This document shows, piece by piece, positions 1 through 64,000 of a stretch of 64,000 bases of DNA. Position 1 is the first letter of the stretch. Every line of letters begins with the position of its first letter. The stretch spans positions 62,001 to 126,000 of IMG/VR virus record IMGVR_UViG_3300037010_003311. One strand, given 5' to 3'. Under the pieces are notes generated by a model that saw nothing but the letters and a program-made list of their open reading frames with translations, was not told the DNA's origin and did not search any database. The translations under genes were made by a program, and so were the position numbers.

Positions 1-2
1 AC

Positions 3-629
3 GTTAGGGATAATGCTGAAGTATATGGTAATGCTCAAGTATACGGTTATGCTATGGTATATGGTAATGCTGAAGCATATCGTTTTGCCAAAGTATATGA
101 TTATACCGAAGTGTATGATAATGCAGAAGTATATGGTAATGCTGAAGTATATTGTGATGCTCGAGTTAGTGGTAATGCTAAGGTGCATGGTAATGCGATG
201 GTATATGGTAATACTCGAGTTAGTGGTAATGTTATGATACATGGTAATGCGATGGTATATGGTAATTCTGAGGTATATGATAGAGCTCAAGTATATGGGG
301 AGGCCCAAGTGTATGATAATGCCAAAGTGTATGGTGATACTTATATATATGATAAAGCCATTATATACGATGATGCTGAAGTGTATGATAATGCTAAAGT
401 ATATGATAATGCCCAAGTGTATGGTTTTGCTGAAGTATATGATAATGCTAAAGTATATGATAGGGCTCAGGTATCTGGTATTGCTGAAGTATATGGTAGG
501 GCTCAGGTATCTGGTATTGCTGAAGTATATGATAGGGCTCAGGTATATGGTATGGCTCAGGTATATGGTTGGGCCAAAGTATATAACGATACTCATGTAT
601 CTGGTTATGATGAAGTCTATAGTGTATGA
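3..629 (+). CDS. Hexapeptide-repeat left-handed beta-helix protein (YdcK-like), copy 1, 5' truncated by window edge
   Basis: Frame open from nt 3; continuous (A/S)xVY(G/D)x hexad repeats; C-terminus VYGMAQVYGWAKVYNDTHVSGYDEVYSV identical to copy 2. Confidence 0.85.
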   Translation, partial: VRDNAEVYGNAQVYGYAMVYGNAEAYRFAKVYDYTEVYDNAEVYGNAEVYCDARVSGNAKVHGNAMVYGNTRVSGNVMIHGNAMVYGNSEVYDRAQVYGEAQVYDNAKVYGDTYIYDKAIIYDDAEVYDNAKVYDNAQVYGFAEVYDNAKVYDRAQVSGIAEVYGRAQVSGIAEVYDRAQVYGMAQVYGWAKVYNDTHVSGYDEVYSV

Positions 630-714
630 TATCAAAGTAATACCATCATATAAACCAAAGTTGCCAATACCGGACCGAGGACATACTACTTCAGAACTTG
701 AAGCTAAGTTATGA
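630..714 (+). pseudogene. Internally deleted remnant of the small gene at 1358-1630
   Basis: Reads SYKPKLPI-PDRGHTTSELEAKL versus SYKPKLPI...PGRGCTTSKLEAKY in 1358-1630; the ATG overlapping the upstream stop is out of frame. Confidence 0.7.
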
Positions 715-725
715 AGATTGAAACG

Positions 726-770
726 AAAGAACTTACCGGATAACCAGGTAAGTTTCCCGGTCGCTAAAAT
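726..770 (+). terminator. Hairpin plus degenerate TCCTGTCG element
   Basis: AACTTACC/GGTAAGTT stem followed by TCCCGGTCGCTAAAA; homologous to 1604-1650. Confidence 0.5.
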
Positions 771-827
771 GTTACAGATTGAAATTTGATACAATATACT
801 AGCGGTCGATCATTAAAAGGAATATAA

Positions 828-1361
828 ATGGTGGAAAAAAAATATAAACTTGGTGAGTCAGAAGAGTTTCCATCTGGAACTCTTTTTAGAGTTATAGCAT
901 TAAAAGATTTTAACGATGTAACTGCTGGTGAAATCGGTGGTTGGATCGAAAAAGAAGATAACCTAGCGCAAGATGGTGACGCTTGGGTCTATGGTGACGC
1001 TATGGTATATGGTGATGCTCGAGTTAGTGATGATGCTCAGGTATATGGTAATGCCCGAGTTAGTGGTGAGGCTCGAGTATATGATAAGGCTCACGTTAAG
1101 GATAATGCTGAAGTATATGGTAATGCTCAAGTATATGGTTATGCTATGGTATATGGTAATGCTGAAGCATATCGTTTTGCCAAAGTATATGATTATGCCG
1201 AAGTATATGATTATGCCGAAGTGTATGATAATGCTCAAGTGTATGATTATGCTGAAGTATATGATAATGCTGAAGTATATGGTATGGCTCAGGTATACGG
1301 TTGGGCCAAAGTATATAACGATACTCATGTATCTGGTTATGATGAAGTATATAGTGTATGA
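828..1361 (+). CDS. Hexapeptide-repeat beta-helix protein (YdcK-like), copy 2
   Basis: N-terminal KYKL..E....LFRVIALKDF.DV..GEIGGWIEKEDNL head then AxVY(G/D) repeats; RBS AAAAGGA. Confidence 0.9.
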   Translation: MVEKKYKLGESEEFPSGTLFRVIALKDFNDVTAGEIGGWIEKEDNLAQDGDAWVYGDAMVYGDARVSDDAQVYGNARVSGEARVYDKAHVKDNAEVYGNAQVYGYAMVYGNAEAYRFAKVYDYAEVYDYAEVYDNAQVYDYAEVYDNAEVYGMAQVYGWAKVYNDTHVSGYDEVYSV

Positions 1362-1630
1362 TGACAAAGTATATGCTATCCTATAAACCAAAGTTACCAA
1401 TACAAGAACTCAGCGAAGAAACTTTTAAAAGGGAATACCTAAGCGAGGATATACTTTACGCTAAGTCATATAATATGTGCGGTGAATGTATTTTCTTTGA
1501 ACCGGGTCGTGGGTGTACTACTTCAAAACTTGAAGCTAAGTACGGGAATAGTCGTACACCAGCCTGCGAAGAATTTAAAATAAAAGGAATGAGCAATGAC
1601 AACGAAAGAGCTTACCGGGATATCCGGTAA
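1358..1630 (+). CDS. Small Cys-rich hypothetical protein
   Basis: ATGA overlap with upstream gene; CGECIFF...C...C motif, similar spacing to CKCCGYF...C...C in 34844-35185. Confidence 0.65.
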   Translation: MMTKYMLSYKPKLPIQELSEETFKREYLSEDILYAKSYNMCGECIFFEPGRGCTTSKLEAKYGNSRTPACEEFKIKGMSNDNERAYRDIR

Positions 1631-1650
1631 GCTCTCCTGTCGCGAAAAAG
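1604..1650 (+). terminator. Hairpin plus TCCTGTCG element
   Basis: Perfect 12-bp AGAGCTTACCGG/CCGGTAAGCTCT stem containing the stop codon, then CTCCTGTCGCGAAAAAG. Confidence 0.6.
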
Positions 1651-1707
1651 AAGACATAATGAAATTGGATATACTATACTATCGTATGATCATTAAAAGG
1701 AATATAA

Positions 1708-2295
1708 ATGGTAGGAAAAAAATATAAACTTGGGGAGTCAGAAGAGTTCTTAGGAAGAACTATTTTTAGAATTATAGCACTAAGAACATTTAATGATGTA
1801 TCTATCGGAGACATTGGTGGATGGGTCGAAAGTGAAAATAACTTAGATCATAATGGTGGTGCCTGGATTTATGGTAATGCTATGGTATATGGTGATACTC
1901 GAGTTAGTTGTAATGCTATGGTATATGGTAATGCTATGGTATATGATAATGCTCAGGTATATGGTGATGCTCAAGTATACGGGGATGCCCAAGTATATGG
2001 TAATGCTCAAGTATATGGTGATTCTCATGTATATGATAAAGCTATTGTATATGATAATGCTGAAGTGTATGATAATGCTCAAGTATATGATTATGCGGAA
2101 GCATATGGTTTTGCGGAAGTATATGGTAATGCTCAAGTATATGGTTATGCTGAAGTATATGATAATGCTAAAGTATATGATAGGGCTGAAGTATACGGTT
2201 TTGTGGAAGTATATGATAGGGCTCAAGTATATGGTTATGCCGAAGTATATAGCGATACTCATGTATATGGTTATGAGGAAGTATATAGTGTATGA
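1708..2295 (+). CDS. Hexapeptide-repeat beta-helix protein (YdcK-like), copy 3
   Basis: Same head domain and repeats as copy 2; near-identical upstream GATCATTAAAAGGAATATAAATGG. Confidence 0.9.
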   Translation: MVGKKYKLGESEEFLGRTIFRIIALRTFNDVSIGDIGGWVESENNLDHNGGAWIYGNAMVYGDTRVSCNAMVYGNAMVYDNAQVYGDAQVYGDAQVYGNAQVYGDSHVYDKAIVYDNAEVYDNAQVYDYAEAYGFAEVYGNAQVYGYAEVYDNAKVYDRAEVYGFVEVYDRAQVYGYAEVYSDTHVYGYEEVYSV

Positions 2296-2445
2296 GTCAG
2301 AGATAGTATAACTAGTTTAGATTGGTCTGCTAGTTCTATCAATTCAATGAATTGGCCAGAGGCCGTAAATTATGCTAAAAGTTTAGTTGCCCCAGTGTAT
2401 TATAAAGGGCAAGGAATAATAAAATTAAAAAAGGATATCAAATGA
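2296..2445 (+). pseudogene. DUF1566 (Lcl C-terminal)-like remnant, in frame after the copy 3 TGA
   Basis: VRDSITSLDW...MNWPEAVNYAKSL resembles the D..TGL.W...MTW.EA..YC..L start of DUF1566; no in-frame start before the motif; ends in ATGA overlap with the next gene. Confidence 0.55.
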
Positions 2446-2741
2446 GTTTATACCAAGAATTACTACAAAATCCTCCAGCTATAAAAATAAAAGATAATGC
2501 TAAAGAAGTCGTTTTTACAACAATATCGTGTATGTGTGATAATATACATTATCTTAATTTTAAAAAGAATGAAGCCGGGGAATTTAAAGTATCTGGTCGC
2601 AAATTTGCTTTAAGCAATTGGCAAATGAAAGATGACTACCTAACTGATTTAGGTTGGGCAGCAGATGATGAGGACTGGGATGAAGTTATCAGAATTATTA
2701 ATTCTGGTACAGAATTAGTACAATCTGCGAAATGTAGATAA
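2442..2741 (+). CDS. Hypothetical protein
   Basis: RBS AAAGGA, 99 aa ORF, coupled to the next gene. Confidence 0.75.
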   Translation: MSLYQELLQNPPAIKIKDNAKEVVFTTISCMCDNIHYLNFKKNEAGEFKVSGRKFALSNWQMKDDYLTDLGWAADDEDWDEVIRIINSGTELVQSAKCR

Positions 2742-2959
2742 TGAAAAATCATAAAATGAAGAATACAATTTATTTAATTAAATGCGAAGCTTCCAATCAA
2801 TATTATAATGGAAAAAGTTTGGATGGAGAAGTCATTACTGATAAGCATTTTGGTGGTATACTTGATGCGATGCAATTTATGTCTTATGATAGTGCTCTTG
2901 AAGTTATATCTAACACAAGTGTAAGTTTTTTAACGATTATACAAACTTATGAGGATTAG
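2741..2959 (+). CDS. Hypothetical protein
   Basis: 72 aa ORF, TAATG stop/start overlap. Confidence 0.65.
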   Translation: MKNHKMKNTIYLIKCEASNQYYNGKSLDGEVITDKHFGGILDAMQFMSYDSALEVISNTSVSFLTIIQTYED

Positions 2960-3019
2960 AAATGGAGAAACCATCAAAAATTATTGGCGATAATTTTATT
3001 AAATTACAGGAGAATCAAA

Positions 3020-3271
3020 ATGAAAAATGATATTAGACCATTAACTAGAACTGAGATATTTAATCATTTAGTTGTCGAGTACCAATTAAGATTTAGTCTT
3101 CAAAGTATGAATCCGGATAGCCCGGATAAGGTAATGGCAATGGCTCAACGTAAAGCAATAACTAGAGCAGTAAGAGAAACTTGGTACTGGTTTAATAATC
3201 AGGAAAAGTTTTTAAAGGCTTTAAAGTTTATTGTTCCAGAAACTGATTTAAAAATCAAAACTAACGACTAA
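3020..3271 (+). CDS. Hypothetical protein
   Basis: Start moved from 2984 to ATG 3020 because AGGAG lies just upstream. Confidence 0.7.
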   Translation: MKNDIRPLTRTEIFNHLVVEYQLRFSLQSMNPDSPDKVMAMAQRKAITRAVRETWYWFNNQEKFLKALKFIVPETDLKIKTND

Positions 3272-3281
3272 AGAGTTAACG

Positions 3282-3512
3282 ATGAATGAGACTGATATAA
3301 TCCCAACCACTATTGCATTATCAGTTAAACTGATAGATGACAAGGAATTACAAATTAGTACTTTAATAGGCGATCGTACTATATCGATTCAAAAATATAT
3401 AGTTGATCAAATGGATAAAATAATTTTGGATGCTATATCTACTAATCAATTGATATTATTGCAGGCGCGGATATCTGAAGAATTATTATCTCGAGAATAT
3501 AAAAAGGAATAA
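3282..3512 (+). CDS. Hypothetical protein
   Basis: 76 aa ORF in a tightly packed run. Confidence 0.6.
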   Translation: MNETDIIPTTIALSVKLIDDKELQISTLIGDRTISIQKYIVDQMDKIILDAISTNQLILLQARISEELLSREYKKE

Positions 3513-3513
3513 T

Positions 3514-3885
3514 ATGGAATATATCTATAAATATAATACCGAAGATAATAGGTTTAGTAAAGAACCAGTAGTTGTATCAGATAAGCGAGAACTAGATAAA
3601 GGAACTGAAATCCCTCTCACAGTTTTACCATTTGATAACTATGACTTTGATTCATATTCAATGACTAATACTGAACTAAAAAAAGCAATACTTGAAAATT
3701 TCAAGCGAAGTGATCCAGCCTTCCCAACCCAAATACCGTGGAATAATTATGAGACTTTAATTGGTCTTATTGTTGCCGCTGGTGATTTATGTCGATCTAA
3801 TGATTATATCTTGGATATTAGTAGTCAGACTATTGAGCATTTGGCTGAACTTTTAAGACGTCAGATAGTTAATTTGGTTAGTTAG
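3514..3885 (+). CDS. Hypothetical protein
   Basis: RBS AAGGA, 123 aa ORF. Confidence 0.7.
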   Translation: MEYIYKYNTEDNRFSKEPVVVSDKRELDKGTEIPLTVLPFDNYDFDSYSMTNTELKKAILENFKRSDPAFPTQIPWNNYETLIGLIVAAGDLCRSNDYILDISSQTIEHLAELLRRQIVNLVS

Positions 3886-3960
3886 ACCACAAGTTTAAAA
3901 TAGGTACCCCATGTCGGGGCGAACAATATAAAACAAAAACATTAAAATAAAGGTTAAAGA

Positions 3961-6900
3961 ATGATAATCCCAGAAGTAAAATCAAGTACAATAACAAACT
4001 CAGTTGCACTTAAAAGTGTCGAATTTAGTATTACTAATAATGAGGAAGAGATTAAAAAATTGATGGGGATCTTAACATACGATCTCTACAAAAATAAACC
4101 AGGTGCTGTAATCAGAGAGCTTAGTACTAACTGTATTGATGCTCATAAGCTTGTGGCTAATGAATTAAAGTCCGGGCATATTGGATCAAAAACACCATTT
4201 GCTATCATACTCCCAAGTGATTATAATAATAACTTTTTAACTATCCGCGATTTTGGACCAGGGTTAACAGAAGAAGAAATGTTTACTATTTATCCAACAT
4301 ATGGGAGCAGTACGAAAGAGAATACTAATGATTATACTGGTTGTTTAGGACTAGGTAGTAAATCGCCGCTAGCAATCAGTCCAGACTTCTTAGTTACAAG
4401 TTATAATAACAATAAGGTTGCCGTATATAAAACTCAGATGAACGATGGTAAAACAAACTTAGATCTTCGTTGGACGGATTCGGTAATTAATGCGGAAATT
4501 GTAGATGATGTTACAATTGTAGATGATGTTACAATTGAACCAGAAGAGAATAAGCTTATTTTTAAAAATGATTATGCTCAATACTTCTGGTATAAAAATC
4601 ATATCCAGATGAATATAACACATAATAATTTTTTAATGATTGCTATCAATCTTAAAAATTTTTATAATATTGGGAACACTTTATCATATATCTTTATTTT
4701 AAGAACTGCTGATACTATTAACCATTATAAATTGGTCTTTAATATTAATAAATTAAATGAAGATGATTTAGATCAGAATAAAACATTTAATTATTATATA
4801 ACCGACCAGGATGATAATAAAATATTTTCTGGTGCCGAATCTAATATTTTAGATTACGATGATCTATCAGTTGTTGAGCAAAAAAATTATCATAATAATT
4901 TTAGTTTCTTTGGTATTAATCTTTTAGATATTTTACCAGAATTATCGGATAATAATTTAACTGGTTATATCTTCGAAGAAATATTTAAACCAGACGAAAC
5001 CAAGTTCCGAATTTTAAACGACGAAGAAATAAATGCGTTGGATATTACCGAACGTAGGGAATACAAACATAAATTAAAAGAATACGAGCTAAAGGAAGAT
5101 GCTCGTATAAAGAATGCTTTATTATATAGTTCTAGTTTTAATTCTGGTCTTAAAATTGAAGTACCAATTAGTGAACAATATAAGTCACAATTACTGAATG
5201 AAATTGAAAGACAATTATTATTCTTTGAGACTAAACCATATATAATTGAGTATACTAATTTTGGACCAATGGTTCATGAGTTGGTGGCCTACCAAGAGGT
5301 ATTACAACAATATTTTATTGAGTTTGTTCCAAACTTTTACCTTTCTGAAAAAAAAATATTAGATGGTAATATTTGGTGGATGGATAAAAAATATTCTGAT
5401 TTTATAAGTGCATATTCTAAAGTTACAAATCGTGGAGAAAATCTTTTATTAGTACAAGGTAATGTGACTTACCCGATTGATCTCCAAGCTATGATAGATA
5501 CACTTAAATCGGCTAGTCGGGATCCAAGATTTGAGATTGAAAGCGAATACTTACCGATAGTAGAAGCTTTAAGAACTGGTTACTACAATAGTATAGATGT
5601 AACATCTTTCCGCAACTTTTTCTGTGGAGTAATGTTTTTTGATATTGGTGAGATAAATTTTCATCCATCTCGCGAAAGCTTAAATTATGATATAACTACT
5701 AGTTTAAAAATATTTGATAAAATTGTACAAGTAATAAAACTAGTAGGAACCAAAATGATGGATACATTAAATGCGTGCATAGATGATATACATTTGGCTG
5801 GGGTAAAATATAACATTGGTAATCAAACTAATCTGATGTTTGAAAATGATAAGTATTTTGGGCCAACGAGATTAAATCTTATTGGTAATATTTTTCCAAA
5901 AATTTTACTAAATATTACTCCGGAAAAAACGGTTCTTGAAAAATTAAAAGAATTATATAAACCAGGCGAAAAATTAGTACAACTTACTACTACGAAGCGA
6001 GACCCCGGTAGTGAAAATCCAGAAATTGGTAAAGTGACTTCTAATAGGGCCAGTAACTATAAGGTTGCGACAGGTTATAATTTTGAGAACGCTTTATTAA
6101 CCGCTCCATTATCCACAGTATTAGTATTTGTCGATTCTTGGAAGAGTCGAAAAAATTTTATGGAACACTATATCGACATTATAAATTATTATATTGGTAA
6201 AGCTAAAACCGAAGACCAGGAAGCAGTAGCGGACTATCACGAAAAGAATCCAGATACTCTATATGAAGACGCACCCAGAAAGCATTGTAAAGTAATAGGT
6301 TCATCTAGCATTCAATTGGTAGAATGTAAAGTGCAAGGGCTACCAACCCTAACATCTATTGATAATCCTAATTATGGTTTATTCCAACCTATTTTTATTA
6401 ACCGCGAGCACCTAAAAGATGAAAACATTAGTCCAGAAGATTTTATGAAAGCACTTGGTATGGCATCATATAATGATATATATCCTCGCGCATTTAATTT
6501 AAAAGATGAAATAGCTAATCTTATTAAAATTGGTAAAGCTTCTTTACCAGAAAAAACTAGATCTTCAACTGCTGGGATACAAAAGGCTATTGGTACTATT
6601 AAAATAGACACGATTGGAAAATCTTCGTTATCCTTCTCAGAGTCTAATCTTTATTATAAGAAAAAACTAAGGGATGAGCAATTGGTTGAGATATTTGATA
6701 AAATTTTGGCCGCAAATAGTAATCCAGATTTAACTTCTATCAATAAAACAATAATAATTCTACCTTTAAATAAACGTGGAGAACGTACCAAAATTAATCA
6801 CCAATTCTTTAATTTGTATAATCATGAGAATCATAGTAGCGAAATTTATAACTTAATGTTAGTAAGTAAGTTTGATTCTTTCGCTACTAGACCAGATGGC

Positions 6901-8022
6901 GCTAATAATAATCATTATGTAATTAGCATTAATGAAAATATGTTTGAACAGGTGCGTGATGAATTAAATGTTCTAGCTAATAATACAAAGTATCTGGCTG
7001 GAGGTATTAAGATTTTAGATATTAATGCACCGGAAACGATTGATGTATTTTTTGATCATATCGTTAAAACATATAGCAAAAAGGTTATTGATATTACTCA
7101 AGTTGGTGAAATCATGATTGATCCACGTTATATTTATAATAGGTTAAATACTCATTTAAATAAAATATTTACTAATATCACGGAATATGAAAATTTTAAA
7201 CATAATCCATATCCTAGGCTGATAAAAGAATTTTACTTTTCTTGGTATGTATTGCATAATACTGTTTTAAATAACGAACAATCGCAGTTAAATAGACATA
7301 CGACTCTAATTCTGAAAATTTTCTTATATAAAGCTTCGGATATTGCTTTACCTCAAGAAATAATAAATAATATCACATTTGATATATATACTAAATCTAT
7401 ATATGGTTCTAATAAAAACAGAACATTAATTTTAGAACATATATTAAAAAAGTATAATGAAATCAAACCAAAATTTATTCAAATCTCGAATAATAATATA
7501 TTTGATTTAAATCGTTTGGAATATAATAGTTCCGGTATTAATAAAAATGAGTATAAGTACCCATTATTGAATAATATTCTACATGTTATTAGTAATAAAT
7601 CAATACTTGACCTTAAAAAGAATAATACAAATTTTGATAAATTGGTCAATCGGTTTGAAAAAATTAACCCGAATATTTATCGTAACGTAGAAAATGTTTT
7701 AACTAACTATCTAAAAGTATATGTTGAGGATTTCATGAATATCGAACACAATATAAATTTTTTAGATTTTGATAAAACCGGAACATTACTAAGTAATGGG
7801 GAAATGCAATATAAAATACTAGCTAGTACTTCGATTAACCGATTACAGAATCAAGAGACTAAAAATAAAAAATTGAAGAGTTTAATCTTTGGGAAGGAAT
7901 ATAAAAAGCAAAAACAACTAGCAATGAAAGTAATTGCCGACATGTATGAAGAAGTTGTTGAACAAACCGATCAAGAATGTAGTATCCAAAGCGGGGACAG
8001 TTGCAGCACATCTGCTGCATAA
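3961..8022 (+). CDS. rIIA: rIIA-like protein with N-terminal GHKL (HSP90-like) ATPase
   Basis: LYKNKPGAVIRELSTNCIDAH, IRDFGPGL, YGSSTKENTNDYTGCLGLGSKSP; later YPID and GEINFHPSRESLNY motifs. Confidence 0.85.
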   Translation: MIIPEVKSSTITNSVALKSVEFSITNNEEEIKKLMGILTYDLYKNKPGAVIRELSTNCIDAHKLVANELKSGHIGSKTPFAIILPSDYNNNFLTIRDFGPGLTEEEMFTIYPTYGSSTKENTNDYTGCLGLGSKSPLAISPDFLVTSYNNNKVAVYKTQMNDGKTNLDLRWTDSVINAEIVDDVTIVDDVTIEPEENKLIFKNDYAQYFWYKNHIQMNITHNNFLMIAINLKNFYNIGNTLSYIFILRTADTINHYKLVFNINKLNEDDLDQNKTFNYYITDQDDNKIFSGAESNILDYDDLSVVEQKNYHNNFSFFGINLLDILPELSDNNLTGYIFEEIFKPDETKFRILNDEEINALDITERREYKHKLKEYELKEDARIKNALLYSSSFNSGLKIEVPISEQYKSQLLNEIERQLLFFETKPYIIEYTNFGPMVHELVAYQEVLQQYFIEFVPNFYLSEKKILDGNIWWMDKKYSDFISAYSKVTNRGENLLLVQGNVTYPIDLQAMIDTLKSASRDPRFEIESEYLPIVEALRTGYYNSIDVTSFRNFFCGVMFFDIGEINFHPSRESLNYDITTSLKIFDKIVQVIKLVGTKMMDTLNACIDDIHLAGVKYNIGNQTNLMFENDKYFGPTRLNLIGNIFPKILLNITPEKTVLEKLKELYKPGEKLVQLTTTKRDPGSENPEIGKVTSNRASNYKVATGYNFENALLTAPLSTVLVFVDSWKSRKNFMEHYIDIINYYIGKAKTEDQEAVADYHEKNPDTLYEDAPRKHCKVIGSSSIQLVECKVQGLPTLTSIDNPNYGLFQPIFINREHLKDENISPEDFMKALGMASYNDIYPRAFNLKDEIANLIKIGKASLPEKTRSSTAGIQKAIGTIKIDTIGKSSLSFSESNLYYKKKLRDEQLVEIFDKILAANSNPDLTSINKTIIILPLNKRGERTKINHQFFNLYNHENHSSEIYNLMLVSKFDSFATRPDGANNNHYVISINENMFEQVRDELNVLANNTKYLAGGIKILDINAPETIDVFFDHIVKTYSKKVIDITQVGEIMIDPRYIYNRLNTHLNKIFTNITEYENFKHNPYPRLIKEFYFSWYVLHNTVLNNEQSQLNRHTTLILKIFLYKASDIALPQEIINNITFDIYTKSIYGSNKNRTLILEHILKKYNEIKPKFIQISNNNIFDLNRLEYNSSGINKNEYKYPLLNNILHVISNKSILDLKKNNTNFDKLVNRFEKINPNIYRNVENVLTNYLKVYVEDFMNIEHNINFLDFDKTGTLLSNGEMQYKILASTSINRLQNQETKNKKLKSLIFGKEYKKQKQLAMKVIADMYEEVVEQTDQECSIQSGDSCSTSAA
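4498..4537 (+). repeat. 18-bp perfect tandem duplication inside rIIA
   Basis: ATTGTAGATGATGTTACA x2 + ATTG, encoding IVDDVTIVDDVTI. Confidence 0.95.
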
Positions 8023-8025
8023 GGT

Positions 8026-8127
8026 ATGAAAAAAATCAATGAAGTTGAAAATTTAAGAATACGAATATATGTAACTAAAGTGGCCGAAATAGTAGGTATA
8101 GTAATCTTACTATTTCTTATAATATAG
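8026..8127 (+). CDS. 33-aa putative single-pass membrane peptide (not in ORF track)
   Basis: MKKINEVENLRIRIYVTKVAEIVGIVILLFLII*; basic N-terminus, hydrophobic C-terminus; fills the gap after rIIA. Confidence 0.5.
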   Translation: MKKINEVENLRIRIYVTKVAEIVGIVILLFLII

Positions 8128-8131
8128 AAAT
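8121..8131 (+). promoter_or_regulatory. AATATAGAAAT motif (putative phage promoter)
   Basis: Exact 11-mer about 80 nt upstream of the thyX/queD operon; recurs at other operon starts. Confidence 0.6.
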
Positions 8132-8212
8132 CAATTAGTATCTTAGGAAGCAGAAAATTATTTCAGTATTTTAAGATGCTAAAAATAAAGAAAAGAGTAA
8201 AGGAGAAAACGA

Positions 8213-8815
8213 ATGGCCATAGATTCCAGGAAACAAACTGAAGCGGTACCAACAACAATACTAAAACCGGTAAAGTTGATAACTAGTACTCCATTAGATA
8301 TTTGCTCAAGAGCGATTAGAACTTGTTGGCAAAGTCATGAAAAATCTGATTCTGAACAAGTAATGTATTGTGAAAAGTGTAATCACTACTATACTGATTT
8401 AGATACTAAAAAGTGCAACTGTGGTAATACGATTTTAATCAAGCAAACATATTGTGGTGAAAAAGATAAAGAACTCATCGATCGGATTGGTAATAAATTT
8501 AAGCATGCTAGTACTTTAGAACACTTGATTATGACATTTAGTATTGATTTTGATTTAATGGCATATATGCAGATGAATGAAAATAAATACATAGTATATA
8601 ACTTTCCAGTATTAACTTTAAATTTACGATCGTTTATAGATATGCTAGAACTTGGGTTAAAACATCCTAGTGTATATGAGGCTAGAAATAAAAGCTTGCT
8701 ACAAATGTATAACGTTTTTCCAAAAGACTATAAATATTTGGTCGAGGAACGGATTTCACATTTAATAGGGCTTCTAGCTTTTAATACTAAACCAGAAGGG
8801 GTTACAAATGCCTAA
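8213..8815 (+). CDS. ThyX-like protein, part A (N-terminal motifs, Zn-ribbon insertion)
   Basis: TPLDICSRAIRTCWQSHEKSD and GEKDKELIDRIGNKFKHASTLEHL closely match the Campylobacter-type ThyX N-terminus; CEKC...CNC insertion; lacks RHR motif. Confidence 0.75.
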   Translation: MAIDSRKQTEAVPTTILKPVKLITSTPLDICSRAIRTCWQSHEKSDSEQVMYCEKCNHYYTDLDTKKCNCGNTILIKQTYCGEKDKELIDRIGNKFKHASTLEHLIMTFSIDFDLMAYMQMNENKYIVYNFPVLTLNLRSFIDMLELGLKHPSVYEARNKSLLQMYNVFPKDYKYLVEERISHLIGLLAFNTKPEGVTNA

Positions 8816-9428
8816 TCAAATTGAAAGAGTTGAGTTAGAGTATTCTAATTTTGATAAAGTTGAACCAGTAGTTCAAGATTTCTTACCTCATATAGCAGGC
8901 GAACATATTTTTTATACATTTCGTATATTTAATATAAGTAGAGCGCTATTGCAGGAAGTGGTAAGGCACCAACATCTTATTTCATACTCAGTTAAAAGTT
9001 CTAGATATACACTTAAAGAAGTAAAAGCCCATCCCGGGTTCGAGAAACTGTTTACTACTTATCTAGAAGATGGTAAAAAAGAATTTGATATAGATTCTGC
9101 TAGAGAAGCAGCCAAAGAGTTCCTGTTATTTGATGGGGATGATTTAGTTGATAAGTACAGCATTTATGCTTTAGAGAATCTACGAAAAGCACTTGTAGCT
9201 GGTATTTCAAATGATCATGCTAAATATTGTTTACCAGAAAACTATAAAACTGAAGTTCGTATGACAATTAATGTTAATGCTTTAAATAATTTTATCACTC
9301 TTCGTAGTAATACCGCAGCATTATGGGAAGCACAATTACTAGCAAAAGATCTTTTGGCAGCAATACCAGAACACCATTTGCATCGGTTTACGGCTTGTCA
9401 CTCAAATCCAGAAATGTCTAAAAAATAA
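8808..9428 (+). CDS. thyX: Flavin-dependent thymidylate synthase, part B (catalytic motifs)
   Basis: ISRALLQEVVRHQHLISYSVKSSRYT, AKYCLPENYKTE, TINVNALNNFITLRS, ALWEAQ. Confidence 0.85.
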   Translation: MPNQIERVELEYSNFDKVEPVVQDFLPHIAGEHIFYTFRIFNISRALLQEVVRHQHLISYSVKSSRYTLKEVKAHPGFEKLFTTYLEDGKKEFDIDSAREAAKEFLLFDGDDLVDKYSIYALENLRKALVAGISNDHAKYCLPENYKTEVRMTINVNALNNFITLRSNTAALWEAQLLAKDLLAAIPEHHLHRFTACHSNPEMSKK

Positions 9429-9443
9429 ATCAAAAGGAAAAGA

Positions 9444-10064
9444 ATGAAATGGATAATTGATAAAAGTTTTAGTTTTTGTTACGGTCATCGGGTTCATAAC
9501 CAAAGACTGGATACTAAGTTTACTGAGTCAGGAGATGCGTGTTTAGCATGTAGACACCTGCATGGCCATGAGGGTCTAGTAAAAGTATTTTTAACTGGAC
9601 CATCGAGTAATGTTAAAACTACAGGAATGGTTACAGATTTTAAACATCTAGGCTGGTTTAAAAATTTTATTGATGATACGCTTGATCATAAATTCATTAT
9701 GGATTTACGAGATCCATTATTCCCATCAGAATTTCCGCTAGTTTGTACACCAACTGGCAAATTAGTACTTGACCGGGTGCATATAATGGACCAAGGGTTT
9801 ATGATTCCAGATCTAACATATATTAAAAATATTATTAATAATGATGAAGTTCTAAAATCGCAAGCGGAAATTGATGCTATTTTTGAAAAATATGAGGGTG
9901 CAGTATTTGTCGATTTCGTACCAACTTCCGAAAATCTTGCAGCCTGGTTATTAAAAGTATGTCAGGAAAAAATGAAAGGTTTAACCGATGTTCAAGTAGT
10001 AGCGGTTGAGTATTGGGAAACTCCAAAATCACATTGTCGGGTACAAGCCACGGACTTAATCTAA
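9444..10064 (+). CDS. queD: 6-carboxy-tetrahydropterin synthase (QueD/PTPS family)
   Basis: FCYGHRV, CRHLHGHEG, MVTDF, LDHKF, PTSENLA, YWETPKSHC. Confidence 0.92.
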   Translation: MKWIIDKSFSFCYGHRVHNQRLDTKFTESGDACLACRHLHGHEGLVKVFLTGPSSNVKTTGMVTDFKHLGWFKNFIDDTLDHKFIMDLRDPLFPSEFPLVCTPTGKLVLDRVHIMDQGFMIPDLTYIKNIINNDEVLKSQAEIDAIFEKYEGAVFVDFVPTSENLAAWLLKVCQEKMKGLTDVQVVAVEYWETPKSHCRVQATDLI

Positions 10065-10082
10065 TAAATCAAAGGAATAACA

Positions 10083-10331
10083 ATGTCACAAATTACAGAA
10101 ACTCAGATCAAAGAGTATGAAGCAAAGAAAGCAAATATCGAAGCACAAATTCAGGCACAGACTAGAGATAAAATTATCTACGAAGAGCAACTTAATCAGT
10201 TAAATGCCCAGTTACTCCAAAACTTTAATACTACTGATCCAGACGAGTTAGATAAAATTGCAGATAGTTACCAACTAGAAATTACTAAACTTGAAACCGA
10301 GTTACAGCAATTAGAATTAGCTAGTGAATAA
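10083..10331 (+). CDS. Small coiled-coil protein
   Basis: 82 aa, heptad-rich Q/E/L sequence, RBS AAGGA, immediately upstream of sbcD. Confidence 0.8.
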   Translation: MSQITETQIKEYEAKKANIEAQIQAQTRDKIIYEEQLNQLNAQLLQNFNTTDPDELDKIADSYQLEITKLETELQQLELASE

Positions 10332-10339
10332 GGATTATT

Positions 10340-11332
10340 ATGCTAAAGTTTATTAGTATAAAAGATCCCCATTTAAGTTTAGGTTTTCAGAATCGGCTTC
10401 GATACGATTACCAAAGTGATATTATGAATAAATTAAATTTTATTCGTAATTATGTAGCAGAGAATCAGGTTGACGCCATTTTATTAACTGGTGATATAAC
10501 TGATTCCAATTATGAACGAAAATGGTCATTTAAACAGTATGTAAAAAATAAGAGAGCATTCCAAGCTTTAAAAGGTAATGGATCTGATGATCATGTACAG
10601 CTATTAAGCTGTATTGGGAACCACGATATGTTTTTTGGTCTCGAAGATGGAAATGATACAGTGTTTGATGAACTGGTACGGGAAAATGTAATTCATAACA
10701 TTACTAATTACCCGAAAGGGTTTACGACACCAAATTCTAATAAAGTGGTAAAAGTATATGGTGTAGATTATTCAAGTAATAAAGAAACTATATTTGAAAA
10801 ACTAAATGTTATAAATAATGATAGTTTTATTAATACTCAATATTTTAAAATTGTAGTTATGCATAACAACCTTACACCGTTACCGGAAAGATTAACTGAA
10901 TTCACTTATGATGAGTTACAGGCTAAGTTTCCAAATATCAATATTTTTATTGGTGGTCACTATCATATAGGTTTTCCCTCGGTTCAAGTAAAAGGTACCT
11001 GGTTTATAAACAATTGGAACCTCACCAGAGTAGTTCGAGATTATGACGTCACTTTAGATCAGCATACGCCAGAGTTTGAAGAAATCACATTCGATGATAA
11101 TTTAAACTTGGTATCAGTAAAGACCATAAAATTGCCGTTTAAGACGTTTGAAGAAACTTTCGTCCCAAACGCAATTAACATTATCAAAAAATCTAAACAG
11201 GAAATTTTTGAATTTTTCCAAATAGATTTTGAAGAGATTGTTACAAAACAAACTGACTTAGAAATTCTAGAGCAGTTTGATTACGAACCAGAAATTATAC
11301 AACTAGCCTTACAATATCTAAATGGTGATTAA
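10340..11332 (+). CDS. sbcD: Mre11/SbcD-like metallophosphoesterase nuclease
   Basis: DPH, LTGDITD, GNHD, VMHN, GHYH motifs. Confidence 0.85.
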   Translation: MLKFISIKDPHLSLGFQNRLRYDYQSDIMNKLNFIRNYVAENQVDAILLTGDITDSNYERKWSFKQYVKNKRAFQALKGNGSDDHVQLLSCIGNHDMFFGLEDGNDTVFDELVRENVIHNITNYPKGFTTPNSNKVVKVYGVDYSSNKETIFEKLNVINNDSFINTQYFKIVVMHNNLTPLPERLTEFTYDELQAKFPNINIFIGGHYHIGFPSVQVKGTWFINNWNLTRVVRDYDVTLDQHTPEFEEITFDDNLNLVSVKTIKLPFKTFEETFVPNAINIIKKSKQEIFEFFQIDFEEIVTKQTDLEILEQFDYEPEIIQLALQYLNGD

Positions 11333-11388
11333 GTTGATAACAAAAAGGGCCATCACTGGTACAAAAGAATATATGGAACGAGGTAAAC

Positions 11389-13017
11389 ATGAAACTTATT
11401 AAAAGCTTCGATGAGGTGCTTTCTAAGGATGATATAATTAAATACCTTAGTGAGCGGGAAGACAATAGCATAACTAGCTGGGATCAAATACCTAGCCCAT
11501 TTATGTTTAAAGACATGCCTAAAGCGATTGCACTTTTTCAAAATGCTTTAGCAACTAACCAAAAAATTAAAATAGTTCACGATAGTGACGCTGATGGTTT
11601 AGGGACCTACCTTGAAAGTTGGCATTTCTTTTCCGCTTTCTATTATCGAAATTTTGAATTTGTAATAGTTGATCGGTCAGAGGGATACGGCCTATTACCT
11701 AAACATATAGAAGAGAATTGTTTGATTATAACTTCTGATAATGGAATAACTGCAAATCCTGCTTGCCAGCATGCAAAAACTGTAACTAACTGTCAGGTAA
11801 TTATAACTGACCATCACCAGGTGGATATGTTTTATGGTGTACCAGAAGCTGACGCTATAATTAACCCATGGGTACCAGGCGAAACATTTCCATTTAAAGA
11901 AATTAATGGGGCGTTTGTTTACTGGTTCTTTTTAAAAGCTATTCAAGAAACCTTCAATTCACAATTTGATATGAAGTCTTTTCTACCGGAATTGACACTT
12001 ACTACTATTTCCGACGTTATGCCACTTATACATATTAATCGATTTATAGTTAAGCAGGGGTTAAAGTATATGCTTACGTCTAACCGACGATGGGTACAAA
12101 CATTTATTAATACTCATAAGCTAACAGAAGTCCTAGCCGATGATCTAGCATTTAAAATAATCCCGAGTATTAACGTAACTAACCGATTAACGAAAGCTGA
12201 TGAATCGGCCCTCTTCTTAATACAGGAAGAATACATAGCTTCTAATCAATGGTTCGGGTATCTAAATAACTTAAATACCCAACGTAAAAAGATGCAGGAA
12301 TCATTACTTAAAACTATTGAAACTAAATATGCTAAATGGTTAGAGTTTGGTTTTATTATCATACCAGGAACTAAGGAAGATGGCTTTCATAAAGGTATAC
12401 TTGGTCCAACTGCTGGTAGATTAGCAGAACGTTATAATAAACCGGCATTGGTATTGATTAATAATGGTGACTATTATAGTGGCTCTGGTCGATCAGTAGG
12501 TGACGTTGATATATTATCTATAGTCAAGTCCAGTCCAAGTGTAGTACAGAATAAAACTGGTGGCCATAAAGTGGCATGTGGTGTAGCAGTAAATACCCAT
12601 GAACTTGGAAACTTTTGGAATCATTGCCAAATGGAAATTGCTAAAATTCCAGCCGAACAATTCGAAGAAACCGAAGCAGTTCTTGGTAAAATAAATATTC
12701 GAGATATTGATTTAGATCTTTATCACAAAATGAAAGAGTTTGAACCATTTGGTCAAAAATATGAAAGGCCGGAATTCTTAGTTCGGGGTAAAGTGAAAAA
12801 TGTGAAGAAGCTTGGTAAAGATGGAACTCATATGCGTTTCATTTTAGAAGATGGTTTGGGAGCTCAAATAAACTGCCTATTCTTTTTCGCTACCGAACCT
12901 ATTAAAGCCAATACAAACTATAGTTTAGTATGTACAATACAACATGATCTATTTAATGGAGCCGATGATGTATGTCTCTATGTTTCTTCAGTTGCTAAAT
13001 TTGAGGATGCCCTTTAG
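11389..13017 (+). CDS. recJ: RecJ-like ssDNA exonuclease (DHH/DHHA1)
   Basis: HDSDADG, TSDNG, TDHH, TISDVMPL, GSGRS, GGHKVACG, EPFGQ. Confidence 0.92.
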   Translation: MKLIKSFDEVLSKDDIIKYLSEREDNSITSWDQIPSPFMFKDMPKAIALFQNALATNQKIKIVHDSDADGLGTYLESWHFFSAFYYRNFEFVIVDRSEGYGLLPKHIEENCLIITSDNGITANPACQHAKTVTNCQVIITDHHQVDMFYGVPEADAIINPWVPGETFPFKEINGAFVYWFFLKAIQETFNSQFDMKSFLPELTLTTISDVMPLIHINRFIVKQGLKYMLTSNRRWVQTFINTHKLTEVLADDLAFKIIPSINVTNRLTKADESALFLIQEEYIASNQWFGYLNNLNTQRKKMQESLLKTIETKYAKWLEFGFIIIPGTKEDGFHKGILGPTAGRLAERYNKPALVLINNGDYYSGSGRSVGDVDILSIVKSSPSVVQNKTGGHKVACGVAVNTHELGNFWNHCQMEIAKIPAEQFEETEAVLGKINIRDIDLDLYHKMKEFEPFGQKYERPEFLVRGKVKNVKKLGKDGTHMRFILEDGLGAQINCLFFFATEPIKANTNYSLVCTIQHDLFNGADDVCLYVSSVAKFEDAL

Positions 13018-13060
13018 ATATTACTAAAATACCGATTTTAGTAATATAGCGATAACTAGT

Positions 13061-13071
13061 AATATAGAAAT
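13061..13071 (+). promoter_or_regulatory. AATATAGAAAT motif
   Basis: Exact 11-mer 44 nt upstream of the RNase H start. Confidence 0.6.
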
Positions 13072-13114
13072 ACTAATTAGAAGCACGCAGTAATTTTAAT
13101 ACAAGTGAGGATAA

Positions 13115-13606
13115 ATGTTTAAAATTTATACGGATGGTAGTTGTATTCATAATGCTAATATTACAAAGATAGCTATTGGGCCAGGTGGTTGGGCATATGC
13201 CCTATATAATAATGATACCTTAGTATTTAAGCATTCTGGTTCAGTCAGGAATACTACTAATGGTAGAATGGAGGTTATGGCAGTACATGAGGCTATTAGA
13301 TTTATCGCTAGTAACCAACAATTGGCTAACCCAAATAGTATTGGTCATCCCGGAGGCTTTGAAATCCTAAGTGATAGTAAATATGCTATTGATGGATTAA
13401 ATATCTGGTTAGATGGTTGGGCAAAGAAAAATTTTTCTGGAATTAAACATCCGGATTTATGGAAAAATATATACCATCTTATTCATAACGATCTAAAATC
13501 GTTGAAAATTACTGGGGTCTGGGTAAAAGGCCATAATGGTGACGAAGGGAACGAAGTTGTAAATGCTTTGGCCCAAGAAGCAGCTTACTCAATTAAAGGA
13601 TTATAA
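13115..13606 (+). CDS. rnhA: Ribonuclease HI
   Basis: YTDGSC, TTNGRMEVMAV, SDSKY, WVKGHNGDEGNEVVNALA (last catalytic Asp appears as Asn). Confidence 0.92.
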   Translation: MFKIYTDGSCIHNANITKIAIGPGGWAYALYNNDTLVFKHSGSVRNTTNGRMEVMAVHEAIRFIASNQQLANPNSIGHPGGFEILSDSKYAIDGLNIWLDGWAKKNFSGIKHPDLWKNIYHLIHNDLKSLKITGVWVKGHNGDEGNEVVNALAQEAAYSIKGL

Positions 13607-14005
13607 ATGGAAATAATAGATGATGATTTAATTAATCAGTTTGATATAAAACAAGAGACTAAACCAAGCAGTTTAGAGAATAAAATTATAACTCGGGAGG
13701 AAATGCCTCAAGTTATAAATAGTTGGTTCAAAATGCTTGAAAATATAATGGTTAATGATATACCATTGATACAAGACGCAAATATCCGGGATTATTCTTT
13801 TACAATAGATCCATCATTAAATATTGAAATATTGCAACGAGTTCTTGGAGTTAAAGAGCAAACGCTTTTTAGTTTCATAAATACACTGTATTTTTATTCA
13901 TTAGATAAAATACTAATTGAACAATTTGGGTCTTATAAATTTATAGGTATTCCAACCGTTATATTTACACCACTGTCCGCTAATAGATTTAGCATTGATT
14001 TTTAA
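13607..14005 (+). CDS. Hypothetical protein
   Basis: 132 aa ORF abutting rnhA. Confidence 0.75.
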   Translation: MEIIDDDLINQFDIKQETKPSSLENKIITREEMPQVINSWFKMLENIMVNDIPLIQDANIRDYSFTIDPSLNIEILQRVLGVKEQTLFSFINTLYFYSLDKILIEQFGSYKFIGIPTVIFTPLSANRFSIDF

Positions 14006-14025
14006 AAATAAAAAAAGGAATTTAA

Positions 14026-14961
14026 ATGGAAATTACAGGAATCGAAATAAACTTAGATAATATACAAGATGTTGAAATGCCAATGGTTGCTCCAGTATTA
14101 GAAATGCCAACTATGCCAATGGTAGCACCAGAGGTAGCAGAAATGCAGATGATTAAACAAGAGATTATCCAAGAAGTTGCTGCACCTACACAAGTAGTAC
14201 CAGTTGCACATAATGATACCAATATCACTATTATTGGTGAGATGAAATCTGCTTACTATGGTGGGTTTGTTAAAATCCTAGAATTCTTAAGTGACAATAT
14301 GGGTTCACAAGATGTTATCTACATTGAAGATGGTAAACTAAGTACTCTAAAAGGTTCTGGTTTTATTTATTGTGATCTAGAATCATTGTTTGGTAAAAAT
14401 AATTTTGAAATTATTGATCCAAAAAATGCAATCAAAAAACTTAAACTCTGCCGAGGTGGAGATTTAGTATCCATTATGGATGTTAAAGATGATAATAAAT
14501 ATCGTGTCGTTAGTTCATTTAAGGGTGAAGCAAACGATATCATTAATATCTTTAAACCACAAACCAAAGATAGTCAATCGGTAAAGGCTCCAACACTAGA
14601 TACTAAAAAATATAGCGTAGAGTTAGAACTTGATATCATTGCCAAATTGATTGAAGCTAAAAAAGCATATGATGCTACATACTATACTTTAGTACTTGAA
14701 AAAGATACATATCGTTTAATCAGTATTGAACTTACTGATAACTATCGCCATAACTTTTCAACTACAACTGCTGAAACAGTAAGTTATAAAGTGTTTGACC
14801 CATTTCCAATTACTAAAGCAGAAGGTATTATTTTTGAGATTTATTCAAATGATGCTGCACAAAAAGTTTATATCCAAACAATTGCTGATGTTAGTATCAC
14901 TAGCATTCGTTATACAGAAATTGCGTCCATTAAAACAGATTTCGATGCTTTCACCATCTAA
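14026..14961 (+). CDS. Probable DNA sliding clamp (T4 gp45/PCNA-like) with acidic, Pro/Met-rich N-terminal extension
   Basis: After about 75 low-complexity aa, a roughly 235-aa region whose pattern (IIDPKNAIKKLKL; KAPT...LELDIIAKLIEA) parallels gp45; clamp loader present at 55477. Confidence 0.5.
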   Translation: MEITGIEINLDNIQDVEMPMVAPVLEMPTMPMVAPEVAEMQMIKQEIIQEVAAPTQVVPVAHNDTNITIIGEMKSAYYGGFVKILEFLSDNMGSQDVIYIEDGKLSTLKGSGFIYCDLESLFGKNNFEIIDPKNAIKKLKLCRGGDLVSIMDVKDDNKYRVVSSFKGEANDIINIFKPQTKDSQSVKAPTLDTKKYSVELELDIIAKLIEAKKAYDATYYTLVLEKDTYRLISIELTDNYRHNFSTTTAETVSYKVFDPFPITKAEGIIFEIYSNDAAQKVYIQTIADVSITSIRYTEIASIKTDFDAFTI

Positions 14962-15006
14962 CTTTTAAATATTAAGATGGGATTAAATCCTAAGAGTGTA
15001 TAATCC

Positions 15007-15036
15007 AGAAGTTTAAGACTACGGTCTTAGCTTCTT
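15007..15036 (+). terminator. Hairpin with cUACGg tetraloop
   Basis: TAAGAC-TACG-GTCTTA plus outer AGAAG/CTTCT, between clamp-like and SWIM genes. Confidence 0.55.
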
Positions 15037-15064
15037 AACCATAAAAAATATTTAAAGGATTAAG

Positions 15065-15460
15065 ATGATACCAGTTTCAAAATTACTTGGCCCTATTAAG
15101 GATGAAAAAACTATGGAAATTAGGGAAACCTATGATCCAGAATGTGCTCACTATATAGTTGTGAATAAAAAATCAAATCATGGTTATAATGTAAAATTTA
15201 TTACCGATAAACCAAACAATAGTATTACCCCAACCTGTAATGTTAAGGTTTCGTGTAATTGTGATAATTTTCAATTTATGTATGCGTATGTATTATATAA
15301 AAATGATGGTTTATATAATCCCCATCGTTTAGTACTGACACCACCAGTTGAGAAAAATCCAAATATGATTATTGGAGCGTGTAAGCATGTAAAATTAGCC
15401 CTCTATAGAAAAATGACTAATAATGTACAAAAACTTGCAACTACGGATGGGGATATCTAA
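15065..15460 (+). CDS. SWIM zinc-finger protein
   Basis: VSCNCDNF...ACKHV (CxC...CxH). Confidence 0.75.
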   Translation: MIPVSKLLGPIKDEKTMEIRETYDPECAHYIVVNKKSNHGYNVKFITDKPNNSITPTCNVKVSCNCDNFQFMYAYVLYKNDGLYNPHRLVLTPPVEKNPNMIIGACKHVKLALYRKMTNNVQKLATTDGDI

Positions 15461-16782
15461 TGGCAATAAAAATAGATTTTACTGAATTTACTTTGGATCT
15501 ACCAGAAGTCAAAGATGCTTCTATTTATAAAACTGGTACTACTAATCACCAGTTTTCGGAAACCGGATTATATTCCGAACAGATTTTTGGTCCATTAAAA
15601 AATTATAAGTGTAGTTGTGGAAACGTAGTATCTAAAATAAATGCTGGTATACGGTGTGAAATATGTAATGTACTTTGTGAATCAGATAAATTACGAAATA
15701 CCCAATTTGCTAGAATAGAATTACCAAAAGGTATTTTTATTATTCTACCTACACTTATAAAAAATTTACATGATATCTTTGGACAGAATCCAATTAAAAG
15801 TATTATGGATAAAGCGCAGTATCAACATAATTGTGACAGACCTTATTATTTTTTAAATAACTTTTCTAAATTAGTAAAGATTCCAGAAAAGGATAAAGAT
15901 AAAGATAACTATCTAAAAGATTATCCAGTTTATGATATATCTTCTTTACATAGATTATTTCAATATCTTAGAGATGAGACTGATGCTTTAGATTCTAGAA
16001 TTTCAAAAAAATATCTAGATTATGTTTTTGTAGATTATGTTTTAGTGCTACCAGTTAATAGTAGACCGATTGTAAAGATTACAAATGAAAAAAGTAATGT
16101 TCATCCAATTACAGAAAAGTATGCGGAAATATTAAAAAATAAGAGCAATAGTCTTGTTGATGACTTTCATGAAATCAATGAAGAGATGTTTGGTGCAACT
16201 GTTTATAAATATCAAAATAGTGTTAATCAGTTATACGATATAATTTTGCAGAAAAACTTTCAGCAGAAAGAAAGCGTGAGTCGTGATTACATGATGGGTA
16301 AAATTATTGAACATTCCGGCCGTTTTGTTATTGTGCCAAATCCAATTCTAAAACCATATCAAATAGGTTTACAATCTCACGCTATCAAAGAGATAAATGT
16401 CCCGGAAATTAAACGATTCATTTATCAAAAATATGCTCAAAACTCAAGTGATGAAAAGATTATGGATTATCTAATAAATATAGATTCTCATAATTCATTT
16501 AGTTCAGTATTTAATATATCTGATGATTTACTAAAAGAATTTTTGGCAGAACAAGCCAAGAATTTAATTTATGTTTGTGAACGCCCACCTGTGTTATGGA
16601 AGTATAACGTTACCGCCTTTTTTCTAGGTTTAGTAAATTGGTCTGAAAAAGATGTTACTAGAGTTATGGTACCATTTACTTCAGTTGTAAAGAAAATAAT
16701 ATCTAAATTCACTAAACCAGACGCGAAGAAAATGAATTATAGAAAATCAATTAAAAGTGTTTCTGTAAATTTTGGTAAGTAG
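15460..16782 (+). CDS. rpoC: Multisubunit RNA polymerase beta' N-terminal piece
   Basis: GLYSEQIFGP, CSCG/CEIC zinc site, VLPVNSRP, MGKIIEHSGRFVI, ERPPVLW. Confidence 0.92.
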   Translation: MAIKIDFTEFTLDLPEVKDASIYKTGTTNHQFSETGLYSEQIFGPLKNYKCSCGNVVSKINAGIRCEICNVLCESDKLRNTQFARIELPKGIFIILPTLIKNLHDIFGQNPIKSIMDKAQYQHNCDRPYYFLNNFSKLVKIPEKDKDKDNYLKDYPVYDISSLHRLFQYLRDETDALDSRISKKYLDYVFVDYVLVLPVNSRPIVKITNEKSNVHPITEKYAEILKNKSNSLVDDFHEINEEMFGATVYKYQNSVNQLYDIILQKNFQQKESVSRDYMMGKIIEHSGRFVIVPNPILKPYQIGLQSHAIKEINVPEIKRFIYQKYAQNSSDEKIMDYLINIDSHNSFSSVFNISDDLLKEFLAEQAKNLIYVCERPPVLWKYNVTAFFLGLVNWSEKDVTRVMVPFTSVVKKIISKFTKPDAKKMNYRKSIKSVSVNFGK

Positions 16783-16863
16783 ATTACAATATTGTATCTA
16801 AGTAGTTAAACGGCTCCAAGAGCTAAACCAAAAACCTATAAAGGCATTAAATGGAAATTTTAA
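16690..16863 (+). pseudogene. Decayed NUMOD1/IENR1-type homing-endonuclease tail at the beta' split
   Basis: The beta'N frame reads KKIISKF...RKSIKSVSVNFGK*ITILYLSS*TAPRAKPKTYKGIKWKF*, resembling NUMOD1 (SI.EA...G....KT.KG..WK) with two internal stops. Confidence 0.5.
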
Positions 16864-18740
16864 ACAATATGGTCATGCATTTAAATAGTTTAAATGCAAA
16901 ACGCTTTAACAGTGACTATGATGGTGATGGTCTTGGGTGTTACTCTTTACATAGTACCCAAGCTAAAAAAGAAGCAAGGCGATATATGACGCCTATATCA
17001 AATATCCAACATGAACACAATCTCGAAATGGTGGATACGCTAGAGCATGAAAGTATTCAAGCGGCATACATGCTTTCGCTTAAGGGATGGAAAAATTTCG
17101 ATTCAAATAAAATCGAATTAACTTTACAAAACATAAGCGAATTCCAAGCAGATATAAATACAGTAATTAAAACTCCAAATATAGCAGTAAGGCTTATAGA
17201 TGAAGATATAGTATTACCATATAATTCTGTTCTAATTAACGCATCATTCGATATAGAAGAGTTAATATATACTGATAGTAGATTATTGTATAAAAAGAAT
17301 TTACTAGAACTGATTAAGCTTTTATACGACTTTGTAGAGAATGCTAAATTTCATGATAAATTACATAACTTCAATAAAGTACTACTTGAATGTAGTACAG
17401 TTGTTAGTTATTGTAATACAAGTTTTGAACTGAATCACTTTGCGGTGAATCATAAAGCAATTGAGGATTTCAAAAAAACACTTATAAATGAACCATTTAC
17501 TGGTTTCCATCAAAACCAAATGCTATTTGATACACATGTTAAAAATCTTATTTGTCATGATGAAGATAATATTCTAACGAATGTATTCAATTCTGGAGCA
17601 AGGATCAAAAATGTACAGTTGTTAAAAGCTGCTAGTAATAATGGTATCCCAACTGATATTAATGGTAGAGCATTTAAGCATAATATTAAAAACTCATTAC
17701 TTGATGGATTAACCGAAGAAGAGTTCTTTATGACTGGGGATAGTGCAAGACTAGCCTTAGCTCAAAGGCAAGATTCTATTCCAAAGGGTGGTGAACTTCA
17801 ACGGAAGATATATTTTACAACTGGATTCTTGCAACTCAATAATATTGCAGATTGTGGATCAGAAAAATATTTTACAATAGTGGTTAGTGATAGACATCAT
17901 TTAGCTTCCTTATATGGAAGATGGTATATTACTGATGATAATCCAAAACTACGTTTCGTTCGTTTAGATGATACTAAATTAATTGGTACGGAAATTAAAG
18001 TTCGTTCCCCAATTTATTGTAAGTCTGGTGATTATGCTATTTGTGATAGATGCTTTGGTTCTAAAAAACCAGATTCAGATAACATTGGTGCAGCTATTGG
18101 ATCATATATTGCGGAAAGTATCATTCAGTCAATTCTTAGAACTCACCACTTTAGTGGAGCTTTCATTACTGAGATTAAAAAAGAATTCAATGAAATTATT
18201 GAATCGTTACAATTCGAATCACCTAACATTATAAAAGGTAGTCCAGAAAATATTGATCGGTATAAACAATATCTTTTAGATAATTACTATAAGGAAGAAG
18301 ATTTTACTATAACCAAAACTAGTAAAAACTGCTACGAAATTGATGTTATTAATTTACCATTAAATGATGACTCTGTTAAAAAACTACAGGTTATTACTTC
18401 ATATATTGATAAGAATCGAGATAGTGATAATTTGATTTCACCAGAAGAGATATATAAATTTCTTAAAAATGAAATCATTATGCCTAATGATATTTTGAGT
18501 ATATATGTTGAATTAATTATTGGTATTCTATTTTACGATGAAGATGGTATTATGATTAGATATTCTGATAAAGAGATTAACTTCCAGTTGGCTTTAAAGA
18601 ATGTTATTTCGCATATTGATCCAAGAATGTCTTTCTTCTATGGATTCAACGATGGTAAGATTAGTGATTGTTATGATGCCGAAACCGAGGGAACGGTCCT
18701 AAAACATATGTATCAGGATTTAACTGATATCTATTATTAA
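16851..18740 (+). CDS. rpoC: Multisubunit RNA polymerase beta' C-terminal piece (catalytic)
   Basis: RFNSDYDGD (NADFDGD equivalent), bridge helix GELQRKI, DCGS, RSPIYC...CDRCFG, trigger loop IAESIIQSILRTHH. Confidence 0.95.
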   Translation: MEILNNMVMHLNSLNAKRFNSDYDGDGLGCYSLHSTQAKKEARRYMTPISNIQHEHNLEMVDTLEHESIQAAYMLSLKGWKNFDSNKIELTLQNISEFQADINTVIKTPNIAVRLIDEDIVLPYNSVLINASFDIEELIYTDSRLLYKKNLLELIKLLYDFVENAKFHDKLHNFNKVLLECSTVVSYCNTSFELNHFAVNHKAIEDFKKTLINEPFTGFHQNQMLFDTHVKNLICHDEDNILTNVFNSGARIKNVQLLKAASNNGIPTDINGRAFKHNIKNSLLDGLTEEEFFMTGDSARLALAQRQDSIPKGGELQRKIYFTTGFLQLNNIADCGSEKYFTIVVSDRHHLASLYGRWYITDDNPKLRFVRLDDTKLIGTEIKVRSPIYCKSGDYAICDRCFGSKKPDSDNIGAAIGSYIAESIIQSILRTHHFSGAFITEIKKEFNEIIESLQFESPNIIKGSPENIDRYKQYLLDNYYKEEDFTITKTSKNCYEIDVINLPLNDDSVKKLQVITSYIDKNRDSDNLISPEEIYKFLKNEIIMPNDILSIYVELIIGILFYDEDGIMIRYSDKEINFQLALKNVISHIDPRMSFFYGFNDGKISDCYDAETEGTVLKHMYQDLTDIYY

Positions 18741-18749
18741 GGGTATCTA

Positions 18750-19013
18750 ATGAATAATAATCTAGATAAAATTGCATCTAAGAACCAAACTAAACGATTG
18801 GTGCTTATTAATGGTTTAGGAGATACCGAAGTAGATTATATTTTGGAAGATGATAACATCGATAATGCAATCTATTATCTTTTATGCGCGAGGAACCATT
18901 TAATTGAACATAGTGATTTTCCATTAACCGCTTTAACTAGATTAGAGATTGCAGCAGCTGCAATCAGCCAAGCAATAATGGAAGTGGAAGCTAAAACAAT
19001 TTTCAGGACATGA
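18750..19013 (+). CDS. Hypothetical protein within RNAP cluster
   Basis: 87 aa, RBS AAGGG. Confidence 0.7.
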   Translation: MNNNLDKIASKNQTKRLVLINGLGDTEVDYILEDDNIDNAIYYLLCARNHLIEHSDFPLTALTRLEIAAAAISQAIMEVEAKTIFRT

Positions 19014-19025
19014 GGGAGATAAAGA

Positions 19026-20300
19026 ATGAATTTAATACCAACTAAAGTGAGAACCGTATCCAATTCGGAATGGTACGCTATCCCAGATTTTAGAAAGGAT
19101 GATCATTATAAAGTACTAGATATATTAAACGATATGTTTAAAAAGTTATCTAATTATTTTAACATCACTTATAAAATTGATTTTATAAATAAACTTGATG
19201 ATGATAAAACTTACTTGAGCGAGTATGCTACATATATGAACTTGATAGTAATAAATCTTGCAGTAAATGGTGTACCAGAGAAACCTATAAAAATCCGTTA
19301 TCCAGCTTTAGTGAATGATAACTTCTTTATTATGAATGGTAGTATCTATGTACCACTTATGTTTTTAGAAAGAAGTCCGATCGATAGAATAAATGAAATA
19401 GATGAAACAACTGGTAAAAATATTGGCCGTATATTATTAAATATTTTACCATCATTTAATATTACATTTGATTTCGTGAATGAACGTATTCTTTATCGTG
19501 GTAAAAAAGCTATTACGACTAATATGTTTTTTAGTCTTATTTATAATAGGCCCGAAGATCAGGAGTATGTTAAATACCTCATTGATAATGGTATTATGAC
19601 AGATTTCTTTGATTCTGTTTCGGAAGAGGATATGAAAACATTTATTAAATCCTTCGATCTTAAATCACTAAACATTTTAAAAAATGAAGAACCAATCAGC
19701 ATTGTAGATTTCTTCGATGAGTTATTATTACTTGATTACTTTAAAGGAATGTTTGAAAAAATCTATGGTGTTAGTACCATTCGGGAGATCTTAAAAATTA
19801 TAGTCAATTACTATTTGAATGATACATTTATTGATATGTCTGATCTTAGAAATAGGCGTATAGTTGTTAATGAATATCTTATTAATCCTATATTTGAATA
19901 CTATTTAAGATTCCTGAGAAATATTACGGAGAAACATGACCCAGATGCGAAAAAAGTTTTTAGTCCTACTATGAATCCACAAGTTGTTATAACTAGTGGT
20001 TTTAGAGGTATGATGCATGGTGGTTCACATTATAATATTTCATTACCATATCCAACACCATTACTTTATAAGGTGTCTCAAAGCATTTATATTGTTGGGG
20101 AAAAGGTACCAAGAAGTTGGACGAGTAATCATCCAAGTGCTTATGGTAAAATATGCCCAATTTCGGTATCTGCTCAAAACATGGGAGAAAACCTAGTATT
20201 TACTAGTGATGTTCGTTTAGATAAATATGGCCTAATAGAAGGTACTAAAGCTATTTTAGTTGAGCGACAAGAGGATGATGTAGATGCACCCAAAACTTAA
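19026..20300 (+). CDS. rpoB: Multisubunit RNA polymerase beta N-terminal piece
   Basis: FFIMNGSIYVPLMFLERSP and HPSAYGKICPI match FIINGTERV..QLHRSP and HPTHYGRICPI. Confidence 0.85.
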   Translation: MNLIPTKVRTVSNSEWYAIPDFRKDDHYKVLDILNDMFKKLSNYFNITYKIDFINKLDDDKTYLSEYATYMNLIVINLAVNGVPEKPIKIRYPALVNDNFFIMNGSIYVPLMFLERSPIDRINEIDETTGKNIGRILLNILPSFNITFDFVNERILYRGKKAITTNMFFSLIYNRPEDQEYVKYLIDNGIMTDFFDSVSEEDMKTFIKSFDLKSLNILKNEEPISIVDFFDELLLLDYFKGMFEKIYGVSTIREILKIIVNYYLNDTFIDMSDLRNRRIVVNEYLINPIFEYYLRFLRNITEKHDPDAKKVFSPTMNPQVVITSGFRGMMHGGSHYNISLPYPTPLLYKVSQSIYIVGEKVPRSWTSNHPSAYGKICPISVSAQNMGENLVFTSDVRLDKYGLIEGTKAILVERQEDDVDAPKT

Positions 20301-21165
20301 AAATATTTTAGAATTTAGTTATAAGTATAGTAATATTTATGACTGTTCTACGCCAAGTTTTGGCCCTTATGATTATCAGCTTTTAGAAAAAAAATTATCT
20401 GAAAATATGGATAACTATCGCGATGTGTATACTATGATGGCAAATACACTTTTTGGTGATGGCGAAAATATAAATATTTTAGAAGTTTTAAATTATGCTG
20501 TTATGCATAGTGCTCTCCAATATAATTTTTGGTATGGTTCTCCAGATTATAAACCATTTAATAGTGGTATAATAACCGAGTATATAATTGGAAAAGATTA
20601 CCAGAAACTAGAGGATATTATAAAAAATAGTGTTATTGGTTTTATACCAGATCGATTAGAAACCTTAAATAATTTAAGAACTTTATTGAGCAATGGTTAT
20701 TTAGAATCGCGGTTTTTCGCAAAAAATTTTAATCTCCACGATTTTATAGATTTTTTATTAGAACAAAAATGTTTTAATAATGATCCACTGTTTAAAAAAG
20801 GTATCTTAGTTATAATGGAGGTTAGACGTATACTTGACCATTGGCCAAATAAGGATGATAGTATTTATCGAAAGCTGGATAAAACTTTCGACACCGTAGA
20901 AATATCGACTTATCCAATCCCGGCCGATTACCGAATCCCGGAATACTTAGCAAGCGTCGGAGCTCAAACCGAGACTCTAAATAAATATGTAATCGAAAAT
21001 AGTATTGAAGAAATAGGCATTCGAACAACTTCAATACGTTTAATAAACGAATTACATCAAATAAGTAAACTTCCAACCTATGTCCTAGATTCATTAATCT
21101 TTATAGATCATAAAGTTAATAAATCAGAATCCAAACATCATCTTTGTATGACAACTAACTATTAA
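20284..21165 (+). CDS. Queuosine-salvage Qng1/DUF2419-like N-glycosylase/hydrolase
   Basis: ALQYNFW, DPLFKKGIL, PADYRIPEYL, EEIGIRTTSI, VLDSLIF and C-terminal HHLCMTTNY follow the order and spacing of the DUF2419 motifs (NFcFW, KRAQ, ADYrvP, EveIR, iD..lW, hHrtr..yY). Confidence 0.75.
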   Translation: MHPKLKNILEFSYKYSNIYDCSTPSFGPYDYQLLEKKLSENMDNYRDVYTMMANTLFGDGENINILEVLNYAVMHSALQYNFWYGSPDYKPFNSGIITEYIIGKDYQKLEDIIKNSVIGFIPDRLETLNNLRTLLSNGYLESRFFAKNFNLHDFIDFLLEQKCFNNDPLFKKGILVIMEVRRILDHWPNKDDSIYRKLDKTFDTVEISTYPIPADYRIPEYLASVGAQTETLNKYVIENSIEEIGIRTTSIRLINELHQISKLPTYVLDSLIFIDHKVNKSESKHHLCMTTNY

Positions 21166-21179
21166 AAAGGAAAATAATT

Positions 21180-21851
21180 ATGGAAAACACACAAGCATCA
21201 CAACAATTCACAGGAACATTTCGTTATGGTTTAGTAGCAATTTCAAAAGCTGGAAAAGAATATTTTACAGGAGTTGTAGGCTTTACTAATGCCTCAGGTG
21301 GTCAAGATCAATACAAAGTTACAAGCTTTGATAAAAATACAGTTGCTTATGCTAAACAGTATGGAGCATATAATGAAAATAAAATGGCTCTTAGTGGTAA
21401 AAATGTTACACTAACAAGTAAATCTGGTTTCGCTTTAAGTTCTTATTCTAATAAATATGAACTACTTTTTGAAACCATGGATATTGAGGGTTGCCCATTC
21501 CAAGCTCCAGCTGAAGCACCACAAGGTTATTCTGCTCCAACAATGGGTATCCAAGCTCCAACTGTAGGTATGGGATTGCCACAGCCAGGCATGATGGCCG
21601 CTCCACAAATGGCTGCTCCACAAATGGCTGGGATGGCTGCTCCACAAATGCCAGGTATGATGGCTGCTCCACAAATGCCAGGTATGATGGCTACGCCAGG
21701 TATGATGACTGCACCAGTTGAAATGCAACAACCGGCTCCTATGCAACAACCTGCGGCAATGACTGCTCCAGTTGAAATGCAACAACCTGCGGCAATGACT
21801 GCTCCAGCTGTACCAGGTATGATGCCTGCACCACAAATTCCAGGGATGTAA
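21180..21851 (+). CDS. Putative ssDNA-binding (OB-fold-like) protein with M/A/P/Q-rich repeat tail
   Basis: About 105-aa beta-rich aromatic N-domain then low-complexity tail; strong RBS. Confidence 0.45.
   Translation: MENTQASQQFTGTFRYGLVAISKAGKEYFTGVVGFTNASGGQDQYKVTSFDKNTVAYAKQYGAYNENKMALSGKNVTLTSKSGFALSSYSNKYELLFETMDIEGCPFQAPAEAPQGYSAPTMGIQAPTVGMGLPQPGMMAAPQMAAPQMAGMAAPQMPGMMAAPQMPGMMATPGMMTAPVEMQQPAPMQQPAAMTAPVEMQQPAAMTAPAVPGMMPAPQIPGM
21591..21810 (+). repeat. Coding tandem repeats (MAAPQ x4; MTAPVEMQQPA x2)
   Basis: GCTCCACAAATG repeated four times; GCACCAGTTGAAATGCAACAACC-type unit twice. Confidence 0.9.
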
Positions 21852-21863
21852 ATAACTTATTTA

Positions 21864-21893
21864 GGGGGGGGTACAGTTATTGTACCTCTTTTT
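21864..21893 (+). terminator. Intrinsic terminator
   Basis: GGGGGTACA-GTTAT-TGTACCTC stem followed by TTTTT. Confidence 0.8.
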
Positions 21894-21930
21894 ATACCTA
21901 AAAATATAAATTAAAGTTTAAAGGAAATAA

Positions 21931-23907
21931 ATGAGTATTGTTAGTCCCCAAATTGAGGTATTTGAACCATTTTCCTCTAACACTGATGCTAGTAGAACAA
22001 ACATGAGTTCAAAGCAGTTACTACAGGTTATTGTTGCTGAAGGTACCGAGATACCATACATTCTAAATAAAAACTATAAAGTTATGACGACCGTTAATTC
22101 ACCATTTGTAAAAATTGCTGAAGAAGATGGAGTAGTAATCTACAACAATAATAATCTTATTGGATATGTATATAAAGAAACAAAACGAATTACCTTTGAC
22201 CATTTACCAGATACTAAGAAAATGGTAAACAATAGCCTAACGCTGAAATATATAACCAAAGAGCCTAGATTTAAAAAGGGTGACGTCCTTTGGGATTATA
22301 CTAATCAAGATCCTGAAACGAATATGCCAAGAACTGGATATAGAGCAAACATTATGTATTCTAGCTTCTTTGGTTTTAATGCGGATGATGCAATGGTTAT
22401 ATCTGAAAGTTTTGCTGAGAGATGCCGCATAGATTATTCGGAAAAAATATTTATGCCTATAACACCGGAAATTAAATACATTATGAATGAAGGTAGGAAT
22501 AAGTATTTAACTGGACCAGATGAAATTACACCAAATAGTTTTTATATTCAATACAATAAAATCGATACATCTAAACATTTTTTAACCGAATTAATAAATG
22601 TAAATAATTCTGTTTCAAAATCAGCTAGTAAAATGGTTGAAGCGATTGCTGGTGGAAAAATTTTATCTTTAAAAATTCATAAGCTTTCAGATTTATCTTT
22701 CAATGAATTAAAAGCTAGATATGTTTATACTCCAACGTTAATTGATGAGATTGAGGTATTGTATAATGATCAAGCTGGAATTCATAAACATATTCTGGAT
22801 TCATTGCGGTTGTATATGCAAGAAGATGACGCTGAAGCTATTCATTCAAAACTGATTAAAAACTATTATTCAGTAACTGAGTTCAATGATATATTTATGA
22901 CGGATTTAGCGGATAATTATAAGATTGATAAAGACTCGATTGATATAGTTATCGAACTTGAAATTCATAAAGATCTACCAACTTGTACGGGTGATAAATT
23001 TACCAATCTATTTGCTGGTAAAGGAGTTGTCTCATTAATCATTCCTGACGAATTAATGCCGAGAGATGAAGCTAATGATCCAGCTGATATCATCTTTAAT
23101 CCACTTGGATTATTTGGTCGTAATAACTGGGGAACAGTTTTTGAAATGGCTTTAGCTAAGATAATAGAAGATGTTGAAGAAAACATTAATAATCGAACTC
23201 AAACCCTTAGACGATTAAAGTTTATTAATAAGCATTTTATTCGTCTATACGATGAAGACTACTATCATAACGTAGAACAACTTATCGAAAACTTTGATGA
23301 GCGGTTTGATGAGTTTAAACATCAAGTACAAACCAAAGGGTTTTTTCTATATGTTGAAAATTTTCCAAAAATAGCATATAATGATTTCATTAATGATTTT
23401 GTAAATCCATATGAGGCAACATTTAATGTCAATATAACTAAGAAAGAGAAAACTATCTTTTCAAAAGAGTTGATGCAATTTATGCGAGATAAAGGATTTA
23501 AAACAACTTTGTTTAACTCAGCTCAGGATATTGAACAAGATGTTTATTTTGGTCGTAATTATTATATGAAACTTTTCCATACTGCCTGGTCAAAATATAA
23601 TGCCGTTGGTTTTAGTTCAAGCTACTCACGTATAACTGGACAACCAGCACGGGGTCGTAAAAACAAAGGTGGTTTACATATCAGTTGGCAAACTTTTGCG
23701 GCATTACTTGGTTATAAAACTAAGAATGCAGTTCTAAAAGAATTCTACTCTATTAAAGCGGATGTTGCTATAGCTGATAAAAAGATTTTCATTAATAGTT
23801 TTATAAACAGTGGTGAATACATACTAAAAAACAAGTATTTCTCACAAACTAAGCAAACTTTGACTAATGCTTTGAAAATGATAGGGATGATTTTTAAGAG
23901 TGATTGA
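21931..23907 (+). CDS. rpoB: Multisubunit RNA polymerase beta C-terminal piece
   Basis: PFSSNTDASRTNMSSKQ, GFNADDAMVISES, GDKFTNLFAGKGVVS, DIIFNPLG, YMKLFH, YSRITGQP.RGR..KGG. Confidence 0.93.
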   Translation: MSIVSPQIEVFEPFSSNTDASRTNMSSKQLLQVIVAEGTEIPYILNKNYKVMTTVNSPFVKIAEEDGVVIYNNNNLIGYVYKETKRITFDHLPDTKKMVNNSLTLKYITKEPRFKKGDVLWDYTNQDPETNMPRTGYRANIMYSSFFGFNADDAMVISESFAERCRIDYSEKIFMPITPEIKYIMNEGRNKYLTGPDEITPNSFYIQYNKIDTSKHFLTELINVNNSVSKSASKMVEAIAGGKILSLKIHKLSDLSFNELKARYVYTPTLIDEIEVLYNDQAGIHKHILDSLRLYMQEDDAEAIHSKLIKNYYSVTEFNDIFMTDLADNYKIDKDSIDIVIELEIHKDLPTCTGDKFTNLFAGKGVVSLIIPDELMPRDEANDPADIIFNPLGLFGRNNWGTVFEMALAKIIEDVEENINNRTQTLRRLKFINKHFIRLYDEDYYHNVEQLIENFDERFDEFKHQVQTKGFFLYVENFPKIAYNDFINDFVNPYEATFNVNITKKEKTIFSKELMQFMRDKGFKTTLFNSAQDIEQDVYFGRNYYMKLFHTAWSKYNAVGFSSSYSRITGQPARGRKNKGGLHISWQTFAALLGYKTKNAVLKEFYSIKADVAIADKKIFINSFINSGEYILKNKYFSQTKQTLTNALKMIGMIFKSD

Positions 23908-25039
23908 TTTAACTGGGTTGAAATTGTTATACCCCGAAGCTGAACCGCGGCAAATTAAAGCCGCGGTTAAATACCAAGAAAAATTTTCTTTAACTTTGGA
24001 AAATTTAAAATGCTTAAACCCAGATTGTAACAGAATGCGAAAATGGGGAGATACAGTTTCTGGTTTTTATTACACTTGCTCAAAAGAATGTTTTAATAAA
24101 ACTAAATCGATTAGAGAAAATAAAAAGTTAGAAGCCAGAATCAAAACTAGTTTATCAAAATATGGAATTAAGAATGCGGCCAGTTTACAAACTATTAAAG
24201 AACTTAAAATCAAAAATAGTAGATTAAATTATAATTGTGATAGTCCAAATACCCTAGAATCTAAAATTTTAAAAACTAAAAAAACTTGTATTGATAAATA
24301 TGGTACAAGTTGTACGGCTCAGAGAATAGAAATTAAAACGATCATTATGAAAAATAATGTTAAACATAATGTTGACTTTTCGGCTCAACGGCATATTACT
24401 AATTTAAAATATTGGGGGAATAAAAACTTTTGGATTGATAATTTTATAACAAACGATAATCATTTTGATTATATAAAATGTATGTTATATTTTAATTGTA
24501 AACAACCAACTGTTCATAATCAAATTAAAAAACTTGGTATAAAATATACCAAGACCGCAGCAACTAGTTTACAAGAACAAGCTATAATACCATATTTAGA
24601 AAGCTTAGGTGTATCGGCGGTAGCAAATGAACGGGCCATAATACCAAATCAGGAACTAGATATTTGGATACCTAGCTTAAAACTTGCAATAGAATGGAAT
24701 GGTAGCTATTGGCATAGTTATCATGAAACCATAGGGACAGGACCTAAGCAGCTAGATTATGACTTTTGTAAGTACCGGCACCAACGAAAGGCTTTAGCCT
24801 GCTTGGAGGTGGGTATTCGGTTGCTTCAGTTATATGAAGATATGAACTTAAGCAATTGGAAAGAGCAAATAGATAAATTTATAGTTTATGATCCAGACAC
24901 TGGGATAGATATATATGACTTGGATTCTGGTTGCTATCCACTTAACCCAGATTTCGAAACACTAGAACCCGAAAGCCGAATGGTGCTCAAAAACCGCACT
25001 TTATGGAACGCAGGTAAAATTAAAATTAAAAGGAAATAA
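23900..25039 (+). mobile_element. Free-standing Hef-like (PD-(D/E)xK-type) homing endonuclease gene
   Basis: ELDIWIPSLKLAIEWNGSYWHS; shares WxNKNFWI...C..YF.C.Q.T.H.Q.KKL.I with 58525-59928; overlaps the rpoB C-piece stop. Confidence 0.75.
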
Positions 25040-25041
25040 AA

Positions 25042-26319
25042 ATGCAAGATATATTTGATACAAAAAATGAAATATATGCTATGAAACGTAAAGCTCTGGG
25101 TGGAGCAATTAACCAGCTTTTCAATACTGCTAAAACAGATAGTAAAATTGTAGGGCCTTTAGTAAAGTTAGTCGCACCACTTGGTTTAAATCTTTCGGTA
25201 TACGAGGATGAAGATCCAACTAAAACACTTTGGGAAAACATTGCTAAAAACCCATCGCTCAAGAATCTAAATAAGGTTATGAAAGATCTTCCATTAATCA
25301 ATGTTGTTAAAATTGGTAATATTATTTCTGAACTTTTAGTTGGTAAAAGAGATGCTACTAAAGCATTAGCCAATCGTACAGTTGCAGTAAACTACTTTAT
25401 TGCTGCAGTTACTGAGTTAAATGAATACTTCGCAGCTATTGGGGTTGATTATATTTTACCATTGCCGAATTTAACTAAGCGATATAAACGCCCAGTTGGT
25501 GTGGATGAAGCAATACGTGTAAAACCAAAAAGGAAAAAGAAAAGCTTACTTGGTGAAGCAGTACCAAATGATACAGTTACTTTAGAAACTACAATTGATC
25601 CGATTGTTGAAGCTAACCCAGAAGTTGTTATCCCAAAAATTAGTAGTCGCAACAGGGTTACAAATAATAAAAAACGTGAGCCGATAACTATAAAACAAAA
25701 AGTTCAAGTTGAAAAAATAAATATAGACCCAGTAATGGTTATCACAGATGAACCTTTACCAGAGATAGTGAAAGAAGAGACTATTTCGAAATCTATAGAT
25801 AATGGTAAGATAATAGAGGAACCACAAAGCAATAGAATTATTTTATTGAATTCATTTTTAGTTGGTAAAAAAGAGACTGGTGAACCAGCTAGAACAATGA
25901 GTTCATTAGCTAAAAAATGTGAATCAGATGAAGAGTTCTTTAATAAAATTACGACAACCAGTTACCGTAAACATATTACTAAAAAGTTCTTTGATTTACA
26001 TAAAGATTTATTTTTATCTTATAACCCAAATTCCGAGGAAATAATCTTTAGGAAATCTAAGAAAGATAAAACTGAATCAAAGGAAATGATTCATCCAAAT
26101 CAGGGTAGTTTTGAATTTGAACCAGATGATGAAACCAAAAAAATGATCGATCAATTGAAACCATTAAATGCTGAATATATGGCACCATTAGTAAATAAGG
26201 TAAGAGGAACCTATGATTTATTATATATAATAGATGACTACCCATTCATCATAGAAGAACCAGTAACCTTTAAAGAAAAAGTAAAAACTGTTTTTTCTAA
26301 AATTTTTAGATTAAAGTAG
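25042..26319 (+). CDS. Hypothetical protein
   Basis: 425 aa, RBS AAAGGA. Confidence 0.8.
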   Translation: MQDIFDTKNEIYAMKRKALGGAINQLFNTAKTDSKIVGPLVKLVAPLGLNLSVYEDEDPTKTLWENIAKNPSLKNLNKVMKDLPLINVVKIGNIISELLVGKRDATKALANRTVAVNYFIAAVTELNEYFAAIGVDYILPLPNLTKRYKRPVGVDEAIRVKPKRKKKSLLGEAVPNDTVTLETTIDPIVEANPEVVIPKISSRNRVTNNKKREPITIKQKVQVEKINIDPVMVITDEPLPEIVKEETISKSIDNGKIIEEPQSNRIILLNSFLVGKKETGEPARTMSSLAKKCESDEEFFNKITTTSYRKHITKKFFDLHKDLFLSYNPNSEEIIFRKSKKDKTESKEMIHPNQGSFEFEPDDETKKMIDQLKPLNAEYMAPLVNKVRGTYDLLYIIDDYPFIIEEPVTFKEKVKTVFSKIFRLK

Positions 26320-26327
26320 GAAAGTTT

Positions 26328-26672
26328 ATGAAATTAGATGAACAATATTCAATTACCAATGACGAAAATAATTTTAAGTTAATCGAGCATAAAATTAAGG
26401 GCGAAAAAGCTAAAAATATTGGGGAAGGTAGAGAAGTAGTTCAAGGGTATTATGGTACACTTGAAGCAGCTTTGACTGGGTATTTAAAACATTCTACGCG
26501 TTCTGATTTACCAGAAGATATCCAAGCATTAAGTGATAAGTTAGATTTAATTAATACTAATATAAAACGTTTTTGTAAAAGCATTGCAGTTTATAAAGGT
26601 AGAGATATTGATCTAGATAGTATTGAGCCAGAAGATATAACGGAAGTGGCACCCGTTATAGAAGATGATTGA
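26328..26672 (+). CDS. DUF5405-like phage protein
   Basis: YSITNDENNFKL...GYYGTLEAAL pattern. Confidence 0.5.
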   Translation: MKLDEQYSITNDENNFKLIEHKIKGEKAKNIGEGREVVQGYYGTLEAALTGYLKHSTRSDLPEDIQALSDKLDLINTNIKRFCKSIAVYKGRDIDLDSIEPEDITEVAPVIEDD

Positions 26673-26922
26673 TCTCCCAATAATAGGTGGTATTCTACTA
26701 ATTATTGGTGCGGTGCTTATTAGTGAAAAAGGTGATATGTATTTAGGAAGCATTATGTATATTTTAGCAGATATCTGCTGGATATTTATTGCTTATCAAA
26801 ACGAAGGTTTTAAACTTGGCACCGTTCTAGTAATAGTTGGTTCGATTTTTGGAATCAGAACTTTTTATAAGTTACACTATAATAAGTTTCATAGAAATCT
26901 TAATCGGGACATAAAGGAGTAA
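26665..26922 (+). CDS. Small 3-TM membrane protein (PnuC/SemiSWEET-like half transporter?)
   Basis: Three hydrophobic segments; ADICWIFIAY motif. Confidence 0.5.
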   Translation: MIDLPIIGGILLIIGAVLISEKGDMYLGSIMYILADICWIFIAYQNEGFKLGTVLVIVGSIFGIRTFYKLHYNKFHRNLNRDIKE

Positions 26923-26923
26923 A

Positions 26924-28168
26924 ATGGTACTTTCGCAGGATAATATAAAAACATTTTCATGCCATCTTAAAACAATGGGGGCTTATGTTCAGCAGCCTAA
27001 CCCAGCAATTGTTGGGTTAAGTGATTTCCAGGTTATTGGTAGTCAGGATGCAAGATCGCTATATCCAACGATTATGATTTTATGCAACATTGGTTACGAA
27101 ACATTATATGCAAGATTGTATGATACAAATATTGTTGGTAAGATGATTGGTTATATAAAACATTCATTTAACGACAAAAAGAACGTTGACCCAGCAGTGG
27201 CAGGTTTCAAGAATGCTTTACAGATATTAGTGAAAAACTATACAAACCGTAACGATATCCTAAAGAAAAAAGAATTCCAAGAGTTTACAGTTGATTATTA
27301 TTGTAAACTTTTTAAAACGATAATTTCATATCCTGGAAAAATAGAAGATATTTTTTCTCCCAAAGATGATGAAACATACTTTCTATTAAAGAGCTGCCTA
27401 TTTCCAATACTGGAAGCTATTACTTGGCTTCATGAAAATAATCGTGGTTATAATGCAACTTGTATTGATTGGGTATTTTATAATTCTGGATTTGCGAATA
27501 AATACAAGGGGCAAACATTTTATGTCTTTGAACATATAAATTCGGTTAAAACTAAGTTAGTTGAATATAGTATAGATACCATCAGTAGTTTATTAAATAC
27601 ATATCTGGTTAACCCATACGGTACTCTGTTTTATAGACACAATGATAAAAAATCATTCGAGGTTGATCTAATTATCAAAGGTATGGGTGACCGCGGTTTT
27701 ATTAAAGATCAAGGGTTGATTCTAAAAGCGATTAAATCTAAATGGAATTCTGTACCAGAATCATTAAAACGTGGTTTAAGTATTGCTGGCCATATAGATG
27801 AAACGGTTGCTAATGACCTAGTTAGTTTGGTTGGTGACTCGGATGAAAAAATGAGAGTTAAGCAACTTAATAACTTATTGTCTATTATTATGGGTACAGA
27901 TGGTATTAATGATTTAGATATTCTAGCCAAAAAAATTGAAGTAATTATCTCACAGAAAAACAATGCTAGTAATGGGGTTAAAACAACTTTGAATACCGGA
28001 TATGGTATATATGCTATGACTATTTGGGAATATGGAAATGCACTTATTGCAAACAGTATTACCAACGCTGGTAAGATTTATGGTATTAAGTTATTCCAGC
28101 AGATAGCGAGTAACATATTAACTGAAGAGCAGAACAACATTTCAAAAACGGTTGGCAATGTTGCGTAG
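26924..28168 (+). CDS. Family B DNA polymerase, central fragment (motifs A and B only)
   Basis: GAYV..P...SQDARSLYPTIM..NIGYET (motif A) and KTTLNTGYG...NSITNAG (motif B); no exonuclease domain and no YGDTDS motif C. Confidence 0.88.
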   Translation: MVLSQDNIKTFSCHLKTMGAYVQQPNPAIVGLSDFQVIGSQDARSLYPTIMILCNIGYETLYARLYDTNIVGKMIGYIKHSFNDKKNVDPAVAGFKNALQILVKNYTNRNDILKKKEFQEFTVDYYCKLFKTIISYPGKIEDIFSPKDDETYFLLKSCLFPILEAITWLHENNRGYNATCIDWVFYNSGFANKYKGQTFYVFEHINSVKTKLVEYSIDTISSLLNTYLVNPYGTLFYRHNDKKSFEVDLIIKGMGDRGFIKDQGLILKAIKSKWNSVPESLKRGLSIAGHIDETVANDLVSLVGDSDEKMRVKQLNNLLSIIMGTDGINDLDILAKKIEVIISQKNNASNGVKTTLNTGYGIYAMTIWEYGNALIANSITNAGKIYGIKLFQQIASNILTEEQNNISKTVGNVA

Positions 28169-28181
28169 GGATTTCAATGGG

Positions 28182-28233
28182 TTATTTCTATAGTAAAATT
28201 CTAAATAAATATTTAGAGTTAACATAGAAATAA
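28182..28233. repeat. Imperfect palindrome carrying two ATAGAAAT-type motifs in opposite orientation
   Basis: TTATTTCTAT...AATTCTAAATA-AA-TATTTAGAGTT...ATAGAAATAA. Confidence 0.7.
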
Positions 28234-28287
28234 TTATATTGAAATTAAATTAAAAGGCGGTGTATCGTGTATGATACAATAATAGTA

Positions 28288-28324
28288 ATTAATGATGGTA
28301 AGTGGTAACACTACCGTCATTAAT
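28288..28324 (+). terminator. Long hairpin with GUAA tetraloop
   Basis: ATTAATGATGGTA(A)GTG-GTAA-CAC-TACCGTCATTAAT, 16 bp including one wobble pair; no U-tract. Confidence 0.45.
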
Positions 28325-28357
28325 CTTATATTTAATTTAAAAAATAAAGGATAAAGA

Positions 28358-28834
28358 ATGGAAAAATTAGTAGTTGAAGCGGAAGTAAAACTTCCAGCAA
28401 AAGTTAGAAAACCTCGAGTACCGAAAGTAAAGAAAGTACCGAGCGTGGAAAAAGTAGAAAAAGTAGAAATTGGTACAAGAATTGAAAAACCTTCAACTGA
28501 AATTAAATCTATGTCGGTTGAATTAACCTCACCTAAAATAGATGAATTGATTTTCAGATTGGAAAGAGCTGGTACAAAGTTTGATAGATATCAGCATAAA
28601 TCAATTCGGTTGACTAAAGACTATGCAAGCGAAGAATTCGAAGCAAGACTTATTATTATAAAAGATTTAATAGCAATGAAATCTTTGGCTTTAATTTCAA
28701 AGGATGTAATTGGTATTGCATTAGATCATGAAATTGATGAGATTGCCATTTATGAGATCCTAATTGAAGAATTTGTACCAAAGTGGTATGATCCAGTCTT
28801 AGGGGTGTTTAAAAATTTTTTTGGGAGAAAGTAA
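28358..28834 (+). CDS. Hypothetical protein, basic low-complexity N-terminus
   Basis: 158 aa, RBS AAAGGA. Confidence 0.75.
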   Translation: MEKLVVEAEVKLPAKVRKPRVPKVKKVPSVEKVEKVEIGTRIEKPSTEIKSMSVELTSPKIDELIFRLERAGTKFDRYQHKSIRLTKDYASEEFEARLIIIKDLIAMKSLALISKDVIGIALDHEIDEIAIYEILIEEFVPKWYDPVLGVFKNFFGRK

Positions 28835-30271
28835 ATGTGTAGTTTTATGGTAATAAATGGTCCAATTGAAAAGGTAGTAAAATTTACTCCAGATCATATT
28901 AGCTTCGATGATGTTATCCAAGCATTACGTGTTAAAGGCAACCTGAATGATGATATTGATTTATTTATGTATAATCATAATCTGGGGGAATTACTACAAC
29001 TTACTGCTGCAGAATTACGAGCCACCAATGAACCAAAATTTGAATATATGGGTTCGGCTTATGAAAAGTTTACTAGAACACCAGAAGATTACGAACCGGA
29101 TGATATAGTTACTTTAGTAGCATTTAGTCGGTTGGCACCAGAGATGGAAGTTGATGCGAAACAAAACACCTTGTCACAACCATATTTAAATACCAAGTAT
29201 AAAACAATTACTATGGTACATGGGACTATCCCGAAAGCCGAAGAGTTCGTACCAGAGGTACAGGTGGATACCGATATTTTTATGCACCGTAGTTTTCAGG
29301 ATTGTATCAATTATACTGAACAGGTTGGTGGTAAGATTTCAGCGGTGCAAATACCTATGACTAAACTTAGTACTATATTATGGTATGATAATGGCTTAGG
29401 TAGATTCGAATATAAATCAATGGATGGAAAAGTTTGGATTGGTACAAACATTAATTTATTTAATCATTTTTATTATTGGGCTAAATCTTTTATGCTACAA
29501 CCTGCCCCTTATATACAACTAGTTTTTCCAAAAACTTTAATTCTTGCCAAGTCGCGTATAATTTCACTTTTTAGTGGTGGGTTAGATATAACTTGTAGTA
29601 CACTAAATGTAATAGAAACTAAACTTAAACAACGCTCACAATTAAAAAGTGTGGACTTATGGTACTTTGATTGGGGCACAAGAGCTTCAGCCGAAGAACA
29701 AGCAGCTGGGCAACGCTTTAAAGATAAATTGGAGAAAGATTTCGCTACCAACGGTAGCACAGCTACCGTTAATTATGAAGTTATCCCAACAGAAGGTATG
29801 TTTAGGAATATATTACAAGCATGTGATACAACAGTTCGGTTAACCGATAAAGATGCAACCGGGGCTGGACATCATGAAGCGGAAGCTGCAATTTCATATG
29901 TACCATACCGCAACCAGTTCCTATTAACTCTTGCGGCAGCTAAAGCCGAACAACTTTATCCAGGGGAAAATGTAACTATAGTTATAGGTGCAAATCTTAG
30001 TGAAGGAATGGTTTATTTAGATAATAGTGAATCATTTGTAGATGCTATTAATAAAACTATTAAGGTTGGTGGACAAAGAACTTATAATTTCGAAGTAGTT
30101 GCCCCATTCGTAAATAGAACTAAAACCGATATGGTAGCTGAATGCTTAAAACGTGGGTATGACCTTAGTACAGCGTTTAGTTGTTATTTTCCGGTTGATG
30201 GTAAAGAATGTGGTGTATGTGGTAGCTGTTTACTTAAACAAAGGGCGTTAGAAAGAGGAGGAAATAAATAA
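28835..30271 (+). CDS. queC: Class II glutamine amidotransferase-QueC fusion (GAT-QueC)
   Basis: N-terminal Met-Cys (Ntn nucleophile); LFSGGLD, SYVPYRN, PFVNRTK, TAFSCY...CGVCGSCLLK. Confidence 0.9.
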   Translation: MCSFMVINGPIEKVVKFTPDHISFDDVIQALRVKGNLNDDIDLFMYNHNLGELLQLTAAELRATNEPKFEYMGSAYEKFTRTPEDYEPDDIVTLVAFSRLAPEMEVDAKQNTLSQPYLNTKYKTITMVHGTIPKAEEFVPEVQVDTDIFMHRSFQDCINYTEQVGGKISAVQIPMTKLSTILWYDNGLGRFEYKSMDGKVWIGTNINLFNHFYYWAKSFMLQPAPYIQLVFPKTLILAKSRIISLFSGGLDITCSTLNVIETKLKQRSQLKSVDLWYFDWGTRASAEEQAAGQRFKDKLEKDFATNGSTATVNYEVIPTEGMFRNILQACDTTVRLTDKDATGAGHHEAEAAISYVPYRNQFLLTLAAAKAEQLYPGENVTIVIGANLSEGMVYLDNSESFVDAINKTIKVGGQRTYNFEVVAPFVNRTKTDMVAECLKRGYDLSTAFSCYFPVDGKECGVCGSCLLKQRALERGGNK

Positions 30272-31026
30272 TGAGTGCATCCGGAGGAGCGGATTTGGAT
30301 AAAATAAAAGATAAGATTGAGAAACTTCTTAATCTTAGTCTTAGTGATAATGAACATGAAGCTAGTTTAGCTATGGAAAGAGCTCTTAAGCTTATGAATG
30401 AACATAATCTTTCACGAGATGAAATTTATAAACAGGCTATGGAATCAAAAACCGTTTATTTAGATAAATATATTGCACATGAATGGATACTTAAACTAGC
30501 TGGAGCAATTGCTAAAATATCTGGTTGTTATATGGTGTATGGTCAAGGAAGTAAGAAATATAATACTTTTGCTAAACTAGTTCTTGTTGGTCGGGAAACC
30601 GATATATTAAATACTGAATACTTAATTCTATTTCTAATTAGGAATATAGAATTAAAAACCATGAAGTACAAACTACACCTTAGAAAAGAGTTAGGTAGTA
30701 CTACCCAAGAGAAAAACCATAAAGAGCTGAAGTCTTATAGACTTGGATTAATCCATGCAATAGTTACTAGAATTAAAAAACAGCAATCTAAATTCTTTGG
30801 TGAACAAGAATTAGAAGGGTGTTTGATCGTACCAGTTGATATTCGAGCCCAAGAAGCGGAACAACATTTTAAGGATATTTGTAAAATTGAAATCCAAGCA
30901 AAAGCATTTGAGACTACTATAGATAAAGTTTTTTATGAAGCTGGTAGAAAAGCAGCAAATGAAATTCAATTAAACTCAGGCATAAAAGATTATGGTATAA
31001 CGCCAGAGCAAAAACTTTTAAATTAA
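30271..31026 (+). CDS. DUF2786-domain protein
   Basis: KIKDKIEKLLNLS.S.NEHEA.LAMERA.KLM.EHNL; SYRLG; GRKAANEIQL. Confidence 0.85.
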   Translation: MSASGGADLDKIKDKIEKLLNLSLSDNEHEASLAMERALKLMNEHNLSRDEIYKQAMESKTVYLDKYIAHEWILKLAGAIAKISGCYMVYGQGSKKYNTFAKLVLVGRETDILNTEYLILFLIRNIELKTMKYKLHLRKELGSTTQEKNHKELKSYRLGLIHAIVTRIKKQQSKFFGEQELEGCLIVPVDIRAQEAEQHFKDICKIEIQAKAFETTIDKVFYEAGRKAANEIQLNSGIKDYGITPEQKLLN

Positions 31027-31035
31027 GGATTAAGA

Positions 31036-31893
31036 ATGTATAAAAAAAGAATTATGGAAGAAATTTCAATTATGGACGAGGAGTTCGAACCATTTGATAT
31101 TGCTAATTATAATGAACAACAATTAATCGATGAAGATAAAAGATCTTTTATAATTAAGATACCAGAAAAAGTAATTAATCTTATTCTTAAAAATAAAGAG
31201 ATTGATGCCATCGAATATAATGGTGTAATATGGGTTCGGGATATAGTTGAAACTTTATATCAAGTTACATTCAATCATTATCTGGTTAGAGGTTTAATTA
31301 CTAGTAACCCAGAATTTAAACCTTATATTTTTGAGGTTAAAATTTTATCGACCGAAAATAAAAAAAATACTTTAGTAAAACTATTTACTGATGCTGCGAA
31401 CAATAATCAAAATGTTATTTATCAGATCTCTAATACTTTTGGAACCGAGTTTTCTTTAGTTCAATTATCTGGAGATAATTATGTGCAACATATGTCAGCT
31501 AATCTACCTGAGAGTGAACAATTGAAAAAACATAGTTTTTTAGAGATCACTACTACTAAGGTAAATGGTTTTAATCTGGCAAATGATTTAGTACAAAATA
31601 TAAATGACATAGCCGAATATTTAGTAAATACTGGGTATAACGAATTTAATGATATTATATATCTTGGTGATGATATAGCGGATTTTGATTTGGTATTTGA
31701 ATTACGAACTAAGTTCGTTACTGGTAAGTACAATTCTTTAAATCAGTTTCGGTCAAATAGTATGGTACAGTTGACTGGATATTTAACTCAAGAACAAGTA
31801 GAAGAACTAAAAGGATCAAATCTTTGGTCAAGGCCGGTATATTCAACCTATGTATTGAAATCAGATTATTATAAGGGTAAGCATGCAAAATGA
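31036..31893 (+). CDS. Hypothetical protein
   Basis: 285 aa ORF overlapping the next gene. Confidence 0.75.
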   Translation: MYKKRIMEEISIMDEEFEPFDIANYNEQQLIDEDKRSFIIKIPEKVINLILKNKEIDAIEYNGVIWVRDIVETLYQVTFNHYLVRGLITSNPEFKPYIFEVKILSTENKKNTLVKLFTDAANNNQNVIYQISNTFGTEFSLVQLSGDNYVQHMSANLPESEQLKKHSFLEITTTKVNGFNLANDLVQNINDIAEYLVNTGYNEFNDIIYLGDDIADFDLVFELRTKFVTGKYNSLNQFRSNSMVQLTGYLTQEQVEELKGSNLWSRPVYSTYVLKSDYYKGKHAK

Positions 31894-33934
31894 TCAAATA
31901 CGAGATAGCCGAGAACTAAATATACCATCATTACAATCGGAATTAAGTACTTACCAAATTAAATACCAAGTAAGTACGAATCAGATTAATACATATAATA
32001 CAAGAATTGATCAAGATAGTAAAAAGTTAGTGGAACTAGAACTCTTTCTTAAAAAATTGGAAAGTACCCATGAATTACTTACTAAATTGAAGCAATTCAA
32101 AATGGATAGTAAAAAAGAATTTATTCTTAGGACTATTAATACAGCTCTAAAAGATATTTTTCAAAAAGATATTCGTATTGATATAGAAGCTAATTCAAAT
32201 CTCGAAAACGGCAAGATGAATATGAAGTATGATATTATCCTATTTCAAAACGATATCGAAATAGCTAGAAATGAAAAGCTTATTGAAAGTAATGGTGGTG
32301 GAGTACTTAGTGTAATCTCCATTCTATTTAAAATGTTAGTTGGCTTTATTTATAGTGAAAATAAGTTTTATATGTTCGATGAAAGTTTAAGTCAAGTATC
32401 TGAAGAGTATCGGCCAAGACTTAGTAAATTTATTCACGAATTCTGTTCTAAACAAGGTTTCACTATAGTTATGGTATCTCATACTAAAGACTTGGATGAG
32501 TACGCGGATACAATTTATTCTTTATCTGGCACATTCGATAAGAATCTAGTGCCAGTATTAAAGATAGATGAAGTTCTTGGTCACCAACCAGAGAATGATT
32601 ATATCTATGCGAAAATAAAAAATTTTCAAAGTATCGTTGATTTAGAATTCCGGTTTAAAGGCTTTACAATTATACGTGGAGAAAATAATATTGGAAAGAG
32701 TGCCTCACTAAGAGCAATCAATTCCGTAATATTTAATGACTTCGATAAAAGTCATCAGCGTATAACCAAAGATCGATCAATTGAAACGAGCATTGAATTT
32801 GGTTACTATCATAAAGATGAAGAGACCGGAGCAATAGATGATACTAAAAAAATTAGAGTCTCTTATAAAAGCCAAAAAATAAACTATGAATTCGATGGTA
32901 TGACATTTGCTGGAAAAAATCTAGCTTTTGATAAGGTTAAAGAAAAAATTGAAAGTATAGGATTCAAGTATATTAATCTGAAAGAGACTTATAAAAACTT
33001 TAAAGGTAATCTCAAGGACCAAACGGAGCGAATAAGTCTAACGACGCAACATGATGGTCTGTTTTTGATTGGTGCTAAGAATTCTGATTCTAGTAAAGTT
33101 TTTGATTTCTTATTTGATTCATATCATATTGCAAACGCTATATCTAAAATAAAAATAGATATCAATAATAATCTGAATGAATTTAACGATATTTCAGTTC
33201 GGATACTAAATGATAAGCGTATGCTAAATAAAGAGCTTATACACCAGCAAATACACTTATACAAGTACTATATTATTATGATCAAAATAAATAGATTACT
33301 TTATCATAAAGTATGGAATAAACAAAACATTCTCACAAATTTGATTTCTACAAAAACAGCTATTGAAATGGTTCTCTATATTGAACAGATGAAAGCTTCA
33401 ATCGGTATAGTTAATGCTAAATTATTAACATTTGGAATTGAAAAACTAGAAGCAAAATTAGCTACAGTAACTTCGATCATTAAATACTCAACGAGTTTAT
33501 TAGTTGTAAATAAATTGATTAGTACTAGAAATGATATTAATCGGATAATCACAAATCTAAATATTGAAAAATTAGACGCTCGATTACAAGTGGTTACTAA
33601 AATCATTAATCTTAAATATTGGAAAAATTTTATTTTAAGCACATTGCAACAAAATGCAGTTTATACGGATATACAAAATAAAATTGCAAACAATATGACA
33701 AAGGTTAATAATTATGATTTGATTATAGCTAAGATGCGTAATATAGTTAGTTATCAAGTGTTTCGTGATAACATTTTAAGATTTATGCAAGAATCGATAA
33801 GATTATCTATCGCAATTGATACTAGTACAAGCCGGTTACAATATTTAGCCGAGGCATTTAATAATCTTAAAACCGAATTCAACCTGACCCCATGCCAAAA
33901 TTGTGGCGGTATAGGTTATTCACATGTGCATTAA
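31883..33934 (+). CDS. sbcC: SbcC/Rad50-like ABC ATPase, circularly permuted
   Basis: Order: coil, signature SNGGG, Walker B YMFDES, H-loop MVSH, then KNFQS, Walker A GENNIGKS, Q-loop TTQHD, long coil, C-terminal PCQNCG hook. Confidence 0.88.
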   Translation: MQNDQIRDSRELNIPSLQSELSTYQIKYQVSTNQINTYNTRIDQDSKKLVELELFLKKLESTHELLTKLKQFKMDSKKEFILRTINTALKDIFQKDIRIDIEANSNLENGKMNMKYDIILFQNDIEIARNEKLIESNGGGVLSVISILFKMLVGFIYSENKFYMFDESLSQVSEEYRPRLSKFIHEFCSKQGFTIVMVSHTKDLDEYADTIYSLSGTFDKNLVPVLKIDEVLGHQPENDYIYAKIKNFQSIVDLEFRFKGFTIIRGENNIGKSASLRAINSVIFNDFDKSHQRITKDRSIETSIEFGYYHKDEETGAIDDTKKIRVSYKSQKINYEFDGMTFAGKNLAFDKVKEKIESIGFKYINLKETYKNFKGNLKDQTERISLTTQHDGLFLIGAKNSDSSKVFDFLFDSYHIANAISKIKIDINNNLNEFNDISVRILNDKRMLNKELIHQQIHLYKYYIIMIKINRLLYHKVWNKQNILTNLISTKTAIEMVLYIEQMKASIGIVNAKLLTFGIEKLEAKLATVTSIIKYSTSLLVVNKLISTRNDINRIITNLNIEKLDARLQVVTKIINLKYWKNFILSTLQQNAVYTDIQNKIANNMTKVNNYDLIIAKMRNIVSYQVFRDNILRFMQESIRLSIAIDTSTSRLQYLAEAFNNLKTEFNLTPCQNCGGIGYSHVH

Positions 33935-33945
33935 GGGAGCAAACC

Positions 33946-34218
33946 ATGGCAACAGATGATAAAAAGCAGCAATCGGAAAATGAAAATTCCGGTTCGTATG
34001 CATCATACTATGATATCAATCCAGCTTGGGGATCATTACAAGATGTTATAGAAGATAGAAAATTAAACTACGCTCAAGGTAACATTTTAAAAGCGGCTTT
34101 TACATTTAATATTGGTCGTCATGATGGAACAGATGAAATTCGCGATTTAGAAAAAATAATCTATTTCGCACAAAGAGAATTAAATCGCATAAAAGGAGAG
34201 GGAAAATGCAAGGTATGA
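33946..34218 (+). CDS. DUF3310-like protein
   Basis: QDVIE...NYAQGNILK....GRH....RDLEKIIYFAQREL; start at ATG 33946 after GGGAG. Confidence 0.75.
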   Translation: MATDDKKQQSENENSGSYASYYDINPAWGSLQDVIEDRKLNYAQGNILKAAFTFNIGRHDGTDEIRDLEKIIYFAQRELNRIKGEGKCKV

Positions 34219-34778
34219 AACAAACCCTTTCACCGAACGAAGGGGTTGTTCAAGATTACAATGATAAAGAAATAGTACAAAATAAAGATGGGTTAGTCCC
34301 ATCTTTTCCTGCCGAAGTTTTACAAGATCTTCAGCAATATAGTACTTATTCAATTAAAAACATTTTGGTTGCATCTATTATTTTTCTATTTATATTTAAT
34401 ATGAAACAACCAAAGATACAGCGAGTACTTAAAAAAATTACTAGAAGAGCAAAATATTTTCTTACTCAATATAGAAGCTTAAATTATAATACATTTAACT
34501 TCTTAGTAACTGAAGCGAGCGCTTTAAGCCAAAAGGCTTTAATACAAACAGCAACTAAAACTAGGGAGCCATTCTATATCATTAATCCATCCATCTTTTT
34601 AGAATTGTTAACTAAAAGATTACCAGATGTAATGAACGAACTGGCGATTCTTGAACGTGACTTAAAAGATTTAAAATCTTTTTATGGTACTGAAAAATAT
34701 AGTTTTCAAACCTTGACATTCACTAATCGTTATCTAGATCAATTAGAGCATTTCTTGGTAAATCTTAATAAAAATTAA
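34206..34778 (+). CDS. Hypothetical protein
   Basis: 190 aa ORF, RBS GGAGAGG. Confidence 0.7.
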   Translation: MQGMKQTLSPNEGVVQDYNDKEIVQNKDGLVPSFPAEVLQDLQQYSTYSIKNILVASIIFLFIFNMKQPKIQRVLKKITRRAKYFLTQYRSLNYNTFNFLVTEASALSQKALIQTATKTREPFYIINPSIFLELLTKRLPDVMNELAILERDLKDLKSFYGTEKYSFQTLTFTNRYLDQLEHFLVNLNKN

Positions 34779-34843
34779 GTAAATTTTAATTATATTTAGA
34801 TACTTATAAATATAATTAAAAATAAAACTTTAGGTGGTAGCAA

Positions 34844-35185
34844 ATGGAGTTAAATTTAGTAAAACTGGTAACAGATTGGCTTAGTGAAAACGCGGCTTCT
34901 TTAGGTAAAGAGTTTGAGGTAGTGCCTCTATTAAATAAGATTGATGATAACGTTTATATGAGATACGAACAAGAACGGTATGATCAACCTATATACATAT
35001 TTGATCCTGAGTATAGTTATAGTGAACATGATTTTTGTAAATGTTGCGGTTATTTTGAACATAATGAATACGATAACAATCGTATTGGGTATTGCGCTAA
35101 GTATGGAGAGGATTTATCACCATTCACTAAAACGTGTAATAATCGAATTATTTTAAAATTATTAGATGATTCTAAGAATTATTAA
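34844..35185 (+). CDS. Hypothetical protein with Cys-rich metal-binding motif
   Basis: FCKCCGYF...GYC...KTC. Confidence 0.7.
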   Translation: MELNLVKLVTDWLSENAASLGKEFEVVPLLNKIDDNVYMRYEQERYDQPIYIFDPEYSYSEHDFCKCCGYFEHNEYDNNRIGYCAKYGEDLSPFTKTCNNRIILKLLDDSKNY

Positions 35186-35763
35186 TGAGCCAAAAAATCA
35201 ATAAAAATATTTTGGCACTCCACGAGATAAACACTAATATCTTACAAAAATTAAAGACTGATAAAATTAATGGTATTAGCTATCAGGTCATTACTTTCGA
35301 CGATGGTTTATATTCACAATACTATTATTACAATCAGTTGCGCGAAATTTTTCCCTACACTACATTTATATATTTCATTAGTACTGATATTATAAACCAG
35401 GATGCAGATAATACCATTGTAGATATCAATTGTCATATGGCTCATACTCGGTACTTTGATAAAGGTGATTGTTCGGCATATATGACAATCACCCAAATTA
35501 AAAATTTAGCAGGTAGTAGGAATTGTATTATTGGAGGACATGGACATAAACATTATTTTCCCTCAATTGGAAAACATGGGCTTAAAAAGGATTATCAGAA
35601 TTGGAAAGATGATTTCCATTCTATGGAAAGATGGTTTAAAGATAATAATTTAGAATTAGATTATTATTGTTGTCCATATAATATTAAAAAAGATCTCTAT
35701 CTATTAGGGATTGGATTCAAAGGAGTAGTTTTTGCAGGAAATAGAACAAAAATTGATTTATAA
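35185..35763 (+). CDS. Polysaccharide deacetylase (NodB homology) protein
   Basis: ITFDDGL, FISTD, YMTITQIKNL, IGGHGHKH, YCCPYN. Confidence 0.85.
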   Translation: MSQKINKNILALHEINTNILQKLKTDKINGISYQVITFDDGLYSQYYYYNQLREIFPYTTFIYFISTDIINQDADNTIVDINCHMAHTRYFDKGDCSAYMTITQIKNLAGSRNCIIGGHGHKHYFPSIGKHGLKKDYQNWKDDFHSMERWFKDNNLELDYYCCPYNIKKDLYLLGIGFKGVVFAGNRTKIDL

Positions 35764-35995
35764 GGATGATGATTTAGTAACTCAATACGCTTGGATGATG
35801 GAACAGTTGCAAGGTATTAGAACAAGTATAAGAGAAACGATTATTGATATTAGTGGAGCTGACAATATTAAACTTTGTATGACTCTTTTTGATGATAACG
35901 AATCCTTGGGTAATGTTATAGAGCTTCTGGAGCAATTAATCGATGACCAGGTAGTAGTCACCGATGATAAAATTGAGGAATCAAAATGCAACTAG
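35732..35995 (+). CDS. Hypothetical acidic protein (start uncertain)
   Basis: 87 aa ORF filling the gap; overlaps both neighbours. Confidence 0.55.
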   Translation: MQEIEQKLIYKDDDLVTQYAWMMEQLQGIRTSIRETIIDISGADNIKLCMTLFDDNESLGNVIELLEQLIDDQVVVTDDKIEESKCN

Positions 35996-36309
35996 ATATT
36001 CAGTTTTTTAATATTGAGGTAAATAAAAATAGTCTAACGTTTGAGTTATTAAAGCCGATACAGGAATTAAAGGAATATGAAGTCGATAATATCAATTTAG
36101 CAATAATGGAAGCATTATCACTATTAAATCCATTACTGGATATTCGGTTAGTACATAAAACTGAATTACCGATTGCGGTATGGTTATATTTAATTACTAT
36201 ACCAGACTATATGTCCAGATCTAAATTAATTATAACTACGCCAGAAAACTTAGACGATATTAAGCAAGTAGTTACTAATCGACCCAATCTTTTAATTATG
36301 AATCCGTAA
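35986..36309 (+). CDS. Hypothetical protein
   Basis: 107 aa, RBS GAGGA. Confidence 0.7.
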   Translation: MQLDIQFFNIEVNKNSLTFELLKPIQELKEYEVDNINLAIMEALSLLNPLLDIRLVHKTELPIAVWLYLITIPDYMSRSKLIITTPENLDDIKQVVTNRPNLLIMNP

Positions 36310-36324
36310 GATTTTTCTTACGGA
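36303..36324. terminator. Hairpin at end of + strand block
   Basis: TCCGTAAGA-TTTT-TCTTACGGA perfect 9 bp. Confidence 0.7.
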
Positions 36325-36339
36325 GGATTTTATATAGTT

Positions 36340-36350
36340 ATTTCTATATT
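36340..36350 (-). promoter_or_regulatory. AATATAGAAAT motif, antisense to the + block
   Basis: Exact 11-mer on - strand; no - strand gene downstream. Confidence 0.4.
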
Positions 36351-36358
36351 AACTATTT

Positions 36359-36414
36359 AAACTTTTAGTAGTTATCAGTGGTATAGATTACTAACTGGTA
36401 ACTACTAAAAGTTT
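36359..36414. terminator. 21-bp inverted repeat
   Basis: AAACTTTTAGTAGTTATCAGT vs ACTGGTAACTACTAAAAGTTT, one wobble, flanked by T-runs. Confidence 0.75.
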
Positions 36415-36449
36415 TTATTTGGAATTTTTTTTGTTTTTTTGGGCAGGAA

Positions 36450-36480
36450 AATAAATACGAGGCTTAGCCTCGTATTTATT
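36450..36480. terminator. 14-bp perfect inverted repeat at end of - strand block
   Basis: AATAAATACGAGGC-TTA-GCCTCGTATTTATT, 6 nt past the stop of 36487-38733. Confidence 0.8.
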
Positions 36481-36486
36481 ATATGC

Positions 36487-38733
36487 TTATGCTATGAATT
36501 TATGAATTCCAATTTCTCTAAAATAAAATGGTTCATCATCGGTTGTTCTATCTATAGTAAAAGTTAAAAATCCATTACTATTTGCAATTAAACTTGCTGG
36601 TAATCTAGCTGCCATATAATTACTATACCTTTGCGAATTATAATGTTTAGCGAATGGATTTATGTAAGTAGTTCTTAATCTTTCAATCGGTTGTCCATTA
36701 CATTTTAAACTTGTATGTGAACCATTTTGCCAGTTATCTTTATGTCCTATAATATAGATCAAACGATCTTCTGTTTCGTTTAAATAATCAATTACTGGAA
36801 TACGAAAATTACTAGCTGTTGATCCAACAAAATAAGCTAGGTTATCACTATTCCAATTATCACTATTCCAGCCAATAGAATGTTCACTATTATTAATTGC
36901 CCAATATATACCACGTGCGGATATACTAGTATGTTTGAATGGATTCTTACTAAATGCAATTCCTGATATCCAATTATCACCAGGAACAAAAGTACCAGCT
37001 GAATCTTTATAAGTGCCACCATAAAGCGTTAGAGCTAAACAAGTTACATTATTTAAAATTATAGTTTTCTGATTATTTGGATTATTTTTATCTATCGGAA
37101 TTGGCACCCACTTATGATAAAATTGAGATGAATCAGTCATACCACCATCTGGGGTAAAAGTTATTAGATTTCGATAGCCACCAGCGTAACGAGCATAGTA
37201 CTCAGCAGAGTCAGCCGATCCAGTTCCAGCAGAAGTAGAGTGAAAAGTACCATAAAGGTTCACTCTATCATTAGTAACACGTAGCCAAACTATATCATAT
37301 TCTATTGGCATATTTACCTTGAAATCATGAATTGCTGAAGAACCATACTTAATTAGCTTTCTTTTATTCCATAATGTTGTAGCATATGATGTTTCATCAT
37401 ATTCGCTAGTCATATCACCTTTGGTAATAACCTGCTGGGTTTTAGCCGTGAATATATCGTGATAAATAATGCAATCATTTGCATTATAGGTATTATGTTT
37501 ATTATTCAATAAAAAGTCTATAGTATCCTGATATTTCTGCCATTTATCTTCATCTGCTTTTTGAATTGCACTAAATACATATGAAAGATTCGCAATCTGT
37601 AAACTAGTTGAGTTCAAAGTCACTGGTGCAGTTGGCGCAGTTGGTAAACCAGTTAAAGTTGGACTAACTAAAGTAGCGTACTTAGATGGATCAAAATTAT
37701 GAGTACCATAAAGTTCGTAGAAGTTATTTAAAAAATTTACATGAATCTTACTCGTTATACCATTACTAGTTTGAATAGTATCAAATCTAAACCCATGATC
37801 ATACGTAGTATTATTTATATCCGACTTAATACCAAAATCTGAACTTTTTAAAGTTGTATATGGTAACGCGTTGGGCACCGAATTAAAATTAAAATGATAA
37901 TTGGAATTAGTATTAGAATTAATAGAAGCTGGAATAAAAGTATCATCTACTTTATTATTCCATACAGTTATATCATTATCAGATACAAATCTATTCTTTG
38001 GAGTACTAGTTAAAGCATCAGTGCTTATAGTTGACCATGCTCGTTTGATCCTAGCATCGGAAGTTAAAGTAAAAGCATAATAAACATCGGTTGGATCAAA
38101 TGGTATTTGGTTGGCATTAGTAGTAACGACCTCTTGATCTTTTAATGTTAATTTTACTGTAATATCTTCTGTACCATCTAAAGCAAATGAATCCATAATA
38201 ATATTATTAGAACTGTCACCAACTATATTAATTGGAGCTAATAATTTATTAGCGCTATTAGCATTAGCATTAACTTGAACCAGACTCGAATTATTATGGT
38301 TCGGTGTAAATAGTTCAATCTTATTCAAATTACCATCTACCATAAGATTTAATTTATAACTATCGCTTCTAAGGTTAGTTGTAGCCAGTGTATTTATATA
38401 AGATTCAGTAATATTATCAATAATAAGATTTTTAGTTAAAACCTGGTCATTATTGATATTGGCAATGAATTCAGCATTGCCGTCTAACATTAAAATCTTA
38501 TTTGGTGTTTTAGTAATTACGAATTGGGATTGTATATTTTCAACTAACGCTTTTAAATAGTTAACTCTAGATACTAACTGATAGCTCTGAATATTAGCAC
38601 TATTACATTTTGTTATATCAACCTGATCATTAACTATATCATTAACAAACGCCCCGATATATGAATCTTGGTACATATGACAAACAATGTTATCGATCCA
38701 AGTCGTAAGATTACTCTCGTTAATATAAGCCAT
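36487..38733 (-). CDS. Putative virion structural/tail-fibre-like protein
   Basis: N/T/S-rich; SPTLTGLPTAPTAP fibre-type repeat motif; distal end of structural gene block. Confidence 0.6.
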   Translation of the reverse strand: MAYINESNLTTWIDNIVCHMYQDSYIGAFVNDIVNDQVDITKCNSANIQSYQLVSRVNYLKALVENIQSQFVITKTPNKILMLDGNAEFIANINNDQVLTKNLIIDNITESYINTLATTNLRSDSYKLNLMVDGNLNKIELFTPNHNNSSLVQVNANANSANKLLAPINIVGDSSNNIIMDSFALDGTEDITVKLTLKDQEVVTTNANQIPFDPTDVYYAFTLTSDARIKRAWSTISTDALTSTPKNRFVSDNDITVWNNKVDDTFIPASINSNTNSNYHFNFNSVPNALPYTTLKSSDFGIKSDINNTTYDHGFRFDTIQTSNGITSKIHVNFLNNFYELYGTHNFDPSKYATLVSPTLTGLPTAPTAPVTLNSTSLQIANLSYVFSAIQKADEDKWQKYQDTIDFLLNNKHNTYNANDCIIYHDIFTAKTQQVITKGDMTSEYDETSYATTLWNKRKLIKYGSSAIHDFKVNMPIEYDIVWLRVTNDRVNLYGTFHSTSAGTGSADSAEYYARYAGGYRNLITFTPDGGMTDSSQFYHKWVPIPIDKNNPNNQKTIILNNVTCLALTLYGGTYKDSAGTFVPGDNWISGIAFSKNPFKHTSISARGIYWAINNSEHSIGWNSDNWNSDNLAYFVGSTASNFRIPVIDYLNETEDRLIYIIGHKDNWQNGSHTSLKCNGQPIERLRTTYINPFAKHYNSQRYSNYMAARLPASLIANSNGFLTFTIDRTTDDEPFYFREIGIHKFIA

Positions 38734-38743
38734 CTTTTACCCT

Positions 38744-39121
38744 TTAAAATTTAAGATATTGTTTTTTCCAAAAGGCCCAAAATTCTTTGTTTAATTCTAC
38801 TTCTGTATAATCGGTATCGAATATAACTTTTAACCAGATAGTACTTTTTTTACTCTCTTTAGTTAAATCTTCGGAGATTACTAAAATTCGATCTTGATTT
38901 ATAATAAGATTTGGGCCAAGTTTTATATACTTGTTTAATTTTTCATTTTTTAATGTTTCTAATAGTTTATCCGGTGTTATTTCAATTTTTAATTTTTTAA
39001 CTTTAATAATATTTCTAAATGTTATAAAAACTTCATTTTCTTTAATTTCGAAGAATGAAATATTATTTAAAAAAATATATTTACTTGAACCATCAACTTC
39101 GGTAACTTTTAATTGTTTCAT
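38744..39121 (-). CDS. Hypothetical basic protein, two internal beta-rich repeats (LytTR/FlbD-like?)
   Basis: Two KYI..L/N..I...I units; weak resemblance only. Confidence 0.6.
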   Translation of the reverse strand: MKQLKVTEVDGSSKYIFLNNISFFEIKENEVFITFRNIIKVKKLKIEITPDKLLETLKNEKLNKYIKLGPNLIINQDRILVISEDLTKESKKSTIWLKVIFDTDYTEVELNKEFWAFWKKQYLKF

Positions 39122-39151
39122 TGAACATTCCTTTTTAATATTTTAGTTTAT

Positions 39152-39679
39152 TTAACCAAAGGTTGCATTAACAAGAGGACCACTATTTTTAGCTATAGTT
39201 CCAATTGTATGTATGAAAGCTTTTTCGGCTTCAATAAGTTCTGGAGCAGTGTCAAAATGCTCCAATATTATAATCCAGGTCTTTTGGTACTCAGCCCATG
39301 AACTTGGTAGATTCGGGTTATTATTTTCCATTATATGTTTATCTAATTCTTGGAATTTTTTAGTTTTAATTTGATTACCTAATTCACTATATGGTTCTTC
39401 TGAATCTTTACCTTTTAAAAATTCGGCTATGTGTTGGTTATGTCTATAACCATGATTGCTGGATGCTTTACCTATATAGAGTGGTTCATAACCAAATGTA
39501 AAACGTTTACCAAGTACGGTATAAGTAGTTTGAACTGGTTTAAATGGATCCAAATAACAATAGATATAAAATCTATGAACTTTTAAATCATGATAATTAT
39601 CTTTTGGTATAACTTTTTGAAAAGATAAATATTTTAATTGATTCACCCCTATTGGTACTGGTTTAGGTTTTTGTTGCAT
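39152..39679 (-). CDS. GIY-YIG-family nuclease
   Basis: FYIYCYLDP...PLYIGKA...RHNQH; E..A...E..FI helix. Confidence 0.75.
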   Translation of the reverse strand: MQQKPKPVPIGVNQLKYLSFQKVIPKDNYHDLKVHRFYIYCYLDPFKPVQTTYTVLGKRFTFGYEPLYIGKASSNHGYRHNQHIAEFLKGKDSEEPYSELGNQIKTKKFQELDKHIMENNNPNLPSSWAEYQKTWIIILEHFDTAPELIEAEKAFIHTIGTIAKNSGPLVNATFG

Positions 39680-39701
39680 TATTTACCTTTCTTTTTTCGC
39701 A

Positions 39702-40244
39702 TTATTTTAGCATTTTTTCTAATTGAGCGCCCTCAAAGTTTTTCCCTAGATTTAGAAGTACTGTATGATCAGCAGCATTAATAGCCCAACAACGAATATA
39801 ATGCAACTGGTTAATAACTATATCTGTTATACATTTATATATATTTTGCATGTATATATCATTTTTCGAATTACCAGCTATACATATAGCTATGTAGTCT
39901 TCATAACCAGGTAGTGGAGTCTTGTAAGTGATTGGCCGACTCTGTATAGCAATATAATCCGTACCAACTAGTTCGATCCAATAATGCCACGGTGTAAAAT
40001 ACCCTTGCCAGTTTTTACGCTTTAATTCCATCTTAATATCATTAAATGTAAATTTAGCACTATCTAGGTTTATCAATTCCATTGGATAAAAAGGATTATT
40101 ATAACTATCAAATATAACTATTCCTTTTGGAGCAGTGGTAAGATTATTAGTTTTTTTAAAATCTTTTTCTACAGATAAATCATATTTAAAATGTTTAAAT
40201 GGGTCAAGTTGTAATTTTGTCATATTGTGGTATTCCTTGTTCAA
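39702..40244 (-). CDS. Amidase_2/PGRP-fold-like protein, probably non-catalytic
   Basis: GIVIFDS...PWHYWI...IQSRP...IAICIAG parallels the T7-lysozyme layout but lacks the first Zn-binding His. Confidence 0.45.
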   Translation of the reverse strand: MNKEYHNMTKLQLDPFKHFKYDLSVEKDFKKTNNLTTAPKGIVIFDSYNNPFYPMELINLDSAKFTFNDIKMELKRKNWQGYFTPWHYWIELVGTDYIAIQSRPITYKTPLPGYEDYIAICIAGNSKNDIYMQNIYKCITDIVINQLHYIRCWAINAADHTVLLNLGKNFEGAQLEKMLK

Positions 40245-41403
40245 ATACTAGATCTATAATATTTTCAAAAATATTATAATAATCAAAATGGTTTAAACTT
40301 TTTTTGGTTGCTATCATAAGACCAGTACCAGCTTGGTTTGCTGGATACATTTTCTTTGTATCTATTGCATTGTTATAAGCGAGTTGTACTAGTTCCGTAT
40401 CGGCTCCAGCAACTAAAGCATTCCCTGTTAATAAGGTTCGTTGTAAAGCATTCGTTTCCGTAGATGAATTATATACTATAGCCACAGTACTAATAATTTT
40501 AATTATTTTATCAAAATTATCAACTGCACTGGCGCAAGCATCTATAAGTTTAACCCGTGCCATAATATTATCATGAATTAATGCATTAAATGTTGCGCAT
40601 CCAGTTTTAAGACTTTCGTAACTAAATACGCTATCGGGATTAATTAAAAAATTATTTTTATCTTCTGCTGTAGCCGAGGCATTAAAAATACCAAGTTCTT
40701 TAATAAAGTTTTTTAGATAGTTATTATAATCTTCAAATAAACCATTTGGTTCGGTAAATAATGAAGTACTATCTTTTAATCCGGGGAAAATAATAATTGG
40801 CTCAACGAAAGTACTATTACCATCTATATCCGTACCCATATAACCTTGAGTAAATCTTGGCTTCAAAAATGTGCCATCATTAATGGTTAAATAAAGATTA
40901 CCAACCGATACCATCATATTATTAGCATTACATATGTACGTATTAATTAGGTTGGTTTTAGCCGTATAATCCATTCCAAATTTTAATATTTTATCTTGGA
41001 AGGCTATAGCTTTGGTTACTAGAGTATTGAAGTTATCTAGTATTTGACCAATATTTAAAATACTAGTTATTTCTGGAATCCAATTATTACCAGTCACGAC
41101 ATCCTGCATTTCTACAGTTTTAACTATAGTATCATTTACCAACGTATAATCGATCTTAGGTACTTCAATACAGGTTTGTGTTTTATTCGACCAGTTAAAA
41201 CCACATACCTGTTCCATAACTGGTAAGGATTCAATCACTTGTCTATCTTTAATCAGTTGTAATTGATAAAGAAAATGATTAGGATCTGGTTGCCCACTAC
41301 TATCAGTTACAGATAAAAAATTACTATCTGCCCCAATGAAATCAAAATCTAAAAATGCTTTAGCTTCATTGAATTGAGTATTTATATCATAATCTGTTGC
41401 CAT
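40204..41403 (-). CDS. Hypothetical (probably structural) protein
   Basis: 399 aa in baseplate block. Confidence 0.75.
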   Translation of the reverse strand: MATDYDINTQFNEAKAFLDFDFIGADSNFLSVTDSSGQPDPNHFLYQLQLIKDRQVIESLPVMEQVCGFNWSNKTQTCIEVPKIDYTLVNDTIVKTVEMQDVVTGNNWIPEITSILNIGQILDNFNTLVTKAIAFQDKILKFGMDYTAKTNLINTYICNANNMMVSVGNLYLTINDGTFLKPRFTQGYMGTDIDGNSTFVEPIIIFPGLKDSTSLFTEPNGLFEDYNNYLKNFIKELGIFNASATAEDKNNFLINPDSVFSYESLKTGCATFNALIHDNIMARVKLIDACASAVDNFDKIIKIISTVAIVYNSSTETNALQRTLLTGNALVAGADTELVQLAYNNAIDTKKMYPANQAGTGLMIATKKSLNHFDYYNIFENIIDLVFEQGIPQYDKITT

Positions 41404-41417
41404 TAAAAACCTTTTTA

Positions 41418-41708
41418 TTAATTAGTATATGATAATGGAGCAGTACCAAGAAGTATACCATTGCCACAACCAACTACTACAGAACCAGTTAATGCAACTG
41501 GTAATCCAGTGGAGAACTCCATAACTGAACCAGTAGTTATAACAGAAGAACCACAAGGAAATATTAGTACTGAACCAACAGTTGCAACCGGTAACCCGTT
41601 CTCCATATATAATGGAGACCCACTAATTACTAACCCAACCGCTGGATATGGATTTGGTGAACATACGCAAGTTCCAAATGCGGTCGAATTGACTAGCCCT
41701 AGATTCAT
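41418..41708 (-). CDS. PAAR-like baseplate spike tip protein
   Basis: 96 aa, repeated NG/TG-LPVA-xxGS motifs with Cys ligands. Confidence 0.85.
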   Translation of the reverse strand: MNLGLVNSTAFGTCVCSPNPYPAVGLVISGSPLYMENGLPVATVGSVLIFPCGSSVITTGSVMEFSTGLPVALTGSVVVGCGNGILLGTAPLSYTN

Positions 41709-41718
41709 AATTATTCCT

Positions 41719-44700
41719 TTAAAGTCCTTTAAAGCAAAGCTTTTGCATTAAGTACTGTTCATTCAAATTAGTTACCGGTAAAATTTTACTATCCATAATA
41801 AAATTACCAAGTAAAACTGGGAAAAAGTAAGAGAACTGTTTAGTCTCAAAATCGAACTCGGAAAGCATTGAAACGAAACTAAATATGAACTCATTTTCTA
41901 AAGTGTTTGACCAAAGCATATTGACGCTAGTTTGATTTTCATCTGTTGCAAACAACGTCAATTTATTTAAAAATTTATCATATTCAATTATTATATTGTA
42001 CCAAGTATCTATATTTAATATCATACTATGTTTTATAACTTGTTTCTTATTTGCTAATTCAAAAACAAGTTTTGAATCCTCTTGATTATAATACAAGTTG
42101 TTAAAATTTATGGTATCCGAAATAAGAGCTAATCGTGATGGCGTCTGTACGACATTACTAGCTATTGGTTTTATCCAAAACGACATTGTAAAGGTTGCTC
42201 GTTTTAAACTATCTTGGCAGAAAAAGTTAGTTATAAAACACTCTTTAATAGCACTTTTATAACTATTATTTATAACGGTTAAATTATTAGTCATTGAAGT
42301 AGCTGCAATATTTTTATTAAAAATATAATATGGGATACTTGTAGTTTGATGATCACGAACGTAATTATTTTCTATCCAACTTTTAACTTCTTGTGTAAGA
42401 GTTAGATTCTTGAAATCCTGTATCGGTAATTCACTATCTGAATAAAAATTATTAGAAATGTTTAATTCAAAATCTATGAATATCTCGGTCTTTGGTCTAA
42501 AATTCATCATCGAGAATTTAAAATAAACGTCTGGATTTATAACACTATTTGTAATACCTAGATCAAAAATTGTGCCACAAAACGTTTGATTCTTTAATAC
42601 TGGATTAGTAACTCTACCAAATCTAGATGGGAACAATATTGTACCATTGCTTAATTTTATGAGTTCAGCTTTAACTTTATTTTCATTAATTAAGGTAAAT
42701 GTATATTTTAACCCATCAAAAGTAATACTCATAAAGTAAAGAGTATTTGCTTTAATTGGCATCGGTATATTATTGGCATCCTGGATATTTAAAACGTTAG
42801 TTAAAAAAGTAAAGTTTGATATATTTATCATCGGCTGATAAATAGTATTACCACTCGCATCTTTAGATGAAGTTTCAACTATTTGAACAACTATTGTTTT
42901 TTCACTATTCAATTCTAAAAGTGGTAAACCATAAGTAGTGGTTTTTGTAGTAGTATTTACTAAACTATTGTATAAACTGGTATCAGTATTTTGAGTCCTT
43001 GCTATCTCCCAATCGGCTTTATCTTGTAACTGAGTAGTAAAACCTTTTAATAATGGAGTAATAATATCATTTATTACCGCAGCATTATTATCTAAAGTTT
43101 GTTTAGTATCAATTGGAAACGAACATGTATTATTTTGCCAGTTTTGAACAGCGTTAGCTTCTCTCGCAGCAATCTGCTCGGCAGTTGGGGCATATTGGGA
43201 TAATAAATCTTTTATACTATCAGCATGTTTCTTCAAAGCCTTTTCACATAGTTCCAAAATAGTATCACTATCAAGATAATTAAGTTTAGTATCAGGTAAT
43301 TGTGGAATATGGTAAATATCTTCGAAATCTCTATACCCAATCTCTATGTATGGGTAACGATTGAATAAAACATTTGGATCATACGTTGGTTTATTTATAT
43401 AGTTATCCATCGTATTCGAACCAGCTGGTAATAAATCAATTAATAAAATAACACTAACTTCATCATATTTATAATCATTGACTACATATATATCAGGATT
43501 AAGATCAAATATTTTTTGAACTTTAACTTTGATTGGGATATTATACTTTGGTGTTTCTGTTCCAAGATCTATTAATCTTATATCTAAACCATTTAAATCC
43601 GATACAAAAGTAACATACTTACTATTTATAGTACTATTTACTAATTCGGCACTAACTAGTTTTAAGCTAGAGTAACCACAATTTGCAACTCGGGTATCAG
43701 ATATAACTTCAGTTGGTGTACATTCTTTAGCTTTTTTATTATATTGAGCAGTTATATTAGTATTAGCCGCAGCAACTGAAGCCATGATTCCAGATATATC
43801 TAGATTATCGTATGGTAAGCTAATAGAGTCCAAAGGTATTTTTAGCTGCTCAACCATAATACTTTTGATTGCATTATCATGTGCTGGTATGGATTCAGAA
43901 AGTATTTGATTTTCTAAATTATTTAATCGAGTTTCATCAACTTGGAAAGAAAAATATATACTCCAGGTATTTGGTATAGTACCAGTAATTATATCAAAGG
44001 TTGGTAAATTATTAGTATCTATAATAGTAGAACAATCGAATTTTAATGTTGGAATATTTCGGAATTCATATTGTTCACCCGGTATAACATTATTAATTAC
44101 AAAATGATTTGCATTAGTACTATTTGTATCAATTGGAGTTACTTCACCAGAATTGTTAGGGTATGGATTAATTGGTGGATTAACTTGTGTATCTGGTACT
44201 TTTCCATTGGATGCAGCAAAGTTATTGGCTGTTATATTATAGTCGGTTATAGACTTTATAATCTCAGTATTGGTTTTAGGACCGATTGGTATAGTACTTG
44301 TCGTACCGCTTGATTTGGTTTCATCTAAATTACTACAAAATACTGGATCATTTGCATAATTCAAATAACCCTGTAATGAATCAATTAGTGAATTGGTTCG
44401 GTTTTTAATCTCGTTAAGGTTTTCAGATATAGCGAGTATATCCGCAGCACATTGTAACTTAGCTTTAATGAACCGGATTATATAGATCATATCTTTAGTT
44501 AATAAAGCATTAACTAACATCATAACTATTCTATCGAATATAACTTTAATAGCATCAATAATTAGATTCACTACATATTGTATTAGTGTACAGATAATGC
44601 TACAATCACAAGGTGGATTATCTTTACTCAATAGTGTTACCGACCGAGTATTAAATTTTAATAACTTTTGCCATGCTTCTATATCTGATTTATGTGATTC

Positions 44701-46611
44701 GCCAGTATCGAATAAGTTTTTAAATTGTGCTGGAAAAGGAATTCCAATTTCCTCGAATTTATCGGTATTATCTATCCAATATTGTGGATCTTGTAAAGTT
44801 AAAAGGTCGTCGATAATATAGATATTATTTTTAAGAAGAGTTAATTGTTCCCAACCAGCAGATCTTAGCCTAGTTAGGTACTCTATTTTTTTAGATTTTA
44901 GTTGTTGTACTAAAGCTGATACAAATAATGCTAACTCAGTATCAACACTAATTGCTAACTGAGTACTATATTTTGATTTCTGTAGAATACTATCTCCTAG
45001 TAATATAGCTTTGGTTAAAGTATCAGCATTATCTATTTCATTGAAGTATTCCCCAGCTGTAGTACCATTTTGGAATTTGTAATCATTCGCTAGCCCAACT
45101 ATTGGGGTAGTTCTGAATCCAGCATCCCAAGTTAAAGTTGGATGCCCTGGAAATTTTGTATCTAGATTTGTACGATTAATTAAAATGTATTTATTATTTT
45201 TATAATTTGAAGACTCACTGAATGGTAATCGGCCAAATAATTTATCACTAGCATCATTACTATTACTAATTGTTACGAATTCTGGAATTGGTATAAATAA
45301 ATTAAATACCGAAAATAAACAGCCACAGGAATTATCTAACTTATCCCCGATCAAGACATCAGTCATTAATAGACAATCTCGGTATTGGTTGATATTCTTT
45401 TGATTCTCAATCTTAGTCTCATTTAATTTTGCGGCTTCTACTAAAGCTAAACTTTTTTTAGCAGACTCTAACTCATCGTTTGAATTATCAAAATCAATTT
45501 GTAGTTTTTTACTGGTATCTTGATTTACAACTATAGCGTGATTTGTGCGGTCGATTTGAGTTCTTAAATCTTCCATATTAGACCGAGTATTTTCTATAAC
45601 CTTTTTTTGGTCGGTAGTGGGTGATGCAATATTATTTAAATCCTCATATATTAGTGAAGTTTTAATATATTGATTAGTATAATTGGCTAAATTATTTACT
45701 AATTTATCATATAATCTACTATTAATTAATAATCTGTCAAATTTCAAAAAAATATCTTCTTCTATAGCACTTATATTATTTTTTAATTTTTCTATACTAT
45801 CATCATTACTTGTGGTACTATTAGCTAATATTGTTCGATTCGACTCAATTATTGCAGCTCGTAGCCGAATATCATTATTTATATTGCTAACCACATCCGA
45901 AACAACTAGCTCATCCCTATTTTTACCAACACAATGTTTAAGTTTATGATCAACTTCTTTTAACGGATCAATTAATATATTTAGATAATCACCATTAAGT
46001 ATAGTGTTACTAATGTAATCGACTTCGGATATAAAGTTATAAACTGGTTTCATGAAATCTACTCCACCAGCTTTTAACCAAGGATTACCAGGTACCGGTC
46101 GAATTATACAAATTAGATTCTTGGTTACTTCATTAGCTTGGATCAAACCAGAAGCCACATCAATCATAATTGGTAATAAACCACTTGTTTTTCTGGAATT
46201 ATCAAATTGCTTTGGATGATTAACTTTATCTCCGCTATCACCAATAACCCACAGGAAGAGTGGTAGTATGCTTGAGTTATACATTTCTGCTAACTCACAA
46301 CACTTTAGATCTTCTATAATTTTAATAAAAGAATCATTGATACTAGAGATATATCCGGCACCAGTATTAATTTTATTAAAAAGATTATAATTTAATGGAG
46401 ACTTCTGGAAAAAATCATTAAAGAAATCAAAGTTTATAACATATGACCCAAAAGTAATGTTACAACTATTAATTGGGGTGCTAATAGTTGCTGAACCGGA
46501 CAGTGAAGTTTTTAAAGAAGCTATATACTCCTGACCACCTGGATATATATTAGATTGAGTATTTAATTGCGTGGAAAATGAACCATTATTGGTAATTCCA
46601 TTTAATCCCAT
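41719..46611 (-). CDS. Large virion/baseplate protein with C-terminal LamG/ConA-like domain
   Basis: 1630 aa; central coiled coils; FTMSFWIKP...WYNIIIEYD; lies between spike and PAAR genes. Confidence 0.7.
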   Translation of the reverse strand: MGLNGITNNGSFSTQLNTQSNIYPGGQEYIASLKTSLSGSATISTPINSCNITFGSYVINFDFFNDFFQKSPLNYNLFNKINTGAGYISSINDSFIKIIEDLKCCELAEMYNSSILPLFLWVIGDSGDKVNHPKQFDNSRKTSGLLPIMIDVASGLIQANEVTKNLICIIRPVPGNPWLKAGGVDFMKPVYNFISEVDYISNTILNGDYLNILIDPLKEVDHKLKHCVGKNRDELVVSDVVSNINNDIRLRAAIIESNRTILANSTTSNDDSIEKLKNNISAIEEDIFLKFDRLLINSRLYDKLVNNLANYTNQYIKTSLIYEDLNNIASPTTDQKKVIENTRSNMEDLRTQIDRTNHAIVVNQDTSKKLQIDFDNSNDELESAKKSLALVEAAKLNETKIENQKNINQYRDCLLMTDVLIGDKLDNSCGCLFSVFNLFIPIPEFVTISNSNDASDKLFGRLPFSESSNYKNNKYILINRTNLDTKFPGHPTLTWDAGFRTTPIVGLANDYKFQNGTTAGEYFNEIDNADTLTKAILLGDSILQKSKYSTQLAISVDTELALFVSALVQQLKSKKIEYLTRLRSAGWEQLTLLKNNIYIIDDLLTLQDPQYWIDNTDKFEEIGIPFPAQFKNLFDTGESHKSDIEAWQKLLKFNTRSVTLLSKDNPPCDCSIICTLIQYVVNLIIDAIKVIFDRIVMMLVNALLTKDMIYIIRFIKAKLQCAADILAISENLNEIKNRTNSLIDSLQGYLNYANDPVFCSNLDETKSSGTTSTIPIGPKTNTEIIKSITDYNITANNFAASNGKVPDTQVNPPINPYPNNSGEVTPIDTNSTNANHFVINNVIPGEQYEFRNIPTLKFDCSTIIDTNNLPTFDIITGTIPNTWSIYFSFQVDETRLNNLENQILSESIPAHDNAIKSIMVEQLKIPLDSISLPYDNLDISGIMASVAAANTNITAQYNKKAKECTPTEVISDTRVANCGYSSLKLVSAELVNSTINSKYVTFVSDLNGLDIRLIDLGTETPKYNIPIKVKVQKIFDLNPDIYVVNDYKYDEVSVILLIDLLPAGSNTMDNYINKPTYDPNVLFNRYPYIEIGYRDFEDIYHIPQLPDTKLNYLDSDTILELCEKALKKHADSIKDLLSQYAPTAEQIAAREANAVQNWQNNTCSFPIDTKQTLDNNAAVINDIITPLLKGFTTQLQDKADWEIARTQNTDTSLYNSLVNTTTKTTTYGLPLLELNSEKTIVVQIVETSSKDASGNTIYQPMINISNFTFLTNVLNIQDANNIPMPIKANTLYFMSITFDGLKYTFTLINENKVKAELIKLSNGTILFPSRFGRVTNPVLKNQTFCGTIFDLGITNSVINPDVYFKFSMMNFRPKTEIFIDFELNISNNFYSDSELPIQDFKNLTLTQEVKSWIENNYVRDHQTTSIPYYIFNKNIAATSMTNNLTVINNSYKSAIKECFITNFFCQDSLKRATFTMSFWIKPIASNVVQTPSRLALISDTINFNNLYYNQEDSKLVFELANKKQVIKHSMILNIDTWYNIIIEYDKFLNKLTLFATDENQTSVNMLWSNTLENEFIFSFVSMLSEFDFETKQFSYFFPVLLGNFIMDSKILPVTNLNEQYLMQKLCFKGL

Positions 46612-46636
46612 AATATTCCTTTAAATTTTATTTAAC

Positions 46637-47986
46637 TTATATAGTTATTGGTGTTGGTAGTGGAGGTAGAGTTACATTATTTCCGGCAACATTATATCCA
46701 TTAATATAACTTACTGACATATTTGCGCCATCTAATGTAATTGGTACTAGAGTTGGTAAAGAAATTAAATTATTAGCTGGATTAGCTGAACCAGTTAACG
46801 AACCATTTAAAATATTAGCAATTGAACCAGATACTGGATCGTTGGTACCCATTGCCGTAACCATGCTTGCTGCGGCAAGCTCCGTAGAAAGTGATAAACC
46901 TTTTTGAGTAAGGTTCATACTAGTTGCACTAGAACGTGCAAATTGCATATTAGATAGTATAACACCATCTTGTAATGTAGTAGCACTATTATTAACCGTT
47001 AATGGAGCATCGTTAGTTATAACACCAGATGTATTAGTATAATTCAGACTACTCATATAAAGATTAGCTAAAGCAGTAGTTTCCACCATAAGACTACTAA
47101 GACTTAATTTTAATAAAGCGTCTATTTTAATATGCCCACCTTTAATGTAAGTTTCTAGCATACTATCAATAGAAACAACATTACCGGTAAGATTCAGCAT
47201 TTGTGCACCAGATATTTTGGTATTAGTACTATATACATCTACCGTTTCTATTCCAGTAAGATAAGTATTGTTGCCAATAAGATTTAAATTTTTAGTGCTA
47301 TTTAAAGTGATATCACCGTTTGAACCATATTTAATACCATTTTCAGTTATTTGGATATAGGAAGCACTTTTAGTTCCAGCACTTAATATTATACCACTAG
47401 CATCCATACGAATGAAGTTATCTAGGTATTTAAAAATCATACCAGAATCTGATATCTCAGCTATACATTCATCAGTAATACCATCAGTTCCACCATTTTT
47501 TAATTCCCCTACATGAAGAACTATTTTATCAGAATCAAGTAATACATTGGTCTTACCACCAGCATTCATCATATGAATAATTTCGCGATTATCATCTATA
47601 TAAATATACGAATTGTTTACTGACTTACAAAGCAAATAAAAATCATTTTTTAATTTATCATTTAATGGTAATAAACCCTGGGCATTTAAAATTTTAGATA
47701 CATAACCATCTGATATATCGGTAGTACGAAATATTACTTCAACTATCATTCCAATAGCTAATGGGAAATATGAACCAGCAGACCGCTTTGCACTAGCTTG
47801 TGAGGCATGCTGTCTTGGATCTATCCATCTGGAAAAATTATTACCAGCTATTTCATTAGTTGCCCAAAAAATATTTTTTTGACCAGGCGAAGAAAGACTT
47901 CTTATATAAATTGGAAATTTATTATGCTTTTCTAAATCTATTCCATCAAGTACTATACCAATATATGGTTTGCCTTTTTCAATCAT
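46637..47986 (-). CDS. Baseplate central spike (gp5/VgrG-like)
   Basis: N-terminal OB-like YIGIV.D..D...GSYFP..IG..VEVIF followed by beta-helix I.L.S/G repeats; upstream of PAAR gene. Confidence 0.75.
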   Translation of the reverse strand: MIEKGKPYIGIVLDGIDLEKHNKFPIYIRSLSSPGQKNIFWATNEIAGNNFSRWIDPRQHASQASAKRSAGSYFPLAIGMIVEVIFRTTDISDGYVSKILNAQGLLPLNDKLKNDFYLLCKSVNNSYIYIDDNREIIHMMNAGGKTNVLLDSDKIVLHVGELKNGGTDGITDECIAEISDSGMIFKYLDNFIRMDASGIILSAGTKSASYIQITENGIKYGSNGDITLNSTKNLNLIGNNTYLTGIETVDVYSTNTKISGAQMLNLTGNVVSIDSMLETYIKGGHIKIDALLKLSLSSLMVETTALANLYMSSLNYTNTSGVITNDAPLTVNNSATTLQDGVILSNMQFARSSATSMNLTQKGLSLSTELAAASMVTAMGTNDPVSGSIANILNGSLTGSANPANNLISLPTLVPITLDGANMSVSYINGYNVAGNNVTLPPLPTPITI

Positions 47987-48033
47987 TATTGTTTCCTCTT
48001 CCTGTAAATTAATACCGGTTACTTATAACCTAT

Positions 48034-48075
48034 TTGTTTTTCGACGACAGGAAAACGGTCGAAAACCGACCGTTA
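48034..48075 (-). terminator. Hairpin plus TCCTGTCG element
   Basis: - strand: TAA overlapping AACGGTCG-GTTTT-CGACCGTT, then TTCCTGTCGTCGAAAAAC. Confidence 0.6.
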
Positions 48076-49503
48076 ACATATTAGCTTTTGCATATTTTTT
48101 ATACTAGCTTGGATCTGAGAATAATAAGTATCTAACCCAATTAATTCTCTATTGAATTCATCATTTATAAAATTATTAGGATTCAATTTATTAATGATTT
48201 CATCAGTTAAGATTTTGCATATCTCATCTACTGATTCTGGATCATCAATTAATTCCTTCAGCCTAACAGAAAGTTGTTGATTAACTATATCTTGTGTAAA
48301 TAGTTTTAAGGATTGATTACCTTTTTTAGTATAAAGATTATTTATTCTAAAAAGATTTACTAAAGGTTCTTCGCTATTATTAGTAGCTTTTAAAAACTTA
48401 CCATAATAGTGCATATAGTCGAGTATTGGGATCTTATTGTCATAAGTATGTAGGAAGTCATAATAATTTATATCGAAGAAATTATTACTGTATTCATCCA
48501 TTAAAAACTCATATCCATCTTTTAAGAATCTTTTATTCTCCATACAATAAGTTAGCATCATTGCATCCATAACCATTTGATTAGTATTAGATGAATAACT
48601 ATTTAAATCCTGAGCAAAGTTTTCCTCAAAGAGGGAATCTAGTTGTTTAAAATAACCAGCTTTAACCTTTGAAAGCTTCGCTCCATAAAAACTAAATAAG
48701 TTAGTATGAATTAATCCAGTATATGTTGCAAAAATTGCTCGGAGATAGATTGGATTCATATTTTTAATAGCAGTAAATGCTAAATATTTTAAAACTTTTT
48801 CAATGATTGTTTCTGTGGTAATCATAAGAATATTATAATAGAAAGATCCAATTTTGGTTCTGGCATTATATTTAATTAGGTTTTGTTCTATCATTGATTG
48901 GAGCGTTAAAACGAAAAATGAAAGCTGTTCATATTTTCCGAGCACTTGGATTAATTCATATCTAAATAGTTCAATTGGCATTTTATAACCACGAACATTT
49001 TTAATACTATGCTTTTCGAGAAATGCTTTTGCGCGAATTTCAAGATTTTTTATTAGATAGTGAAATGCAATAAGATCAATCTTATTAATAGATTTCCCCT
49101 CAAACATTGTGAACTGAATATCCGAATTTATATTATTAAGAATTTCGATATTGATATTATAAGAGGCTTCATCTTCGAAATCAGATATAGGTCTAGCTAA
49201 TTCAGCTTCTATACCACCAAGAATGCGTTCCCTGGAGACTTCAAGTATCTCTCTATATAATTCATCATTGAATAATACTTCGTGATGCTTTTCATGTCTT
49301 TTAAGATTTTTGAGCATATGCTCTTCGTTTAGAACATCATCTAAACGTTTATTTATAAAAAATTCAATTTCGACATCTATATTGTATTTATTGAGAAACT
49401 TTTTTACTTCGGCTTCTACTACTTTAGTGTCAACATTGATTTTATGTTCTCGTTTATCACCAATTACTTTACCTTCCGGTAACTCTTTTTTTCTTTTTGC
49501 CAT
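48073..49503 (-). CDS. Hypothetical helical protein
   Basis: 476 aa, no recognised motif. Confidence 0.8.
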   Translation of the reverse strand: MAKRKKELPEGKVIGDKREHKINVDTKVVEAEVKKFLNKYNIDVEIEFFINKRLDDVLNEEHMLKNLKRHEKHHEVLFNDELYREILEVSRERILGGIEAELARPISDFEDEASYNINIEILNNINSDIQFTMFEGKSINKIDLIAFHYLIKNLEIRAKAFLEKHSIKNVRGYKMPIELFRYELIQVLGKYEQLSFFVLTLQSMIEQNLIKYNARTKIGSFYYNILMITTETIIEKVLKYLAFTAIKNMNPIYLRAIFATYTGLIHTNLFSFYGAKLSKVKAGYFKQLDSLFEENFAQDLNSYSSNTNQMVMDAMMLTYCMENKRFLKDGYEFLMDEYSNNFFDINYYDFLHTYDNKIPILDYMHYYGKFLKATNNSEEPLVNLFRINNLYTKKGNQSLKLFTQDIVNQQLSVRLKELIDDPESVDEICKILTDEIINKLNPNNFINDEFNRELIGLDTYYSQIQASIKNMQKLIC

Positions 49504-49530
49504 ATTTACCCAATTAACATATCAAGGTGA

Positions 49531-50241
49531 TTAAGCCTTGATATTTGAAATATTATCTATTGATTTCATTTTTACTTTACTATTGATTGGTACCACCACT
49601 TCTGGTTTAGCTAAACTCTCGACCGTAAAGTAATTTGGATTATTATCTTCCGATCTTTTTTCAAGATATTTTACTTCTAGTTTTCCAGAAGGATTCTCCA
49701 CACAGGTAGTGGTTTTCATATACTCTTGATACTCTTCATCCCAAGGGAATATAAGCCAATTATCATCAGATATGGTTTCAGATGAATAAAAAGTACCATT
49801 TAAAAAATCTGGTTCCCATGCCATTCCAGTCGGCTTATAAAAAACGGTATATGTATCAATTATTATCGTTTCTTTTAATACAGTTTTTAGATATTCGACT
49901 ACAGCTGTCAGAGTTGCACCAGTATCATAAATATCATCAACTACTAGAATTCGTCTAACATTATTTAATCTACTAATGTTTGATTTATCGAGATTTTGTA
50001 CAGTTACCTTATCCTTTACGCTATTCGTTTTCGGATTAAATAATTCAGCGTTTATTGGTATAAGCTTATTTATTTTCATTTTATATGAAATTAAAGTAGC
50101 TGGAATATTACCACCTCTTTGTATCGGTATGATATAATCATATTCAAATGCTGCATCAGAGCATTGTGTAATAAAATTATCAACATGCTCTATTATATCA
50201 CCAAATGAAATTATCGTTTTATCGTCTACGGCCCAACTCAT
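49531..50241 (-). CDS. Type I phosphoribosyltransferase (Gpt/Hpt-like)
   Basis: IIPIQRGG, ILVVDDIYDTGATL, WLIFPWD. Confidence 0.92.
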   Translation of the reverse strand: MSWAVDDKTIISFGDIIEHVDNFITQCSDAAFEYDYIIPIQRGGNIPATLISYKMKINKLIPINAELFNPKTNSVKDKVTVQNLDKSNISRLNNVRRILVVDDIYDTGATLTAVVEYLKTVLKETIIIDTYTVFYKPTGMAWEPDFLNGTFYSSETISDDNWLIFPWDEEYQEYMKTTTCVENPSGKLEVKYLEKRSEDNNPNYFTVESLAKPEVVVPINSKVKMKSIDNISNIKA

Positions 50242-50252
50242 AAATATCCTTT

Positions 50253-51332
50253 TTAAATATCGTTAAAACCCTTAAGAGCACTAACGTTTTTATAATTAAT
50301 TGAAGTAACTTCAAAATTATTTGAACGGTTACTTGATTCAGATTCAACTCCAGCAATCATCTCTAGGTGCTGGTATGGATTCTTTTCTATTTTTGGAAAT
50401 AAAGCTTTTTCTTTAATATCTTTCAATCTACGATTTCCGAGATAATATGAATAATCTTCAATACTTTGATCAGTTATACCAAGTATTCTATTATCCATGA
50501 TCGCTTTAGAAAAATCGATTTCCCATTGTACAGCTTCTTTAAACATCTGTATAGCTGTTGGTTGAAACAGTCCCCAGATATCTGGGTTCTCTTTTTTGAT
50601 CTCTAAAATAATATTTTTAAAGATATTACAATGTTGAATTTCATCTCTTTGAATATAACGAATCTGTGTATCGGTTGCTACCATTAAACCACGAGAATTA
50701 AGATTGTGGAAGAATTGGAATCCATTATAAAAGTAAATTCCTTCGAGTAGATAGTTTGCAACTATTGCACGCAATAGATTCATAATCGTTGGATTATCAA
50801 TCAATTCCTGATATATACCAGCGATATGAATAATGCGCGTCATTAAGACTTCATGTTTTTTCCAGTAATAAACAATATCTTCCGCTTCTTTTCTAGTAAA
50901 TATACTACTAAGAAGCCAACCATATGATTTACTATGAATTGCTTCATCAAAGGTTTGTCTAGCTAATACATATACAATATCTGGAGCAGTTATAAAGTTT
51001 GAAATATTACCAAGATTGTTTGTTTGAAGACTATCTAAGAATACTAGAAAAGAGACAATAATTTTATAAGATTCCTGCTCTTCTGTTGAAAGCTTATGAA
51101 AATTAAGTTTATCATCACCCATTGGTACTTTATGTGGTAACCAACCATTTTTATAAATTACATCAAATATATCATGTGCCCATTGGTACTTAATATAATT
51201 TAGATTTAATAGATTGGTGGTGATACCACCAATCACCCGAATGTCATCATCTGATACATTTGGATTAAATAATAGTTTTGATTTTATTGGAGCTTGTAGT
51301 TTGTTGGATGTCCATAGGTCGTTTTTTAGCAT
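50253..51332 (-). CDS. nrdB: Ribonucleotide reductase class I beta subunit
   Basis: FLDSLQ, DEAIHSKSY, LEGIYFYNGF, RDEIQH. Confidence 0.95.
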   Translation of the reverse strand: MLKNDLWTSNKLQAPIKSKLLFNPNVSDDDIRVIGGITTNLLNLNYIKYQWAHDIFDVIYKNGWLPHKVPMGDDKLNFHKLSTEEQESYKIIVSFLVFLDSLQTNNLGNISNFITAPDIVYVLARQTFDEAIHSKSYGWLLSSIFTRKEAEDIVYYWKKHEVLMTRIIHIAGIYQELIDNPTIMNLLRAIVANYLLEGIYFYNGFQFFHNLNSRGLMVATDTQIRYIQRDEIQHCNIFKNIILEIKKENPDIWGLFQPTAIQMFKEAVQWEIDFSKAIMDNRILGITDQSIEDYSYYLGNRRLKDIKEKALFPKIEKNPYQHLEMIAGVESESSNRSNNFEVTSINYKNVSALKGFNDI

Positions 51333-51343
51333 TTATTCCCTTT

Positions 51344-53617
51344 TTAATTTTTACAATCCGTACAGCCCTTATCTCCATCTACAGAGACGCTGTAATAAAT
51401 ACCTTTTAGTTCGTTTTTTATAAAACCATCTAAAAAGGCATCAGACATAGTTTTTCCATTAGCAATTTCAGTATTAATTGGTATTTCCATTGAAATACCA
51501 GTATCTACCCATCTTTGTAATCTTTTAGTGACCTCAATAATAGTAACTGGATCGTAATTGAATTTCGATTTATAATACCAGTTTCTAATTTTTAGATATT
51601 TAGGTATTACTGGTACTGATAGGTTTGATAATGTTTGTATATTAAACTTACTGTGTGGTGGTAAAAAACTTGCTACAGCATTCTGTACTAATCCACTACT
51701 TGTGTTTGGTGCAATAGCGATAAGTAAAAAGTTTCTAATACCATATTGCTTAATTCTTTTAATTACATCAGACCAACAAAAATTATTCAATGACATTTTA
51801 TCTAATTCTTCGCCAGTTTTACCAAATAAAGTATCATAATTTGCTTTTTCATAATAAGGGTATGAACCTTTTTCGATAGCCAAATCAATACTAGCATTAT
51901 AACAGTGATATGAAATACGTTCTTGTAAAGCTTCTAATGCGAGTAAACCATCTTCCTTCTCATATGAATATTTATTATACGCCATCCAATCCGCAACACC
52001 AACAGTACCTATTCCAATATTTCTTAAAAGTTTTGAACTATTAAGAGCTTCTAAAACTGGCATAACTCCAGTATCAATACTGTTATCTAAAGCTCGGACT
52101 GCTCCATAACATGCTCGCTTTAAAAGATTTTCTGCCTCTGGCCCAACACAGTTCGCAACATTAATTGAAATAAGATTACATGAGTGGTATAAACCATCAG
52201 TTTCCGTAGTTATGATACCATCTTTAGTTCCCTTAGATTCCCAATTTTCTGGAACCGTGTTTAAAGAAAAAGATTCGATACATAAATTTGCACAATTTGA
52301 GACTGCGAAATCTTTTAAGTAGTTACTGATATTTAAACCATCTTTACTTGTAATATAAAAGTCCCCAGTTTCAAACCAAACACGGAAAGCTTCTTTCCAA
52401 AGTTCTTTAGCATTAATCTTTTTATAATGTTTTAATTTACCGGTTTCTATTAATTCTTTTACTTTAAGATGTGCATTATATAACTCCTCTCCAATTAATG
52501 GAATAATATTAATACCAGTAAGTTCTTCTAATTCATAGTGATTAAATAAATAAACATCCATATTATGTTTAGCCGCTTCGAAGAAATAACGATCCCCAAC
52601 TAGTTGTGGAAAAAGATCAAAACATTTGTCTCTGAGATCCATTTGACCGGTTTCTGTTTTCATCTCGATGAAGTCTTCTATATCAAGATGCCACCAATCT
52701 AATGCCGGAGTAACTGCCCCTGGTCTTATACCACGTTGGTTAACAGCTATAGCTATATCATTAATAATTTTAACCCAACGATTAATTTTATTTGATTTAA
52801 CAACATTTTGAGTATAGGTATTACCTGGACGCAAGTAACCAAAATAGAGACCAATACCTCCACCAGCTTTTGAAATGGATGCGACATCTGTCCAAGATTT
52901 AGCAATTTGAGCTAAGCTATCACCAATTGGTAAAATAAAACAACTTGCTGTATTACCATTTAATAGTCTGAGATTAGCTTTAAATGGAGTGCCAAGACTT
53001 ATCAACTCTTCATTAATAAGAATAAAGAATTCTGCGGCTTGGTCCATACGGTTAACTTCTGGTTCTACTGTAGCTAAAATCATCGAACTAGCCATATCAC
53101 TAAATTGTGGATACTCAAGATATCCTTTTTTATTCCTAATCAAATACTTATCTTTTAATGATGATACTTGAGCAAGAGTAAATTTAAAATCTTTTTTAGG
53201 ATCAATATTTTCCGATAACTTATTAATTTGGACTGCGGTATAAAAACTTATAAAATCTGACCTATATAATTTTTTAGAAACTGCAAAATTTAAAAATTCT
53301 GGAAACTGGGTCCCTTCAAATTTAGTATTTTTATAAATTTCATTATGTAATAGCTTAGTAGCCAATCTACCAGCAACAATTGACCAATCCGGTTCTTCTA
53401 TACTTATTAATGAATTGGCTACACCAATTAAGTTCTGTTGTATATCACTTGTCGTCATTAAATTGCGGTAAGTTAATGAAATTTTACTTTCTAATAATAA
53501 TGGATTAACTTCTAAACCTTCGCAAGCAAAATTACTCATATTTTTAATTTTAGTTATATCAAATAACTCTTTCGTACCATTTTTCTTAATGACGTATATT
53601 GGTTTATTTTCCTGCAT
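51344..53617 (-). CDS. nrdA: Ribonucleotide reductase class I alpha subunit with ATP cone
   Basis: VIKKNGTKE ATP cone, TASCF, ANLCIE, IAPNTSSG, C-terminal CTDC. Confidence 0.95.
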   Translation of the reverse strand: MQENKPIYVIKKNGTKELFDITKIKNMSNFACEGLEVNPLLLESKISLTYRNLMTTSDIQQNLIGVANSLISIEEPDWSIVAGRLATKLLHNEIYKNTKFEGTQFPEFLNFAVSKKLYRSDFISFYTAVQINKLSENIDPKKDFKFTLAQVSSLKDKYLIRNKKGYLEYPQFSDMASSMILATVEPEVNRMDQAAEFFILINEELISLGTPFKANLRLLNGNTASCFILPIGDSLAQIAKSWTDVASISKAGGGIGLYFGYLRPGNTYTQNVVKSNKINRWVKIINDIAIAVNQRGIRPGAVTPALDWWHLDIEDFIEMKTETGQMDLRDKCFDLFPQLVGDRYFFEAAKHNMDVYLFNHYELEELTGINIIPLIGEELYNAHLKVKELIETGKLKHYKKINAKELWKEAFRVWFETGDFYITSKDGLNISNYLKDFAVSNCANLCIESFSLNTVPENWESKGTKDGIITTETDGLYHSCNLISINVANCVGPEAENLLKRACYGAVRALDNSIDTGVMPVLEALNSSKLLRNIGIGTVGVADWMAYNKYSYEKEDGLLALEALQERISYHCYNASIDLAIEKGSYPYYEKANYDTLFGKTGEELDKMSLNNFCWSDVIKRIKQYGIRNFLLIAIAPNTSSGLVQNAVASFLPPHSKFNIQTLSNLSVPVIPKYLKIRNWYYKSKFNYDPVTIIEVTKRLQRWVDTGISMEIPINTEIANGKTMSDAFLDGFIKNELKGIYYSVSVDGDKGCTDCKN

Positions 53618-53886
53618 ATATCTTTTTTACCTTTCGATTTAAATACATAAATATGTATTCATAAAAAATAAGTTATCGTATTTTCTTTTATGAAGACATG
53701 AATTGCCACTTAGTTTGCATTAGCTACTAAGTGGCAAGATTATTTAGGTCTCTTCATCCTCATAAAAGAGGCGGATTCTTCAACCATAGCCTTAAGTAGC
53801 TATTTCATGAAGTATTGGAGCCGGGTATCCCGCGGTCTCTTGCCGTATCGAGTTTATGTAACACCTGCTTACAAATACTAATTAAT

Positions 53887-53914
53887 TGGTGGAGTACAAT
53901 TATAAATGTACCCC
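53887..53914 (-). other. tRNA-Ala-like microhelix / hairpin
   Basis: - strand GGGGTAC-ATTTATAATT-GTACTCC-ACCA: 7-bp stem with G3:U70-type pair and ACCA end. Confidence 0.35.
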
Positions 53915-53924
53915 TCATAATCTT

Positions 53925-54371
53925 TTAGTTAGATACTGGTGTAGTATCTACTGGTGCAGTTGTAGCATCTTCGGCAGCACTAGCTGCTTCATTAGCCGCA
54001 ACTACCTCTTCTGAGACTGGTACATCCGAATCATATAGTACATCTTCAGCAGGCTGTTGTGCACTCTCAAACTCATTTTCTTTAATAAGATTAAGCTCTA
54101 ATAGGAATTCTAAAATTTCTTTAGATATTGCAGCACGAATCAATTCATCATCAAAATCAGCAGGTGAAAGATATGTTGTTTGGATAGTTGGAACTACTTC
54201 TTCACCCTCAACCGGTTCTTTTGGCACTTGAGAGATGATTTCAATATATAGATTACTTTGTTCAAGAGATTGTACTAGTTTATAATGGTATTGTAAACCA
54301 TTAGCTAGAAGGTTAGTTGGGTGAATCAATTTTGGAAATGCTATAATATTTGTACTAACAACTGCGCTCAT
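53925..54371 (-). CDS. Hypothetical protein with acidic tail
   Basis: 148 aa, TAATG coupling to upstream gene. Confidence 0.75.
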   Translation of the reverse strand: MSAVVSTNIIAFPKLIHPTNLLANGLQYHYKLVQSLEQSNLYIEIISQVPKEPVEGEEVVPTIQTTYLSPADFDDELIRAAISKEILEFLLELNLIKENEFESAQQPAEDVLYDSDVPVSEEVVAANEAASAAEDATTAPVDTTPVSN

Positions 54372-54577
54372 TATGCTTCCTTTTTAGTGCGTTTTGGATA
54401 TTCTGTCTCGCGAGCTTTTAGCGCCGCTTTCCAAGGTGCTGCAAGTTTACGGAATTTTGAAAGAGCAACTCTTGCTCTTTTACCAGCCGCTTTATTATTG
54501 GAATTTATTAATTCCAGTTCTTTTGTAAACTCATTAAGAGTATTTTTTATTTCTTCTGTAATAGCGCTATATGCCAT
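54371..54577 (-). CDS. Small basic histone H1/Hc1-like nucleoid protein
   Basis: NKAAGKRARVALSKFRKL matches the NKAAG.RARK.S.. motif. Confidence 0.65.
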   Translation of the reverse strand: MAYSAITEEIKNTLNEFTKELELINSNNKAAGKRARVALSKFRKLAAPWKAALKARETEYPKRTKKEA

Positions 54578-54611
54578 CGGTATTTCCTTTTAATTTTTTT
54601 ACTATTTTTAT

Positions 54612-54622
54612 ATTTCTATAAT
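54612..54622 (-). promoter_or_regulatory. ATTATAGAAAT motif variant
   Basis: One mismatch to consensus, 35 nt upstream of 54577. Confidence 0.5.
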
Positions 54623-54646
54623 ACTAATTTAATAGTTTTTAAACGA

Positions 54647-55480
54647 TTAACTCATAAAAAGTTCGTTATAGATACTCGTTAATTCCTTAGTTAGATCATC
54701 GCGAAATTGGATAGTATCATTGAATGGTAATTTATTTGCTATATTCCAACAAACTACATTATCTTCCTCTTCCCCCCATATTTTATGGTAAGTTTTATCT
54801 TTATATCCATTATCTTGGCGAAACTGATTTAAAATATTCTTTGCTCGATATAATTTAAGTAGATCGATTAATTTATAACCAAGAGAAAGCCATAGTTCCA
54901 TAAATTTTTGAAAAATGATTATACTATTAGAACCGATTAGAGTAAACTTGATAATATCTTCGCACCCAGCAAGAAATGCTTCTTGATCAAAAGGATGATT
55001 CGTATAATTTTGTTCTTGCGAATAGCATATCATAAAGGTTGCAGTCTTTATTGAACCATTGATCTCGTTATGGCTACCAGCTTTCGTTGATAGATCATTT
55101 TTATATTGTTCCATCATTGTAAGACTTAATAAGAAGTGGAATACATCTACTAATTCTACGGAAGCATTTAATAAATCGGGTTTACCATTTTTCTTCCACC
55201 ATTTCCAAGGGAATGATTCAATACCTTCGACCAGCTCGGCACGAATTGCTCTACCCCAGTTGTAATTACTTTTAATCCAATTAGCATCCACCGCTGCATT
55301 AAAACTAGATTGTAACTGGAAACACTCTTCCCAAAGTTTCATATTATTATGTAAAGCCGAATAATCATCATCCTTAATCTGTTCATATGACCCAATGGTA
55401 TTCCCGGAATTAATTTCCGCAATTTTATTAAGGCTATCAGCAATATTTGCTGTAACCTTATCTACTAAATTTTTATTCAT
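54647..55480 (-). CDS. dut: Dimeric all-alpha dUTPase (dUTPase_2)
   Basis: ELVEGIESFPWKWWK, VELVDVFHF, KNILNQFRQDNGYK..TY.K.W..EEDN. Confidence 0.92.
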   Translation of the reverse strand: MNKNLVDKVTANIADSLNKIAEINSGNTIGSYEQIKDDDYSALHNNMKLWEECFQLQSSFNAAVDANWIKSNYNWGRAIRAELVEGIESFPWKWWKKNGKPDLLNASVELVDVFHFLLSLTMMEQYKNDLSTKAGSHNEINGSIKTATFMICYSQEQNYTNHPFDQEAFLAGCEDIIKFTLIGSNSIIIFQKFMELWLSLGYKLIDLLKLYRAKNILNQFRQDNGYKDKTYHKIWGEEEDNVVCWNIANKLPFNDTIQFRDDLTKELTSIYNELFMS

Positions 55481-56475
55481 GATTTTACCTTAATCCAATA
55501 TTCAAAACATTCCCCAATACCGGCAATGAGATGTAAGTGTTTAAATTTTTTGTATTCCAAGTTTTGATAATAATTAATCAATATGTTTTTAATTGGTAAA
55601 TATAGATCATCGTTAATCAATTTTGTAAAGATATAGTCGTAATTGATAGTAGCATCATCCTGCATAATTTTTACAAGCCAATCATAGTATTGGGCTATAG
55701 CAGTTTTGGTTGGTTCTAATAAAAGTCTAGTACTTTCTAAATCTAAGTTAGTTGGGTAAGTTAAAAGATATTTAATTATACCAATCATAGAATCTTCCAC
55801 ACCAGAACTAGATAAGCCCACACCAACACTCTGCGGACGAAATGTATTAGACATACTTGCCAGTTGCAGATTATTAAGAATATCCCGAACACCTTTTGTT
55901 TTAAAAGCTAAAGCAAATTGTCGCAATTCCTCTAATTCATATTGAACGGCCTCTTGTTTTAAAATATATTCCAATCTTGGAATAAGACCTTCAATATTAA
56001 TTTCGGTAAAATTTAATTTGATATTAAATCTTTGTAGTAGAGCTGGATCAAGCTTTTGAATATTATTCGTCGTAGCTATGAATGCGACATTTGGTTGATA
56101 TTTTTCAAGAAATCCATCTTTAAGTACTGATAAGGCTTTCGCACTTAGATTATCGATCTCTTCACAAACGATAATTCTTTGCTTACTAGCTGTAGGAGCT
56201 CTTACAATCCAAGACGCTAGTTTATCAACATCATCAACTGAACGACCAAGAACAAAAACATCTTCGGCATGCTTAATAAAACTATTAATCAATACTTTAT
56301 TAATAGTAGTTTTTCCAACACCCCCTGGCCCATAAGATATAATATTACCTTGGATATAACCCTGCTCTACAAATTTCTTAATTGTGAATGCTTTTTCTTC
56401 ATCTGGAAATACAATCTCTTCTATAAATTTAGGCCTATACCGCTCGAACCAAGCTGCTTGCATAACATTGTGCAT
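55477..56475 (-). CDS. Clamp loader AAA+ subunit (T4 gp44/RFC-like)
   Basis: WFERYRPK..EE, GPGGVGKTT, CEEIDNL. Confidence 0.9.
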   Translation of the reverse strand: MHNVMQAAWFERYRPKFIEEIVFPDEEKAFTIKKFVEQGYIQGNIISYGPGGVGKTTINKVLINSFIKHAEDVFVLGRSVDDVDKLASWIVRAPTASKQRIIVCEEIDNLSAKALSVLKDGFLEKYQPNVAFIATTNNIQKLDPALLQRFNIKLNFTEINIEGLIPRLEYILKQEAVQYELEELRQFALAFKTKGVRDILNNLQLASMSNTFRPQSVGVGLSSSGVEDSMIGIIKYLLTYPTNLDLESTRLLLEPTKTAIAQYYDWLVKIMQDDATINYDYIFTKLINDDLYLPIKNILINYYQNLEYKKFKHLHLIAGIGECFEYWIKVKS

Positions 56476-56511
56476 TCTTTATCCTTTTTAATATTTTTAC
56501 CTCTCTATAAT

Positions 56512-56522
56512 ATTTCTATATT
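56512..56522 (-). promoter_or_regulatory. AATATAGAAAT motif inside a 12-bp inverted repeat
   Basis: Exact 11-mer 37 nt upstream of clamp loader; TCTCTATAATAT/ATATTATAGAGA at 56502-56529. Confidence 0.6.
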
Positions 56523-56550
56523 ATAGAGAATCGTTTTTCTAGTGTAAATT

Positions 56551-57597
56551 TTATATTCCTGGAAGAGTTGGATATTTACTGAAGTCTACACTTTCATTGG
56601 TATGGTACTCATTTTTAAGTAGCTTTTGTAAAGTATCTAAATCAATAGTTGCTCCACAAGCGTTACGATGGCCACCTCCACCAAATTTTTTAGCATAAAC
56701 CGAAGCATCACATAATGTATCTAAACTACGGAATGAAAGTACTACCTTTAAATCATCTGTTATAAAATACATCAACGCTGGTTTATTTGTAAGTTTACAG
56801 AGTTCATTCCCTACTTCTGAAATATTTTCGGTTAGATTCAAGCATACAAATTCTTCTGAATCAATAGTTATAGTTCTATATTTTTTAACTTTAGATGCAA
56901 CTGCTTGGTCTTTTACTCTTAATAGAGTTGCACCAATTTTAATGGCCTCATCCAGATCAAAGTTATCTACTAGATCTAAGAATGATTCTAAATTATTTGG
57001 AACAACTGAATATCTTAAATATTCAGAAACTTCTTTTGAATGAGCCAATGACCAGTTCCAAAGATCCCTATCCTGGATATAATCAGAAATAATATCCATA
57101 TTGCGCAGTCGTTTAACTTCATGTAATTTATTGGAAGTTGCAAAATAATCATAAGTAATTTTGGCACCCGAACGGTTCATATCAAATACTAATTCTAAAT
57201 TTTCAATCCCTGAATTTTCTAACTCTTTTAAATTGGCTTCCGCTGTTTTATGATGATCAAGAATGGTTACTGAGTTAAACTTAGTTGTGAGATCTTTTAT
57301 AATTTCGGGGGAAGCACTAAAATCTAAAAAGAGTAAATCAAAACTTTTGCTCATGTCATTTGCTAATACTTCATAGATATCTTCACCATACTGTATAGGT
57401 AAACATTTATATGATATTTCCATATCAATGAAATAGCTTTCTGCTATAAATGCCGCAGCTAATCCATCCATACAATTTTTATGATATAAGACTGTAACTT
57501 GTGGTGGGCATGGTAATGACTGCTCCAAACTATGAACATACCTCACAATATCACTGATTCTATTTACTGATAATTGTCTACCTTCATATGTACTCAT
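56551..57597 (-). CDS. DHH/DHHA1 phosphoesterase
   Basis: YHKNCMDG, FLDFS, LDHH, DRDLW, GGGHRNACG. Confidence 0.92.
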   Translation of the reverse strand: MSTYEGRQLSVNRISDIVRYVHSLEQSLPCPPQVTVLYHKNCMDGLAAAFIAESYFIDMEISYKCLPIQYGEDIYEVLANDMSKSFDLLFLDFSASPEIIKDLTTKFNSVTILDHHKTAEANLKELENSGIENLELVFDMNRSGAKITYDYFATSNKLHEVKRLRNMDIISDYIQDRDLWNWSLAHSKEVSEYLRYSVVPNNLESFLDLVDNFDLDEAIKIGATLLRVKDQAVASKVKKYRTITIDSEEFVCLNLTENISEVGNELCKLTNKPALMYFITDDLKVVLSFRSLDTLCDASVYAKKFGGGGHRNACGATIDLDTLQKLLKNEYHTNESVDFSKYPTLPGI

Positions 57598-58391
57598 TCA
57601 ACATCCTTTGATTTTTTAACACACTCAATTACTGCATCAACTTGACAAGTTATATATTCATGCGAGTCTTCGGTGTATGGTATGGTCATATTAATTAAAT
57701 AATCGAAACCAAAATATTCTAAAGCAAATTCTGATATATGATAACCATCTTCTTTCTCTTTATTAATAGCTGAGTTCAAAATTTTTACACAATAAACACT
57801 ATGAATACTTTCATCAACTAAACCACTGTACTCTTCCGGAAAGCGAAAATCGTTTACCAATATAAGTTTTTTAGTGCTTCTATTAACCGCGGTAATTACA
57901 AGTTGAGTCCATACTTCTTTAGTAAATACCAGTTTCCATATTTCACCAATTTGTCTAGTCAACTGTTTAATAGACATATGTAATTGTTCTGGAATCTCAT
58001 GCTCCAGTCTATAACCAGTTCCAAGGATATGGTTTAGAATAGCAAGTAGCCCCATTTTATTATATTCGAACCCTTTTTGACTAAGTCTTATAGCGGTATC
58101 GTTTATACAATCATTGATACGGTGCAGAATACCGGCACTATTAAAAGTATAAAGATCATTTAATTCTGTATCGGGGATATCCGTGATATCCATATTCATA
58201 AGTTGGGAAGCATAATTTTTTAGAAAAAATGCAAACTGTAGAGTTTCTAAATCATTTTTATCTTGTTCGAAGATTTTAGTTAAAAATAATCTTTCCTTTT
58301 TCTCACCACTTAATAAAATAATTTTTTTATATCGATCTTTAACTAGTGGTACTGGTGATACTGGTAGGGGGTCATTTAAATCATTATGCAT
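57594..58391 (-). CDS. Deoxynucleoside-monophosphate kinase-like protein, degenerate P-loop
   Basis: KIILLSGE.., FAFFLK, RQIGE..., LVNDFRFPEE, SEFAL; Walker A GKS/T/D absent. Confidence 0.65.
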   Translation of the reverse strand: MHNDLNDPLPVSPVPLVKDRYKKIILLSGEKKERLFLTKIFEQDKNDLETLQFAFFLKNYASQLMNMDITDIPDTELNDLYTFNSAGILHRINDCINDTAIRLSQKGFEYNKMGLLAILNHILGTGYRLEHEIPEQLHMSIKQLTRQIGEIWKLVFTKEVWTQLVITAVNRSTKKLILVNDFRFPEEYSGLVDESIHSVYCVKILNSAINKEKEDGYHISEFALEYFGFDYLINMTIPYTEDSHEYITCQVDAVIECVKKSKDVE

Positions 58392-58424
58392 CGTTTATCC
58401 TTTGTAAATTTAATTACCCTATAT

Positions 58425-58435
58425 ATTTCTATATT
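58425..58435 (-). promoter_or_regulatory. AATATAGAAAT motif
   Basis: Exact 11-mer 34 nt upstream of 58391. Confidence 0.6.
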
Positions 58436-58476
58436 ATATTAAATAGTAGGTTAACTATAATCACCATTTTAGAATG

Positions 58477-58525
58477 AATTCCTTTTTCTGCGACAGGAAA
58501 CCGATGGGTGGGATTATCTCCCACC
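58477..58525. repeat. 49-bp direct repeat, copy 1
   Basis: AATTCCTTTTTCTGCGACAGGAAACCGATGGGTGGGATTATCTCCCACC; 48/49 identical to 59931-59979. Confidence 0.95.
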
Positions 58526-59928
58526 TATTCCAATTGAAATATATAATTCCCGGAATCCCAAATTATATTATATTGGCTCGGATTGCTATTATTTTGAAAT
58601 CCAGGTATTAATTTATAAGGATTTTTATTTTTCCAATAAAAAGAGTTGGGATAGCTTGTACCAATTTCTTGGAAACCAAGTCGTCGGTATAAGTTGCCAT
58701 TCGACCAGCGTCTATTTACATAGGTTTTAATGCTTCCCGTGTGATCAGCCCGAAATGCTTTAAGCAATCTGCTTGCTGCACCATGAACATTATAACCAAG
58801 CTTATTGCAAAAACGCATTAGCTCCCAATCTGCGCTTTTGTCAATTCCTTCTTTGCTGGAAGCAAAATTCATAATGCTAATGAGATCATCATTATAATAT
58901 AGACCATAAGCAATTGAACTTGAGCAGTAACCTTGTAAGTGATTAGCTTCTAGAAACGGTTTTATATCATATTTAGGTACCGGCTTAATAGTATGATCCT
59001 CGGCTTCTAGTTGTATGCTTCTACCAAGAGTGTTCTGGATTATCGATTTCCAAATATTTTGCTTGGTTTTATTTACCCATTCGTTTTCGAAGATATGAAA
59101 AAGTTGGATACCTTTAGTCTGGCATAATTTAGTTTTATGTAAATGTCTATTTTTGCAATAATTAAAATCATTCTGTTGTTTACAGGTATGTTTATTTTGT
59201 CCACAATAACTATGCCAATATATACCATTATATTCGATTGCTAAATTATAGTCAGGTATATAGATATCTAATTCTAATGGTTTTATAATAGATCTGGAAC
59301 CAAGTATTATCTTAGAATCAATTAAACTAGAAATATAATTATTTATCTCATCTTCTGCCAAACTTTGGTTATAATATTGTGAGACCCCAATATCTAATTT
59401 TTTTAATTGTTTATGTGCGGTACTCTGATTACATTTAAAATATTCGGTGCATTTAATTAAATGAAATCGGTCATTAATAATAAAATTCGATATCCAAAAA
59501 TTTTTATTGTTCCAATTTTTTTGAATGGTTATATCATTATTAAATTTTCTCAACTGTTTTTCATTTTTAATTTTTTTACTATTTGATGGATTAGAAGCTC
59601 CATATTTTATTAGACAAGTATCTTTAACTTTATCTTTAGTATTAGCTAGTTGTGAAATATATTCTACTCCATAATTTTTAGAACAGGTTTCTTTTCTTTT
59701 TTTAATCGATTCGATTTTTAAATCTTCTTTTATAATTTCTTTGCATTCAATAGAGCAATATTTTGTAAATCCATACCCAATCTTCCAAGATATAAAATGA
59801 TTACAGTTTGGGTTAGAGCATTTAGCTTGTTCAAAGCTTTTGCCACTTTTTAAAAATCTGGATATAAAAGTCCTATCCACTTTTTTATTAATATCTAGTT
59901 CTGGATAAAAATTTAAAAAATCTTGCAT
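58525..59928 (-). mobile_element. Hef-like homing endonuclease gene with C-terminal GNAT-like domain
   Basis: ELDIYIPDYNLAIEYNGIYWHS; FLEANHLQG; ELMRFC...GAASRLLK; flanked by 49-bp direct repeats. Confidence 0.85.
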
Positions 59929-59930
59929 CT

Positions 59931-59979
59931 AATTCCTTTTTCTGCGACAGGAAACCGATGAGTGGGATTATCTCCCACC
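59931..59979. repeat. 49-bp direct repeat, copy 2
   Basis: Contains the last codons and stop of 59968-60198, a hairpin, TCCTGTCG and the RBS of the endonuclease gene. Confidence 0.95.
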
Positions 59980-60198
59980 CATCGCTGAACCTAACGCTTT
60001 TGATTTTTCTTCTTTTATTGTGACTACTAATTTTTCGAACTCACGTTGTGCGAATATTGGTAGCGACATATATTCAGTAAACCCCATGTTAAAGTTTGCA
60101 TAAGCTTGCAACTCCTGGAAGTTTTTTATTGCTGACATCCAATGATTTTCGGATAAATTATAAGGCGTAAAAAGATGAGGCTTTACGAAAAAACTCAA
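59968..60198 (-). CDS. Baseplate hub assembly protein (T4 gp51-like)
   Basis: Small protein with FTEYMSLPIF..REF motif directly after the gp26-like gene. Confidence 0.6.
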   Translation of the reverse strand: MSFFVKPHLFTPYNLSENHWMSAIKNFQELQAYANFNMGFTEYMSLPIFAQREFEKLVVTIKEEKSKALGSAMGGR

Positions 60199-61129
60199 TT
60201 TCTGGGTTCACCGGCCACTTAAATTCCTTTCCACAGTTCACATTTTTACACATTTTGGATGCATAAAACTTTGGCTGATATTGAGCAAGACCCTCATAGC
60301 CGGAGATTGTTTCAATTAACTTTTCTAAAAGCACGATATTTTTAAGACCCATGATAAATGGATATATCTCTTCTTTAAGTTTTGTAAGTTTTATCACTAC
60401 ACCATCTTTATTTGAGATTGTTACAGATTTAATAAACATTATGAAAACAGAAAGTGTTTCAAATAGGTCATTATAATCTTCAAGATTTTGTCTTAATTCT
60501 TTATCATCTTTAATTGATAATACATCAAGTGAATCTTTTTCTGTTTGAAAACCCATCTCTATTTCAAAGCCTGGAGCAATAACTAAAGTTTCTTTAAAAT
60601 CGGTAAAGAGCATTTTCTTATCCCATTTCTTCGGTAGAGAATCTTTATGTAAGAGTTCATCCGGTCTAATGTTATGGATCTGTTTTTTATTGCAGTATGG
60701 GCACTCGAATTCTCGTTCACCTAAATCAGGATATGTTGCAAAAAGCAAGCCATAAGTTAGCATAGTTTTATCCGCTGAACCTAAATGCGCCATGAAATCA
60801 TTAATATCTTTAAATTTAATCTTGCCTTGAAAATCAGTATGGGCAAAAAGTATTTCATCAAATGCTTTAATAAATGTTTCACCACTCGCTTTTAAACTTT
60901 TGATATTGAGTTCTTCTAAACCTTTAATTGGTTTTACTAAAACCTTTGTTTTTAATAATGGTAAATCCACTTCGGTTTGGCGCCATTCACATAATGCATC
61001 TAATGCATTTAATGCGGTCATATATGCAGGAGCTGATACCGCTGGGGCGGTTTCCGAACCAGCTCCAGGGATACTACCAAGACCAGGTATCCCAAGATTA
61101 GCTAAGTCATTTTGTAGTTCTTCAATCAT
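60158..61129 (-). CDS. Baseplate hub protein (T4 gp26-like)
   Basis: V.LP..KTKV.VKP..G.EE, D...L.Y.L..ATY, CPYC and C-terminal CKNVNC. Confidence 0.7.
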   Translation of the reverse strand: MIEELQNDLANLGIPGLGSIPGAGSETAPAVSAPAYMTALNALDALCEWRQTEVDLPLLKTKVLVKPIKGLEELNIKSLKASGETFIKAFDEILFAHTDFQGKIKFKDINDFMAHLGSADKTMLTYGLLFATYPDLGEREFECPYCNKKQIHNIRPDELLHKDSLPKKWDKKMLFTDFKETLVIAPGFEIEMGFQTEKDSLDVLSIKDDKELRQNLEDYNDLFETLSVFIMFIKSVTISNKDGVVIKLTKLKEEIYPFIMGLKNIVLLEKLIETISGYEGLAQYQPKFYASKMCKNVNCGKEFKWPVNPEIEFFRKASSFYAL

Positions 61130-61180
61130 GATTTTCCTTTAAAATTTTAAATCTGTTTTTACAATTAGATACTAAAATGT

Positions 61181-61191
61181 ATTTCTATATT
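61181..61191 (-). promoter_or_regulatory. AATATAGAAAT motif
   Basis: Exact 11-mer 52 nt upstream of 61129. Confidence 0.6.
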
Positions 61192-61242
61192 TATTTTAGA
61201 TCGGCCTTTGGCTATTAGTTATTATAACGACAGTAGATGTCA

Positions 61243-63582
61243 TTATTGAGATGGTGCCATATTTCCATCTGGTTGAATTAAATTATCTTTTGCTTGCTCG
61301 ATAACATATTTCTTACCACCATCTTCTAATGAATCCCAATCTAATGTTGGAATGAATAATTCATACAATTGTTTAGGATTAATCATCATACCGCTAGATT
61401 TTAATAAGCCAATAATGTTGGTAATACTTGTTATAAGGGCTTCATTGCTTTGGACCTGTAATACAAGTGGTGGCGTCAGTTTCGTTTCTAAGTAACTACT
61501 TATATTAAAAGTATTTTTTGACTTACCATTCGCCTTTAAAAGCTCTGTAAATATAATAGATTGTAGTCTATTAATTCCTTCCTCGATATTCGATTGCCAA
61601 TTTAGAATATTATTTGCGAAACCAGTATTCATATTCACTAACTGTTCCCTCATATCAGCCTGGTCAGCTAAGCCTAGGAAAATTGATGGTACTCCAGTTG
61701 CTGCAACTAAATCTGCTTTAAGGTCGTTAGCATCATTTAACGGTAACGATCTGTCACCCATTGGTAAAATTTCCATATCAATAAAACTTTGACCATCGAT
61801 CTTAATTGTAGCGATGTCGCGGAAGTCGGTAAGCACATTACTTATATTTTTGATGTTGCTTAAGTTATCGAACGAAATACTTTTATTTTTAAGATCTTTC
61901 TTAACCGATTCAACTATCTCAGCATGATTCTTTTTAGAACCTGCTTCGATATTCCATTTACGTACAACTGAGGCTCTGCTTAAGCGTGATATAATCGAAC
62001 TTATGAGGGCTAATGTATATAATTTAACTGGTTGTACAATAGGGTCAAATATACTTGTTCCATACGGTGCATATTTATTAATTGGTGCTGAAAAGTTTAC
62101 TAAGTGGTTACTAGATAAGAATCTAAATTTTAATTTAGATTTCTCTTTAATTTTATTATAAAGAATAGATTTAATACTATATAGAGAATCATCTGGTAAT
62201 TTTAACTCATCAAAGTTAAAATTTTTATTCATTGTCTTAGAACGGCTTACTCGGATAATTTCTAAAATATTATCAGTAATAAACTTTGTCATTTTATCAA
62301 TGGCTTCTTTGGTATTCTCTCTTCCATCTTTAGTTGCGTTAGTTTTACCATCAGATAGGAAACGTTTATAGACATCGATTTCATTAGATTCTTTAGAAGT
62401 ACCATTATCTTCAATAATGATATAGCCATAAAGAATTGATTCGTCTTCAACTATAATAACTTTAGATGGATCAATACCGCGGAGCTGAATATCTTTTAGT
62501 TTATCTATATCTAAATCTTCTAGATCTTCAAAATTGTAATCTTCATCCTCTGGGTTGGCATTGTTATCTGTACGGTATTGGTCATTCAAGAATGAAAATA
62601 TATTATTCTCTTCTAGTAATACTTTTGGTTGGTTAGTTTTTAAAAAGGATTTTAATTTTAAACTGAAATCTGTTTCCGTAACGGCGCCACCATTCATACC
62701 AACGAAAGCGTTTTCGAGCAGCATAGGTTCATCCCCACCATCAACATTAAAACCAATAGCTTCAAATTCAAAAAGATCTTTATAATATGCATGCTCTTTT
62801 TTCAACTTTTCTGGAAAACTAGATTCCTGCAATAATTTGCTAGTATTAATAAAATTTTCTAGATTAGAAAAATTTACAATTTCCATAAAATAATTACCAT
62901 ACTTTAATGTTTTGGGGATAATAAAATTCTTTAACTTGTTTTCTAATTCATAATAAGAAAACATGGTTTTTAAAAGATTTTCATAATGTTTTTTAATCTG
63001 AGTTTGTTCATCGCGAAAAACCATATTTGGATTATCACCAATAAATAAAAATCTTTTGGTCTGAATATTCTTCACGAAGATATTTTGGATATAAACATCC
63101 TGCATACGGAACGCTATATAATTCAAATCTGGAATTTCATCGTAAATCTGATAACGATCTTTTCTGTCACCACTTATAATGAAATCATTAAAATTACCAA
63201 GTAAGTTACTACTACTAGTGTTTAAAAATTCTCTAGTCTGATCTTCTTCTTTTGTAATATTTGCATTAGTAGTTAAACCATTGCTAGTGCGAATTTGTTG
63301 TATAGATTTACTAAAATCTTCTATTTCAAATCTCTGTACTTTATTAGCTACCGAGGAAAATGAACCATTATTCGATATGACATCTTCATAAACCGATTTT
63401 AACGACTTATCAATATTATCAATAAGTTTCATAGAGTTAAGGCTATTTAGTATAGTTTGATGGGTTGGTATTGGATTACCATTAGCATCAACACCACCAC
63501 CACCAACACCAACATCGCCCAAACTATCATCACTTCCCAAATCTCCAAAACCCATATCATCAGCTTCCCATAATCGCATCAA
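61243..63582 (-). CDS. Portal protein (T4 gp20-like)
   Basis: RYQIYDEI; YGTSIFDP..QP.K.Y.L...S.I.SRLSRA.V.RKW.IEAG parallels T4-type YG.S.L...IYRI.RAPERR.F.ID.G. Confidence 0.82.
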   Translation of the reverse strand: MMRLWEADDMGFGDLGSDDSLGDVGVGGGGVDANGNPIPTHQTILNSLNSMKLIDNIDKSLKSVYEDVISNNGSFSSVANKVQRFEIEDFSKSIQQIRTSNGLTTNANITKEEDQTREFLNTSSSNLLGNFNDFIISGDRKDRYQIYDEIPDLNYIAFRMQDVYIQNIFVKNIQTKRFLFIGDNPNMVFRDEQTQIKKHYENLLKTMFSYYELENKLKNFIIPKTLKYGNYFMEIVNFSNLENFINTSKLLQESSFPEKLKKEHAYYKDLFEFEAIGFNVDGGDEPMLLENAFVGMNGGAVTETDFSLKLKSFLKTNQPKVLLEENNIFSFLNDQYRTDNNANPEDEDYNFEDLEDLDIDKLKDIQLRGIDPSKVIIVEDESILYGYIIIEDNGTSKESNEIDVYKRFLSDGKTNATKDGRENTKEAIDKMTKFITDNILEIIRVSRSKTMNKNFNFDELKLPDDSLYSIKSILYNKIKEKSKLKFRFLSSNHLVNFSAPINKYAPYGTSIFDPIVQPVKLYTLALISSIISRLSRASVVRKWNIEAGSKKNHAEIVESVKKDLKNKSISFDNLSNIKNISNVLTDFRDIATIKIDGQSFIDMEILPMGDRSLPLNDANDLKADLVAATGVPSIFLGLADQADMREQLVNMNTGFANNILNWQSNIEEGINRLQSIIFTELLKANGKSKNTFNISSYLETKLTPPLVLQVQSNEALITSITNIIGLLKSSGMMINPKQLYELFIPTLDWDSLEDGGKKYVIEQAKDNLIQPDGNMAPSQ

Positions 63583-63988
63583 TCATCCTTCTATTTATTT
63601 TTGCACTAGCTGTACCATTTGTATTATCTTTAAAATGCTCCATACTTTTATTGAATAGAGTTAAAAAGGTTTGGTGTATATATAATTGTAAGCCAGCTTT
63701 CGTATATACTTGTGCTAGGTTATCGATCAGTCTTTCATTAAGACTTGTACTAACATCAACAAAAAACCGTTGTTTAATCTCACTTAATACATTCTGGCTG
63801 ATATCTCGATCCATAATAATATTGGCTAAAAAATCATTCAATAAATAAAATTCAAACTTAGTCTTTAAATATCTATCAAAAAACTGCAAACTATTTTGAA
63901 GACTGGTATCGAATATCATACCCTCATGATATGGTAGCGGTTGAGGTTTGGCTCGATTAGAACCCCAAATTTTTTTAAAAAATTCCAT
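63560..63988 (-). CDS. Hypothetical protein
   Basis: 142 aa complete ORF overlapping the portal start. Confidence 0.7.
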   Translation of the reverse strand: MEFFKKIWGSNRAKPQPLPYHEGMIFDTSLQNSLQFFDRYLKTKFEFYLLNDFLANIIMDRDISQNVLSEIKQRFFVDVSTSLNERLIDNLAQVYTKAGLQLYIHQTFLTLFNKSMEHFKDNTNGTASAKINRRMIDAIMGS

Positions 63989-64000
63989 TAAAATTACCTT

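What the first reader, a model, noticed from the sequence alone, without database searches (positions are those of the whole stretch)
31883..33934. Circularly permuted SbcC/Rad50 with a C-terminal zinc hook
Seen in one uninterrupted ORF: the ABC signature, Walker B and H-loop come first (aa about 137-200), then Walker A (GENNIGKS) and the Q-loop, then a long coil ending in CQNC at the extreme C-terminus. Established: canonical Rad50/SbcC/gp46 order is Walker A, coil, CxxC, coil, signature, Walker B, and some phages split the gene in two. Inference: the two halves re-fused in reverse order, covalently joining the ATPase lobes and opening the coil at the hook. sbcD lies 20 kb away.
Basis: partly seen in the sequence, partly recalled or inferred. 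Interest (0 to 1): 0.8.

Follow-up and report, generated by a model that had tools for sequence, protein, structure and literature searches.

The report
Permuted single-chain phage SbcC/Rad50 ATPase
A jumbo phage encodes its Rad50/SbcC-type DNA-end-processing ATPase back to front, which is real and conserved in many uncultured phages but absent from every deposited phage genome searched; this is a natural rewiring of a DNA-repair machine.

Summary
Window 31883-33934 (+) is one 683-aa ORF. Its order is: N-terminal helix, signature-like NGGG, Walker B, H-loop, a short conserved beta linker, the N-lobe first strand, Walker A (GENNIGKS), Q-loop, about 250 aa of helix, then CQNC nine residues from the end.

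It is not an assembly artefact. Independent metagenome contigs cross the junction without gaps or stops. 163 retrieved homologues have the same order.

Both halves resemble Rad50. The closest structural matches to the model are Rad50 heads. A profile of stand-alone C-halves hits Rad50 C-lobes first (1e-10).

The fused clade nests among split phage SbcC systems, such as Bacillus prophage phBC6A51. In those, a separate N-half protein already ends in CPxCG and a separate ~210-aa protein supplies the C-lobe.

The SbcD-like nuclease at 10340-11332 belongs to the family that sits next to these genes in relatives.

The coil was already open at the hook before the fusion. The return strand is mostly missing, and AlphaFold folds the coil back on itself, so whether the CxxC acts as an apex hook is open.

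This is a new variant of a known kind. Interest is moderate to high.

The parts
31883..33934 (+). Whole gene: 683-aa single-chain, circularly permuted Rad50/SbcC-family ATPase (stop codon included)
31922..32161 (+). aa 14-93: N-terminal long helix. It corresponds to the last stretch of the descending coiled-coil strand that enters the C-lobe.
   Evidence: AF2 helix 14-93 with pLDDT 87-94. The stand-alone C-half profile aligns this stretch to the coiled-coil stub of Rad50 head constructs.
32162..32536 (+). aa 94-218: ABC C-lobe. Signature-like NGGG at 32291-32302, Walker B FYMFDE at 32366-32383, H-loop His200 at 32480-32482.
   Evidence: Invariant columns in A1/A2; PHROG 15167 at 1.5e-15; relatives' profile hits Rad50 C-lobes first, 1.2e-10.
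32537..32611 (+). aa 219-243: junction joining the canonical C-terminus to the canonical N-terminus. It is a conserved beta-strand linker (P224, L226, I228, G233, P236, Y240, Y242).
   Evidence: Conservation in A1/A2; AF2 strands 224-233 and 240-248 with pLDDT 84-89; Walker B to NFQ spacing has a median of 81 aa in 133 fused homologues; no gaps or stops in independent contigs.
32612..33121 (+). aa 244-413: ABC N-lobe. First strand NFQS, Walker A GENNIGKS at 32678-32701, Q-loop Gln389 at 33047-33049.
   Evidence: Stand-alone relative P0197 matches M. jannaschii Rad50 N-lobe at 3.4e-5. Closest structural matches to that relative's model are Rad50 N-lobes.
33122..33877 (+). aa 414-665: variable helical (coiled-coil) region. 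AF2 gives helices 414-516 and 519-555, a low-confidence turn at 556-561, then helix 562-665.
   Evidence: This is the most indel-rich part of the alignment, with the main indel blocks flanking aa 547-556.
33893..33916 (+). aa 671-678: CxxCxGxG (here CQNCGGIG), then YSHVH and the stop. A hook-derived zinc knuckle at the extreme C-terminus.
   Evidence: C671, C674 and G678 are invariant in 80 sequences. 139 of 147 full-length fused homologues have CxxC in the last 25 aa. Split N-halves end in CPxCG..H. That motif aligns residue-for-residue with the P. furiosus Rad50 hook 1L8D and resembles E. coli SbcC CPLCGSTSH.
10340..11332 (+). SbcD/Mre11-like metallophosphoesterase, the presumed nuclease partner
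   Evidence: Pfam Metallophos 1.8e-9; weak NCBIfam Mre11/SbcD hits. It is a full-length homologue of the genes that directly follow split N-half genes in L006, L007 and L013. The same family lies 0.3-5 kb upstream of the fused gene in L020, L021 and L001.

Best explanation
The gene encodes the Rad50/SbcC-type ATPase subunit of this jumbo phage's SbcCD/Mre11-Rad50-like DNA-end-processing nuclease, in circularly permuted form.

Shown:
- One chain carries, in order: a remnant of the descending coil (aa 14-93), the C-lobe (signature, Walker B, D- and H-loops), a short structured linker, the N-lobe (Walker A, Q-loop), a long helical region, and a hook-type CxxC at the very end.
- All ATPase motifs are intact and conserved.
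- The architecture is conserved and under purifying selection.
- It descends from split phage SbcC systems in which the N-half protein already ends at the CxxC.
- A cognate SbcD-like nuclease family is syntenic with it.

Inferred:
- Two chains dimerise head to head around two ATP molecules (Walker A of one chain against the signature of the other), as in Rad50.
- Helix 14-93 pairs antiparallel with the first part of helix 414 onward. This forms the coiled-coil base where Mre11/SbcD normally docks.
- The distal coil has no return strand of its own and most likely folds back on itself.
- The two C-terminal cysteines, often helped by nearby histidines, bind zinc, probably between two chains, tying the arms together.
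- The complex with the product of 10340-11332 then clamps and cuts DNA ends or hairpins during phage replication and recombination.
For: Single ORF:
-.
- Independent contigs cross the junction, and the strain variants are mostly synonymous with no stops.

Conservation:
- More than 200 full-length homologues at 38-60% identity.
- 51 clusters (50%-identity level) at E<1e-30.
- 163 proteins fused in C-to-N order and none in N-to-C order among the 259 retrieved.

Rad50 kinship:
- Closest solved structures to the model are Rad50 heads (5dac_B at 1.5e-4, 5da9_B, 1f2u_C, 9a9j_A), then SMC and RecF.
- The stand-alone C-half profile hits Rad50 C-lobes first, at 1.2e-10 to 9e-9, ahead of SMC3 at 4e-6.
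- Stand-alone N-half P0197 matches M. jannaschii Rad50 at 3.4e-5. It also matches NCBIfam Rad50 models from residue 5 to the profile midpoint.
- The ten closest structural matches to the P0197 model are Rad50, apart from one related ABC ATPase.

Hook:
- Invariant C671 and C674.
- Exact motif alignment to the 1L8D hook and resemblance to the E. coli SbcC hook.

Origin:
- The fused clade nests in split forms.
- Split forms in phBC6A51, 0305phi8-36 and Tunturi_5 all end in CxxC.

Partner: SbcD-like family synteny.

Fold-back:
- Two AF2 models show it.
- Stand-alone C-halves are almost all 186-235 aa, while N-half length varies from 345 to 518 aa.
- The main indel blocks lie at the predicted turn.
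Against: - Pfam and NCBIfam matches to the window protein itself are all below curated cut-offs. The family assignment rests on transitive and structural evidence.
- N-lobe matches to OLD, GajA and RecN are about as strong as those to Rad50.
- The hook alignment alone is not statistically significant (E 0.1-0.5).
- In the window's clade the hook proline is lost, and the motif looks like a DnaJ-type CxxCxGxG knuckle.
- The AF2 models are monomers, with pLDDT below 50 at the turns, so the fold-back could be an artefact.
- In the window model the down helix (104 aa) plus the N-terminal helix (80 aa) exceed the up helix (142 aa), so the simple length balance does not close.
- sbcD is 20 kb away in this genome.
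- There is no biochemical evidence for ATPase activity, zinc binding, dimerisation or SbcD binding.
Confidence: 0.75

Rival explanations
1. Same protein and partner, but the C-terminal CxxC is not an apex hook that bridges two arms. The coil folds back, so the motif sits part-way down the arm beside the chain's own N-terminus. There it acts as an intramolecular C2H2-type zinc cap, or as a docking knuckle for another protein.
For: - Both AF2 models predict a fold-back: window up 414-555 and down 562-665; P0197 up 163-332 and down 346-428.
- In P0197 the unpaired base of the up helix (about 87 aa) matches the length of a C-half N-terminal helix.
- Many family members have one or two His within 5-10 residues after the CxxC, which could complete a four-ligand site in one chain.
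- Stand-alone C-half length does not scale with N-half length, so the distal coil cannot pair with a C-half helix.
Against: - The histidines are not invariant; several members end without any. Only the two Cys and a Gly are invariant, as expected for a half-site completed in trans.
- The motif aligns to the true Rad50 hook, which also carries a His at +8.
- AF2 monomer models tend to fold lone helices back.
Confidence: 0.35
2. It is an SMC-like/ABC ATPase of another clade (RecN-, OLD/Gabija- or condensin-like). It would work in something other than SbcCD-type end processing, for example genome compaction or counter-defence. The SbcD linkage would be incidental.
For: - Weak curated-profile scores.
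- N-lobe hits to Old, GajA, NsnB and HEC-01A in PADLOC, and to RecN and OLD in the PDB, are comparable to the Rad50 hits.
- Sources name homologues 'RecN', 'EcfA2' and 'SMC'.
- sbcD is 20 kb away in the window.
Against: - Rad50 C-lobes are clearly the best PDB matches of the C-half family.
- Rad50 heads are the closest structural matches for both models.
- There is a hook-type CPxCG motif.
- The same SbcD-like family is adjacent or within 5 kb in seven related loci.
- There is no nuclease, TOPRIM or hinge domain in the protein.
Confidence: 0.1
3. Two ordinary adjacent genes (a C-half gene and an N-half gene) wrongly joined by an assembly or sequencing error that removed a stop or frameshift near aa 219-243.
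For: Split C-half and N-half genes are common in related phages. The one 'split' row inside the fused clade (P0166) comes from an 871-nt contig.
Against: - Contigs from runs other than the probable source span the junction with zero gaps, and no variant creates a stop.
- 163 homologues from many samples are fused.
- The junction is conserved in sequence and length, with median spacing of 81 aa, and is modelled confidently as beta strands.
- There is no in-frame start with a ribosome-binding site at the junction.
Confidence: 0.02

Closest known systems
Split phage SbcC: Bacillus prophage phBC6A51 BC1852 (518 aa 'Exonuclease SbcC') + BC1855 (211 aa 'chromosome segregation ATPase') + BC1857 SbcD. 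Also Tunturiibacter phage Tunturi_5 gp181/gp14/gp177. PHROG 15167 plus 4747/1499.
   Same: - Same two building blocks: a ~210-aa protein with a short helix plus the C-lobe, and an N-lobe-plus-coil protein ending in CPxCG..H within 17 residues of its C-terminus.
- Same SbcD-like neighbour.
- The window's clade nests among these on the C-half tree.
   Different: Here the two pieces are one polypeptide, C-half first, joined by a conserved ~25-aa beta linker. No deposited phage genome (50,697 records) showed the fused form when searched with three fused queries.
Canonical Rad50 / SbcC / T4 gp46-type ATPases (E. coli SbcC, 1048 aa; archaeal Rad50 structures 3AUX, 1F2U, 3QKR, 1L8D)
   Same: - ABC head fold with Walker A, Q-loop, signature, Walker B, D-loop and H-loop.
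- A coiled-coil stub entering the C-lobe.
- A CPxCG-type zinc-hook motif.
- An Mre11/SbcD-family partner.
   Different: - Lobe order is reversed.
- The CxxC is at the C-terminus, not the midpoint.
- The descending strand is about 80 aa against about 250 aa ascending.
- The signature serine is replaced (NGGG).
- The H-loop His is Gln in a large subclade.
- Sequence similarity is below curated thresholds.
Bacillus phage 0305phi8-36 gp8 (769 aa) + gp5
   Same: Another rewiring of the same split system. gp8 ends in KCPTCNQEVSEH 21 residues from its end, and gp5 is the stand-alone C-half.
   Different: There the SbcD-like nuclease is fused in front of the N-half (nuclease, then N-lobe, coil and hook), and the C-lobe stays separate. 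Here the C-lobe is fused in front and the nuclease is separate.
Engineered Rad50 head constructs (N- and C-terminal segments co-expressed or linked after removing the coil, e.g. PDB 3AUX, 5F3W, 5DAC)
   Same: They show that the Rad50 head assembles from two segments that need not be connected through the coiled coil. The model's best PDB matches are such constructs.
   Different: Those are artificial, keep the N-to-C order, and link through the truncated coil. The phage protein links the natural termini and keeps a long coil.

Membership tests
Rad50/SbcC family (SMC-like ABC ATPases of Mre11/SbcD complexes) | ABC ATPase head with Walker A, Q-loop, signature, Walker B/D-loop and H-loop | tested here: met
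   All motifs are present and invariant or nearly so: GKS 271-273, Q389, GGG 138-140, DE 166-167, H/Q200. Closest structural matches are Rad50 heads.
Rad50/SbcC family (SMC-like ABC ATPases of Mre11/SbcD complexes) | Linear order: N-lobe, ascending coil, CxxC hook at midpoint, descending coil, C-lobe | tested here: not met
   The order here is short coil, C-lobe, linker, N-lobe, coil, CxxC at the C-terminus. E. coli SbcC shows the canonical order.
Rad50/SbcC family (SMC-like ABC ATPases of Mre11/SbcD complexes) | Significant sequence or profile similarity to Rad50/SbcC | tested here: inconclusive
   Direct matches are all below cut-off: Pfam SMC_N 0.086, AAA_23 0.048, NCBIfam Rad50 0.0023. Transitive matches are significant: window to stand-alone halves at 1e-11 to 1e-18; C-half profile to Rad50 C-lobes at 1.2e-10; P0197 to M. 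jannaschii Rad50 at 3.4e-5.
Rad50/SbcC family (SMC-like ABC ATPases of Mre11/SbcD complexes) | CxxC zinc hook that dimerises two coiled-coil arms | tested here: inconclusive
   The CxxC is invariant and motif-aligned to 1L8D and E. coli SbcC in relatives. It is terminal, however, and AF2 places it after a fold-back. Zinc binding and dimerisation are not testable here.
Rad50/SbcC family (SMC-like ABC ATPases of Mre11/SbcD complexes) | Long intramolecular antiparallel coiled coil | tested here: inconclusive
   Predicted helices are 14-93, 414-555 and 562-665. The return strand from the C-lobe is only about 80 aa. No coordinates or multimer model were available.
Rad50/SbcC family (SMC-like ABC ATPases of Mre11/SbcD complexes) | Encoded with an Mre11/SbcD-family metallophosphoesterase partner | tested here: met
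   The window gene 10340-11332 is the partner candidate. The same family is adjacent to split N-halves in L006, L007, L013 and L022, and lies 0.3-5 kb from fused genes in L020, L021 and L001. In the window itself it is 20.5 kb away.
Split phage SbcC (PHROG 15167 C-half + hook-terminal N-half) | C-half module of about 200 aa matching PHROG 15167 | tested here: met
   aa 20-211 match profile positions 10-196 of 211 at 1.5e-15. 85 stand-alone relatives were retrieved.
Split phage SbcC (PHROG 15167 C-half + hook-terminal N-half) | N-lobe + coil module ending in CxxC at the extreme C-terminus | tested here: met
   C671/C674 lie nine residues from the end. All 18 stand-alone N-halves aligned end the same way.
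Split phage SbcC (PHROG 15167 C-half + hook-terminal N-half) | The two modules are separate genes | tested here: not met
   Single ORF confirmed.
SMC / RecN / OLD-Gabija ATPases | Hinge domain (SMC), or TOPRIM/nuclease domain (OLD, GajA), or canonical lobe order | tested here: not met
   No hinge or TOPRIM match in Pfam or PADLOC. Only the Walker A region matches Old/GajA. Rad50 ranks above SMC and RecF in the structure and profile searches.

The most novel reading that the evidence does not exclude
This may be a Rad50-type machine built on a different topological principle. The two ATPase lobes are welded through their natural termini. The coiled coil is a self-paired fold-back with no return strand. 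A half-hook at the free C-terminus is completed only in trans. The DNA-entrapping ring would then be closed by a zinc site part-way up the arms, or between complexes, rather than by an apex hook. Such a ring could open at the hook without unfolding the arm. The recurrence of different fusions of the same three modules (C-lobe+N-half here; nuclease+N-half in 0305phi8-36) would mean phages have repeatedly re-partitioned the MR complex.
Probability: 0.3. Interest if true: 0.8.

Novelty: new variant of a known kind. Interest (0 to 1): 0.62.

Why it matters
- Rad50, SbcC and SMC proteins are defined by an ATPase head split by a long antiparallel coiled coil, closed at a hook or hinge. How the coil and hook transmit ATP state to the nuclease is still debated.
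- Here a large natural family joins the head lobes directly and ends the coil at a half-hook. That would give the field a natural single-chain head.
- It also provides a natural test of whether a continuous return strand and an apex hook are needed for MR-type function.
- For annotation, these genes are currently called 'hypothetical', 'RecN', 'EcfA2' or 'lipoprotein export ATPase'. In these phage lineages they should be recognised as candidates for the SbcC that jumbo phages almost always carry (PMC7824862).

Tried and rejected
- Alternative genetic code or stop read-through: treating any one stop codon as sense gives no marked ORF extension. The ORF ends in TAA, followed by a ribosome-binding site and the next start. 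Rejected.
- DNA similarity to deposited phages: none.
- tblastn of the window protein against phages: only the C-half matched, in split genes.
- tRNA scan: none found.
- The search for related loci with the 40-sequence C-half alignment: no stretch conserved enough.
- GTDB genome scan with A2: no relative. IMG/VR scan: only 4 loci, one of which is the source contig.
- Direct HMM comparison of the family's half-profiles with E. coli SbcC: not significant.
- Contexts of stand-alone C-halves P0163, P0164 and P0166: contigs too short to be informative.
- Independent origins of the fusion: the tree needs at least 4 label changes, but an AU test does not reject a single fused clade (p = 0.157). Multiple origins are therefore not claimed.
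- Literature: no paper on a permuted or hook-terminal Rad50/SbcC was found. The 2020 ABC-ATPase classification paper is not held.
I dropped that row and ran the permitted alignment A5 instead.
- Nearby Metallophos gene in L001 (14088-15101): not the cognate family. The cognate gene is at 3841-4878.
Full report
**1. What is in the sequence**

The window is AT-rich (about 30% GC) and uses the standard genetic code. It comes from a 226,657-bp viral contig, IMGVR_UViG_3300037010_003311.

Its genes mark it as a jumbo phage:
- split multisubunit RNA polymerase pieces
- rIIA
- ThyX, QueC and QueD
- a RecJ-like exonuclease and RNase H
- ribonucleotide reductase
- homing endonucleases

At 31883-33934 (+) there is one 683-aa ORF. 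AAGGG lies before its ATG. It stops at TAA, and a GGGAG ribosome-binding site plus an ATG at 33946 start the next gene.

Reading the protein against its alignments gives this order:
- a long helix (aa 14-93)
- NGGG at 137-140
- FDES at 165-168
- His200
- a conserved linker
- NFQS at 247-250
- GENNIGKS at 266-273
- Gln389
- a poorly conserved helical stretch (aa 414-665)
- CQNCGGIG at 671-678, nine residues from the end

Profile matches agree with this order. The C-terminal part of Pfam SMC_N falls on aa 42-214. N-terminal positions of AAA_23/27/29 and of an archaeal Rad50 model fall on aa 244-313. These are weak. PHROG 15167, a 211-position stand-alone 'ATPase', covers aa 20-211 at 1.5e-15.

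**2. It is a real single gene**

Four metagenome runs from microbial mat and sediment hold the sequence. Contigs from runs other than the probable source cross the junction (nt 32537-32611) with zero gaps. These are X2 record 14, X4 record 25 and X3 record 21. Of the 28 strain substitutions examined inside the ORF, 18 are synonymous, 10 are missense and none is a stop.

More than 200 proteins of 656-756 aa match over 91-98% of the length at 38-60% identity, on contigs up to 315 kb. An exhaustive search found 808 related cluster representatives, 51 of them at E<1e-30.

I classified all 259 retrieved proteins with half-profiles:

| Class | Count |
|---|---|
| Fused, C-half then N-half | 163 |
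| Stand-alone C-half (almost all 186-235 aa) | 85 |
| N-half only | 11 |
| Canonical N-to-C order | 0 |

The Walker B to NFQ spacing has a median of 81 aa across 133 fused proteins. The linker has conserved residues. AlphaFold models it confidently as beta strands (pLDDT 84-89).

**3. What family it belongs to**

- An AlphaFold model built on 80 homologues has mean pLDDT 77.8. Its closest solved structures are Rad50 heads, followed by SMC heads and RecF.
- A profile of 40 stand-alone C-halves hits Rad50 C-terminal lobes first: M. jannaschii at 1.2e-10, P. furiosus at 2.8e-9. These rank ahead of SMC3 and ABC transporters, and the alignment includes the coiled-coil stub.
- The stand-alone N-half P0197 is related to window aa 240-461 at 2e-11. 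It matches the M. jannaschii Rad50 N-lobe at 3.4e-5. It also matches NCBIfam Rad50 models from their start to their midpoint.
- The closest structural matches to the P0197 model are almost all Rad50 N-lobes.

The family assignment is thus significant, but it is transitive. The window protein alone stays below all curated cut-offs.

**4. The C-terminal cysteines**

C671 and C674 are invariant in 80 sequences. 139 of 147 full-length fused proteins have CxxC in their last 25 residues.

All 18 stand-alone N-halves aligned also end 17 residues or fewer after an invariant CxxC, usually as CPxCGQ...H. This motif aligns residue for residue with the P. furiosus Rad50 hook structure 1L8D: CPTCGQiinkdH against CPVCGReltdeH. 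The E-value is only 0.3. The motif also resembles the sole CxxC of E. coli SbcC, CPLCGSTSH, at residue 506 of 1048.

In the window's own clade the proline is lost and the motif reads CxxCxGxG[YF], often followed by HxH. I take the motif to be derived from the hook. Its zinc chemistry is untested.

**5. Where it came from**

Deposited phages carry the same system as separate genes:
- Bacillus prophage phBC6A51 has a 518-aa 'SbcC' ending in CPLCESPMSFDHSH, then two small ORFs, a 211-aa C-half, one ORF, and SbcD.
- Tunturi_5 has a 485-aa N-half ending in CGKCG near an annotated SbcD-like gene. Its C-half gene is about 107 kb away.
- In 0305phi8-36, gp8 is a nuclease-plus-N-half fusion ending in CPTC, and gp5 is the C-half.

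On a tree of the C-half domain (136 rows), the window's clade has 50 fused rows plus one 'split' row from an 871-nt contig. It has 98% SH-aLRT support and lies inside the stand-alone forms. In a locus (L013) from its sister group the gene order is C-half, four small genes, N-half, then the SbcD-like gene. Deleting the intervening genes and the stop would give the fused form.

Two other fused proteins, P0187 and P0228, fall elsewhere on the tree. A single origin is nevertheless not rejected (AU p = 0.157). Searching 50,697 deposited phage genomes with three fused queries found only split arrangements. 185,579 GTDB species genomes gave nothing.

**6. The partner nuclease**

The metallophosphoesterase at 10340-11332 (Pfam 1.8e-9, with weak Mre11/SbcD model hits) is a full-length homologue of the genes that directly follow split N-half genes in L006, L007 and L013. 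A profile of this family finds a member in every related locus examined:

| Locus | Form | Position of the SbcD-like gene |
|---|---|---|
| L020 | fused | 0.3 kb upstream |
| L021 | fused | 4.4 kb upstream |
| L001 | fused | 5.1 kb upstream |
| L022 | split | between the N-half and C-half genes |

The 20-kb separation in the window is therefore a local rearrangement of a conserved linkage. No canonical SbcC was found among the window ORFs that I scanned. Jumbo phages almost universally carry SbcC and SbcD (PMC7824862).

**7. How it most likely works**

Shown:
- an intact, conserved ABC catalytic set in one chain
- Rad50-like lobes
- a hook-type motif
- a syntenic SbcD-like partner

Inferred from what is known of Rad50 and SbcC:
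- ATP-driven head-to-head dimerisation
- docking of the nuclease on the coiled-coil base, formed here by helix 14-93 and the start of helix 414 onward
- DNA clamping and cutting

The new element is the coil. Stand-alone C-halves are almost all 186-235 aa, while N-halves range from 345 to 518 aa. The distal coil therefore cannot be paired with a return strand from the C-lobe.

Both AlphaFold models fold it back on itself:

| Model | Up helix | Turn | Down helix |
|---|---|---|---|
| Window protein | 414-555 | 556-561 | 562-665 |
| P0197 | 163-332 | 333-345 | 346-428 |

The main indel blocks of the alignment flank the predicted turn. In P0197 the unpaired base of the up helix (about 87 aa) matches the length of a C-half helix. 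In the window protein the lengths do not balance exactly (104 + 80 against 142 aa).

If the fold-back is real, the CxxC lies part-way down the arm, next to the chain's own N-terminus. There it could bridge two arms through one zinc, or cap the arm within one chain. These points are inference from monomer models with low confidence at the turns.

**8. Verdict**

- The coil was already open at the hook in the split ancestors.
- The return strand is largely absent, so 'circular permutation' is accompanied by a re-partitioned coil.

This is a new variant of a known kind. It is widespread in uncultured jumbo phages, unannotated or misnamed in databases, and not described in the literature I could search.

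Noticed in passing
window 8213-8815 and 8808-9428 (+): ThyX (Pfam Thy1) is encoded in two overlapping ORFs covering profile positions 2-74 and 55-185 of 191. It is either a split or a frameshifted thyX.
   Followed up: no
window 15460-25039 (+) and 58525-59928 (-): Multisubunit RNA polymerase beta/beta' is in several separate ORFs (15460-16782, 16851-18740, 21931-23907). An HNH/homing-endonuclease ORF (23900-25039) abuts the last piece. A second homing endonuclease is on the minus strand.
   Followed up: no
window 26924-28168 (+): A 414-aa ORF matches only positions 382-550 of an 856-position phage DNA polymerase profile. It may be one piece of a split polymerase.
   Followed up: no
window 9444-10064 and 28835-30271 (+); L018 2630-4336: QueD, and a QueC with a ~240-aa N-terminal extension, point to a 7-deazaguanine DNA-modification pathway. 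A GATase_6+QueC gene also lies right after a distant fused SbcC-like gene in L018.
   Followed up: no
L023 1516-3825 (Bacillus phage 0305phi8-36 gp8): gp8 is a fusion of an SbcD-like metallophosphoesterase with the SbcC N-half (Walker A at residue 367). It ends in KCPTCNQEVSEH at residue 749 of 769. gp5 is the separate C-half. This is a third way of partitioning the same three modules.
   Followed up: partly
window 32233-32256 and 33111-33131: In all four metagenome runs, a high-depth ~9.7-kb contig of some other element carries 21-24-nt matches to these two spots inside the ORF, 26 nt apart in that contig (tables 5c and 8). This is probably a chance AT-rich match.
   Followed up: no
window about 36000: Gene orientation switches from + to - here, and cumulative GC skew peaks at the same place.
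   Followed up: no
window 31883-33931 (protein-atlas neighbours): Structural neighbours in the ESM Atlas include two bacterial (mostly Pseudomonadota) AAA_23 clusters of 611 and 833 aa. They align across both head halves in the same order as the query (query residues 57-427 and 50-622, TM 0.42-0.47). They may be permuted relatives in bacteria. No identifiers were available, and the GTDB scan found none.
   Followed up: partly
window 3961-8022 (+): A 1353-aa ORF has only its first ~165 residues matching rIIA profiles. In relative L001 an rIIB gene and a 902-aa unknown gene lie between the SbcD-like gene and the fused SbcC-like gene.
   Followed up: no

What the first reader, a model, noticed from the sequence alone, without database searches (positions are those of the whole stretch)
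58477..59979. Homing-endonuclease gene bracketed by 49-bp direct repeats that supply its RBS and hairpin
Seen: 48/49 identical repeats abut both ends of the ORF; the repeat holds the end of the gp51-like gene, the hairpin+TCCTGTCG element and AAAAAGGA. Established: classical homing copies by gene conversion and leaves no such duplication; IS target duplications are much shorter. Inference: insertion by crossover of a circular intermediate at the conserved element, so the cassette could also excise precisely, which would be an unusual mobility route for Hef-like genes.
Basis: partly seen in the sequence, partly recalled or inferred. Interest (0 to 1): 0.62.

Follow-up and report, generated by a model that had tools for sequence, protein, structure and literature searches.

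The report
Homing-endonuclease gene flanked by target duplication
A selfish Hef-like nuclease gene in a 227-kb environmental phage sits between two copies of the 52-bp hairpin signal it landed beside, natural relatives keep the unoccupied site with a single copy, and this shows how such genes can enter a new site without damaging their neighbours.

Summary
A 52-nt direct repeat (50/52 identical, 1454 bp apart) brackets a 467-aa minus-strand ORF of the Hef-like homing-endonuclease family.

Independent contigs from several samples cross both junctions, so it is not a mis-assembly. Four contigs from four other samples carry the same site without the gene and with exactly one repeat. They fall into two repeat variants and four flank haplotypes (93-98% identical). 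One variant cannot be made by recombining the two copies of the filled allele, so the empty site is ancestral and the gene is an insertion with a target duplication.

A second paralogue elsewhere in the genome has the same anatomy: a 47-nt perfect repeat and its own natural empty site. Four more endonuclease-like ORFs in other phage contigs are bracketed by duplicated local regulatory DNA. None of 156 other ORFs is bracketed this way.

The repeat is one of 19 genome-wide elements: a site-specific hairpin, then TTTCCTGTCG, then an A-run. The duplication includes the site-specific hairpin and the last codons of the upstream gene. A circle from elsewhere crossing over at the conserved box therefore cannot explain it.

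Best reading: microhomology-mediated duplicative insertion, followed by ordinary homing. Loss by recombination between the repeats is possible. Circles are neither shown nor excluded.

The parts
58525..59928 (-). HEG-A: intact 467-aa Hef-like free-standing homing-endonuclease gene. It has an N-terminal Cys-rich/DUF7487 region, a central Vsr/DUF559-like PD-(D/E)XK motif (ELDIY..AIEYNG..WHS) and a C-terminal GNAT/Mom-like domain.
   Evidence: ORF. phrog_3339 'homing endonuclease' E 2.6e-93 and phrog_559. Pfam DUF7487. tblastn hits annotated 'Hef-like homing endonuclease' in 417 phage records. Invariant E219, D221, E232, H239 and K265 in a 44-sequence alignment. AF2 model pLDDT 84.8. Foldseek best hits are Mu Mom and GNATs for the C-terminal domain.
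59931..59982 (-). Upstream repeat copy. It holds the end of the upstream ORF (ATG GGT GGG AGA TAA), a 12-bp hairpin with one G.U pair, the TTTCCTGTCG box and AAAAAGGAATT. The RBS-like AAGGA lies 7 nt before the HEG ATG.
58477..58528 (-). Downstream repeat copy. It starts at the HEG stop (GAA TAG G...). Its hairpin is reduced to a 7-bp stem by G>A. The same box and tail follow, then the native intergenic DNA.
59945..59954 (-). Conserved box TTTCCTGTCG in the upstream copy. The same box in the downstream copy is at 58491-58500.
   Evidence: 19 co-oriented hairpin+box elements in the 226,657-bp genome
59968..60198 (-). Upstream ORF (76 aa from TTG; called as 56 aa, 59968-60138, by JGI). Its last codons and stop lie inside the repeat. 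It overlaps the 323-aa ORF 60158-61129 by 41 nt in the +1 frame.
58424..58432 (-). ATAGAAATA promoter-like motif of the downstream 265-aa gene (57594-58391). The motif recurs about 25-45 nt before many RBSs in the genome. The HEG was inserted between the hairpin element and this motif and has no copy of its own.
57594..58391 (-). Downstream 265-aa gene (weak dNMP-kinase-like PHROG hit). It lies directly after the single repeat in all empty-site contigs.

Best explanation
A free-standing Hef-like homing-endonuclease gene entered the intergenic space just 3' of a terminator-like hairpin/TTTCCTGTCG element. The entry duplicated 49-52 bp of the target. SHOWN: the unoccupied site with one element copy is the ancestral state, and the filled allele equals the empty allele plus 1454 bp. 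The inserted unit is essentially the bare ORF: 2 nt of leader, with its stop at the start of the second copy. The same anatomy recurs at a second paralogue with its own empty allele. INFERRED: both joints were made by microhomology-mediated illegitimate recombination. The left joint lies in GGAATT, which resembles the leader GGAATTTAG before paralogue HEG-B (a resemblance that may be chance). The right joint lies in AT(A/G)GG at the base of the hairpin. The likeliest route is two template switches during recombination-dependent replication, with the return landing behind the point of departure. Such duplicative insertions would survive selection because the upstream gene keeps its stop and hairpin, the HEG gains an RBS and a hairpin, and the downstream gene keeps its promoter. 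INFERRED from the family: once in place, the gene spreads into empty alleles by endonuclease cleavage and homologous repair. Each repeat copy differs from the closest empty allele by one substitution in the hairpin stem, and these may protect the filled allele from its own enzyme. The 52-bp repeats also allow precise loss by homologous recombination or single-strand annealing.
For: Repeat and anatomy. HEG identity. Empty alleles with exactly one repeat: the joint 58507>59962 'skips 1454' in run X4, plus four contigs from four samples, L082-L085 (alignment A3). These are 93.3-98.2% identical to the window in the flanks. All filled contigs from 5 samples are identical to the window in the parts compared. 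The type-2 empty repeat (L082, L084) differs from both filled copies at 4 positions, so it is not their recombinant. Second case: HEG-B (genome 135121-136686) has a 47-nt 100% repeat and the empty contig L094 with one element. Generality: regulatory-element brackets around L058:580-2295, L038:635-2170, L011:674-1558 and L057:806-1690, which is 4 of 76 HEG-like ORFs against 0 of 156 other ORFs. Precedent for illegitimate DSB repair at microhomology during ectopic intron/HEG acquisition in T4: review PMC2988022.
Against: The mechanism of the two joints is inferred only from their sequence. The microhomologies are short (6 and 2-5 nt) in AT-rich DNA. No donor locus was found. Cleavage activity and the target of this enzyme are untested. 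The tandem HEG-E/HEG-D pair lies between two elements that share the box and tail (28 nt, 93%) but not the hairpin. That looks more like recombination inside the conserved element, so more than one route may operate. A Campbell-type circle carrying the local 52 bp would leave the same product.
Confidence: 0.6

Rival explanations
1. Campbell-type route. A small circle made of the HEG plus this site's own 52-bp element integrates into an empty genome by a single homologous crossover. It can also excise the same way, like the PeSL mini-circles of T4-type phages.
For: The product (repeat, gene, repeat) and the one-repeat empty allele are exactly what this predicts. PeSL mini-circles formed between flanking regulatory stem-loops were shown by inverse PCR in RB49/phi1 (PMC2839356). 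About 50 bp of homology is assumed here to be enough for phage recombination (own knowledge, not tested).
Against: A circle must already carry the local, site-specific repeat, so it explains spread but not origin. It still needs the same two illegitimate joints. No go-back or circle joint appeared in the contigs of 4 runs (weak evidence, because contigs drop rare forms). No empty contig with flanks identical to the filled haplotype was seen, as recent excision would give.
Confidence: 0.25
2. The cassette arrived with its own hairpin+box terminator, and recombination in the conserved box joined it to the target. The two neighbouring elements were later homogenised by gene conversion.
For: All three element-associated paralogues (A, B, D) end 0-2 nt before a hairpin. 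The E/D pair is flanked by elements with different hairpins but a shared box and tail. Patchy 98% identity between HEG-A and HEG-C shows conversion between distant copies.
Against: Only about 10-15 nt are shared between different elements, which is a poor anchor for converting 52 nt exactly up to the HEG stop codon. The identity ends sharply at both borders at two independent sites.
Confidence: 0.08
3. The filled, two-repeat state is ancestral and every empty allele is a precise excision product.
For: The type-1 empty repeat equals a crossover between the two mismatches of the filled copies.
Against: The type-2 empty repeat carries 4 differences found in neither filled copy. Empty alleles occur on at least four diverged haplotypes, whereas all filled contigs are identical. 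The same holds for the HEG-B empty allele in a strain 8-13% diverged in the aligned flanks.
Confidence: 0.05
4. An assembly artefact created the duplication.
For: Short repeats can mislead assemblers.
Against: Independent Logan and JGI contigs from several samples cross each junction without mismatch. The two copies are distinguishable by two substitutions.
Confidence: 0.01

Closest known systems
Free-standing homing endonuclease genes of T4-like phages (seg, mob, and Hef of phage U5); intronless homing
   Same: A nuclease gene sits alone in an intergenic space between conserved genes. It is present or absent among close relatives at the same site. It has no promoter of its own and lies behind a terminator-like hairpin. 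It belongs to the family annotated Hef-like (review PMC2988022).
   Different: Classical homing is gene conversion and leaves no duplication. Here 47-52 bp of the target are duplicated at two independent sites. The literature searches run here found no description of such brackets for free-standing HEGs.
PeSL (promoter-early stem-loop) mobile regulatory cassettes and their mini-circles in RB49/phi1, PST and nt-1 (PMC2839356, PMC4122927)
   Same: Regulatory stem-loop elements flank ORFs that differ between close relatives. Recombination between flanking copies can delete or circularise the ORF. The phage supplies no dedicated recombinase.
   Different: PeSLs are well-conserved promoter-plus-terminator units at many sites. 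Here only a 10-nt box and an A-run are shared, hairpins are site-specific, no sigma-70-type promoter lies in the repeat, and the second copy is absent from the empty allele. It was therefore created by the insertion and was not pre-existing.
Illegitimate (microhomology) double-strand-break repair in ectopic intron/HEG acquisition in T4 (Parker, Belisle and Belfort 1999, as summarised in PMC2988022); microhomology-mediated template switching
   Same: The joints lie at short microhomologies, no transposase or inverted terminal repeats are present, and the event occurs in a phage.
   Different: Those were laboratory events. A natural filled/empty pair with a long target duplication is documented here, but the mechanism is only inferred.
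IS/transposon target-site duplications
   Same: Direct repeats of target DNA flank the insert, and the empty site has one copy.
   Different: There is no transposase and there are no terminal inverted repeats. The lengths are 47 and 52 bp here and 26 to about 95 bp elsewhere, and they vary between events. IS duplications are short and of fixed length (own knowledge).

Membership tests
Hef-like free-standing homing endonuclease gene | Sequence homology to proteins annotated Hef / Hef-like | tested here: met
   phrog_3339 E 2.6e-93. tblastn: 417 phage records, with top hits annotated 'Hef-like homing endonuclease' or 'Hef' at 31-37% identity over 80-96% of the query.
Hef-like free-standing homing endonuclease gene | Intact nuclease domain with conserved catalytic-type residues | tested here: met
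   ELDIY..AIEYNG..WHS motif. E219, D221, E232, H239 and K265 are invariant in 44 sequences. The fold of this domain was not matched separately, because the PDB hits were dominated by the C-terminal GNAT/Mom-like domain. Campylobacter phage CP220's homologue is annotated with a hit to the 'Restriction endonuclease-like' superfamily SSF52980.
Hef-like free-standing homing endonuclease gene | Stands alone between conserved genes, with presence/absence polymorphism at the same site in close relatives | tested here: met
   Filled: window, L077, L080, L081. Empty: L082-L085.
Hef-like free-standing homing endonuclease gene | Site-specific cleavage of the empty allele and unidirectional conversion (homing) | not testable with these tools
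   Needs enzyme assays or co-infection. The only hint is one substitution in the hairpin stem of each repeat copy relative to the type-1 empty allele.
PeSL-type mobile regulatory cassette | Composite of a strong promoter and a terminator stem-loop | tested here: not met
   A hairpin is present. No promoter-like hexamer pair falls in the repeat. The phage's ATAGAAATA motif lies outside it.
PeSL-type mobile regulatory cassette | Well-conserved copies at many sites, so that different sites can recombine | tested here: not met
   The 19 elements share only TTTCCTGTCG plus Y-N-R-AAAA, and the hairpins all differ.
PeSL-type mobile regulatory cassette | Mini-circles formed between flanking copies | tested here: inconclusive
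   No such joint appeared in the contigs of 4 runs. Contigs cannot show rare circular forms, and raw reads were not available.
IS / DNA transposon | Transposase gene and terminal inverted repeats, with a short duplication of fixed length | tested here: not met
   The only ORF is the HEG. No inverted repeat lies at the insert ends. Duplications are 52 and 47 bp at the two sites.
Integrase-mediated integrative element (att sites) | Tyrosine or serine recombinase in or beside the element | tested here: not met
   Pfam and PHROGs scans of the insert and its neighbours show none.

The most novel reading that the evidence does not exclude
Hef-like genes, and related DUF7487-type endonuclease genes, colonise new intergenic sites by a duplicative route that is distinct from homing. 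The route is either template switching at stalled hairpins or short-homology integration of a gene-plus-element mini-circle. It leaves 25-95 bp duplications of the local regulatory signal, which make the insertion harmless and reversible. The hairpin stem itself would be the enzyme's target, with one protective substitution in each duplicated copy.
Probability: 0.2. Interest if true: 0.75.

Novelty: new variant of a known kind. Interest (0 to 1): 0.55.

Why it matters
How free-standing homing-endonuclease genes first reach a new intergenic site is poorly understood, because homing only explains spread between alleles of one site. This case provides two independent insertions in one phage. Each has its matched natural empty site, exact junctions, and a long duplication of a regulatory hairpin. 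Similar brackets surround related endonuclease genes in other phages but not other genes. That gives a sequence footprint of the colonisation step. It also explains how the insertion avoids harming its neighbours, and it gives a built-in route to precise loss. The target and immunity hypotheses can be tested directly with the four natural versions of the repeat: the type-1 and type-2 empty repeats and the two filled copies.

Tried and rejected
- Mis-assembly: rejected. Independent contigs cross both junctions.
- Chance repeat: rejected.
- Known RNA family in the repeat: none in Rfam at E up to 1.
- Close relatives in the GenBank phage collection by DNA: none.
- Relatives through the 323-aa neighbour: none in IMG/VR or in phage records.
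- Pattern scans for empty-site alleles of HEG-A and HEG-B in IMG/VR, for the A repeat itself in JGI metagenome contigs, and for an empty allele of the L058 analogue: all blank. The empty alleles were found instead through cluster members of the neighbouring proteins.
- The box plus A-run in IMG/VR: 26 single hits, about the number I estimate from random expectation, so the element looks specific to this lineage.
- The repeat pair at genome 224532/225011 turned out to be a tandem duplication of a paralogous gene with its element, not an insertion bracket.
- L056, L012 and L058:2380-3825 'brackets' are tandem endonuclease genes sharing 3' ends.
- Cluster member P0005 (L086) is an unrelated protein.
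- The Sandegren 2005 and Parker 1999 papers are not held. What is said of them comes from the review PMC2988022.
- The large protein searches (search for homologous proteins, the search of protein representatives) were not needed and were not run.

Full report
**Setting.** The window is bases 62001-126000 of a 226,657-bp virus record. The record has 32% G+C and is estimated 81% complete. It was assembled from a JGI metagenome (3300037010). Near-identical DNA occurs in runs labelled microbial-mat and sediment metagenomes. Genes around the finding run on the minus strand, so I describe the locus in that orientation.

**Observation.** The repeat finder reports two copies of a 52-nt sequence at 58477-58528 and 59931-59982. 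They are 50/52 identical and 1454 bp apart. Genome-wide self-BLAST scores the pair as 49 nt at 98%. Between them lies the ORF 58525-59928 (467 aa).

- The upstream copy holds the last four codons and stop of the preceding small ORF (59968-60198).
- It also holds a 12-bp hairpin, the box TTTCCTGTCG and AAAAAGGAATT.
- The ATG of the 467-aa ORF follows 2 nt later.
- The downstream copy begins at the ORF's TAG stop and runs into the native spacer, which carries the promoter-like ATAGAAATA motif of the next gene.
- Contigs built independently from other samples cross each junction without a mismatch, so this is not an assembly artefact.

**What the gene is.**
- PHROGs places it in phrog_3339 'homing endonuclease' (E 2.6e-93). 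Pfam sees only DUF7487.
- tblastn finds 417 phage records. The best are annotated Hef or Hef-like homing endonuclease, in Proteus, Campylobacter, Yersinia and Pseudomonas phages.
- In a 44-sequence alignment the motif ELDIY..AIEYNG..WHS is invariant at E219, D221, E232 and H239, as is K265. From my own knowledge this is the Vsr/DUF559-type PD-(D/E)XK signature.
- An AlphaFold model (pLDDT 84.8) matches phage Mu Mom and GNAT acetyltransferases in its C-terminal domain.
- The gene is intact. The genome holds six further paralogues.

**What the repeat is.** The genome carries 19 elements of one kind, all co-oriented with the genes.
- Each has a hairpin placed shortly after a stop codon; the box lies 3-71 nt past the stop in 18 of the 19 elements.
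- The box TTTCCTGTCG follows, nearly invariant, and then Y-N-R-AAAA.
- The hairpin sequences are all different.
- At two other elements (genome 4621 and 61642) the A-run with GGA serves as the RBS of the next gene, just as for this ORF.
- Rfam has nothing like the element. A scan of IMG/VR gives only about the number of single hits that I estimate from random expectation.
- Its function is unknown. Its form is terminator-like.

**The decisive evidence: empty sites.** Laying the contigs of four runs on the locus showed one contig in run X4 that skips exactly 1454 bp between the repeats. Looking up cluster members of the neighbouring proteins then fetched four real contigs from four different samples:
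- L083 (Logan SRR11723144);
- L085 (JGI 3300035181);
- L082 (JGI 3300036715);
- L084 (JGI 3300035180).

In all four the small upstream ORF is followed by one copy of the element and then by the 265-aa gene, with no endonuclease gene.
- L083 and L085 (type 1) have a perfect hairpin. Each copy of the filled allele differs from type 1 by one substitution in the stem: C>T upstream, and G>A downstream, which also makes the TAG stop.
- L082 and L084 (type 2) carry four differences that occur in neither copy of the filled allele.
- The empty contigs are 93.3, 96.0, 97.3 and 98.2% identical to the window in the flanks.
- Every filled contig, from five samples, is identical to the window in the parts compared.
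- One sample (3300035180) holds both alleles.

The empty state is therefore old and diverse, and the filled state is young and uniform. The gene is an insertion, and the second repeat copy was created with it.

**Recurrence.** Paralogue HEG-B (genome 135121-136686), between a 259-aa gene that follows a 777-aa ORF (neither identified) and the large terminase, is bracketed by a 47-nt perfect repeat of its local element.
- Here the duplication begins inside the 5' arm of the hairpin, and the insert brings a 57-nt AT-rich leader.
- Contig L094 from a diverged strain joins the upstream gene to the downstream spacer through a single element, so this is a second independent filled/empty pair.
- In both cases the left joint lies 14-16 nt after the box, and the right joint lies 0-2 nt after the endonuclease stop codon.
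- The tandem pair HEG-E/HEG-D lies between two elements that share the box and tail (28 nt, 93%) but have different hairpins.
- Three other paralogues are packed tightly between genes without elements.

I also examined 70 IMG/VR loci carrying Hef-like genes.
- Four endonuclease-like ORFs are bracketed by duplicated local regulatory DNA: L058:580-2295, L038:635-2170, L011:674-1558 and L057:806-1690.
- The duplicated DNA is a terminator hairpin plus RBS and start codons in one case, and promoter-like sequence in the others. It is 26 to about 95 nt long, and in the three promoter-like cases it overlaps the stop codon.
- That is 4 of 76 endonuclease-like ORFs against 0 of 156 other ORFs. The one other hit is a tandem tail-tube paralogue.

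**Mechanism.**
- There is no transposase, integrase or terminal inverted repeat.
- The duplication length varies between events.
- Both joints of HEG-A sit in short microhomologies. The left is in GGAATT, which resembles the leader GGAATTTAG before HEG-B. The right is in AT(A/G)GG at the hairpin base.
- T4 is known to acquire mobile DNA ectopically by illegitimate double-strand-break repair at microhomologies (review PMC2988022).
- I therefore favour microhomology-mediated template switching, in which the return lands behind the departure point. Selection would then keep only insertions that leave every neighbour its signals.
- A Campbell-type integration of a circle that already carries the local 52 bp gives the same product and cannot be excluded. 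PeSL mini-circles are the precedent (PMC2839356).
- A circle from another site crossing over in the conserved box is excluded, because the duplication includes site-specific sequence.
- Later spread by homing and loss by recombination between the repeats follow from established knowledge of the family and of phage recombination. Neither was observed here.

**Novelty.** The gene family, intergenic presence/absence polymorphism and stem-loop-mediated shuffling are all known. I did not find any description of long target duplications bracketing free-standing endonuclease genes with matched natural empty sites. I rate this a new variant of a known kind and of moderate interest.

Noticed in passing
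window 1633-1642 (+), 48045-48054 (-), 58491-58500 (-), 59945-59954 (-); 19 places genome-wide: A lineage-specific intergenic element: a site-specific 8-12-bp hairpin after a stop codon, then the nearly invariant TTTCCTGTCG, then Y-N-R-AAAA. It is always co-oriented with the genes. It is absent from Rfam and not multi-copy in any other IMG/VR contig. Function unknown (terminator, processing site or promoter).
   Followed up: partly
window 59968-61129 (-), overlap 60158-60198: The 323-aa ORF and the 76-aa ORF overlap by 41 nt in the +1 frame at a T6 run. No indel is listed there in the contigs of four runs. This is either a separate 56-aa gene, as JGI calls it, or a frameshift site.
   Followed up: partly
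window 58891-59034 versus genome 56837-56980 (L074:2837-2980): A 144-nt stretch of HEG-A is 98% identical to paralogue HEG-C, although the proteins are only 43% identical overall. This suggests recent gene conversion between distant endonuclease paralogues. The shared stretch lies in the linker before the GNAT-like domain and at the start of that domain.
   Followed up: partly
window 58525-59000 (-), residues about 310-467 of the ORF: The C-terminal domain of the Hef-like protein folds like a GNAT. Its best PDB match is the DNA-modifying protein Mom of phage Mu (8bv8; E 1.4e-05).
   Followed up: partly
genome 270-331 and 1358-1419 (outside the window): A different 62-nt palindromic repeat (95% identical) carries the ATAGAAATA motif on both strands. 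It brackets an ORF (genome 629-1321, 230 aa) that looks HD-phosphohydrolase-like by eye (no family scan run), in a PeSL-like arrangement around a gene that is not an endonuclease.
   Followed up: partly
window 58424-58432 (-) and about 40 other places in the genome: ATAGAAATA, often within TAATATAGAAATAT, recurs about 25-45 nt before the RBS of many genes. It is probably this phage's own promoter consensus.
   Followed up: partly
genome 223836-226657 (outside the window): A tandem array of at least four paralogous small genes with an identical N-terminus (MNQIDLILENIRLGH...) and Gly-rich tails. The last two are each followed by a 98%-identical copy of a hairpin+box element.
   Followed up: partly
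L092 (NCBI GCA_022759085.1, JAEMPY010000363.1): A fragment in the same 90%-identity cluster as this phage's large terminase lies on a contig binned into a MAG labelled Ignisphaera sp., a hyperthermophilic archaeon. This is probably a binning error, but it hints at a hot-spring habitat or host.
   Followed up: no
L084:1-1993 versus window: This empty-site contig is mosaic. It is identical to the filled haplotype up to about 270 nt upstream of the repeat and diverged like L082 from there on, which points to recombination between strains close to the insertion site.
   Followed up: partly
L073:13800-17400 (genome 145800-149400): HEG-E and HEG-D lie in tandem with overlapping reading frames, between two elements with different hairpins but a shared 28-nt box and tail. 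This may be a product of recombination inside the conserved element.
   Followed up: partly
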